In this document: positions 1 to 64,000 of the stretch, one piece after another
Numbering within the stretch: position 1 is the stretch's first letter
How the letters are laid out: the number at the start of each line of letters is the position of its first letter
Assembly: GCA_951406725.2 (NCBI GenBank)
Contig: OX597830.1
Coordinates: 26,412,001-26,476,000 of the forward strand
Direction of reading: 5' to 3'
DNA from: Octopus vulgaris
Taxonomy: Eukaryota
Length of the DNA: 64,000 nucleotides
The notes under the pieces: model-generated
Seen by the model: the letters and a program-made list of their open reading frames with translations, nothing else
Told to the model about the DNA's origin: nothing
The model's database searches: none
Program-made: the position numbers and the translations under genes

Positions 1-1330
1 CGAACATCTAGACTCCTTCCCCTCATTCGTCAAATCTTTCCATCCTGCCCTCCACTTCTCCTGCACTATCTCTAACACATCTGTTTCCTTTCTTGACATT
101 TCGGTCAGCATTCATCACTCCACTCTTACCACCTCCATCCACTACAAACACACAGACTCACACTCATACCTAAACTTCTCCTCCCACCCCAAACACACCA
201 AGCTTTCCATCCGCTATTCCCAATTCCTCCGTCTACGCAGGCTCTGTAGTGCCGACCATGCCTTTGACACTCAGTCTCAACTCTCCTCCCCCTTCATCTA
301 ACCTCCTCCCCGACTCCTACTTCGCTTCACTCCTACGTCTTTTCACCCCTACTCTCTTTCCCTCTTCTCTCTTACTCCCTTTCTCTCTTCTCTCTTTCTC
401 TCTGCTCCCTCACTCTCCTTCTCTCCTCTCTCCCCTCCCTCCTCCTTCTTCCCAACCAACTCTCCTCTCTTGCCCCGACTCCTACTTCTCTTCATTCCTA
501 CTTCTCTTCACTGCTACTTCTCTTCACCCCTACTCTCTTTCTCTCTTCTCTCCTACTCTCTTTCTCTCTTTCTCTCCCCTCTATCCCTCTTCCCGCTTAC
601 TCCCTTTCTCTCTTCTCTCTTTCTCTCTTTCCTCTTTTTCTCTCCTCTCTTATTCTCTTTCTCTCTTCTCTCCTACTCTTTCACCCTCTCTTTCTCTCTT
701 CTCTCTTACTTTCTTTCTCTCTTCTCTCCTCACTTACCCACCTTTCCCTCCCCATAAGCCCACACACCCCTACACATTCCTACTCCACCTTCCCATCCCC
801 CATCCTATCCCCCACATACCCCACCTCTACCCCAACCCGAAGCCGATCCCACACCCCACCCGTGCTTTCCCCACTCTTGCCTTCCCCACCTTCCAACAAC
901 ATCACACCACACCACACTACACCATACAACATTACACATCACATCACTACACACCACCCACACACCCATCCCCACATTTTCACGCCTACACATACATACA
1001 CGCTCACGTCCAGACCACCAGCCCTCTTTCACATACTCTCTTATACACATACGCACATACATACTCTCTTATGCACACACGCACCTTCGTGTTGGGGGTT
1101 ATCTTTACCTTGTTATCTCCCCTACTTTCCTTCTCGTGTGTGACCCTTCTTTCTGAGGCAGATGCCATGATAGATTGTTAGCCACTACACACCTTTTTTT
1201 TCTCTCCTTGTTTTCCCTGTCCCTTTCTGTAGAAGAGCGTATGCTCGAAACGTAAAATACTTTTTCTATTCCTGAGCGTTATACTAATACACTTGTTTGT
1301 TTTGTACACCACCTGTCTTCGTCTTTAGAT
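1..1330 (+). mobile_element. Penelope-like retroelement fragment (RT C-terminal part plus pyrimidine-rich 3' tail)
   Basis: 1-290 translates to SFLDISV...TTSIHYKHTDSHSYLNFSSHPKHTKLSIRYSQFLRLRRLCS, typical PLE RT thumb-region motifs. The tail carries a hammerhead-like motif and ends at (TA)n. Confidence 0.75.
1219..1260 (+). ncRNA. Minimal hammerhead-like motif, core variant CUGUAGA
   Basis: CTGTAGA-A-GAGC(GTAT)GCTC-GAAA-CGT-A with a palindromic ACGT stem III. One core mismatch, weak stem I. Confidence 0.5.
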
Positions 1331-1791
1331 TTTTCCGTAAACTCTCCCTATATATATATATAAAAGAGCAAAAGGTAATGCTATGCTACTTTGTAATAAC
1401 CCTTATTATTGACACACATAATATATATATATATATATATATCAATTACACACAGACACATATACGTAGACAAACACACATCCACACATAAATTATCCAG
1501 ATGGGTATCGTACAAGCACTCGGTTATAATCCGGATTATCGATTATAATCCGGAGCACCTCGGATTACTTAGCGTGAATGATCGCACTGTAATTCCTCGA
1601 TAGGCAAATCATGGTTTTGCTTCACTGGATTATGAATACGGAGATTAATACAGAGATTAAAACAGCTACATATTTTATTCCTACAGTCAATTTTACAACA
1701 TATTTAGATTAAATTTGTCCTGCGTACATTTCTGCTGTATAGAATTCATAGATTCAATTGACCTTGAATCCAATTATTTTCTACTGGTTAG

Positions 1792-1843
1792 CATTCTATA
1801 CAACTTCGTTCAAGAGTCGATCGTGGATATGGTCTGAAACGAA
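1792..1843 (+). CDS. Possible 52-nt exon of the PAN-domain gene, copy 1 (phase uncertain)
   Basis: ttttctactggttAG acceptor and a strong GTAAGT donor. The phase-0 reading HSIQLRSRVDRGYGLKR joins the next exon in frame. Confidence 0.35.
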
Positions 1844-2323
1844 GTAAGTTTATGTTTGGGTAATGTTATTTAGCTAGGTTACGAAAGTTTTTAAAAGAAA
1901 AGTGTATTTCGTATAACCTGATATGGCTACCAAGACTACAATGTAGTTGACTTAGGTTTACATTTTAAATAGGAGGGTATGTATGGGAGTGTGTTGGTGT
2001 ATCTCAGGGCCCGATTAAGACACATAGAGACCCTAAGCACTTAAAAGATATCGATGCTCTAATGTATATCTAATTCAAAATATAAACAATAATAAATAAT
2101 AAAATAAATTTTTCCGATCATATGAACCACTTTGAATATATTTTAGCAAGTTTAAAGTGATTTCTTTTGTGCCACAAACAGTTTAGCATTTTGTGGTACC
2201 CTCCTTCACTTTATGCCCGAAGAAGGTACTTATTTTGCTTAATAGTAAATCAAGCGATGATGTATGTATTTTAAGTATACGTTTATACACAACTAGTAGT
2301 AAAATTACGTCGTTGTATTTCAG

Positions 2324-2413
2324 ACAAGTTTGACAACCAAGAGAGGGTTTTGACGGATATGAACAAAAACGGATGTAATGTGAAATTTCTATTCCATCTC
2401 AGAATGATAGAGG
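2324..2413 (+). CDS. 90-nt internal exon of the PAN-domain gene, copy 1
   Basis: ttgtatttcAG acceptor, GTAAG donor, phase 1-1. Only one frame is open: KFDNQERVLTDMNKNGCNVKFLFHLRMIE. Confidence 0.6.
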
Positions 2414-3427
2414 GTAAGATAAAGTTTTCAGTAAATTATTTCTGTATCATTTATATTTAAGTTGCAATTAAATAAAAGATCTCAATGACAATGTGGACGC
2501 TATCCGATTGTTTTATTTGTAAGAGGCCGACTGATATTTGTTGTTCTGTTTCACACAAGAGGCATTTAACTCCTGTAATGTTACTTTCTTTGTGTTGGTG
2601 TCCTACATCTGGAATTCTTTAATGGCATTCTATAAAATTTATTTCTTGTCTATTGATAAAATTTATTTTACTTAATTTTTTATACATATAAATAATTCAA
2701 TATTTATATTTTATGCCTTTCAATTTTGATTTCAGTAATAATTACTCTTTGTCTCTAAGAAACGTTGCCGGTACAAAGAGTAGAGTAGAAAGAGAAATTC
2801 TTGCACAGGAGCGATAATAATCTCATTTAAAGCATCGTAGAACGTTCGGTATGGCCTTAAGTTAATGTGAACATGAGAGAGCGCAAAAGGAGAGAGAAAA
2901 GGCATTTCAATTTAGTGACATTACAAGCTTGCTTCCCAAAGACACCATATTTTTCTCTCAATTTTCCCTGCTTATTTTTCACTTCGAACTTTAGAGGCAA
3001 TGTTTTTAAGCTTTAATTTTCGTGTCCAGTAGTTTTTCAGGTTCGATTAATTAAGTATATTCTTACCCCTGCGACAGTATATTCTCTACAAGTAGATAGC
3101 GACGCGCACAGACATACATGCATGCATACAAATATATGTATATACAAACACGGATGTTACGAAAGTAAGGTAAATGGGGGCATAACTTTTTTTATTAACT
3201 GACATTGGTCATATTAACAAAGCAACACTTCCCCTATACCAATGTACTACTCACAACAATCTTCACCCAAGTGATGCATTTGTACCATTCTTAAACACAA
3301 CTCACGAATTCTCTTTGAGGAATATTAGATATGAAATTTTGAGAAATTTCAGTTTTCAGAATCTTGCTTATTTTTTTGCCTCATAATGGCGACTCTAATC
3401 CTTCTAAGATTTATTAAAAGTTATATA

Positions 3428-3580
3428 AGCGCAGGAGTGGCTGTGTGCTTACCAACCATACGGTTCCGGGTTCTGTCCCTCTGCGCGGCACCTTGGGCAA
3501 GTGTCTCTTACTATAACCTTGGGCCGACCAAACACTTGTGAGTGGATTTGGTAGACGGAATCTGAGAGAAGCCCGTCGTA
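3428..3580 (+). mobile_element. tRNA-derived SINE family A, 5' half (3' half at about 7825-8050)
   Basis: GCGCAGGAGTGGCTGTGTG...GGCACCTTGGGCAAGTGTC matches the intact copy at 22311-22707. It is split at its internal (TA)n by nested insertions. Confidence 0.8.
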
Positions 3581-7645
<4,065 letters not shown>

Positions 7646-7652
7646 ATATATA

Positions 7653-7802
7653 CAGTTGCGGCCAAAATGTTCAGAACGATATTGTTTTCGTCAGAAAAGT
7701 AGGTATAATTTTTTATCAAATTTGTTTTATATTCTATAATTTTCACAGACAATAAATACGATATTATTTGTTATTGTCTGATATTGTCTGAGGCTGCAAC
7801 TG
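7653..7802. mobile_element. Small Tc1/mariner-type MITE
   Basis: TA|CAGTTGCGGCC ... GGCTGCAACTG|TA. The paralogous copy is at 56250-56399. Confidence 0.65.
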
Positions 7803-8410
7803 TATATACATATATATATAAATATATATTTGTGTGTTTGTGTGTCTGTGTTTGTCCCCCCAACATCGCTTGAAAACAGATGCTAGTGTGTTTACGTCCT
7901 CATAACTTAGCGGTTCGGCAAAAGAGACGGATAGAATGAGTACTAGGCTTACAAAGAATAGGTCCTGGGGGCGATTTGCTCGACTAAAAGCGGTGCTCCA
8001 GCATGACTACAGTCAAATTACCAAAACAAGTAAAAGAGTATAATAGTAAAAGAGAGATACATCTTATCAATATTTAGTATATATACATATCATCAAACTC
8101 ACACACGCAAACATGGACACACACACAAACACACACACATATGTATATATTAGAAAAAGAAGGGAAATTTCGAACACAGGAAAGTATGTGAAGACTCTTA
8201 AAGAATGGTCTGAACAAATTCTCGCAAGGCGATAAACCGTAGCCAACAACCCACTACGGGGAATCGACGATTCTCTGTACATGGCTTGCTGGTCACATTT
8301 TCTTGACTTACAAGATTGTTTCTAGTCGAACTAGTAAGCAGCTTCTCTTAATTTCTAAAAAACACTAACTCATCCGACACGTGGGTGCACACACACAGAC
8401 ACACACACAG

Positions 8411-8442
<32 letters not shown>

Positions 8443-8621
8443 ATACACACGCATATATATATATATGCCCGTGTGCACGGCATATGGCGCAGTGGTTAAG
8501 AGTGCGGGCTACTAACCCCAAGATTCAGAGTTAGATTCCAAGCAGTGACCTGAACACTAACAATAATAATAATAATAATAATTAATAACATCCAAAATAC
8601 CTTAGGAATGAGAGATAGATT

Positions 8622-8688
<67 letters not shown>

Positions 8689-8859
8689 GTCTATACATAT
8701 ATGAATATAAATACACCTGAGTCTGCATGTATGGGTGTGTGTATGAGTTTTTAAATGAATGAGAGCGTAGATATATGAACATTCACAACTGTAAATACAG
8801 AATTTTGTAACAAATGTTCCTTCCATTCATATTGTTTTAACTTATTCATATTTTTACAG

Positions 8860-9056
8860 ACAGAAGCGGTATTAGCAGTGACTCTATGAAGAGGAGTGTT
8901 CTTTTTGAGGCGAAACGGAATACGTTAGCCGACATAAGGATGAAAAAGTTGCGCTCTGTCGAAGGTAGCATGGCGTGTGCAATCAAATGCATGGAAGATC
9001 TGAACTGTAGAGGATTCAGATATTACTCATACTGTGAAGTAGCTATAAAGTACTGA
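8860..9056 (+). CDS. Terminal exon with PAN/apple domain, gene copy 1
   Basis: tttttacAG phase-1 acceptor. RSGISSDSMKRSVLFEAKRNTLADIRMKKLRSVEGSMACAIKCMEDLNCRGFRYYSYCEVAIKY* shows the C-x3-C-x5-C-x2-F..C PAN pattern. Confidence 0.8.
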
Positions 9057-9197
9057 TTTTGGAAATAATGTTTTAAAACATATTCTTCACACAAACACAC
9101 ATACGTATTACCTATATATCCACACATATGCACACGCCTACACACAAACTCTCATGCACACACTCACACAAATACTCACATACGTAAATACACACAG

Positions 9198-9233
<36 letters not shown>

Positions 9234-9929
9234 ACAGGCACGCACACACACACACACACACACACACGTACATATACGAGAACACACGCATGTTAACACA
9301 CCGTTACACATACTTTCATACATACAAATACACAGACGCAGGTTCGCATACACATGTGGCACACACAGCTACACATCTATATACACACCTCCGCGCAGCT
9401 GCCAGCATGTTTTCGTGCTCTAGGTAAACACATATCTCTCAACGCATTCACATGCCCCTACACTCATACACGTATATACACATGTATACACACACAGACA
9501 CGCACATACACTGACACACAGACACTGAGACCTGCCTTACGCACACAAGTATAAACATACGTACATGCGCTCACACACACACACACACATTCACTCTCAC
9601 ACACACACGTACACGCATATGTACACATAAACGTATACACTTACTGACCTACACACACGTACGCACACATTCACACGCACATGTACAGATACGCGTGGAC
9701 ATGTACAGACACACGTACACGAATACAGACCTACATACGCGTACACATACTCGTATACACCCACACACACACTCTCATAGAGACACACACGTATACATGT
9801 ACGCACACGCACATACATACACTCGCAAGCGCGCACACAGATATACACACACGCACGCACACAAGCATACACACACACACGCATATATTTACACGCACGG
9901 AGAAAATATGCGTTTTTGTTGAAGGATTT

Positions 9930-10335
9930 ACTCTTTTACTTGTTTCAGTCATTTGACTGTGGTCATGCTGGAGCACCGCCTTTAGTCGAGCAAATCGACC
10001 CAGGACTTATTCTTTGTAAGCCCAGTACTTATTCTATCGGTTTCTTTTTCCGAACCACTATTTTATGGGGACGTAAACACACCAGCATCGGTTTTCAAGC
10101 GATGTTCGGGGGACAAACACAGACACAAACATATACACACACATACATACATATATATATATATATATACATATATACGACGGGCTTCTTTCAGTTTCCG
10201 TCTACTAAATCCACTCACAAGGCTTTGGTCGGCCCAAGGCTATAGTAGGAGACACTTGCCCAAGGTGCTACGTAGTGGGAATGAACCCGGAACCATGTGG
10301 TTGGTAAGCAAGCCACTTACCACACAGCAACTCTA
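9930..10335 (-). mobile_element. SINE family A, near full length
   Basis: Reverse complement of 22311-22707. Paralogous copy at 58563-58972. Confidence 0.85.
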
Positions 10336-10844
10336 CAGAAATCTGAGACATTCTTCTCATTTCGAAAGATATCCTAGGTTGTCCATAATATATATTGGAA
10401 ATATATAAGTTCCCCGATTAATCTTGTATTAGTAATGGTTTTGAAAATGAATTCATTGTCACATCGTTGTTTCTATCTTGAAGCTAGAAATATTAGAAAG
10501 GCTTTGTAAAACTGTGAGCAACAATTATTTTGAAATTCAGCACGTGTTCGAAGTTTAATTGCACTAATTTCTTTTATAGATGTGAAATAATTTTATGTCA
10601 AATATTTCTGAAATATATTTCCTATTTTTGTCTGCTTTATATATCTAATACAGACGCTTATTTAAAAGTGCACATACTCACAAACAGATATATGCGTGTA
10701 TATGCGCCATATACGCATATACACGCAAATATGCATACACACATTTGTGCATACATGTATGCTTATATGCCTACATACGAAAATAGATACATACACTCAA
10801 ACATACACACAAATACATACAAATGCACACACACGCACATACTC

Positions 10845-12200
10845 ACCTGCCACCCTCCAATCTGCCCCTCCGAACCTTCCGGCGACTCCAGTCCGACACC
10901 TCCACCTCGCACATCTTGCCCAACCTACACCTTCCCTCCTTAAAACGAGCGCATAACCTACGAGACCTCCTGGACCACAGTTCCTTCCCTAACCCCATCT
11001 CCCAGCCTGGCTCGTTCCCCTGCTCCCGTCCATGCTGCCGCACCAATCCCTACCTCTCCAACACCACCATCCTCACAGGCACCCATCATCTTCCCTATCA
11101 CACTATCGACTTCTTTACTTGTATTTCTAGTATCGTCATTTACTGCATCTCCTGCTCTCTCTTTCTCCTTCCCTGTACAACGGTCAAGCGAAACACCACT
11201 TGGCTGACCGGTTTGCGGAGCACCTCCGAGATATCAGACTCAGCAATGACACTCCAGACTCGCACATTTCTGCTCTGTCATTCGTTACAGCATCTATGTT
11301 TTCGGACTGTCTTTGCACAGGGACCATCCGGACTCCCGTCTTCACCGTGAACAAGAATTAGTCATCTCTCTTTGCTCCTTTGCGCCACATGGCCTCAACA
11401 CACATCTTCTTTTCATCTGGCATCTTCCTCAGCTCCTCTTTTCATTTGACAGCATCCACACCACTCTACACACACTCTAGCAGTGACCACTTCTCAGCAT
11501 CCACACCACACCACTATCCACTCACTCACACACAATCTTCGATAGCATCCCCACTCATACCATTACATGAGTTTCCACACTCACTGTTTAACTAAGTACA
11601 CATACCCTCATGCACACTCCCACACCCTCACAAGCACATAATACCCCGAACACAGACAGTCTATGCTATCACACACACACAAGCACGTAATAACTGAACA
11701 CAGGCAATATCTACATACACACGCAATACGCCTTAACTCACACAACATACACAGACAAAGATAACTTTCGCCCACATTTATACACCATATACATGCACAA
11801 TGTTTAGTCAGAAAGAGAGAGACGCACACATGTGCACACTACATGAGAAAGCACACCTCAACTGCCACACACACACAACACACACACACATACAAACACT
11901 TACTCACTCAAACACACCATTTTCACATACCCACACACACACAAGCGCAGCTTCTTTTGGGATCACTAGTACTTTATTATCTCCCTTTCTTTCAAACTTT
12001 TTTCCCAATCATTCGCCATGCTGGACCGCTGAAATCTACAGGTTTCTTTCATTCTCTCTCTGTTTATTTTCTCTTAATCTTTTCAGTTGATGAGTCTAGG
12101 CTCGAAATATGTTGTCGAGCGTCAAACTAATAAACTTGCTTGTTGTTCATACACCTGTCTTCGTCTTTTATTTTTCTATAAGTTTCTACTATGATTAAAT
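10845..12200 (+). mobile_element. Penelope-like element 3' fragment (Cys linker, degenerate GIY-YIG, tail)
   Basis: KRAHNLRDLL..PGSFPCSRPCCRT..FTCISSIVIYCISC, frameshifted. The tail end resembles 1290-1330. Confidence 0.75.
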
Positions 12201-12439
12201 AAATAAATAAATAAATATATATTTGAGTCACTCAAATACTTCTTCATCGTCGTCGTCGTTATTATTATTACTGTCGACTTTCGACCCTTCGAAGTCAATT
12301 GAATACGTACTAATTGAAAGTGGGTTTGATGTAATTTACTTATATCCTATCCAAAAATAGCTGGGTTTGTGCCAAAATTATTATTATTTTCATAAGTAAA
12401 TAAATTATTATCATTATTATTATTATTATCATCATTATT

Positions 12440-12990
<551 letters not shown>

Positions 12991-13025
12991 ATTTTTTTCT
13001 TCATTTTTTGCTTATTATTTTTCTT

Positions 13026-13145
<120 letters not shown>

Positions 13146-13719
13146 CATTATAATATATATTACATATATAAGAAGCCCAATATACCTATCATGATTACCC
13201 ATCTGATAAACGTACTTCAGGCACATGCATCACAGCTATATGAGTGTGACATGGTCATCTCATATCAAGATAAACAGCGCAGGTCCAGTAGTACTCCCCA
13301 TTCAGAAAGTCCCTGAATAAGGTCTGTTTAAGGATGATGACCGAAAAACACTTGTTTCCAAAGATGAATTATTGAAATCCCACCATAATTCTTCTCAACA
13401 CATGGCTATGATGCTCCTCCATTACTTCTGCTTGTGATCAGAGACGCACATATCATCAGCCACTGAGGGACATGTTCAACTAGTAAGTTCAAAAAAAGGA
13501 CAAGAAAATCTGTGGTATTGAGCAGAATATTTGCTGTAACCTATCTTTTAAACCAAGAAAAAGCAATGTGCATGATAACACTTCCAATCAGTTAAAATCG
13601 GAAGTCATGAGGGCCACAACTTGGTACTGCATCAGGGCGTGAGAGAGCACCACACGCCATGAAAGTGACGAATATACCCATTATGACTATGGGTGTTTGC
13701 TTTCCTAAACAAAATTACA

Positions 13720-14055
13720 TTACAATTTTCTGGTGGATATGAGCTGCATCTAGAAGCAAAGGATAACTTCATTGGAGCTGAAGCCATAGAAGAGATTAAA
13801 GCGCTCGAACTTGGCAAGGCTGCTGAGAGGACGAAATTCAGCCTGAAACGTTAAAAGGCTTAAACAGACTGAGTAATCTGTAGCTGACTTGTATATGCCA
13901 GATGATTTGGGATTCTAGAAAAACACAAAATCCATGGCAATCCGGCGTGATAATTCGAATATTTGAAAAGGAGTTAAGAGACAGTGTTCTTGTTGAACAT
14001 TCCTAATGAAGCCTGCGCTAAATGCCTGGAAAAGCGATGCAGGGAAATTGGATGC
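13720..14055 (+). mobile_element. Degenerate LINE RT fragment (RTE/L2-like)
   Basis: EIKALELGKAA..DEIQPETLK and LLNIPNEACAKCLEKRCREI resemble the region N-terminal to LINE RT. Confidence 0.5.
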
Positions 14056-14674
14056 AAATAGATATAAGTTTTTCTAATGGCGTCTGCCACTGATGTCGAA
14101 AAACGAACAGTAAGCATAATTAAATCTGAGAATGAGATTGAAACAGTAATCGCTCGATAATGTAAAGTATAGAAGCCATCTTATCATGGCTAACCACATT
14201 GGGCAGGGGGTTGTTACTGTAGCTTTATAGGCCCAAGAGTTCTTCGTCTCTAGCTGGCTCTAAACACAATATCTGTGTCTTTGGAGTAATTGCAAAGGGA
14301 GGCCATCCCTTCCTCGTAAGCCAGAGTGATACGCTCGAACTAGTTTCGGGATGTTTAATTATGCTTACTGTTCGTTTTTCGACATCAGTGGCAGACGCCA
14401 TTAGAAAAACTTATATCTATTTGCAAAGGAGCCTTCACTTTCATCACTACCTGGTGGTTGCCGCCCGTTGACGAGGGACAAACATCCCGAAACTAGTTCG
14501 AGCGTATCACTCAGGCTTGCGAGGAAGGGATGGCCTCCTTTGCAAATACTCCAAAGACACAGATATTGTGTTTAGAGCCAGCTAGAGACGAAGATCTCTT
14601 GGGGCTATAAAGCTACAGTAACAACCCCCTCCCCAATGTGGTTAGCCATGATAAGATGGCTTCTATACTTTACA
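14053..14674. repeat. Interleaved inverted repeats A-B-A'-B'
   Basis: A 14053-14124 is the reverse complement of 14354-14425. B 14161-14356 is the near reverse complement of 14480-14674. Confidence 0.9.
14462..14504 (+). ncRNA. Type I hammerhead-like motif (U3 variant)
   Basis: CGCCCG-TTGACGA-GGGA(CAAACA)TCCC-GAAA-CTAGT-T-CGAGCG: stem I 5/6 bp, stem II 4 bp, palindromic ACTAGT stem III. Confidence 0.6.
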
Positions 14675-14763
<89 letters not shown>

Positions 14764-14967
14764 CATATACATATAATTATTACAGATATAGGGTAAAGAA
14801 TTATTAATTTAATAATTAATAAATTTTACCAAGTAGTTTCGGTATGGAAAAAAACCATTATCGGTAAAAACTTACGCAAAAAGCTTTTTTATATATAATT
14901 ATAAATATAATTAAGGGTTTAGCAATAAGTTGCGAAACTTGCGGAGGAGCAACTTGTTGCTAAACCC

Positions 14968-15039
<72 letters not shown>

Positions 15040-15395
15040 CATATATATATATATAATGTTTACTTTGGGGTTGTGGAACTTCTGTGACGGTTTACCCAGG
15101 CTAAAAGTTATCCTACATTGCCCATAATATATATTGCAAACGTACGTTCTCTGATCAAACTTGCATTAGTTATGCTTTTGAAAATAACTTCATCATCACT
15201 ATGGTGTTTCTATGTTGCTGCTACAAACATTATATACGCATCGTATTATTGCAACTGTCATGTGAACTTCAGCACGTGATCGAATTTTAATTTCATTAAT
15301 TTCCTTTATAGATGTGAAATAACTTTGTTAGATACTTCCGAAATGTTTTCTCATTTTCTATGCTTTATATATCAAATAAAAGTGCATAAAAACAC

Positions 15396-15447
<52 letters not shown>

Positions 15448-15507
15448 GCATGTATTTAGTGAGGGAAGAAATGGAGTTGAACGAAGATTCCACAAAATAC
15501 CTTTTTA

Positions 15508-15595
15508 TTATTTTCTACATATGTTTCAAAGGCTGCAAATTCCCTAATTCGGATTGAATAAGGAGACCATTTTGCAGCTTTCTCTTCAGGAAAAT
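15508..15595 (-). ncRNA. Type I hammerhead ribozyme in PLE tail
   Basis: Minus strand reads TTTTC-CTGAAGA-GAAAGCTGCAAA..TTTGCAGCCTTT-GAAA-CATATG-TA-GAAAA. Core intact, GUA cleavage site. Confidence 0.75.
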
Positions 15596-16200
15596 CCAGG
15601 AACTTAAATCTCCAAACAAATGCGCAGCAAGCTTTTCGACAAACGCTCTCTGGGAGCCCATGGTATGAATGGCACAAAACTGTCTCTCAATATGCGTTGA
15701 CGTCAGGGTGGGTGAAAGCCGACGAAAAAGTCCGTTGAGATAATTCGAGGTCAAAATCCGGTTAACATTGGAGGGGAAGAATTACAGAAAACCAAAGAGT
15801 GTGAATATATTCTGTATAACTAGTGCTAATATTCGAATTGTTTTAAGAATGAAAGCTATCGTATTTGGGTGTGAGAAACTACCTACATGTATGTGTGTGT
15901 GCGCCTATGTATGTGTGGCAGTATGTTTAGGAAGCAACTAGGGAGAAATGTATTGCAGCTATTGATGGTCAAGCAGCTGATAAAAACCTGTGTCTGTGTG
16001 TTCGTCTGTGACCAGTTTATAGAGAGATGACTTGTCAACAAGGGGAGTATAATCCCTGATAGTGTTTCTAAATAAGTAGCAGATTGTACGCTAAAAGGGG
16101 AGTAATTTCCCCTTTCAAATTTAATTCAAAATTTTTTGCAAATTTTTTTCAAAAATTTTTTTCCTTTCTTAGGACATCAAGGTGTTAATCATCTTAGACT

Positions 16201-18035
16201 TCAATTGTATGCAAGAAATGTATGCCGCCTCCAGTGGGGACATCTAAAAGAGTTTTGCAAAATCGAGTTAACTAGTTGCCCTCGGGCGAACAAAATGTGA
16301 AAAAGTTCAGAGTTGAAAAGATTACAGATTCTTTTGCCTCTATCAAACGGTACAGACACCGATAAAATCGACCATTCCAGTCTAAAGGCTGAATTCGCGT
16401 TCTTCAAACGCCAGACTAATTTACTTGTCCGGTCGCGTGTTGCTTTCCAAAATCGCGAAACGTTGTGAAGTGGTTCGATATTCTAACGGCCAATTTTGAT
16501 GATGACGCTCCGATATACAAGTAGACATCTGATTCAGTATAAACTCTGCATTGGTAAATGGCATTTCTAATCTTGGAATTACTAGATAAGAACCTTATTC
16601 TATTGGGATTGGCTTCCGATATTAATACTGCGTTCTTATTACTATGATGATTGTAAGAACTACGGCTGTCTTCGACATTATACACCCCATTATCAATACT
16701 ATTTAATGGAATATCACCTGTATATTCCCTGCCACTGAGATCGCTGTGATTGCTCATGTCCGTGATGCTACTGTTGTTAAAACCGCTGCTTAAATTGTTA
16801 TTGGAACTCCCTACATTAATGACTCGGACAGTGCTCTCATCCCTATTACCATTGCTAACGTTAATGCCGCCACCATTGCTCTTATCCTTATTCCTATTAT
16901 TAACTCCATGGCTGGTATGGAGATTGCTAATCTCTGTGCCGGTTCTATTATCATTATTATTATTATTATTATTACTGCGCGTTATTCTGGCATTAGACGG
17001 AGCTGCGTCTCCGAACGTGGGTGAGAGGGTCTTATTTAGCAGCTTATTGTTATGGGAGGAAATTATCTGTGAGAGATTTTTAGTATTGGAGAAGGCTATC
17101 CTAACTTTGTGTGAGTTAACAGTGGCGTAATATCTGGAATTTCTGGGAAAATTACTGGCAATGGCTTGGCGAAACTGCAGGGGTAGGTTAGATCTTATTT
17201 GTTTACCAAAGGGAATTACAAACCAAATATATTTATTCCTGTTTTTATACTGGGTCGGGGAGTCAACTCTGACATTAAGGTGGGTATTTCTAGGTTTTGG
17301 CTTACTATGGCCTCCCCTGGACCGCAAATTATTTATGTTATCTCTATTTATTCTAGATGTACTTGTTTCGACATTCCTCAGGCTACCATCACTACTTAAA
17401 TTATTTATGTTATTGTAGCTGGCCCTATCCTGATGACAGAATGCTAGCTTCGGAAGGGCCGGATCTATATATACTACATTCTCCCTATAACCGGCTTTAG
17501 ACAGGGCGGCATTATAAAATTCCGCTTTCTGCCTAAAAATGTCGACATTGGCAGACAAATTAGTTAATCTTTGAGAAATATTTTTAACCAAATTGTCTGT
17601 TATAGTTTTAGCGTGGTTCGAGAAAACACTGACATACTTTAAGTTAGTGGAAGGCTTGTGGTAGGGGCAGTAAGAATCGCTATGCAGGTTTAGTGTGACA
17701 TCTAAGAAATTAGCCTTAGTAAGTTCGTTATCAAAAACTATACTCATGCCCATCCTATTAAAGACCCTAGCTAATCTATTTTTAGTTTTCTGTACGATTC
17801 TGTTCGGGGTGTTTTGTAGGTAAAACAGACAATATTCACGATATAGGCCGCCACCGATGTCCGGGAATTGGTCGGATAATTCGTAGAGCATAAAGATTCC
17901 GACCAAATCGGCAATCTGCGCGCTATCTGAACTACCCATAGGTACATCGAACTCGTTGGGAGTATCCTTACGAACCCACAACTTATTTTCAAACTTTATA
18001 AATGATTTTCTGGCGACTAGAATTATATCTATTTC
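16201..18035 (-). pseudogene. PLE reverse transcriptase / GIY-YIG endonuclease, disrupted
   Basis: FDVPMGSSDSAQIADLVG, GLYREY (DD lost), NFLDVTL, YHKP, AIYQC..YLYIG. A 1-nt frameshift near 16428 is seen by comparison with 47090-47130. Confidence 0.85.
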
Positions 18036-18285
18036 TTCTCAGCCTTTGAAACATATGTAGAAAATAATAAAAAGGAATTTTGTGAAATCTTCGTTCAGCT
18101 CCATTTCTTCCCTCACTAAATATATAAAACTTCAATTATCTGCACTAAGGCACGGTTGCGATATCCCATGGTCGTAACCTCAACCGTGATTTTTCTGTTG
18201 TGATTTTTGCTACCCAGGTATCGGTAATAATTTGAATAATCCGTAACAAGATAATTCATTTATCCATTTCAATAAAAATATATAG

Positions 18286-18356
<71 letters not shown>

Positions 18357-18361
18357 CATAC

Positions 18362-18432
<71 letters not shown>

Positions 18433-18437
18433 CATAC

Positions 18438-18521
<84 letters not shown>

Positions 18522-20319
18522 GTACATATATATTTACATGCAGACGAATATTTATAGAAACATACATAGATCCATAATGCATACACGATTAAAGCTAACT
18601 CTTGTCTGAGTACAACCGTTTGTTGGGAATTTGTAATGTTACAAAGAGAGGACAAGAGCGAGTAAGAAGTTTATCAGTCAATTCAAGAGTCAGACAAGGT
18701 TAGTTTAGAACATGTTTTTGGCCCTTTCTGGTTAATAGTGAGTAATGCCTTCGGTAGAAAGAGCTACTCAGTGTCTCAAGAGTATACGGAATCTCACTAT
18801 CACCATAATTTGAAAAACAAGCGTCCAACATCTCAGGCTATTGGTGGGAGAAAGGTGTGTGTATGTACTCCAGCTGATACGGACTAATTCAGTAGATTGA
18901 AGCAATGAAGTGCCTTCCTTAAGCATTAAATACGCTGCCCAAAACACGGTAACGAACACACAATCTTATAATCATGAATCAAATCTCTGTGTACCACTGC
19001 ATGAGCGTTCTCAAACTACCACCAACATCATCAACACTTTCAACCCAGAGCTGTTGCAGTTTGATGGAGGTTATTACTGTAATCTATTTGGCGGTCCCAA
19101 GAGAAGTTTTGGATATATATTTGACTCATTCGGGACCCTTATTAAGATAATTTTGTATCTGGAAGGCATACTTTAAAGTGACACAATCTATCTACACTGA
19201 ACAACTGATTTGTCAAGCAGTTGAGCATTTTTTAGGTTACCATAATATATCAAATAGAGTGAAACAAATGTTTCAGATCGAATATCTATTAATTCACGTA
19301 CAATACAACATCCATACAAACGATACGTCTTTTAGAAAGACATGGGAAATGGCGTCACTACAACAGAAAAGTGATCATTGATGTTATAAAGTAAGACATC
19401 AGAAATCTGGGAGTGGAAAAAGTTATATTTATTAAATAGTAAAAACTAGTACAGAATAACAGAGGAAAAATCTGCAAATTAGCAGAACTCAACAAATAAG
19501 GGTCGGTTTATGTATGCATAAAGTTCCACTGCTAAACCTTAAGACATTTTATAGCTAAAATGGAAATATATATTAGGGGGAAGTGTATAGTTTAGCTATT
19601 TCTTCAATCACAAATTGTATGTTTGTATCAGTTTAGCAATGATTATTAAAAGATTACATTACGTTAATCACACACGTACTCACATCTATATTCTCTGTAC
19701 TCACGAGATATGATATTGCGAAAGAGGCTACCTGGACATATAAATAATTAGACATAAATGGCAAAATTTTAACTACCTGGAGTCATTATTTATTTACTTG
19801 TATAATACAAAGCATTCCTCATACGTTTGTGAAGCAAACTATGAGCGTACACCATCTCTATGCATGGCGACATTTGTAGCTTCATAGATGAATATGGGAA
19901 CACGAGTATAGGAACTGCGTGTTCGTATTTTGCAATGGATAAAAAAAAGAAAAGGCTGAAGTAAAAAATTTCTTCAAGTTTGACCAGTACTTGAACGCTT
20001 GACCACATGCATAGCATAGTGAAAGTTACAAACAATGTTTTTTTCTTTTTATTATATTTTCAATTCTTATTTTAATTTTCACCTAAATATTAAAATTGTC
20101 TCATTTTATTTTATTCGCTCTCTTTCTAACAACGACACTACGCAATTTTGCCGAAGACAAATATTATGTAAGCTGCTTTTTGTGAACTGATTGAAAATAA
20201 TATTACGTTGCACTTTGCACAGACGATATGCGATACGACGAAAGTATGTGTATAGATATTTAGTGAATAAATGAATATAAATGTATAAAAATATTAGCGA
20301 GAGTTGTATTAATCCTGTC

Positions 20320-20700
20320 TATTATAGGCACAAGGCCTGGAATTTCTGGGGAGCGGGTAGTCGATTATATCGACCTCAGCACTTAGCGGGTACTTAATTT
20401 ATAGACAACGAAAAGCAAAGTCGACCGCGGCGGAATTTGAACTCAGAACGTAGCGGAGGACGAAATACCTATTTCTTTACTACTCACAAGGGGCTAAACA
20501 CAGAGGGGACAAACAAGGACAGACAAACGGATTAAGTCGATTATATCGACCCCAGTGCGTAACTGGTACTTATTTTATCGACCCCGAAAGGATGAAAGGT
20601 AAACTCTTCCTCGACGGAATTTGAACTCAGAACTTAGCGGCAGACGAAATACCAGAAAGCATTTCGGCCGGCGTGCTAACGATTCTGCCATCTCGTCGTC
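20320..20700 (-). mobile_element. SINE family B
   Basis: Reverse complement of the AAGGCGGCGAGCTGGCAGAA..GTTCAAATTCCGCCGAGGTCGAC family. Confidence 0.8.
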
Positions 20701-21179
20701 TTGAGAATTCGTGTTAACAAAAGGTATATTTATCTCTCACTGAAAGGACGCAGTTTGAACATGGATTTCTACGTTACTTACTATGGATTTGTATTGAATG
20801 AAAGCACTCGTTTATAAATATACATGCACACACACGAAAACACACACACACGCAAACACACACACACACACGCGCGCATACCCACACACACGCACACATA
20901 CGCGCGCGTGCATTGTGAGTGTGTGTGTGTGTCCTGCTCTGAGTAATTTATTTCACTGAAAAGTATTCACCGTACACTTCTTTCGTCTACGCAAGAAGTA
21001 TAAAGTAAGACCATATGTGGAGCATTGCATCTAATAAGTCGCTGATGTTTTGTGTGACAGATTAAATTCGGTGATGACTACCGGCTGACAAAAGCGATGT
21101 GTTGTTGCCCCAGGCTTATTTTGAGAATACACCCTTACCACTAAGCCACGTGCCTACACCGTTCATAGTAGTAGTAGTA

Positions 21180-22310
21180 GTAGTATTTAATACTGACAGC
21201 CATTTGAGTTGATAGGAAGCTCGGCAAAAGTTGGTTTCAAGATTTAGCATCATCTTGTCGTCTAGTCGTAGGGTTAATATAAATTTGGGGCCAAGACTGA
21301 GAAGTTTAGGTTCTTCGTGGGATAGAGATCCTGTCAAATCTGTAACGAGTGCTGTATTATTGTCTGAAGTGTGGAGGCGCAATGGCCCAGTGGTTAGGGC
21401 AGCGGACTCGCGGTCATAGGATCGCGGTTTCGATTCCCAAACCGGGCGTTGTGAGTGTTTATTGAGCGAAAACACCTAAAGCGCCACGAGGCTCCGGCAG
21501 GGGATGGTGGTGATCCCTGCTGTACTCTTTCACCACAACTTTCTCTCACTCTTACTTCCTGTTTCTGTTGTACCTGTATTTCAAAGGGCCGGCCTTGTCA
21601 CTCTCTGTGTCACGCTGAATATCCCCGAGAACTGCGTTGAGGGTACACGTGTCTGTGGAGTGCTCAGCCACTTACACGTTAATTTCACGAGCAGGCTGTT
21701 CCGTTGATTCGGATCAACCGGAACCCTCATCGTCGTAGCCGACGGAGTGCTTCCAATTGTCTGAAGTGTCGGTAATCTCAGTGACGATGGTTCCTTGATT
21801 ATTTCTGCTGTTGTGGTGTAATGAATCTTTGTTCTTTTAGTGCTTTTGGTAAAGTCATAGGAACTTTTGTTCAAGGCGCTTTTTTCTTCTCAAGACGGCG
21901 GTTGAGATAACGTTGATTTATAGCCGCGGTTGTATTCAGGAGCAGAGGCTCTGTGTTTAAGATAAGTTCTGGAATTGTGTCAGTGATCTTTTTAAGAAGT
22001 TGCTGGAGTTGCTAGTGTAGATGTTGTATGATTTTCTTGATGTAGAATTTGCGTAAATAGGTTAGTGGCTGCCTGAGGTTTGGTGAGTAGAAGCATGTTG
22101 GTAAGTGTATGTTCTTCATAGTGTTTGGTGTTATAGTTTTTGAGGCAACGCTTAAGAAAGTTGATTTGGCAACCGACAGTGGAACATTTCTCAGATAGTT
22201 TAAATAGTTCCTTAGTTGTTGCAAACTGTGTCTGGCTTAGGCAGGATGATAATAAAATTTGATAGTTTGCTGGAAGCGTCGTATGTGGAATATAATGTTG
22301 AAAGATGTAA
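21180..22310 (-). mobile_element. Penelope-like N-terminal ORF fragment, interrupted by a SINE
   Basis: QINFLKRCLK and DLTGSLSHEEPKLLSLGPKF resemble PLE N-terminal motifs. Frameshifted. Confidence 0.55.
21373..21755 (+). mobile_element. tRNA-derived SINE family C with 14-bp TSD
   Basis: A box TGGCCCAGTGG, B box GGTTTCGATTCCC. TSD ATTGTCTGAAGTGT at 21359-21372 and 21756-21769. Confidence 0.9.
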
Positions 22311-22707
22311 AGGCGTAGGAGTGGCTGTGTGGTAAGTAGCTTGCTTACCAACCACATGGTTCCGGCTTCATTTCCACTGCGTGGTACCTTGGACAAGTGT
22401 CTTCTACTATAGCCACGGGCCGACCAAAGCCTTCTAAGTAGATTTGGTAGACGGAGACTGAAAGAAGCCTGTCGTATATATGTATGTGTGTGTATATGTT
22501 TGTGTCTGTGTTTGTGAACCCAACATCGCTTGACAACCGATGCTGATGTGTTTACGTCCCCATAACGTAGCGGTTCGGCAAAAGAGACCGACAGAATAAG
22601 TACTAGGTTTACAAAGAATAAGTCTTCTGGTCGATTTGCTCGACTAAAGGCGGTGCTCCAGCATGGCCGCACTCAAATGACTGAAACAAGTAAAAGAGTA
22701 AAAGAGC
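22311..22707 (+). mobile_element. SINE family A, full length
   Basis: tRNA-like head, internal (TA/TG)n, (GTAAAAGA)n tail. Further copies at about 23855-24050(-), 35290-35420, 40140-40330 and 41822-41877(-). Confidence 0.85.
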
Positions 22708-23505
22708 AAAGGCCAAACAATGCAAATAGATTTTAAGATGAGGTAATGTGAACTAAAAGTAAGTTACCCGGTAATCTTTGGTCTTATGTGTGTGTGTATA
22801 TATAACCGGTGTTGTTCAAACGATGAATAGCTTTGCGTAAACCATGGTCCGTTTTGTTCTCTTACTTTATTATCATCTTATAATCATCTCATAATAATGA
22901 CTTTTATGACTCGTATTACTACCTCAGTCAATCTAAATGTATATATTTGTCGTTACCTGTCATAAATAGCCTTTTATTATTTGCAATGTGCATTTTCATT
23001 GATTTTTCATATTTTACCCTTACATTTCCACGTGTATTTTATATTTTATATTTTCTTTTCTATCTCTCTCTCCCTCTTTCTCTATATATATATCTAAACA
23101 TACATACATATGTATGTATGCATGTATGTATGTATGCATGTATGTATGTATGCATGTATGTATGTATGCATGTATGTATGTATGCATGTATGTATGTATG
23201 CATGTATGTATGTACTCACACGCAGACAAACGCACACACTCATACGTACATATCACACACACACTCATACGTACATATCACACACACACAAGCATTCACA
23301 TGAATCATGTTCAGTCAAGTGGGGAATCACAGCAATAACTACGACTGAATTTCGGATTAAGTATGTAAGCTTATTTATAATACATACATACATACATACA
23401 TACATACATACATACATACATACGTTACATACATTTATACATACATACATACGGACTGAGACAGACACACACACATACACACACATGAGTTTGTGATGTA
23501 TTTAG

Positions 23506-23545
<40 letters not shown>

Positions 23546-23560
23546 GAGGATGAGCAACAC

Positions 23561-23594
<34 letters not shown>

Positions 23595-24752
23595 TTTTGT
23601 ATGTATATATATACTCGAATTTTAAGATGACGTTATTCTTTGTAGTTAAGTCCGAGCAACAATGAATATGTCGAAATATCTTCTATTATATTTCCGTAAG
23701 TTTACTTTCATTATAATTTTTGCAATTTTTTCTGTATCTCCTTTCACCCAACCGCCATATAGTCAAATCCAAATCACAAGTGACCATCCCGTCTTTCTTT
23801 CAGACACTGTGAAACTAATCTACATCAATCAAATTCTTTATTTTCCTATTCGTTTGTTTGTTTCAGTCATTTGACTGCGGCAAAGCTGAAGCACTGCTTT
23901 TTAGTCGAACGGATCGACCCCATGACTTACTCTTTGTAAGCTTGGTATTTATTCTATCGGTCTCTTTCGCCGAACCGCTATGTTACAGGGATATAAATAC
24001 ACCAACATCTGTTGTCAAGCGATGGTGGGGTGGGGAGACGAACACAGACACAATGTGACCTTTCTTTTTATATCCCTAATTTATTTGGAAAGTATTTTGA
24101 GCTGAACCCGTGTCAAGTATTTAAAAGACAAAAAAAAAAAAATGAACCTATTGGCGTAATTTTTGCAGATTATTTCGAAAAAGGAAGTAAAAGGAATATA
24201 GACAAGCAGCAACCGTTGAATCTTTTATAGGCTCTTCCCAACTATAACAATATTTATTTGTTTTACTTATTTTTAGTAATTTAAGGAATTGGCGATAGTG
24301 ATGACACTTGAGGTTTGGCGCAGTTAAGAATGATGCTTGAAAGTGTTAGGCTTTCAAGTGGTTGGTTGTAGAGCTTGTTTGTTCAGAAGAGCATTGACAT
24401 TTGTCGTAACTAAAGAATAATAAGAAAACTGACACCGCATGTCTGGCAAGCGGGGATGTAGACAGCCAATATTTTACCCGTGGATATTGATGTTATCAAA
24501 TAACCAAATAGAAAATAAGGGAAACGCTCATGCATGAGTTTGTGTCAATTGTGTGTAAATAATGATATTGTTACTTATTAGGTGCTTGTTGTTTAGTCCC
24601 AGCTTATACCTGAGTCGGTAGATAAAAGATCAAAACACCATTTACATGTTCATTTTTGGGTGCAGTATGTACATTTAGGAAATTTGGTTGGTTGTTTTGA
24701 CTGATAAAGCGATCACGTAAAAACTACTTTGTTATTGCGGAGACACACACAC

Positions 24753-24798
<46 letters not shown>

Positions 24799-26021
24799 CT
24801 CCCCTCTCTATCTCTCTCCCTCTCACACACACACAACCACACACACATACTTTTTACATCTTTGTCTATTTATTTCCCCTGTCCACCAGCGATGGGTTTT
24901 AAAGGGACTAGGAACGCTGAACGCTTACATTTCCACAATACTCAACCGATTTTTACCAAACTTCATACACATATTACGTATGTCCCAAGGATGGTCATGC
25001 ACTAAATATTTTGCCCAGAGCTCCCGGGTAAATTTAACTAAATGGACATTGTTTTATTTTTGTATGTAGGGTCTTCCATACCTTTTAAATCTTTTTATAA
25101 AAGTGAAAGGATTTTGTCTATTTATTTCCACTGTCCACCTGCCACGGTAACTGAATTGACAAGGAACACTACGCGATGAATATCCAATACAAAACAATCT
25201 AAATTTCCATATTTAAACTGCATGAAACTTTAAAAAGCTTACCTTTACCTAATCTGAGTTAGTTGAAAGGTGATGTTCCCTTCCCTTTCTTCTATTTGTT
25301 GATAGGTTGTTTACCTACCAATGCGTTGTTTCACTTTAAGGATGCTTATTTACCCATCCGTTATGATGCTTCGACAGTTGTCCATTGTTTCGAAATATCT
25401 TTTAGCATTGACGTTCTAGCCTTCTTTAAACAATCCCATATGATTCATCCGAAAGAATCAACCATTAAATAATAGTTTTGCTTCCACTAGCAAAAGCTAT
25501 ACGTATCTTTCAGAAAGCTCCATGCCAATTTAATTTTAAGCTGTATTCTCTGTTAGTTTATGTGTAGGCTATGTGGGAAGACAGAAGAAAGGGGTTTTTG
25601 ATAGCTTATCTCTCCGAAAAATAGCTCCCTTTACTGTTGAAAAAGTAAACTCGCAGAAGGGATGCTTCAACATCTTACTTCAATTTCATTACACCATCCA
25701 TGAGGCTGTTTCTGATAACGATAATTACTGATATACTTGATTACGTTGTAAATGCTTGAGTGGCAATCGTGAAACGCTTGGGTTTCAAGTCAGGGAACCA
25801 GACACTTAACACGCACATTACAGATACAATTTGTAGGGGGAAAAGCAACAATATGCAAGATATTCTGAAGTTTAAAATGTTACATTTTTCATTATTGTTA
25901 ATAAATTAAAGTGATCGATATTTGTTCTTTGCAAGTAACAAGTTCGTTTTACTAGGAATGATTCTAATACATAAAACAAATTACACAGACACAAAAACAT
26001 GTGTACATACATTTATACATA

Positions 26022-26246
26022 CAAGGGAGTGCTGAAAAATCCTGGCTTTAATGGTATTGCGAAAGGTGTGGTTGGAGGTCAAAACTTCCCAGATATTTTA
26101 TAGGGCTTAGAAAAAGTGAAGGACTGCTGCGTTAAGGGTAATAATATGAGAGGGGAAATTGTTGAATAAATTCAATACTATCATAATTAACTGGTCCTCC
26201 TATATTTTCTTTTACTCAAAGCCAGGAACTGTTCAGCACCGTCCCG
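26022..26246. mobile_element. Mariner-derived MITE
   Basis: TA|CAAGGGAGTGCTGAAAAATCCTGGCTT ... AAGCCAGGAACTGTTCAGCACCGTCCCG|TA imperfect TIRs. Confidence 0.65.
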
Positions 26247-26750
26247 TATATACAAATATAAATGATGCAATAGAATAAGTCTATAGAGTATAGATATACT
26301 CATATACTCTATATTCATAGAGTATATCTTGGTAACAGCTAACAGGCATTTGTCAACTGTTGCATGTGATTATGTAGTTTCGTGGAGGCATAGATAACTT
26401 CTCACAGCCTGCTCACCCCACTGCGGCATTTGATCATCCATAATTTGGTAGTTTGAAGGACTGAGAGCTGCAACAGACCCCTGGGGGAAGCAACGTAAAT
26501 TAATGTGTATTACTCAGGGATACGACGCACCCACCGATTCTGAATAACGTAAACAGCATGACATGCGTCTTCACCAATCCATCCACACACAGACACACAC
26601 ACACTCATACATACATACATACATACATACATACATACATACATACATACATACATACATACATACATACATGCATAAATACTTTTTTACATACATACAT
26701 ACCCAAACACTAAACGCTAATAGCACTTGCAATAGTTATTGCGTGCTGGT

Positions 26751-27605
26751 AAGGCGGCGAGCTGGCAGAAACGTTAGCACGCCGGGCGAAATGCTTACCG
26801 GTATTTCGTCTGCATTTACGTTTTGAGTTCAAATTCCGCCGAGGTCGACTTTGCTTTTCATCCTTTCGGGGTCGATTAAATAAGTACTAGTTACGCACTG
26901 GGGTCGATATAATCGACTTAATCCGTTTGTCTGTCCTTGTTTGTCCCCTCTGTGTGTAGCCCCTTGGGAGTAGTAAAGAAATAGGTAAGGCGGCGAACTG
27001 GAAAAATCGTTAGAATTACGGGGAAAATGATTTGCAGCATTCTTCCATTTTTATGATCTGAGTTCAAATTCAACCGTAGTCGACTTTGGCTTTTATCCTT
27101 TCGAACCGATAAAGAAAGTAACTGTCGAGCACTGGAGCTAATTTAATAGATTTACCATTGGCTCTGAAATTGTTGGCCTTATACTAAAAAGTCAAACTCG
27201 TTAACAAACAAGACAAAATGCTTAGCAGCATTTCATCTACTCTTAGTATCAGTGCTCAAATTCTGCTTAGGTCGACTTTGCCTTTCATCATTCCAGGGTG
27301 GATAAAATAAGTACCAGTCAAGCACTGGGGTCCATGTGCTTGGTTAGCCCTTTCTCACAATTTTTTAGCCTCGTTCCAATTGTAGAAAGGAATTTTAATT
27401 CCACTTATGTCAGCGAGCTGGCAGAATTATTAGCACGACGGGCAAAATGCTTTGCGGCGTTCAAATTCAAATTCCGCTGGGTTCAGCTTTCCTTTCTATT
27501 CTTTCAGAGTCGCTAGAATAAATGATAGTTAAGCAATACAGTCGGTTTAATTTTTTTACCCGACTTCTGAAATTGCTGGTGTTGTCCTAAATTATGAAAC
27601 CAATA
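26751..27605 (+). mobile_element. Cluster of tandem SINE family B copies
   Basis: Repeated ..GAGTTCAAATTC..GTCGACTTTG..CCTTTC units of varying divergence. Confidence 0.75.
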
Positions 27606-27878
27606 TTATTTCTACTCTCGTGCATAACTTTATGTGAAAATAAGACGCAGCCCAGAGTTACCAAGATAAGGAATTCTTTTTTAATTTAACTTTGCTTATT
27701 TTAGTTTAGATGTGAATTGACAAACAATTTCAAAATCTACGCGTAGGTTCTTCAATTTGAAGACTCCACTAGAATAGACGAAAGCGCTAATGTATGATAT
27801 ATGATACATAAAAACATGCAACATACTAATAAATATCTGTAAATATAAAACCATCTGGATTTCTGAGTACCTCATTTC

Positions 27879-27916
<38 letters not shown>

Positions 27917-27917
<1 letters not shown>

Positions 27918-28325
27918 TCTTTTACTCTTTTACTTGTTTCAGTCATCTGACTGTGGCGATGTTGGAGCACCACTTTTAATCGAGCAAATCGACTCCAGGA
28001 CTTATTCTTTGTAAGCCTAGTACTTATTATATCGGACTCTTTTGCCGAGCCGCTAAGTTACGGGGACGTAAACACACCAGCATCGGTTGTCAAGCGATGT
28101 TGGGAGGACAAACACAGACACACAAACATATACACACACGTACATATATACATATACATATATACAACGGGCTTCTTTCAGTTTCTGTCTACCAAATCCA
28201 CTCACAAGGCTTTGGTCGGCCCGAGGCTATAGTAGAAGACACTTGCCCAAAGAACCACGCAGTGGGACTGAATCCAGACCCATGTGGTTGGTAAGCAAGC
28301 TACTTACCACACAGCCACTCCTGCG

Positions 28326-28327
<2 letters not shown>
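27917..28327 (-). mobile_element. SINE family A, full length
   Basis: Reverse complement of 22311-22707. Confidence 0.85.
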
Positions 28328-28381
<54 letters not shown>

Positions 28382-28386
<5 letters not shown>

Positions 28387-29277
28387 GTAATATAATACGT
28401 GACAATTATTCGGTTGCCATAATAAGACTTCGGATGTCAGAGTGGAAAACGGCTCCGGCATCTCATCACTTATCGAGGCAATCAAAAGATGCTATGAAAA
28501 TGACCGTTAAACAAAGGGAAATTACTATGTAATTGAACGTTATTAAGACAAAAGAGCTATTAGAATGGCCATCAAATAAGGGCAAAAAACCGTAGGGGAT
28601 GAAGTAAAAGTGAAAATGCTCATAGAAATCGCATATGCGCGCATGTACATGCATACACATGCGCGCACGCGCACCCACTTACATGTGCCTATATGCATAT
28701 GGATGCTTATACTCGCATGATACACTTACATGCACACCCACACATACGTCTATATATGCACATACCTGTACACATATGTACACATATATAGCATGTGCGG
28801 ATTTAGACGTGTATTTGAATATAATTGTGCGCGTATGGGTATGTGCACGTGTGTGTAGATATGTATTTGGGTACATGTATGGTTGCAGAAATATGTGCAT
28901 ATATAGGCGTATGTGTGGGTGTGCATGTATGTGTTTCATGCGAGAGTGAGCGAGCATACGCATAATTACGTGGGTATGCATACGCGTATGTGTATGTATG
29001 TACATGCGTGCATACGCGATTTCTATGAGCATTTTGCTTTTTTTTACATTCTCCCCTTCGGTTTTTTCCCCTTATTTGACGGTCATTCTAATAGCTCTTT
29101 TGTCTTAATAACAGTCAATTACATAGTAATTTCTCTTTGTTTAACGGTCATTTTCTTAGCATTTTTTAATTGCCTTGATAACTGACGAGATGCCGGAGAA
29201 GATTTTCCGTCCCGATATCCGAAACTCGGAGTCTTATTATGGCAACCGAATAATTGTCCCATATTATATTACAGATA
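28382..29277. mobile_element. Foldback/MITE with about 280-bp TIRs
   Basis: TATCTGTAATATAATACGTGACAATTATTCGGTTGCCATAATAAGAC... is inverted at the right end. The core is alternating purine-pyrimidine low complexity. Confidence 0.8.
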
Positions 29278-29321
29278 AATTCGATAGATAAATAGATAGA
29301 TAGATAGATATATATATATAT

Positions 29322-29447
<126 letters not shown>

Positions 29448-29689
29448 GTCTATACATATATGAATATAAATACACCTGAGTCTTTACCGGTAAAGCACGG
29501 CCACTTTCACAGTGTTCGTTATGTATATGGTAAACGGACACGCAATACAGCGAGAAAAAGCTTGCAGGTGGGCGTTTATGCACCCTTACCTGTTAATGGT
29601 TATTTTAAATACTTTTCTCGCTGTTTGAAATTTCTCGTTTATTCCATCTTTTATCTTTCATTTACCATATATGTATGTATGTATGTATG

Positions 29690-29721
<32 letters not shown>

Positions 29722-29723
29722 TG

Positions 29724-29781
<58 letters not shown>

Positions 29782-29963
29782 TATATATATGAGAATTTTT
29801 TGCGTAATAAGATAAAAAAACAAGGCTGTATAGATATTAGAGCATTTAAAGATAGGTCTTGCAGCTGTTTCTAAGATATTAATTAATAATATTCCTTCAT
29901 CGGAGACGGTGTGAGAGGAAAAATTAAGTCATAGTTAGTTTAGATGTGATACATACACCCCCC

Positions 29964-30029
<66 letters not shown>

Positions 30030-30127
30030 GAGACACAAGATATGTTACTTTGTAAAATAATTATCGGCACAAAATCATGTACTAAAAATATACCGATATA
30101 TAAATATATATAAAGAACCTTCAATTA

Positions 30128-31419
30128 CGAGGGGCGTTCAATAAGTAATGCCCCTGACCCACTTCCCATAGCAGTAGAGCAACGAAACTTAGCACAGTTA
30201 TTAGTCTTTTTCTACATAGGAACCACCCAGAGTTACGCATTTCTCCCATCGTTTGATGCAGCTCTGGAGACCGTTTTTGTAGAAGACCCCAGCTTGGTCC
30301 TCCAACCTGAACGTGACTTCAGAAATCAAGGCTGCATCATCTGGGAAACGCTTTCCTTTCAAAAACAACTTCATGACTGGGAAGAGGGGAAATCAGAGGG
30401 TGCAAAGTCAGGAAAGGAGGGGTGATGGGGGAGGAGTTCATAGCCATACGCCTGTGCTTCTGATCTGGCGACAAGCGAGTTGTGGACCGGAGCGTTTTCC
30501 TGCAGGAGGAGGATGCCTTTGCTGATCTTGCCCCGCCTCTTGATTTTGATAACTTCTCTTAATTTCCTCAAAAGTGAAGCATAATAGGCTCCTGTAATTG
30601 TGGTACCTTTTGCCAGGAAATCTGTCATCACTACTCCGTCCTGGTCCCAGAATACTGTGAGCATGACCTTGCCAGCGGAGAGCTGCACCCTTGCCTTCTT
30701 TGGAGGGGGTGAGTCACGGTGCTTCCACTACATTGACTGGGCTTTGGTCTCTGGATCATCGTGATGGACCCAGGTTTCATCCTGTGTAATCAGTCTTTTG
30801 AAAAATTTTGACTCATCTTCTTGGCACATCTCCAAATTCATCCTCGAGCACTCGACGCGTTCTTGCTTCTGGAAAGGCGTGAGCAACCTGGGAATCCATC
30901 TGGCAGACACCTTTTGCATATGCAAATGGTCATGAATGATAGTTTCCACAGACCCGGTACTAATCTTGACCTCATGGGCTATTTGGCGAATAATTATGCG
31001 TCGATCTTCCAAAATGGCAGCCTCAACTTGACGGACAGATGCCTCATCAATGGCAGAAGCGGGGCGACCAGATCTGGGAGCTGTTTCCACAGAGTTCGGA
31101 CCATGTTTGAATTCACGATGCCAGCGTTTTACAAGGTCATATGATGGAGCATCATCACCATAAGTTACTTTCATTTCATCAAAAGTCTCCCGTGGTGTGC
31201 GTCCTTTCAAATACAAAAACCGGATCACTGCTCGACACTCAACAGGCTCCATTTCACACTTGACTCAGTTCAAATACCTGTAAATCAGAAACCACAATTA
31301 GTTCAGAGCTGTAATTTGTCACTTACCCTATAGAAACATAAATGATTACACATGCACAATTTCAGCTAGATCTAAAAACTGCAAGTGGGTCAGGGGCATT
31401 ACTTATCGAAAGTCCCTCG
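30128..31419 (-). mobile_element. Full-length mariner (DD34D) transposon, 1292 bp
   Basis: TA TSD at 30126-27 and 31420-21. TIRs CGAGGGGCGTTCAATAAGTAATGCCCCTGACCCACTT, imperfect on the right. Confidence 0.95.
30210..31252 (-). pseudogene. Mariner transposase, inactivated
   Basis: HTH region, WIPRLL, TQDETW, LLQENAPVH (second D replaced by E), DFAPSDF. In-frame TAG at 30728-30730 and a frameshift near 30385. Confidence 0.9.
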
Positions 31420-31844
31420 TATATTAAAAATACATTTAAAATATATAGATATAAGTATATAGATATATGCTAAGAATATATTAAGAACATACAATATATA
31501 GTCCTACTTACCAGAAGAACGATATTAAAATTAATTAAATTTCAGAAATGGGTGGAATGTAGACATTTCGTTGGATTCCAAGATAGAAACAAATGGGTAA
31601 TAACACTTGGTAACGTAGGACAAATAAATAAACAAATAAATATTTTGTCACATAGTGTTATTTAGAATAAAGTAGATGAATAATATATTACCTTATAATT
31701 TAAAATTATTGGGATCTATAAGAGAGGGTTCAGGAAGCTTTTAGAAATATTATAACTGTTATGGAGGCTGTACACGATGATTAGCTTCTAGAATGATAAA
31801 TTGTAAAAACTCTTAATATCTTTAACGTTGGTGGACGATGCAGT

Positions 31845-31887
<43 letters not shown>

Positions 31888-32029
31888 AAGGGTAAAATTT
31901 GATATTAATTAGATTAATATCAACTTACGCCAGTGGCCTAACATATTGAAAAAATTCAGAAAAGATTCAGAAAATTGTTTTACATATAGATATGTATATG
32001 TATATGTATATATATGTGTGTGTGTGTGC

Positions 32030-32102
<73 letters not shown>

Positions 32103-32249
32103 AGGCCATCTGGTAATTGGATGCCTTCACTATTGACTACCTACCTCATTTCATGTCTAATATTGCACACTTACCTATACCAAATTCCATGTTTATATCT
32201 TTGCTGAAAGGTCTTACTGTCTGTATTAAGGAATCTATCTTATTTTCAT

Positions 32250-33340
32250 TCTTGCTCAAAACCTTCACATCATCCATGTAGAGCAAATGGTTAATTTTTT
32301 CCTTACTATTAATTCATTATTTCTCTTATGTTGTCTGCTATATTGAATATACTCAAATATTCACATATGAGTGTGGGATCATGTCATAGTCTTTCATGTA
32401 ATTTGTCCATGCTATTATATTTTCTTTCTAGATTTTACTTCATTTAGAACTGCTTTGTCTATGTATAATATATCATGCGCTTTCTAGCCTGCAGCCATTT
32501 TTTTCGTCTGGCAGTAAATTCTGGTTGTCAATGTGCACATAAATATTTTCTGAAAGCATTCCTGTTAAGAGCTTTCACACTAATGGTAAGTAAGTGACTG
32601 GTATATAATTGCTAGCTATATTACCCTTGTTTTTGTCTTTCATAAGGAGTACTGTTCTCCATCTAGTCATCCAATCTGGTATTATTCTTCCATTAAGACA
32701 AACCTGAAGACATTCCCTCAGCCTCCCATGTAGACTACTAAAATTATTTAACCAGTACCCTTGAACTAAATCTGGTCCTGGGACCTTCCAATTCGGCATT
32801 TTTCCCAAACTTTTCTCATTAATGCACTTAGATCTGTCTGATTCTCACTCACTTTCTTTAATCATACTGTATCTCCATTATGATTGACTGGCTTATCCCA
32901 AATATTACTCCAGAACTTTCTAGTTTCTTCTGCATTAGGTTTGTCATCTTCAAGAATTTCTTTCCCAATATTTACTTGATTATAAAATCTCTTCTGGTTT
33001 GTCTGAAATAATCTATTTTGTTGATACTGATCTTTTCTTTTCTGATATCGGGAAAGCTTACCTGCTCTTTCTCTGATACACACCGTTTCTACTCTTCTAT
33101 GAGTGTACCAAATCTTTTCTCTTTGACTAAGAATGATTTCTCAAGAGAATTTTTCAATCTTGTGTTTCCTATCTTGTTCAGTTTCCAGGTTTCTATTCTA
33201 CTGTAATCTTGTCTTAAAGACTTCACTTCATTTTGTTGTAACCTTTTCCACATTTGCTCTTTTCTAATCTTCCCTTGCGGAATATCTAATCTTCTAGTAA
33301 CTACTACCTCTGCTACATAAATCAATAAGTTAGTGTCACC
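32250..33340 (-). mobile_element. Degenerate R4/Dong-like LINE RT fragment
   Basis: QNRLFQTNQKRFY, FWSNIW, KMPNWKVPGPDLVQGYWL, NYIPVTYLP. Confidence 0.75.
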
Positions 33341-34073
33341 AATATTTTTAGTATATATCCTACTGATATCAGAATGTAGTTCATTTTAATGTTGGCAATC
33401 TGTTTCTTACTTCTTTCCTAATTACTTCCTGCAACTCATCAAAATTCTTCCTCTCGTAAATCACTTAAATCGCTGGTGCCAGTTGTCCCTTCCTTATTGC
33501 TAATGCTTTTATTAATTTTTCCTTTCGGTCAGTAATAAGCATTATTAGCCATCCCTATCGCCTCTTCTCTTTCTATTATCACCACTCCCCCATCAGATAT
33601 TATCGTTTACAACCCCATAACCTACCATTTGGAGTTGATATAGCCGGATGTAAAGTTCCAATTTATCAGTAGAACGGTCTGTCATGACACTAATTATTTA
33701 CAGCTCCCTAAAGATCTAATTTTAGACGTTTTGAAGACTACATTCTCCATATTGTCTTTGATATGTAGATAACGGAGTCATTACTCTCATTCATTCCCCT
33801 ACCTCCAACCAATGCTAATTTCTGGCTTGTCTGTCGCTGTACTGTCCTTTTTCATTCTGCCCAAATCTTTAGCAGAGGAATCATTGTAAACATTTGCTCT
33901 CTATTGATGATATGAATATATTTAAATATCTAACATGTCCTTTGTGCTTGAGGTCTATGTGGTCATTCGATGGGAATGGTTCCCTTTGTAATGACGTAAT
34001 GCTTTCGTTGATCTATTAAAGGGGTCGCTCGAAACGGCCGTAATGAATTGACACTTATACATCTTTGTTGCTC

Positions 34074-34133
<60 letters not shown>

Positions 34134-34150
34134 ATATGTATGTATTTATT

Positions 34151-34194
<44 letters not shown>

Positions 34195-34202
34195 TAAATA
34201 CA

Positions 34203-34261
<59 letters not shown>

Positions 34262-35419
34262 GTATATATATGTGTGAATATATATATATATTCATATATA
34301 TATAATATACATGCATAGATTACATAGATGCATACATAAACACACACATGTATATAGTTTTGTTTCCGTTATTGTTTAGTATGGAATTAGCTCTGAAAAT
34401 GTCGATCGACCTTCCTTAAACAAATTTGTTTGTCTTTTTGACATGTAATTTTACAAAGAAGATATTTCCGCTTTATGATTCACTTCAAAGAAATGTGAAA
34501 GTGTCCCCGAACTCGAGCTTCCGATCTTATTTTGCTGAACTTCTTTTGTTTTTAATTGATTAAATAGCCGATGGTGATTAAGACAAATCAGTTCAGTAAA
34601 TCCTATGAAAAGAATATGGAAGCAGTGATGTGAACGAATACGCGCACGCACACTCAAAAGCTATAAAACTAACACGCATACATAATTTCAAACTCGCATG
34701 CATATATTCACGTATGCATACATCGATAATTGTATATATCTATATATATATATGTTTGTAGTCATGTATGTATATATCCTTGGATGCATATATCGATAAC
34801 TGTAGGTATATTACAGTATGCATGCACAAGGTATATATTATTGTACGCATTTCTAGTTATTTAATCTGTCCCCTCGACCTCTGTGGAATTTGAACTCAGA
34901 ACGTAGCGGCAGACGAAATACCGGTAAGCATTTCGCCCGGCGTGCTAACGTTTCTGCCAGCTCGCCGCCTTCAGTTCTTATCTATTGTAATCGGTTAGTT
35001 CATCTTCAGTCACGTTGTAACGTTCAGGATTCTCCCATAACTGTGGATAGCAGAATGAAAAGAATATTCAATAAATGAAGTATAGTAGGAACAGTACCTA
35101 TCAATATCTGAAAAGTTAAAAAAATTCACAAATAGATAAATCAAAGGACGACAGGATGTGAAATAATACTCCATTAATAATTTTAATATTAGAATGAATT
35201 TTTTCAATGAACTAAACATGCTCGTGTTTAAAAACACTTAAAGAATCCACTTTATAATAGCAAATATTTCTTGGTGCAGAGCTTCTAGTAAGAAGCTTGC
35301 TTCCCAACCACATTGTCTAGGGTTCAGTCTCACTACGTGGTACCTTGGGCAAGTGTTGGTCAAACCTTGTAAGTGGATTTTGTAGGGAGAAATTGAAACT
35401 GAAAGAAGTCCGACGTACG

Positions 35420-35455
<36 letters not shown>

Positions 35456-35536
35456 TGTATGTATGTATGTATGTATGTATGTATGTATGTATGTATGTAT
35501 GCATGTATGTATGTATATATATATGCATGTGTGTAC

Positions 35537-35598
<62 letters not shown>

Positions 35599-35600
<2 letters not shown>

Positions 35601-36435
35601 TAGCAGAATTGCCCGGCGTTGCTCGGGGCTGAATTGCTTGAAAGTACTGTTAATGATTGCACTGAATTATGATGATTATTCAGGCAAATATTGATATAAG
35701 TTTACGGTGGGAGATAAGGACTTAACGATTAAACGTGTGCCATTGCATTGTTTTGGGGGAACCAAATTTCTGATGAGCATTATAGGGGCACCAACTTTAA
35801 GTTTGAGAAAGTGTGGTGGTAGTCTGGGGTGCTCAAAGGAATTGAGTACCTCTATTGGATAGTTGATGACGTCCTCTGGGTCAGGAGTTGTATCGATAGA
35901 CTGATATACATAGACTTCCCCAGGAATGCGTTTTAGCATTTCATCATTAATATGGTGAACAGTTTTATTCCTCGGGGCCAGTATAGCCTTTTTGACAATC
36001 CAATCCATATTCTGATAATTAGCTTGTAGATCTGGGAACACTGCATCTCTGAGATCAGAAGGTGTCTTAATGGTACAAATGGAATCGATGGCAATATTAC
36101 CATTTTCATCCCCTGGTATTTTGCCTTCGCTAAGTGCAAGGAGGGTGTGAGGAAATGCTGCTGATGTGATATTACGTCGCATATGAGCACGCATATTGGT
36201 GTGAAGTTTGAGAGTTACTTCCCTTTATTTAAAGAAATATGCATTAAAATGGAAAAAAATTATGGTAAATTATTTGTAAAATCGTAGACTCATCGTAGAC
36301 GCACGCTAATACCCAAAAGGGCTCGATATGAAACACGTCTATAAGATACCCGGTTTTGGTTAAACTGCATCGCAAAATGTGGGAGTAGTTAGGAATCTAA
36401 ATCGGAGTAGACAGACACACAACCTTTCTTTTATA
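35599..36435 (+). mobile_element. Helitron-like element containing an antisense PIF1 helicase fragment (35690-36210, - strand)
   Basis: KAILAPRNKTVHHIN..LPPHFLKLKVGAPIMLIRNL..CNGTRLIV is PIF1-like. Termini are shared with 38098-38611. Confidence 0.85.
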
Positions 36436-37920
36436 TTTCATTTCATTTCATTTGGGTTTGAGTCCATGCTCAGGCCAAGTCGAAGACTCCACCCTCAGAG
36501 TCTGGTGTGGTTGCCAGGTTGTATTCTCTGCTTAAATTTGACATGTGTAGGAGCGAGTTTGAGTCAGTTTGTGCTCGTTGTGTATATCATGGGAGATGGG
36601 GTTCATCTCTAATGGTGCTTAAGTATCTATCCAGTTGCAATTTGAATGATTCCACACTGCATCCTGATAGATTTCTGACATGTACCGGAATGGAGTTGAA
36701 CAGTTGTGCTCCTCGAACCAACAGACTTGATTCTCGCAGGGTTTTTGCTGCCTGGCCAGCCTTTTTGTTGATTGGTGGCAGCTGGCAGCGTCTTCCGTGG
36801 CGCAGTGAGTGGTAGGTTTTGATACCAAAGTTTGGCACCTTCTGCTCTATCATTTTCCAAATGTATATAATTCGGTATCGCTCAAATCTTCTTTCTATTG
36901 AGTACATCCTCAAGGTTTTGAGTCTTTGCCAATAGTCCAGGTCCCTCGTTTCTGAGAAGTATGAGGTAAAATTTCTTTGGAGCGATTCTATCTTAGATAG
37001 TTGGCCCTTTGTTGTTGGTGACCACAACTGAGAACAGTAGTCAATCCTCGGAAGTATCATACTGTTCCAGAGGGTTTTCATTGTTGAGGTATCTCTTGAT
37101 TTGAAGGTGCGCAAGATCCACCCGCTGTACTTTCTTGCAGTAAGACAGACTGAGTCAAGGTGTTCTCTGAATTTTAGGTTGGTTCCCATGTGGATGCCTA
37201 AATCTTTCACATACTGTTTTTCCATTATTTGTTGTCCTGATGGGTTTCTGTAGTTTGTTGTATTTTTCAGATCTTGATCTGTTCCGTAGCGAATTAGTTC
37301 AAACTTCTTATCATTGAACAACGTGTTGTTTGTTTCCTGCCATTTATATATGGTGGTCAGGTCCTTTTGTAAGGCCTCTGTATCCACCTCGTCTTTGATT
37401 TGTCTCATGACCCTGGTGTCATCAGCAAAGGATGAGACGTTGCTGGTTGTATCTTCATCTATGTCAGAGATGAGGATGAGAAACAGGATTGGGCCGAGTA
37501 CTGTACCCTGAGGAACACTGCTGGTCACAGGTGATGGTGTTGAATGGGTTCCATTCACAGTGACTGTTTGAGTTCTATTTGTAAGGAACTCGTGTATCCA
37601 TGTACCAACTTTTCCTCCTACTCCTAGCTTTCGAAGTTTGTGACCCAGGATGCCATGATCTACCTTGTCAAATGCCTTGGCAAAGTCGAGGTAGATAACA
37701 TCTGTGTTGTATCCATTCTCTAGATTTTCTAGGATTTGGTCATGGTGTGCCAGTAGTTGGGAAAGGCATGATCTACCTAACCTGAATCCATGCTGGTTGC
37801 AATTCATCAGATTGTTGGATTCCAGGAACTCAACCAGTTTTCCACGAACTATTCTTTCGAAGACCTTGATAATGTGTGATGTCAGTGAGATTGGTCGGTA
37901 GTTCTTTGGTTTTGATTTGC
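36436..37920 (-). mobile_element. 5'-truncated CR1/L2-group LINE with (TGAAA)n tail
   Basis: Open frame from NYRPISLTS through YLDFAKAFDKVDH, PQGTVLGPILF and FADD to a stop at 36587. Inserted in the Helitron 3' end. Confidence 0.9.
36587..37918 (-). CDS. LINE ORF2 reverse transcriptase domain (5'-truncated, uninterrupted)
   Basis: ORF track 406 aa plus an open upstream extension. Standard non-LTR RT motifs are present. Confidence 0.85.
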   Translation of the reverse strand, partial: KSKPKNYRPISLTSHIIKVFERIVRGKLVEFLESNNLMNCNQHGFRLGRSCLSQLLAHHDQILENLENGYNTDVIYLDFAKAFDKVDHGILGHKLRKLGVGGKVGTWIHEFLTNRTQTVTVNGTHSTPSPVTSSVPQGTVLGPILFLILISDIDEDTTSNVSSFADDTRVMRQIKDEVDTEALQKDLTTIYKWQETNNTLFNDKKFELIRYGTDQDLKNTTNYRNPSGQQIMEKQYVKDLGIHMGTNLKFREHLDSVCLTARKYSGWILRTFKSRDTSTMKTLWNSMILPRIDYCSQLWSPTTKGQLSKIESLQRNFTSYFSETRDLDYWQRLKTLRMYSIERRFERYRIIYIWKMIEQKVPNFGIKTYHSLRHGRRCQLPPINKKAGQAAKTLRESSLLVRGAQLFNSIPVHVRNLSGCSVESFKLQLDRYLSTIRDEPHLP

Positions 37921-37932
37921 TATATATAAATA

Positions 37933-39135
37933 TTTTCGTCCTAAAAAACTTTGTATGGATTGAATGGTTACCTCTATGGAAATATATACACGCACATTAT
38001 ACATACATGTGTGTATAGATGAATATATAAATACATTTAAATATCTATATACACTTTTGGGCGATCTTTCTGTTTCTTAGAGATAACTTTAGATCTTACT
38101 AGCAGTATCGCCCGGCGTTGCTCGGGTTTGTAAGGGAAATAACTATATAAGCATTTTTAGAGAGTTACTTCCCTTATAGATGCCAATTCGGGCTTTCTTA
38201 GCCATTTCTGGTTTGGTGTCTTCAAGCCATGTAGTCGTTGTTCTAAAAGAACGCTGGTCTCCTTGACAACGCTTTACGACGTTGATTTCCTTACACTCCC
38301 TTCCCCACAGCCTCACGAGGGAGGGAAGAAGGGGGAGAAGCAAACAGGTGCAGGTGTGACCATGGACGCCAACTCCGCCGCCATCGACACACGAAAAATT
38401 ATGCATTAAAATGGAATAAAAAATGATGTTAAATTATTTTTAAAATCGTAAACTCATCGTAGACGCGCGCTAATACTCAGACGAGCTCGATATGAATCAC
38501 GACTATAAGATAGCCGTATTTGGTTAAACTGCACCGCAAAATGTGGGAGTAGTTAGGAATCTAAATCGAAGGGAACAGACACTCACACAACTACAGTTTT
38601 ATATATATAGATTTTCGTCCTAAAAAACTTTGTATGGAGTGAATGGTTACCTCTATGGAAATATATACACACACGTTATACATACATGTGTGCATAGATG
38701 AATATATTAATACATTTATATATCTATATACACTTTTGGGCGATCTTTGTGCTACTTAGAGATAACTTTAGATCTTATTTTCGTCCTAAAAAACTTTGTG
38801 CGGAGTGAATGGTTACGTCTATGGAAATATATACACACACATTATACATACATCTGTGTATAGATGAATATATAAATACATTTAAATATCTATATACACT
38901 TTTGGGCGATCTTTCTGCTACTTGGATATACTTTAGATCTTATATTCGTCCTAAATAACTTTGTATGGAGTGAAAGGTTACCTCTATGGAAATATATACA
39001 CACACATTATACATACATCTGAGTATAGATGAATATATAAATACATTTAAATATCTATATACACTTTTGGGCGATCTTTCTGCTACTTGGATATACTTTA
39101 GATCTTATATTCGTCCTAAAAAACTTTGTATGAAT
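37933..39135. repeat. Tandem repeat of about 166-bp units (4 units plus a partial), interrupted by a Helitron-like insert
   Basis: Units start T(T/A)TTCGTCCTAAA at about 37933, 38612, 38778, 38943 and 39108. Confidence 0.9.
38098..38611 (+). mobile_element. Non-autonomous Helitron/DINE-1-like element
   Basis: ACTAGCAGTATCGCCCGGCGTTGCTCGGG start, ..CAGTTTTATATATAG end, no TSD at the repeat-unit junction. Confidence 0.75.
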
Positions 39136-39425
39136 TGAAATTTTTAAGAAAGGAATTTGTTTACATACATGTGTGAAATGGCAAATGTTTGTGTAGTTGT
39201 CCGAAATGGAACCAGGGTAAATGTGTGGAACTGATGTATTATAATGAATAGTCCTTCTTGTTGTGAATATTAATTTGATTAATATGAACTGAAAACCAGT
39301 GGTGTAGCATAAAAGACCATGGGTGATCTTCTAGCAAAAAGGATGACCAGTCTGACTGGCTCATCCCTGTCACACACTCACACACACGCACAAACACACA
39401 GACTCACACGCACCCTCACACACAC

Positions 39426-39464
<39 letters not shown>

Positions 39465-39853
39465 CACACACGTTAGCTTACAATTTTATTTATATATTTG
39501 CGTGTCTATGTGTGTAAAGAGGAAGTGGGAGTAATATGCAGAGTGAAAGAGTGAAATGGTAAAATATTTAGTTTTCTCGAATTTTTTTCTGAAATGGGGG
39601 TGAAATTGAAAGAAATTTTGTATGCCATGACCGAATGGAAGTACTTTGAAAAATCATAGGTAAACTCTAATTGAAGAAATTGTGTGAGTAAATCGTTATG
39701 TATTTATTTGTTTCTGTTTGCTGTGTTTTTGTTTTTTTTGAGTAGTGGTTTAAGGTATACTTCTCTCGTTTTATATAAATACTTTAATCGTTGCACACTT
39801 GCAAAGAGAAAGGAGGAGAAATTAGGGTGATAGCATGAGTGAAGCATTTCGCT

Positions 39854-39896
<43 letters not shown>

Positions 39897-40112
39897 AGCC
39901 CACACTAAGAAAAGCACTACAGTTACACACCACAATGTGAGTTTTCTCGAAATTTTGCTTAATTGGGGGTGAAATTTGAAAAACTGTACCTGGCACGACC
40001 CGATGTATTCTACTCTTAAAAATGCTAGGTAAATTGTAATTGGAGAAATCTTATATTGTAGATTTCTATAAGAGACAAAGGGAGGCAGATAAAATCTGCC
40101 TTTTATAATAAG

Positions 40113-40144
<32 letters not shown>

Positions 40145-40499
40145 GTGTGTGTATGTGTGTTTGTCCCCCACCACTGCTTGACGACCTCTGTGGTGTGCTT
40201 ACATTCTCGAAACCTAGCGAATCGACTAGAAGAGACCGATATAATAAATTCCAGGTTTAACAATTAGAAAAGTACTGACGCCGATTCATTCGATATAATA
40301 TTCTTGAAAGCGGTGACCCAGCATGGCTGAAGCAATTTCACTTCGGGCAAAATGCCTAGCTTCATTTCGTCCGTCTTTACGTTCTGATTTCAAATGTCGC
40401 CGGGAGCGAGTTTGCCCTTCATCCTTTCGAGGTTGATAGAATAGGTAGCATTTGATTACTGAAGTCGATGTAATCGACTTACCCCATCCCGACGAACCT

Positions 40500-41219
40500 C
40501 TTAATCAATATCTATAAAGCTAAAATGCAAAAAAGCTGTTTGATTTCTTGGTTGTTTGTCTCATTTTAGGTTGGGAACGGTTTAAGGGGCGGTAGATGTG
40601 GTCGGATTGGCGCCAAAATTTACACTGGGGGTAAAATGGGGTGTGCAATTGTGTGAGGAAGGTTGTAAGTTGCTCAGGACTACCGTTTGGTTGCTATGGT
40701 GAGGAATATGGGAAAAAGTGAGTTTTATAGGATAGACAGGTTGCGCTGTTTGAATAATGGTCACTTTTTGTGTATCTTTAATTGTGGGTGAAAAAATTTG
40801 TGGGATTTGGAAAGGGGGTAAAATTTTTCAAATTTTAAAAAGAGTACATTTTTGCCCTATTTTTAGATTTAATTATTTTCTGTTTGCATTATTTGATTGA
40901 CATGAGTAAAAAGGGCATTGTGTTAAAGGCCAAAATTTTAGCCTTCATTTGCATCATGAACCGTCAAAATATACTAGAAAAATGTATCAAATTTCACAAA
41001 ATTTTAAGTAACTTTGAATTATTTTTGTGATTTTACGCGCACGCGTAAGAGAAAGCGAGGGAGAGTCCGTGAGAAGGGAAGAGTAAGAGAGTGGGAAAGT
41101 GAGAGAGAAAGGAGAGAGAAACGAAGAGGGAGAATGTGACGATAAGAAACAGAAAGGAAGCAACAGAAAGTAACAACCACACATTCACCCGCGCGTAGAG
41201 CGGGTCACTTTAAGCTAGT
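40500..41219 (-). mobile_element. Helitron-like element related to the 3688 family (left boundary uncertain)
   Basis: 41186-41219 is the reverse complement of ACTAGCTTAAAGTGACCCGCTCTACGCGCGGGTG. Confidence 0.55.
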
Positions 41220-41611
41220 CTGCAATTAATAATAATTTTCTCTTCAAATATATCTTGTCTTTTTTTTTTAATAAAAATAGGCTTATTTAGAAAAACACAC
41301 TATAAAAATCATCGTCGTTTTCAAATTAAATACAATAATAATTACAACGACCAGTGAAGATAACTGTTACGGACTCGAATGAATAAAACCCTCAGCAACC
41401 GAACCGCTAACGAGAGAAGACGGCACATAGGGGCGACCGCTGGCCTTCTATAAACAACCTTGCCCGGACTTGTGCCTGGGAGGGTAACTTTCTAGGTGCA
41501 ATCCCACGGTCAGTCATGACCGAAGGGAGTCTCAATTGTATACAAATTATGTACTATTAAATATCAAACGATTCATAGTATATATATAAATTAGTAAAAT
41601 ACAATATATTT

Positions 41612-41626
41612 ATTTATATATAAAAA
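41612..41626 (+). promoter_or_regulatory. Candidate TATA box of the PAN-domain gene
   Basis: TATATAAAA followed by GC-richer sequence about 35 nt before GCCATG. The AT-rich background weakens the evidence. Confidence 0.25.
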
Positions 41627-41656
41627 TAGAAGGGGCGCTGAGGGTGTTATGTAGCC

Positions 41657-41697
41657 ATGAGGGGGCGGTTTAGAAATATTTTCATACTCTGTTATAG
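41657..41697 (+). CDS. Candidate first coding exon (needs a 1-nt correction in a G5 run)
   Basis: GCCATG start and G|GTAAC donor. Removing one G gives MRGGLEIFSYSVI, in frame with the next exon. Confidence 0.35.
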
Positions 41698-42184
41698 GTA
41701 ACAACACAAGCACATATACATTAAACCGAGAAACTAACAATGATCGTCCTTCAGCAAAACCAGAAAATACTCTATCGATCTCCGCAATTCTAGAAACAAG
41801 GTGCAAGGCGGTGGGGCTGAATCGGTAACCATATGGTTGGTAAGCAAGCTACTTACCACACAGCCACTCCTGCGCCTTTTAAATATGAAGAAATGATAGA
41901 TTCAAACAAATATATTTTGCTAAACTCATTAAATTTACTCTTCTTACTATAAAAAAAAAACCCCAAAAACAACATATTAAAATCAATGCTATCCTAACTT
42001 CACTAGAAATTCTTTGTGAATACGAATTCAAATATATATATTTAGAATTAGAAAAGAAACCAGTTCCTCTTACTGAATAAATCCCAATTCAATATTACTA
42101 GACGTTATAGCCCTTCGAACGTAGTTGAGCGGCTATTTGGTAATTACATATTTTATTTGTATATATTTTCTCTTCTCATTTCAG

Positions 42185-42223
42185 TGTTTCCTATATTACT
42201 GAAGATCCAGGAAGCAGGTACAG
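42185..42223 (+). CDS. 39-nt exon, probable end of signal peptide
   Basis: ttttctcttctcatttcAG acceptor, CAG|GTATGT donor, phase 1-1, FPILLKIQEAGT. Confidence 0.6.
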
Positions 42224-42592
42224 GTATGTACATTGAGAAACACTTTCCCTCCGTGTCTGCTCCAAATATATAGTGCGTGTGTTTATTTGGCAAAAAGAGA
42301 ATAAACCATATCGAAATACAACAGAATCTGTTTCAACACACGGTTTCACATCAGGAATCTTGGAACACAAATTCATAAACGTATACACACACATACGCGC
42401 GCGCGCACACACACACACACATATATATGCATAATTTGAGAGAGGGAGAGAGAATATGAGGGGTTTAGTTCACTAGTGATCTAAGCATATAGATACGCTG
42501 GGTAAGTGCTATAACTGGTCATCCGTTTGGTTCCAAGTTCACAGCTGAGGCTGGAGCTAGGGATTAGTATTAGGCATGTATGTTAGTAGGTA

Positions 42593-43189
42593 TATATTAG
42601 AGGGAGAAGAACAACAAAAACCAAGGTAGGATGAGTAACTCAAGTAATTTAGAATAATTTAATTAGAGTAAGGTGAATGAATTTGAAGTCTTACAGCTGT
42701 TTCTGGGTTATTCCATGTGATAGGCTAGCATGCCTGTACACTGGGTATTCCGTCATCGGAGTAAGGTACGTTGGAAAGTTGTTACAGGGAGGTTCACAGT
42801 TTATAAGGAATAAAATACCTGGGATTACTCATCTTCTTCCAGAGGGACTGGAGGTTGGTCCGTATAGGCTCTTAGGTATAATCTCAAACCTTCTCGAAAG
42901 CGATGAACTGTGAACTTAATTCTCCTGTCTGTATTCTTCTGTCTACATTTACTCTTTATTCTTCTGTTTTATTCCTTATAAAACTATGAATTTCCCTGTC
43001 TAGAACTTTCATACATACTCACTCTGTCTCTGATGACCGAACACCCAGTATACGGACACTCTAGCTTGTCACTTGGGATATCGCAGAAACAGCTGAAACA
43101 CTTCAAATCCACCGTACCCTAATTATTATTCTAAACGGCTTGAGATACTCGTCCTGCCTTCGTTTTGTTTATCTTTTCCCTCTAATATA
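42593..43189. repeat. Diverged inverted repeat (about 220-bp arms) of a PLE tail, with a hammerhead-like motif in each arm
   Basis: TATATTAGAGGG.. / ..CCCTCTAATATA ends. Motifs at 42688-42763(-) and 43026-43100(+). Confidence 0.7.
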
Positions 43190-43905
43190 TACATATATAT
43201 CATCAAAATAAGTAACAGGATATCAAGTATTAGTGCAATACGATCGTTTCAAGGGGCTCAATTTAATTGAACAATGTAAGCATTACATGAATTTAAATAC
43301 AGAGCTATCTACAGTTGCAAGAAATATGGATTTTCAACACACAAGATATATTGTTAATTTTTCTCAAATATGTACTTATGCACACGTACATATATACAAA
43401 CATGTTTTTATTTACATAGGCTCACAGATATTTATATATAAATATGTATGCACACAGATAAATAGGAATACACATATATACTCTTACATAAGTTAACGAA
43501 CGCAGACACAGAGTCTCACACACACGCATGTGTGTGTGTGCGTGCGCTGTGTGTGTGTGTGAGAGAGAGAGAGAGTGTGGTGTTCCTATATTTAACTCTA
43601 TCCTTCAGTATTCTACAGTATGTTCATACAAAATGTATCACGCACAAATATGCTTTGGTGTACTGGAATACACAAATGTGCTACGATTGCGAGATCGTGG
43701 GTTCGATTCTGAGACTCGGCGTTACGTTTGGTTCTTGAGTAAAGCAGTTCATTTCCCTTTGCGATCATTTTCTCAACTGACATGTTGTGCATGGTGCACC
43801 TGTACAGGTGTTATCGATTTGATGGAGGGATGGAGCTTATATAAACACCAACATTTGATCACTACAAACAAATAACCTGTGTCCATGACGAGAGACTCTA
43901 TCAGT

Positions 43906-43951
<46 letters not shown>

Positions 43952-44097
43952 CCGGTTTGATTTCTTTTTTAATTTTTCATACACCCATTTTTATTAAAAA
44001 GTACTTTCATTTTAGCATTCTGCCTTATTATTTTTTTCTTCTCCTATCACTTCTCCATTTACTGACTTATATACATATATATATACTTATTTATTTA

Positions 44098-44144
<47 letters not shown>

Positions 44145-44263
44145 ACATATACACTACATTTTACGCGTATATATTGGTGACTAAGAAATTTTTCAACACT
44201 GCTTGTTTGATCAAACATTTTGTCGTATCATTTCTTTATGTATAATATCCTATATTGTTACAG

Positions 44264-44509
44264 AATCGAATTTTCCAAATCGCGATAAATTCGTGAAAGT
44301 ACCCAACGCTCAATTCCCTTCGGGTACTCCGAAGACAATCAAGATAGTAACACTTTCAAATTGTGCAAATGACTGTCTGAATACGTTAGCATGTTATTCT
44401 TTTGCTTTCGACGAATCGATATCCACATGTTTACTGTACAAAACATGGACTGGCAAAGTCAGACTTCAAAATTCATTAGATTACAACTTCTATCAGAAAA
44501 TAAGATCAG
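44264..44509 (+). CDS. PAN/apple domain exon (domain 1)
   Basis: gttacAG acceptor, CAG|GTAAAT donor, 246 nt, phase 1-1. ..LSNCANDCLNTLACYSFAFDESISTCLLY..YNFYQK. Confidence 0.88.
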
Positions 44510-44638
44510 GTAAATATACTTGTTTGTTGTTGTTGTTGTTCTTGTTCTTGTTCTTCTTGTTCTTCTTGTTCTTCTTCTTGTTCTTGTTCTTCTTCTTCTT
44601 CTTCTTCTTCTTCTTCTTCTTCATCATCATCATCCTGA

Positions 44639-44704
<66 letters not shown>

Positions 44705-44730
44705 TTATTATCATTATTATTATTATTATT

Positions 44731-45115
44731 AAGGCAGCGAGCTGGCAGAAACGTTAGCACGCCAGGCGAAATGCTTGGCGGTATTTCGTCCGCCGCTGCA
44801 TTCTGAGTTCAAATTCCGCCGAGGTCGATTTTGCCTTTTAACCTTTCGGGGTCGATAAAATAAGTACCAGTTACGCACTGGGGTCGATATAATCAACTTA
44901 ATCCGTTTGTCAGTCCTTGTTTGTCCTCTCTGTGTTTAACCCCTTGTGGATAGTAAAGAAATAGTTATTTCGTCTGCCGCTACGTTCAAAGTGTAAATGT
45001 CGACTTTGCCTTTCATCCTTCCGGGTTCAATTAAATAAGTACCAGTTACGCACTGGGATCGATGTAATCGACTGGCCCCTTCCCCCAAAACGTTCAAGGC
45101 CTTGTGCCTAGAATA
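44731..45115 (+). mobile_element. SINE family B in (TAT)n
   Basis: AAGGCAGCGAGCTGGCAGAAACGTTAGCACG head. More copies at 48354-48790, 49591-49815, 51666-51802(-) and 63953-64000. Confidence 0.85.
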
Positions 45116-45166
45116 AAAATAAAAATTAATAATAACAATAATAATAATAATAATGATAACAACAAC

Positions 45167-45230
<64 letters not shown>

Positions 45231-45269
45231 GTTATTATTATTATCATTATTATTATTATTATCTTTTTT

Positions 45270-46115
45270 TCTTCTTTCAAATTTGCTTCCATTTCTTGCC
45301 GAGTGTCTTCCCGACTCCTAGGGCAAAGAAACTCATAGTATACATTGGTAGGCCATTAAACTAAACTCACTAGTTCGTTCATTTTGTTTTTAAGTTAAAT
45401 TAAAATACATGGGTAGTAATAGTTCTCACATCTATAATGCTCTTCTCAATACGTGTGATGTACCAGTTAAGACAATCATTCTCATATAATTTTCGATTCC
45501 CTTCTTAATCATTCCTAGTGCTCCTACTATCACTGGTATTGTAACCGCCTTGAGATGCCACATTCTCTCAATTTCAATGAGCAGGTCTTTATATTTTCTG
45601 AGCTTGTCAAACTCTTTCGCCGAGATATTATGATCACAGGGGATGCTCATGTCGATCAATAAGCAAACTTAATTGTTTTGGTCTTTCACAACAATATCCG
45701 GTTTATTGGCTTTGATGGCTCGGTCTGTATGTACTGGAAAGTCCCACAAAATCGTTACATTTTCTCCTTCAGTTGCAGCTTCAGGGTGGCGATTATACCA
45801 CTTGCCAGCAGTTTTGATATTGTAATGCCGACTTATTAGCCAGTGTAGATATTGGCCAACTCTGTCATGTCTTAATTTATACTCCACTGGTGCTAAGACT
45901 TTACATCCAGAGATTAGGTGGTCCACTGTTTCAATCATGTCGTTGCAGAATCGGGATTTTGGGTCTGCTCCATTTTTCATCACATTGGCCTGGTAGATCC
46001 GGGTTAATAGGCTTTGATCTTGAGCAGCCAAGAAGAAACCTTCGCTCTCTGCTTTTAGTCCTGAGCTCCGTAGCCACTAACGGGTTTGCTTCTGGTCAAC
46101 ATCAGCTTGTTTGCT
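45270..46115 (-). mobile_element. R4/Dong-like LINE 3' fragment (zinc knuckle plus RLE)
   Basis: AAQDQSL, RFCNDMIETVDHLISGC, RHD, ILWDF, KPDIV, KYKDL. Flanked by (TAA)n. Confidence 0.85.
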
Positions 46116-46134
46116 ATTATTATTATTAATATTA

Positions 46135-46194
<60 letters not shown>

Positions 46195-46409
46195 GTTATT
46201 ATTATTGAGTGAGAGAGCAGTGCATGCCATTAAAGTGACACTGGGGTAAAATATACGAAGCCCAGTATACCCATCATGATATGGGTACACCAGGCACATG
46301 CATCACAACCATATGTGCGCACCATGGTGCGTTCATATCAAGGCAAACAGCGCATGACCTTCAGGTGGGACGCAGTTAGAATATTCTTCTGGTCGAGTAA
46401 CCCATCCCG

Positions 46410-48203
46410 ATGAATATAACTGTATTAATACCTATGTGTGTGTATGTGTGTGCGTGAATGTGTTTGTGGATGGGTAGATGTCAAAAAGACAGATAGTGGT
46501 GTTGTAGCAGATATGTGTCTGTGTGCTTGATTACTATAGATAGAGGGAAAGAGAGAGAAAAAGAAAGAGGAGGGCGAGGTATTGGGACAAAGGCAAAACA
46601 AACCTCAATGGATTGGGTAGTATGTCTTTGAAAGCATAACAAATTTTTTTAAACTAAAGGGGTGAAATATAAATGGAAATATATTAATTAAAATTCAAGG
46701 GGGTTATCTATATTAGTCATTATTCATATGAGTGAAAGGTGTGTTTTCTCCAGTGCAAGCACCTGTAGGACCTCTCGACGATTGAATTTATTAAAGGTAC
46801 TTTGGCGAATAATATATGAAAAAATTAAGAATTACAGACGCCACAAATTTTTCTGCCCTTATCAAACGGAACGGATACCGACAAAATGGACCATTCCAGC
46901 TTGAAGATTGAATTGCTGTCTTTCAGACGCCAACAGATTAAAGTTCTTATTCCAAAATTCCAAAATTAGAAACACAATTTACCAATGCAAAATTTCTTCG
47001 GGTACCGATGTCTTCTTTTACATAGGGGCACCTTCGTCTAAATTAGCCCAAAGGATCTCCAACCATTATTCAACTTTCCGAGATAAGAGAAAACAACACA
47101 GCACGGGATTAAGCAAACTAATTTGGCGTCTGAAAGACAGCAATTCAACCTTCAAGCTGGAATGGTCCATTTTGTCGGTATCCGTTCCGTTTGATAAGGG
47201 CAGAAAAATTTGTGGCGTCTGTAATTCTTAATTTTTTCATATATTATTCGCCAAAGTACCTTTAATAAATTCAATCGTCGAGAGGTCCTACAGGTGCTTG
47301 CACTGGAGAAAACACACCTTTCACTCATATGAATAATGACTAATATAGATAACCCCCTTGAATTTTAATTAATATATTTCCATTTATATTTCACCCCTTT
47401 AGTTTAAAAAAATTTGTTATGCTTTCAAAGACATACTACCCAATCCATTGAGGTTTGTTTTGCCTTTGTCCCAATACCTCGCCCTCCTCTTTCTTTTTCT
47501 CTCTCTTTCCCTCTATCTATAGTAATCAAGCACACAGACACATATCTGCTACAACACCACTATCTGTCTTTTTGACATCTACCCATCCACATACACATTC
47601 ACGCACACACATACACACACATAGGTATTAATACAGTTATATTCATTCACTCACACAGACTCCCATTCACAAAAGAATTTAACAAAACCCACCATACATA
47701 CAACCTGTTCCAAATCACCTTACTTTTCTTAGGCCTCTCTCCCCCTACTTCGTTTGAACTCTTGAACCTTTAGAACCTTCTAGAATTTTCTACATTCAAC
47801 CAGTTTGACGTCTCTCATTATAAAGGAATATTAAAGAGACACTCATTATCACTATGCGCTCCGTGAGAGCAGTCATCTAAAAGTTTTTGTGAATCTTGAT
47901 GTTGACATAAATTCCTTGTTTTTCCTGATGAGAAAGCGGCATAATGTATTCCTTATTCCTTCACAATTAGGAATATGCAGCCTTCGAAACATATGTCGAA
48001 AATAAAGGAAATTTGTTAATTTGTCGTTCAACTCCATTCTTTCATTTATTCATATATTTTATAAAAATACACACAAATTTCCACACGAAAACACGTAGTC
48101 TCTGCCCTAGGCACGTAACTTCAACCGTGTTATTTCTGATGTGAATTTGCTACCCAGGTATCGCTTAAACGAATTATCCATAAAAAGAAATTTCATTTTT
48201 CTA

Positions 48204-48205
<2 letters not shown>
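46410..48205 (+). mobile_element. Penelope-like 3' fragment (GIY-YIG plus tail) with a 524-bp inverted duplication at its 5' end
   Basis: TIYQCKISSGTDVFFYIG..RISNH, same family as the 16-kb element. 46410-46933 is the reverse complement of 47123-47646. Confidence 0.9.
47912..48010 (+). ncRNA. Type I hammerhead ribozyme in PLE tail
   Basis: TTCCTTGTTTTTC-CTGATGA(47925-31)-GAAAGCGGCATA..TATGCAGCCTTC-GAAA(47986-89)-CATATG-TC-GAAAATAAAGGAA. Perfect core, GUC site. Confidence 0.85.
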
Positions 48206-48269
<64 letters not shown>

Positions 48270-48289
48270 CCACTGTCTGGTACTGCATC

Positions 48290-48355
<66 letters not shown>

Positions 48356-48786
48356 GGCGACAAGCTGGCAGAATGGGGAGCACACTGGGTGAAATGCTTA
48401 GCGATATTTTGTCCGTCCTTACGAGCTCGGTTCAAATTTTACCGAAGTCGACTTTGCTTTTCATCCTTTCGGAGTCGAGGAAAGTTTAGTCCTGGAGTTG
48501 ATATAATCGACTATCAGCCTCTCCTAATTTCAGGTCTTGTGCCCATAGTGAAAATTATTATTATTATTATTATTAAGGCGGCGAGTTGGCTGAATCGTTA
48601 GCACGCTAGACGAAATGCTTACCCGTATTTGCTCGTCGCTACATTCATTGTTCAAATTCCGCCGAGGTTGACTTTACCTTTTATCCTTTCGGGGTCGATA
48701 AAATAAGTATCAGTTGAACACTGAAGTCGATGTAATCGAATCATCACCTCCCCAAAAATTGCAAACCTTGTGGCAAAACTTGAAAC

Positions 48787-48844
<58 letters not shown>

Positions 48845-48893
48845 GTTATTATCATCATCATCATCATCATCATCATCATTATTATTATTATTA

Positions 48894-48959
<66 letters not shown>

Positions 48960-48966
48960 CATTATT

Positions 48967-49013
<47 letters not shown>

Positions 49014-49252
49014 TATTATTATTATTAAAACGGCTAGCTGGCAGAATCGGTAGTCCGCAGGCTACGTTCTGACTTCAAATTCCGTTGAGGTCGATTTTGC
49101 ATTTCATCCTTTCGGCATCGATGAAAATAGTACCACAAGAGTACTTTTTGTAATTGATGTTAGTGCAAATTACAAATTCGTAATTGATTGTATTTATTTT
49201 TTAAAATGATCTTATTTTTATTAATTTTTTTTTTTTTTTTTTTTCTTGACAG

Positions 49253-49486
49253 CGAAATGTCCAGTCAATGTTATTTACGGTGCCATGCTTGAAAATGCAG
49301 AAAATATCGCCGAACCAGAGCCAAAATCTTACTTTTTTTGCATGCTGGCTTGTAAAGAGAATACTTCGTGTTATTCTGCCAACTATAACGCAGACACATC
49401 CGCATGTTACGTGAATCACAGAAATTCGTGGAGCGCCAATATCACTTTACAATCGAGTAATTGGATATACACGGAAATTGATAGAT
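49253..49486 (+). CDS. PAN/apple domain exon (domain 2)
   Basis: poly-T..gacAG acceptor, GTAAGC donor, 234 nt, phase 1-1. ..SYFFCMLACKENTSCYSANYNADTSACYVN..WIYTE. Confidence 0.88.
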
Positions 49487-50520
49487 GTAAGCCAACGTTT
49501 TAGTCTGTCTGTCGATCTATCCAATCCAGCCTTCTATTGTAATGCAAAATTCTACACATAGTATATGTATGCATATATTTATGTATATATAAGGCGGCGA
49601 GCTGGCAGAAACGTTAGCACGCCGGGTGAAATGCGTAGCCGCATTTCGTCTGTCGTTAAGTTCTGAGTTCAAATTCCGCCGAGGTCGACTTTGCCTTTCA
49701 TCCTTTCGGGGTCGATAAATTCAGTTACGCACTGGGGTCGATGTACTCGACTTAATCCGTTTGTCAGTCCTTGTTTGTCCCCTCTGTGTTTAGCCCCTTG
49801 TGGGCAGTAAAGAAATGTATATATACATGTATACCAGGTATGTACACACACACATACACTCTCTCTCTCTCTCTCGCACATACACATACATAATATACAT
49901 TACATGTACTATACACATTATATGCACATATATATGTGTGTGTGTATATATATATTTGTGTTGATTGCTCCATATTCACAAACGGTTACCGTCACCTTGT
50001 ACCCTTCCATTTTCAGTGGCATTTCTGACATTTCATCCATGACACTTCAAATAACTATTCAGTCTTATCTCAGACGTGCATGATTTAAAGTATTGGTGAC
50101 AGATGTAAGTTGTAACTTACTTTGCATTTCCAAAAGGTTGTGTCTGTATACGTCGCCACGCTTCTGTCTACATAGGAATTTAAGTAGACAGGATTATGGT
50201 AAAAATGTTTATATTGCACGAACTCCTCTTTCTGAAACTCAGTTAATAGTATCAGGTGATAGGCCGAAGCAAGATATACAGTAGTAATGTAAAACCGCAG
50301 GTTTTACATCAAAACGTCCCGCTCCTAGATGGAATCTGTGGCAATAGTTAGGACTCTCTCCGGTGTGCGCCCTAGATATAGCAAAGGGGATTTCTGCATC
50401 ACTGTATTTAGATGTATTGTCATTATGTAAGGTAGTTAACCCATAGCTGAGAACCTGACAGGTCTACTACTCGAGTCAGTGTAGACCACACGAAATTCTA
50501 GAAGTCATGAACCAAAGTCG

Positions 50521-50578
<58 letters not shown>

Positions 50579-50738
50579 GCTACTACTACTACTACTACTA
50601 CTACACAGCAGCAACCACGGAATTACTGCCATAAGAACACTCGGAGTTCTTCACTAATCTAAACAATATTTTTAGCCTGATGTTCCAACAAAAAGCTTAT
50701 GAAGTATTTAGCATGGATTTATATTCCCTCACTAATAG

Positions 50739-50773
<35 letters not shown>

Positions 50774-50979
50774 TATACATACTGGAAAATGTATGAGATC
50801 CTTGGTACAGTTAGGTATATTTGAAAAAAGTAAAAGAATGTCTCCACTGGTAGTTCTAATCAGTTTAATTTACTATTCATAGATTTAGTGAACTAGATCT
50901 TTTATATTATTAAAAAACTAGAAAATGTAAATGAAACTGATTAGATCTACCAGTGAAGTCATACTTATACTTTTTTCAA

Positions 50980-51051
<72 letters not shown>

Positions 51052-51802
51052 CTGAGAGAAATATAAAAAATTATCTCTCCAATTATTCTAAACGGGACTC
51101 CTGTTAAGTGAATAATAAATGTAAAACTAAAAATGTTATATATAGATGTATAATTACATCCGAGGGAAATGAATACTTTTGCATTGGAGCGACTTCACAA
51201 ATTTTCAATAAGAGACTGACTAATCATATAAGTTCATTTAGGGATAATGATTAAAGTTTCCAAACAAGTCTAAATATATTAATCTGGTCTTTTAAACACA
51301 GAAACAAAGATTACACAATCAATTCTAGACAGGAACAAGTTTCAAGATACATGCTCACGAAAAAATCAGTTTAGATGAGTAATAAAAATTTAAATAGTTG
51401 AATGTTTTGAAATAACGGGCTAAAAGTGATTATCTAATCAAAACTTGTATTTAAGATAGTTCGCGTCTAAATTAAGGAAAAACTTCACATCATACAACGC
51501 ACAGTAGATATAGAAAAACTTTAAACAGTTACATCAAAGTATGTTAAAGTAAAGACGCTGAAGAAACTGCACCGGTATTATAGTAGAGTTGAAATTACCA
51601 CGGTTACTAACTGATGCAGTAGAAACACATGTAAGCCTATGTGAAGTTGAATATATATATATATTTTCTACTCTAGGCACAAGGCCTGAAATTTTTGGGG
51701 AGGTGCCAGTCGATTAGATCGACCCCAGTACGCAACTGGTGCTTAATTTATCGACCCCGAAAGGATGAAAGGCAAGTAGATCTCGGCGGAATTTGAACTC
51801 AG

Positions 51803-52550
51803 CTCGTCAACATCTCCCCAGCCGAACTCTCGGCTCGTCGTTCCCTCCGACGGCGCACTGACATCGTTATTAAACCCACCGACAAAGATGGAGCTGTGGT
51901 GATATGGCGCGCGGACATCTACAAGGCCGAAGTTCTCCGCCAACCTCATGACACCTCCTTGTACTGCCCTCTGCCCTCTGACCCCACGCCCAGCTACAAC
52001 AGACAGTCTCCTCTACTATCCATGACCTCATCTCGTCCTCCCGTCTCCCCCACACTGCATCCAACCTCATTGTTCGAACCCCCCGCACCCCCACCTTTTA
52101 CTTCCTCCCCAAAATCCACAAACCCAGCATCCCTGGCCGCCCCATCGTCTCCGCCTGTAACTGCCCACCTAGCTTATCTCAAAATATCTCGACCGTGTCC
52201 TTGCCCCCCTAGTGGCTTCTCGTGCTTCTCACATCCATGACACCAACCATGCTCTTCATCTATTCAACTCTTTCTCCTTCCCTCCTGGCTCCTCCAAACT
52301 TCTCTTTACACTGTGATCCCTCACCACGAGGGGCTGCGTGCACTGAAACACTTCCCGGACCTCAAAGCCAATCCCCAACCCGAGACCTCCACACTCGTTC
52401 GTCTGGCCGAACTTGTCCTTCCACTCAACTGCTTCTCGTTCGCGGGCGAGTTCTACCAGCAATGACACCCCGGTCCCACGCCATTTCCGCTCCACCGGTC
52501 ACTCCTTGCAACACCTGTCTGTGTTCGGATTGTCCTTGCACAGAGGCCAA
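51803..52550 (+). mobile_element. Internally deleted Penelope-like fragment
   Basis: IVIKPTDK..AVVIW, DPT, FYFLPKIHKPSIPGRPIVS, then a jump to the C-terminal PVPRHFRSTGHS. Confidence 0.85.
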
Positions 52551-53089
52551 TGGTTAGCATTCCATACAACTTCGTTCAAGAGTCGATCGTGGATATGGTC
52601 TGAAACGAAGTAAGTTTATGTTTGGGTAATGTTATTTAGCTAGGTTACGAAAGTTTTTGAAAGAAAAGTGTATTTCGTATAACCTGATATGGCTACTAAG
52701 ACTACAATGTAGTTGACTTAGATTTAAATTTTTAATAGGAGTGTATGTATGGGAGTGTGTTGGTGTATCTCAGGGCCCGATTAAGACACATAGATACCCT
52801 AAGCACTTAAAAGATATCGATGCTCTAATGTATATCTAATTCAAAATATAAACAATAATAAATAATAAAATAAAATTTTCTGATCATATGAACCACTTTG
52901 AATATATTTTAGCAAGTTTAAAGTGATTTCTTTTGTGCCACAAACAGTTTAGCATTTTGTGGTACCCTCCTTCACTTTATGCCCGAAGAAGGTACTTATT
53001 TTGCTTAATAGTAAATCAAGCGATGGTGTATGTATTTTAAGTATACGTTTATACACAACTAGTAGTAAAATTACGTCGTTGTATTTCAG

Positions 53090-53179
53090 ACAAGTTTGAC
53101 AACCAAGTGAGGGTTTTGACGGATATGAACGTAAACCAATGTCATGTGAAATTTCTATTCGATCTCAGAATGATAGAGG
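53090..53179 (+). CDS. 90-nt internal exon, gene copy 2
   Basis: Same splice sites as 2324-2413. KFDNQVRVLTDMNVNQCHVKFLFDLRMIE. Confidence 0.6.
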
Positions 53180-54320
53180 GTAAGATGAAGTTTTCAGTAA
53201 ATTATTTCTGTATCATTTATATTTAAGTCGCAATTAAATAAAAGATCCCAATGACAATGTGGACGCTATCCGATTGTTTTATTTGTAAGAGTGTTGGTGT
53301 CCTACATCTGGAATTCTTTAATGGCATTCTATAAAATTTATTTCTTGTCTATTGATAAAATTTATTTTACTTAATTTTTTATACATATAAATAATCCAAT
53401 ATTTATATTTTATGCTTTTCAATTTTGGTTTCAGTAATAATTACTCTTTGTCTCTAAGAAGCGATGCCGGTACAAAGAGTAGAGTAGAAAGAGAAATTCT
53501 TGCACAAGAGGGATAATATTCTCATTTAAATGATCGTAGAACGTTCGGTATGGCTTTAAGTTGATGTGAACATGAGAGAGCACAAAGGGAGAGAGAAAAG
53601 GCATTTCAATTTAGTGACATTACAAGCTTGCTTTCCAAAGACACCATATTTTTCTCTCAATTTTCCCTCTTTATTTTCCACTTCTAACTTTAGAGGCAAT
53701 GTTTTTAAGCTTTAATTTTCGTGTCCAGTAGTTTTTCAGGTTCGATTAATTAAGTATATTCTTACCCCTGCGACAGTATGTTCTCTACAAGTAGATAGCG
53801 ACGCGCACAGACATACATGCATGCATACAACATTCACACATACAAATATATGTATATACAAACACGGATGTTACGAAAGTAAGGTAAATGGGGGCATAAC
53901 TTTTTTATTAACTGACATTGGTCATATTAACAAAGCAACACTTCCCCTATACCAATGTACTCTCTCACAACAATCTTCACCCAAGTGATGCATTTGTACC
54001 ATTCTTGAACACAACTCACGAATTCTCTTTGAGAAATATTAGATATGAAATTTTGAGAAATTTCAGTTTTCAGAATCTTGCTTATATTTTTTGCCTCATA
54101 ATGGCGACTCTAATCCTTCTAAGTATTATTAAAAGTTATATAAGCGCAGGAGTTGCTGTGTGCTTACCAACCATAAGGTTCCGGTATCTGTCCCTCTGCG
54201 CGGCACCTTGTGCAAGTGTCTCTTACTATAACCTTGGGCTGACCAAACCCTTGTGAGTGGATTTGGTAGACCGAAACTGAGAGAAGCCCGTCGTATATAT
54301 ATATATATATATATATATAT

Positions 54321-55407
54321 ACTAGCTGAAGGTGACCCGCGTGTAGAGCGGGTCAGAGTGTGGTTGTTACTTTCTGTTGCCTCCTTTCAGCGCGTAAAAA
54401 GCACCATCCGAACGTGGCCTCTGCCAGCCCCCCTGGCACCTGTGCCGGCGGCACGAAAAAAGCACCCACTATTCTGACAGAGTGCTTTGCGTTAGGAAGG
54501 GCATCCACCTGTAGAAACACTGCCAGATCAGACTGGAGCCTGGTGCAGCCTCTTGGCTTCCCAGACCCTGGTCAAACTGTCCAACCCGTGCTAGCACGGA
54601 AAACGGACGTTAAACGATGATGATGATGATGATGGTGATGATTCTCCCTCTTTGTTTCTCTCTCACTTTTCCCACATTCTTACTCTTCCTTTCTCTCGGA
54701 CTCTCCCTCGCTTTCTCTTACTCTCTATCTTTATCTATCTCTCTCCCATTTATAAACAACAAAAGATCTTGAGTAAGTTGAGAAATAAAATATTTAGAAA
54801 GATCAATCATAAATATCAGGCAGTAACAACGGAAAGGTCTGCTTCAAGGCAGACAGCAAAACACTGAATAAAAATAATAAAATATTGGAAACCAAAGTTT
54901 GAAGGGATAGAATCTGAGGATAGTAGAGTCACTATGGCTGGCATTTCTTAACGACGGATAGCAACGTTTTGACAGTTTAACGGCTGGCGTAAAATTTTGA
55001 ACTTGATGTAAAAGAAAATCCCTAAACACCAAGTTTTGAAGTGATTCTTTCTCACGACAGTAGACTCACCATGGCAAGTATTCAAAACTTCTTCATCATG
55101 GACGGCAACACATTGACGATTAAAAGGCTGGCGCAAATTTTTTAGCTTGATGTAACAGAGAATTGCTAAACACCTGCTCCTTTAAATTTGTATCCTCTTC
55201 CAGCCCCATTTAGACCCCTTTTCACATTTCGGTTAATATAACCCGATTTCATTCGGGTCTACTGGGGCCACATTTTATAAGATGAGGAATTTTGTCCTAG
55301 AGGTGATGCCTTTCATTTGAGGAAAAAAAATAGTTGTCATGCAAACTTGCCAGCACTTTTAACATAGGTGTGCATATTTTCAGCTCAACCGACCACATAA
55401 TGCACAC

Positions 55408-55498
<91 letters not shown>

Positions 55499-56245
55499 GA
55501 GTCTCTCTCATACGTGAGCGTTGACGCTGAATTCGACTGGTAAGCAGGTAACCTTGTCTTTGTTGAAATAGTTGTGAGCTACTGGAGTAATTTCTCTGAC
55601 GGGTAATAGGAATTTCCATATCCTCCGAGGAAACGAACTGTTGACCCAGACAATTAGAATTGATTTTCATAAAAGCATCAATTTAACAAAAAATAATAAA
55701 GTAGTAAAAAATGAAAATTTAGCACGAAAAATTTGCAGGGTTCTAAATAAATGTTAAAATGTAATAGATACGAAAAACCTACGTTATCACCAGAACACGA
55801 ACGCTCGTTGGTGTGTTCTGTTTGTATTTGCTCGATCGGCGCGTTGACAGGCAGACAATAGAATGCGATGGCGAGGTTCATAATATTTGTTGTCATGTGT
55901 TGGCTGTGGCGATGATAATTCTCTCTATGAATGCAGACAGATACATAAGTGAAAGTTATGGGAAGGTAGGAAATAGAGTGAGTGAAAAAGTACTGGGAAG
56001 AGAGGAAATAGCGAGAGTGAGTTGAGGAAGACAGATACATTAAAGAACGTAAGTGGACTTGTCAAAGTGGGTTTTTGGCCCTAGCAATATACATTTTAAG
56101 ATAGGGATTTTTAAGGAAGCCCACGGGCATCGTCACATCATTTTACATGTCCCTGTAAATTTTGGAGTGAATCCGACGGGATCTAGTGGCCTTGAAAGCG
56201 ATCCAAGCGGTGGAAACGCATTTCAGTTTTATATATAGAGATATA
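54321..56245 (+). mobile_element. Single Helitron-like element nested in a split SINE A
   Basis: Same termini as the units at 3688-7645. Confidence 0.65.
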
Positions 56246-56983
56246 TATACAGTTGCGGCCAAAATGTTCAGAATGACATTGTTGTCGTCAGAAAAGTAGG
56301 TATGATTTTTTATCAAATTTGTTTTATATTCTATCATTTTCACAGACAATAAATACGATATTATTTGTTATTGTCTGAGATTGTCTGAGGCTGCAACTGT
56401 ATATACATATATATATAAATATATATTTGTGTGTCTGTGTTTGTCCCCCCCCAACATCGCATGAAAACCGATGCTGGTGTGTTTACGTCCTCATAACTTA
56501 GCGGTTCGGCAAAAGAGACGGATAGAATGAGTACTAGGCTTACAAAGAATAGGTCCTGGGGGCGATTTGCTCGACTAAAAGCGGTGCTCCAGCATGACCG
56601 CAGTCAAATTACCAAAACAAGTAAAAGAGTAAAATAGTAAAAGAGAGATACATCTTTATACATATCATCAAACTCACACACGCAAACATAGACACACACA
56701 CACAAACATAGACACATACACAAACACACACACATATGTCTATATTAGAAAAAGAAGGGAAATTTCGAACACAGGAAAATATCTGTGAAGACTCTTAAAG
56801 AATGGTCTGAACAAATTCTCGCAAGGCGATAAACCGTAGCCGACGACCCACAACGGGGAATCGACGATTCTCTGTACATGGCTTGCTGGTCACATTTTCT
56901 TGACTTACAAGATTGTTTCTAGTCGAACTAGTAAGCAGCTTCTCTTAATTTCTAAAAAATACTAACTCATCCGACACGTGGGT

Positions 56984-57027
<44 letters not shown>

Positions 57028-57168
57028 ACGCATATATATATATATGCCCATGTGCACGGCATATGGCGCAGTGGTTAAGAGTGCGGGCTACTAACCCCAA
57101 GATTCAGAGTTAGATTCCAAGCAGTGACCTGAACACTAACAATAATAATAATAATAATAATAATAATG

Positions 57169-57212
<44 letters not shown>

Positions 57213-57365
57213 TAATAACATCCAAAATACCTGCATGTATGGGCGTGTGTATGAGTTTTTAAATGAATGAGGGCATAGATATATGAACATTCACAACTGT
57301 AAATACAGAATTTTGTAACAAATGTTCCTTCATTTCATATTGTTTTAACTTTTATATTTTTACAG

Positions 57366-57562
57366 AGAGAAGCGGTATTAGCAATGATTCTATGAAGAGG
57401 AGTGTTCTTTTTGAGGCGAAACAGAATACGTTAGCCGACATAAGGATGCAAACGTTGGGCTCTGTCGAAGGTAGCATGGCGTGTGCAATCAAATGCATGG
57501 AAGATCTGAACTGTGTCGGATTCAGATATCACTCATTCTGTGAAGTAGCTCTAAAGTACTGA
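57366..57562 (+). CDS. Terminal exon with PAN/apple domain 3, gene copy 2
   Basis: tttttacAG acceptor. RSGISNDSMKRSVLFEAKQNTLADIRMQTLGSVEGSMACAIKCMEDLNCVGFRYHSFCEVALKY*. Confidence 0.8.
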
Positions 57563-57703
57563 TTTTGGAAAGAATGTTTTAAAACGTATTCTTCACACAA
57601 ACACACATACGTATTACCTATATATCTACACATATGCACACGCCTACACACAAACTCTCATGCACACACTCACACAAATACTCACATACGTAAATACACA
57701 CAG

Positions 57704-57777
<74 letters not shown>

Positions 57778-57991
57778 ACATATACGAGAACACACGCATG
57801 TTAACACACCGTTACACATACTTTCATACATACAAATACACAGACGCAGGTTCGCATACACATGTGGCACACACAGCTACACATCTATATACACACCTCC
57901 GCGCACCTGCCAGCATGTTTTCGTGCTCCAGGTAAACACATATCTCTCAACGCATTCACATGCCCCTACACTCATACACGTATATACACAC

Positions 57992-58072
<81 letters not shown>

Positions 58073-58769
58073 CAGATAGATAGATAGATGGATTGACAGA
58101 CAGATAGATATTTAGCAGAAGTAATTACACACACACAGACACGCACATACACTGACACACAGACACTGAGACCTGCCTTACGCACACACGTATAACCATA
58201 CATACATGCGCTCACACACACACACATTCACACTCACACACACACGTACACGCATATGTACACATAAACGTATACACTTACTGACCTACACACACGTACG
58301 CACACATTCACACGCACATGTACAGATACACGTGGACATGTACAGACACGTACACAAATACAGACCTACATACGCGTACACATACTCGTATACACCCACA
58401 CACACACTCTCATAGAGACACACACGTATACATGTACGCACACGCACATACATACACTCGCAAGCGCGCACACAGATATACACAGACGCACGCACACAAG
58501 CATACACACACACACGCATATATTTACACGCACGGAGAAAATATGCGTTTTTGTTGAAGGATTTACTCTTTTACTTGTTTCAGTCATTTGACTGTGGTCA
58601 TGTTGGAGCACCGCCTTTAGTCGAGCAAATCGACCCAGGACTTATTCTTTGTAAGCCCAGTACTTATTCTATCGGTTTCTTTTTCCGAACCACTATTTTA
58701 TGGGGACGTAAACACACCAGCATCGGTTTTCAAGCGATGTTGGGGGGACAAACACAGACACAAACATAT

Positions 58770-58814
<45 letters not shown>

Positions 58815-59483
58815 TACGACGGGCTCCTTTCAGTTTCCGTCTACCAAATCCACTCACAAGGCTTTGGTCGACTAAGGCTATAGTAGGAGACATTTGCCCA
58901 AGGTGCTACGCAGTGGGAATGAACCCGGAACCATGTGGTTCGTAAGCAAGCCACTTAGCACACAGCAACTCTACAGAAATCTGAGACATTCTTCTCATTT
59001 CGAAAGATATCCTAGGTTGTCCATAATATATATTGGAAATATATAAGTTCCCCGATTAATCTTGTATTAGTAATGGTTTTGAAAATAAATTCATTGTCAC
59101 ATTGGTGTTTCTATCTTGAAGCTAGAAATATTAGGAAGACTTCGTAAAACTGTGAGCAACAATTATTTTGAAATTCAGCACGTGTTCGAAGTTTAATTGC
59201 ACTAATTTCTTTTATAGATGTGAAATAATTTTATGTCAAATATTTCTGAAATATATTTCCCATTTTTGTCTGCTTTATATATCTAATACAGACGCTTATT
59301 TAAAAGTGCACATACTCACAAACAGATATATGCGTGTATATGCGCCATATACGCATATACACGCAAATATGCATACACACATTTGTGCATACATGTATGC
59401 TTATATGCCTACATACGAAAATAGATACACACACTCAAACATACACACAAATACATACAAATGTACACACACGCACATACTCA

Positions 59484-60848
59484 CCTGCCACCCTCCACTC
59501 TGCCCCGCCAACGCACCGTTCTCCTAACCTTCCGGCGACTCCAGTCCGACACCTCCACCTCGCACATCTTGCCCAACCTACCCCTTCCCTCCTTAAAACG
59601 AGCGCATAACCTACGAGACCTCCTGGACCACAGTTCCTTCCCTAACCCCATCTCCCAGCCTGGCTCGTTCCCCTGCTCCCGTCCATGCTGCCGCACCAAT
59701 CCCTACTTCTCCAACACCACCATCCTCACAGGCACCCATCATCTTCCCTATCACACTATCGACTTCTTTACTTGCATTTCTAGTAACGTCATTTACTGCA
59801 TCTCCTGCCCTCTCTTTCTCCTTCCCTGTACAACGGTCAAGCGAAACACCACTTGGCTGACCGGTTTGCGGAGCACCTCCGAGATATCAGACTCAGCAAT
59901 GACACTCCGGACTCGCACCATTTCTGCTCTGTCATTCGTTACAGCATCTATCTGTGTTCGGACTGTCTTTGCACAGGGACCATCCGGACTCCCGCCTTCA
60001 CCGTGAACAAGAATTAATCATCTCTCTTTGCTCTTTTGCGCCACACGGGCTCAACACACATCTTCTTTTCATCTGGCATCTTTCTCAGCTCCTCTTTTCA
60101 TTTGACAGCATCCACACCACTCTACACACACTCTAGCACTGACCACTTCTCAGCATCCACACCACACCATCATCCACTCACTCACACACAATCTTCGATA
60201 GCATCCCCACTCATACCATTACATGAGTTTCCTCACACACTGTTTAACTAAGTACACATACCCTCATGCACATTCCCACACCCTCACAAGCACATAATAC
60301 CCCGAACACAGACAATCTATGCTACCACACCCACACAAGAACGTAATACCTGAACACAGGCAATATCTACATACACACGCAATAAACTCACACAACATAC
60401 ACAGACAAAGATAACTATCGCCCACATTTATACACCATACACATGCACAATGTTTGGTCAGAAAGAGAGAGACGCACACATGTGCACACTCTACATGAAA
60501 AAGCACACCTCAACTGTTACACACACACACACATACAAACACTTACACACTCACACACACCATTCTCACATACCCACACACACACAAGCGCAGCTTCTTT
60601 TGGGATCACTAGTACTTTATTATCTCCCTTTCTTTCAAACTTTTTTCCCAATCATTCGCCATGCTGGACCGCTGAAATCTACAGGTTTCTTTCATTCTCT
60701 CTCTGTTTATTTTCTCTTAATCTTTTCAGTTGATGAGTCTAGGCTCGAAATTCGAAATATTTTGTCGAGCGTTAAACTAATAAACTTGCTTGTTGTTCAT
60801 ACACCTGTCTTCGTCTTTTATTTTTCTATAAGTTTCTACTATGATTAA

Positions 60849-60850
<2 letters not shown>
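59484..60850 (+). mobile_element. Penelope-like 3' fragment (paralog of 10845-12200)
   Basis: Near-identical sequence within the duplication. Confidence 0.75.
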
Positions 60851-60906
<56 letters not shown>

Positions 60907-61193
60907 CTGATCAAAGATATAGGTACACATATGCATACAAATATAAGTACATACATACACACGCACAAACATATACACACACAAACATATATACAGGTAT
61001 GGTGATACAAACAGGAGAATTAGAACTCAAAATATGAGTATATGTATATTTTTAATATCTATCAGGAGCAATAGAGTGACTCAGGATCCGAGAGTTTCGT
61101 GCGTTGACATCAAAGTTCGATAATTGCACACTCATAAAATGCTGGGACCTTGAGTCACTCAATTACTTCTGCTAAATATCTATCTGTCTGTCA

Positions 61194-61243
<50 letters not shown>

Positions 61244-61345
61244 ATATCTATCTATCTTACTTTCTATCTATCTATCTATCAATCTATCTATCTATCTATC
61301 AATCTATCTATCTATCTATCTATCTATCTATATATCTATCTACCA

Positions 61346-61415
<70 letters not shown>

Positions 61416-61484
61416 TTATCTATCTATCCATCTATCTATCTACTAATCTCTCTCTCTCTCTATCTATCTATTTATCTGTCTATG

Positions 61485-61528
<44 letters not shown>

Positions 61529-61643
61529 CTAATCTCTCTCTCTCTCTCTCTATCTATTTATCTGTCTATGTCTATCTATCTATCTATCTATATATATATA
61601 TCTGTCTATCTTCTATCTATCTATCCATCTATCTATCTACTAA

Positions 61644-61674
<31 letters not shown>

Positions 61675-61729
61675 TTATCTGTCTATGTCTATCTATCTAT
61701 CTATATATATATATATATCTGTCTATCTG

Positions 61730-61812
<83 letters not shown>

Positions 61813-61820
<8 letters not shown>

Positions 61821-61996
61821 CGAGACAAAACCACTATTTTAAAACCAAACAAGGAAAGACTTAATCAATACATAAAATTTTAATATAAATTATTTATTTT
61901 ATTTATTTATTTAATTTAATTTATATTAAAATTTTATGTATTGATTAAGTCTTTCCTTGTTTGGTTTTAAAATAGTGGTTTTGTCTCGAATTATAT
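61813..61996. repeat. Perfect inverted repeat, about 80-bp arms and 24-nt spacer
   Basis: ATAATTCGAGACAAAACCACT..ATATAAATTA / TAATTTATAT..AGTGGTTTTGTCTCGAATTAT. Confidence 0.9.
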
Positions 61997-62073
61997 TATA
62001 TAATATTTTACTATAAAATATTTAACCCTAAATCTGATTTTTCCCTGTAATTTTGGATTCATTCCCTAATATT

Positions 62074-62122
<49 letters not shown>

Positions 62123-62126
62123 TCTG

Positions 62127-62173
<47 letters not shown>

Positions 62174-62184
62174 CTCTCTCTATG

Positions 62185-62227
<43 letters not shown>

Positions 62228-62236
62228 GTCGGTTTA

Positions 62237-62928
62237 TCAGCTGAGTCTATCGTCAATATTGTCACGCCTCCTTCCTTCAAACGGGAAGGAAGAGCTATTT
62301 TCATCATCCTTGTGGCTATGGCGAAAGAATGTATCTGGTGGACGCGTCTGAAAGGATTGGAGACAAACACTTTCCTCTCTGGTCAATCTCTCATCAACTT
62401 CTTCAAGTACCACTTGAAAAGGAAAGTGAGAGTAGAGAGGCAAGTTTTGTCTAGCGAATGTTTTAAAAAAAGATGGGTGAATGTAGCAAGAATGGCACGT
62501 ATGAATGACGAAGCCACCTTGAGCATAGTCCTATGAACCCAGAAATCGAAAACAGAGAGTTGCTTATTTGCAAAAAAAAAAAAAAGAAATATAAAATGTG
62601 ACATCATTGACCGAGGTTACCGTGGTCTTTTCCGTAGGCTTTTCTTTGCACGGGTAAACCTCACCTGTCCTCCCCTTTACACTTCATATTGACATTTCTG
62701 TGATAACGATCCCTATTGATCAATTTTTTTTTTTTCCTCCCCCCTTTTTTTTTAAACCCCCCTTTTTTTTGTCCTCTTTCTCTCCTTTTACGATCCCTTT
62801 TGATCGAAACTCCCCCTTCCTTTTTTTTTTTTTTTTTTTTTTTTTTTTCTTAAACCTTCAAAAGAAAAGCTCTACCTTGTAATTTGTTCTATCTGTGTGC
62901 AGCCCTGTGTGGCTAATAAAGAAACATA
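62237..62928 (+). mobile_element. L1/Tx1-like LINE 3' end in (TATC)n
   Basis: ILVAMAKECIWWTR..KRKVRVER..FKKRW resembles a Tx1-type ORF2 C-terminus. Pyrimidine-rich UTR and AATAAA precede the microsatellite. Confidence 0.55.
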
Positions 62929-63032
62929 TCTATCTATCTATCAATCAATCTATCTATCTATCTTTCTGTATGCCTATCTATCTATATATCTATCTATCTG
63001 TCTGTCTGTTTGTCTGTCTGTCTATCTATCTG

Positions 63033-63074
<42 letters not shown>

Positions 63075-63527
63075 CATCTATCTATCTATCTATCATCTAT
63101 CAATCTATCTATCAATCTATCTGTCCATCTATATATCTGTCTGTCTCTCGGTCTGTCTATCTATTTATTCATCTAACAACACATACATACATACATATTT
63201 ACATGCATGCATGCATACATACACCTGCATACAGAGTGACGTACATATTTACACACAGGCACAGAGGTTTTGTGCCGAACAGTACAAGCCAGCCTTTACG
63301 TGCGGGGAGTAATACTCGGTGAAATGCAACATCCGTTCGTTAATAGTTTTAGCTGTGCATTTAGTCGTAGGTTGAGACGAAATTGTCTCCAGCTCCTCTT
63401 GCTTAACCAATTGAGCACAAAAGTGGTATTGACGAGCATACAGAACGAGTCAAATCTATATCCAAATCTTTACTAGGGGCCACCAGCTGGATTGCAGCAA
63501 TTACCCACATCAAACTGAGGCAGTTCT

Positions 63528-63914
63528 TAGGAGGAAGCACTCCGTTGGTTACGATGACGAGGGTTCCGGTTGATCCGAATCAACGGAACAGCCTGTTCGT
63601 GAAATTAACGTATAAGTGGCTGAGCACTCCACAGACACGTGTACCCTTAATGTAGTTCTCGGGGATATTCAGCGTGACACAGAGAGTGACAAGGCCGGCC
63701 CTTTGAAATACAGGTACAACAGAAACAGGAAGTAAGAGTGAGAGAAAGTTGTGGTGAAAGAGTACAGCAGGGATCACCACCATCCCCTGCCGGAGCCTCG
63801 TGGAGCTTTAGGTGTTTTCGCTCAATAAACAATCACAACGCCCAGTCTGGAAATCGAAACCACGATCCTATGACCGCGAGTCCGCTGCCCTAACCACTGG
63901 GCCATTGCGCCTCC
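63528..63914 (-). mobile_element. SINE family C with 14-bp TSD
   Basis: Reverse complement of 21373-21755. TSD ACTGA(G/T)GCAGTTCT at 63514-63527 and 63915-63928. Confidence 0.9.
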
Positions 63915-64000
63915 ACTGATGCAGTTCTACACTGCAAGTGATAATGGTGTTGACGGCGAGCTGGCTGAAACGTTAGCACGCCGGGCGAAATGCTTTGTGG

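What the first reader, a model, noticed from the sequence alone, without database searches (positions are those of the whole stretch)
41657..57562. Cryptic, probably secreted multi-PAN/apple-domain gene largely missed by the ORF track
Seen: phase-1 exons at 42185, 44264, 49253, 53090 and 57366 splice into one open frame with three C-x3-C-x5-C..C modules. No protease or transmembrane segment is visible. The product is about 280 aa with the candidate first exon. Known: PAN/apple domains mediate protein and glycan binding. Inference: a lineage-specific tandem family of PAN-only secreted proteins. Further exons may be missed.
Basis: partly seen in the sequence, partly recalled or inferred. Interest (0 to 1): 0.7.

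Follow-up and report, generated by a model that had tools for sequence, protein, structure and literature searches.

The report
Octopus secreted PAN-domain tandem family gene
This is an intact six-exon common-octopus gene, already partly in the databases, for a predicted secreted protein with two PAN binding domains and a shortened third one; it belongs to an unstudied cluster of fast-changing copies that likely bind sugars or proteins outside the cell.

Summary
The gene is real but not cryptic. Its first exon (41657) is not supported; the first coding exon is at 23668-23695. Six exons splice into 277 codons that align without gaps (190/277 identical, 14/14 cysteines) to Octopus bimaculoides XP_014768862.1. 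Without exon 3 the product equals O. vulgaris CAI9735099.1, so the public model lacks the first PAN domain. Modules 1 and 2 pass Pfam PAN_1 and match HGF/plasminogen PAN folds (Z 12.3). Module 3 is a truncated four-cysteine core below threshold. A signal peptide is inferred from hydropathy. No protease, Sushi or membrane segment was found. The 3' half of a ~95%-identical tandem copy lies at 2324-9056, with about 17 of 19 coding changes altering amino acids (suggestive, not significant against synonymous sites). Relatives form a one-chromosome cluster in three Octopus species, plus Argonauta. RNA-like contigs from two studies align to exon 4 alone, edge to edge; no junction was shown. Most likely role: a secreted, non-enzymatic, diversifying binder; ligand and tissue are untested. 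The scan noted this family earlier in another genome; no paper on it was found.

The parts
23646..23695 (+). First coding exon (AG at 23644-45; ATG 23668, in-frame upstream ATG 23662); N-terminal half of the predicted signal peptide
   Evidence: matches N-termini of CAI9735099.1 and XP_036366095.1
42185..42223 (+). Exon 2 (39 nt, phase 1-1): rest of the predicted signal peptide
44264..44509 (+). Exon 3 (246 nt, phase 1-1): PAN domain 1, four Cys; missing from the public O. vulgaris model
   Evidence: Pfam PAN_1 37.7 bits, cut-off 21.4
49253..49486 (+). Exon 4 (234 nt, phase 1-1): PAN domain 2, five Cys
   Evidence: Pfam PAN_1 33.7 bits; RNA-like contigs of runs X3 and X5 align 49254-49486 inside longer records
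53090..53179 (+). Exon 5 (90 nt, phase 1-1): linker with predicted short helix, one invariant Cys (Cys200) and a predicted beta-strand
57366..57562 (+). Exon 6: C-terminally truncated PAN-like core (four Cys) and stop codon
   Evidence: Pfam PAN_4 E 0.022, below cut-off; HHalign E 9e-4 to PAN1
2324..2413 (+). Exon 5 of the upstream tandem copy (intact splice sites)
8860..9056 (+). Exon 6 of the upstream tandem copy (open frame, stop in the same place)
1785..12222 (+). Upstream duplicate block, 92-97% identical in its main segments to the 3' part of the gene and its flank (to 60872), offset 48.5-50.8 kb

Best explanation
The six exons encode an intact 277-residue protein with two PAN domains and a shortened third core, which is predicted to be secreted and likely works as a non-enzymatic binder of sugars or proteins outside the cell, within a tandem cluster whose copies likely diversify to grip different targets. 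Shown: exon structure, open frame, orthology, PAN membership of modules 1-2, tandem copy. Inferred: the signal peptide is cut near Gly21/Thr22, giving a ~29 kDa product with 3 N-glycosylation sequons and up to seven disulfides. Each PAN core would close two bonds, and the spare Cys107 would pair with the invariant linker Cys200. The domains would present 2-3 binding surfaces and so cross-link or coat targets by avidity. New specificities would arise by whole-gene duplication plus amino-acid change around fixed cysteines. The likeliest setting is recognition of microbes or other foreign surfaces in a secretion or in haemolymph (about 0.35 among the roles considered).
For: Ungapped 190/277 identity and 14/14 Cys positions with XP_014768862.1; the exon-3-skipped product is identical to CAI9735099.1. 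Tree: window gene with O. sinensis LOC118766646 100/99, and with O. bimaculoides LOC106868213 99/99. Pfam PAN_1 above cut-off for exons 3 and 4, and only PAN families on the full orthologue. AlphaFold2 model of the orthologue has mean pLDDT 74; VIA Z 12.3, rmsd 2.0-2.5 A over 81-82 residues to plasminogen and HGF PAN. One hydrophobic stretch, at residues 4-15 (11-residue Kyte-Doolittle 2.73); 19-residue maximum after residue 25 is 0.88. Paralogues share one contig per species. Between tandem copies pN 0.078, pS 0.030, non-coding 0.040 (155/3840); pN over non-coding p=0.012 one-sided. [quoted passage not shown]
Against: No ligand, tissue or protein-level evidence. pN against pS is not significant (p=0.22; 56 synonymous sites), and the 8 non-coding blocks range from 0.6% to 7.2%, so the p=0.012 is optimistic. 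If the contigs come from the species of P0004 (assumed), exon 4 has at least 22 replacement and at most 12 silent changes, a ratio near 0.5, i.e. fast but still constrained. Module 3 gave no clear structural match (best Z 3.4). No exon-exon junction appeared in the rows shown (878 joints not shown).
Confidence: 0.6

Rival explanations
1. A gland-secreted accessory protein of saliva or venom that blocks a prey or host adhesion or clotting interaction, as leech anti-platelet protein and saratin do with a PAN fold.
For: Leech LAPP Z 8.8 and saratin Z 5.7 among fold matches. Its PAN-PAN pair is about 29% identical to units of the Sushi-PAN-PAN proteins, whose small sister an unchecked scan note places in salivary gland. 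Fast amino-acid change.
Against: LAPP scores below HGF and plasminogen, and a shared fold shows no function. No Sushi domain. No expression data tie this gene to a gland.
Confidence: 0.17
2. A reproductive recognition or egg-coat/spermatophore protein whose fast change reflects sexual selection.
For: Only 69% identity between orthologues of two congeneric species and replacement-rich change between copies. Fast change of gamete-recognition proteins is general knowledge (recalled).
Against: A many-copy cluster with paralogues down to about 21-28% identity fits a repertoire better than one recognition pair. No sex-biased expression data.
Confidence: 0.13
3. A structural cross-linker of mucus or extracellular matrix with little sequence constraint; the fast change is relaxed selection, not adaptation.
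For: pN/pS not significantly above 1; relation to the giant PAN-PAN-Sushi chains.
Against: pN exceeds the pooled non-coding divergence, which relaxed selection alone does not predict. No low-complexity or strongly charged region (net charge about +1).
Confidence: 0.07
4. The upstream block is an uncollapsed haplotype or a decaying duplicate, and the apparent diversification is noise.
For: Only the 3' half of the copy is in the window and no genome was held to check the rest. O. sinensis has two loci with an identical 187-aa model, which can be an assembly duplicate.
Against: 4% non-coding divergence plus indels, 14 amino-acid differences in 93, intact splice sites, cysteines and stop. This rival does not touch the reality of the main gene.
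Confidence: 0.1

Closest known systems
Uncharacterised Octopus models: O. bimaculoides LOC106868213 (XP_014768862.1), O. sinensis LOC118766645/6 (XP_036366095.1), O. vulgaris CAI9735099.1
   Same: Orthologues or the same gene: 277 aa with the same 14 Cys (69% identical); 178/185 with O. sinensis; exact identity with CAI9735099.1 once exon 3 is left out
   Different: The O. vulgaris model omits exon 3 (PAN1). The O. sinensis model stops by reading through the exon-4 donor (187 aa). None has a described function.
PAN/apple domain (Pfam PF00024): HGF and plasminogen N-domains, factor XI/prekallikrein apples
   Same: Modules 1-2 have the four-Cys core and the fold (Z 9.3-12.3)
   Different: No kringle or protease domain; module 1 has four Cys, not the six of apple domains; module 3 is truncated
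Tandem-apple lectins and adhesins: Toxoplasma MIC4, Sarcocystis SML-2; leech LAPP and saratin
   Same: Small PAN-only architecture; Z 9.2 (MIC4-A5), 8.7 (SML-2), 8.8 (LAPP)
   Different: 10-17% identity, different phylum; sugar-binding or collagen-binding residues were not tested
Octopus Sushi-PAN-PAN repeat proteins (O. sinensis LOC118764742) and PAN-PAN-WSC protein (LOC106869731)
   Same: Homologous PAN-PAN pair, about 29% identity
   Different: No Sushi or WSC here; instead a family-specific linker and truncated third core; different contig

Membership tests
PAN/apple domain (PF00024 clan), modules 1-2 | Four-Cys core C-x3-C-x5-C..C | tested here: met
PAN/apple domain (PF00024 clan), modules 1-2 | Pfam score above curated cut-off | tested here: met
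   37.7 and 33.7 bits against 21.4
PAN/apple domain (PF00024 clan), modules 1-2 | PAN fold (antiparallel sheet cradling a helix) | tested here: met
   model of the O. bimaculoides orthologue: Z 12.3, rmsd 2.5, 81 aligned to HGF N-domain; module 2 Z 9.6, rmsd 2.8, 80 aligned to an FXI/kallikrein apple
PAN/apple domain, module 3 | Four-Cys core | tested here: met
   4 Cys invariant in 10 of 10 family rows
PAN/apple domain, module 3 | Pfam score above cut-off | tested here: not met
   PAN_4 15.2 bits against 27; PAN_2 14.2 against 21.1
PAN/apple domain, module 3 | Complete PAN fold | tested here: inconclusive
   model pLDDT 70, pTM 0.47; best Z 3.4, rmsd 3.6, 50 aligned (SML-2); other PAN entries Z 2.2-2.5 over about 40 residues; HHalign score 20.3 against at most 16.9 in 20 column shuffles
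Factor XI/prekallikrein and HGF/plasminogen families | Serine-protease(-like) domain, kringles for HGF/plasminogen | tested here: not met
   only PAN families on the 277-aa orthologue; stop at 57560-62; no further family exon in the window
Octopus Sushi-PAN-PAN repeat proteins | Sushi (PF00084) module | tested here: not met
   no Sushi hit at E<=1, whereas P0007 and P0010 have it
MIC4/SML-2-type galactose lectins | Galactose binding | not testable with these tools
   needs a binding assay; binding-site residues not compared
Secreted proteins | Cleavable N-terminal signal peptide, no membrane anchor | tested here: inconclusive
   hydropathy pattern fits; no signal-peptide predictor available

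The most novel reading that the evidence does not exclude
The cluster is an octopod-specific, positively selected repertoire of small soluble recognition proteins built from PAN modules, a cephalopod counterpart of diversified invertebrate pattern-recognition lectins. Its C-terminal part is a new PAN variant in which the missing last strand is supplied by the exon-5 linker or by dimerisation.
Probability: 0.2. Interest if true: 0.65.

Novelty: new member of a known kind. Interest (0 to 1): 0.32.

Why it matters
The immediate gain is modest: a corrected gene model (true first exon; a PAN exon that the public O. vulgaris model omits) and a clear architecture for an uncharacterised octopod gene cluster. 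A diversifying set of secreted binders would be a concrete, testable candidate for how octopuses recognise microbes, prey or mates. That role is untested, and the scan has already noted the family on other DNA.

Tried and rejected
First exon at 41657: rejected. Further exons or copies in the window: tblastn with 25 listed family proteins and a profile search of 3146 six-frame segments found only exons 3-6 and the two upstream-copy exons; the two signal-peptide exons were not picked up by this test. Idea that read-through of the exon-4 donor supplies a functional sixth Cys (as in the O. sinensis model): judged coincidence, since two unnamed paralogue fragments have Gly there and no AATAAA/ATTAAA lies within 1.1 kb. 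Circular permutation of module 3: the model has a long linker strand next to the first strand but the fold searches neither showed nor excluded it; Foldseek gave no match at E<=0.001. PDB sequence search: only weak HGF hits, E 0.05-0.26. ESM Atlas: PAN_1 clusters at 0.93-0.94, leads only. Rfam: 0 matches. No whole genome held. Run search: no RNA holder on record, only guessed RNA runs. Reads were laid only on 41400-52800, 4 of 24 listed runs; output was dominated by repeats and cut, so no junction row was seen, and exons 1, 5 and 6 were not examined. Papers: 0 hits for six accessions, 0 for octopus + apple domain, 1 for cephalopod + PAN domain, on biomineralisation; listings showed none on this family. 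No PAN/apple mention in the main text of three cephalopod gland papers (word finds). Family accessions were not found in supplements of the salivary-gland, ink and skin-mucus proteomes (PMC7693380, PMC10142993, PMC10138644), but these files were cut, use other identifiers, and one prefix with 131 hits was not read through; PMC11431876's supplement could not be read. This is no evidence on expression.
Full report
Source. The window is repeat-rich animal DNA of about 37% GC. A predicted Octopus vulgaris protein (CAI9735099.1) is identical to a spliced product of the window, so the window is taken to be O. vulgaris. No whole genome was held.

Observation. All introns are GT-AG and phase 1, and the frame is open to TGA at 57560-62. 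The strict cysteine motif occurs 7 times in the window against a mean of 0.15 in 20 Markov simulations; 4 are PAN exons and the rest appear to be microsatellite noise. The proposed first exon at 41657 fails: its consensus-like donor is phase 2. The N-terminus of the O. sinensis orthologue maps to 23668-23695, with a perfect phase-1 donor. An acceptor at 23645 suggests a further non-coding exon upstream, and an in-frame ATG at 23662 could add two residues, as in a paralogue that starts M-N-M.

Gene product. The six exons give 834 nt, 277 residues. This aligns in one ungapped block to O. bimaculoides XP_014768862.1 (190/277) with all 14 cysteines in the same positions, and 178/185 to O. sinensis XP_036366095.1. 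The tree joins these as orthologues with 99-100% support (18 rows). The gene is therefore annotated, as uncharacterised, in three species. The O. vulgaris model skips exon 3, and the O. sinensis model ends by read-through after exon 4. Whether exon 3 skipping is a real isoform or a modelling error cannot be told; all internal exons are symmetric phase 1-1, so skipping keeps the frame.

Expression. No listed run was on record as RNA. That fits a spliced transcript in a related species. No junction row was visible because repeats filled the cut tables, and exons 1, 5 and 6 were outside the stretch laid.

Domains. Exons 3 and 4 pass Pfam PAN_1 (37.7 and 33.7 bits, cut-off 21.4); exon 6 gives only sub-threshold PAN hits; exon 5 none. 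The full orthologue has only PAN families. AlphaFold2 on the orthologue with 19 sequences gave mean pLDDT 74, high in modules 1-2 and 45-70 in the last 80 residues. Foldseek ranked factor XI and kallikrein apple domains first (E 2e-6). VIA gave Z 12.3 for plasminogen and HGF PAN, 9.2 for MIC4-A5, 8.8 for leech LAPP and 8.7 for SML-2. Module 3 ends a few residues after its fourth cysteine and so lacks the last strand of a PAN domain. Profile comparison links it weakly to module 1 (E 9e-4; score 20.3 against at most 16.9 in 20 shuffles). Folded alone with the linker (pLDDT 70, pTM 0.47) it matched nothing clearly (best Z 3.4, SML-2). It is best called a truncated PAN-like core. The linker cysteine is invariant in 10 of 10 rows and is the likely partner of the unpaired Cys107 (inference). 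The only strongly hydrophobic stretch is residues 4-15; the mature chain would be 29 kDa, pI 7.6, with 3 sequons.

Family. A search of 1.84 billion representatives gave 31 hits. Of 20 looked up, 16 are Octopus or Argonauta, 1 is an annelid PAN-repeat protein and 3 are unnamed; 11 were not looked up. All 6 hits that reach the C-terminal module are octopod. Named paralogues share one contig per species: O. bimaculoides LOC106868212, -213, -215, LOC106868906, LOC106882156; O. sinensis LOC118766643, -645/6, -661, -705, -781; O. vulgaris CAI9735099, -100, -246. The PAN-PAN pair is also about 29% identical to units of the Sushi-PAN-PAN giants on another contig.

Tandem copy. Bases 1785-12222 repeat the 3' part of the gene and its flank at 92-97% identity in the main segments, with intact exons 5 and 6. 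In 93 codons there are 19 base changes, about 17.3 replacement and 1.7 silent: pN 0.078, pS 0.030. Non-coding divergence is 0.040 (155 of 3840 in 8 blocks, range 0.006-0.072). pN against pS p=0.22; pN against non-coding p=0.012, one-sided and optimistic given the spread between blocks. This is suggestive of diversifying selection, no more. Against a blanket claim: exon 4 between species looks constrained (ratio near 0.5 if the contigs are from the species of P0004, which is assumed). I ran this test before seeing two unchecked scan notes that report the same family and similar excesses in another genome; they are not independent evidence.

Mechanism. Shown: gene structure, orthology, two PAN domains, tandem family. 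[quoted passage not shown] Inferred: a secreted, disulfide-bonded, multivalent binder without catalytic part, diversified by duplication; confidence 0.6. Recognition of microbes or other foreign surfaces is the role I favour (about 0.35); saliva accessory, reproductive and matrix roles are the rivals. No datum here fixes tissue or ligand.

Literature. No paper names the accessions or an octopus PAN/apple family in searches of the held library (listings and abstract starts seen). Word finds in PMC7656900, PMC12607849, bioRxiv 2026.04.09.716377 and PMC13425148 showed nothing on it. Proteome supplements were cut or unreadable and may bear on tissue. Subscription papers are not covered. The label 'GON-domain gland proteins' comes from scan notes, not from a paper I read.

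Verdict. A real, already partly annotated gene; a new member of a known kind, in an octopod cluster not found described in print. Interest 0.32.

Noticed in passing
window 36587-37996 (-): 469-codon open frame with a reverse transcriptase domain (RVT_1, E 6.5e-30): LINE-type element inside intron 1.
   Followed up: partly
window 30371-31264 (-): Mariner-type transposase remnant in two frames (HTH_48, E 2.6e-9) in intron 1.
   Followed up: partly
window 35676-36224 (-): Pif1 helicase fragment (E 1.6e-14), probably Helitron-derived (recalled association).
   Followed up: partly
window 16416-18038 (-): 540-codon open frame between the two gene copies with no Pfam hit; by eye it resembles a Penelope-like element with a GIY-YIG-like end (recalled, untested). 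A similar short frame lies at 46905-47231.
   Followed up: partly
window 46410-46933 and 47123-47646: 524-bp inverted repeat, 99.6% identical, 189 bases apart, in the intron between exons 3 and 4.
   Followed up: no
window about 14040-14670: Further inverted-repeat structure seen by eye; not analysed.
   Followed up: no
P0009 residues 18-41; window 21636-21707 and 63580-63651: The N-terminal extension of a paralogue's database model matches a dispersed repeat, so that model probably includes a repeat-derived false exon.
   Followed up: partly
O. bimaculoides LOC106868213 isoforms: RefSeq isoforms use two different first coding exons and two acceptors for the first PAN exon; no second first-exon match stood out in the window.
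   Followed up: partly
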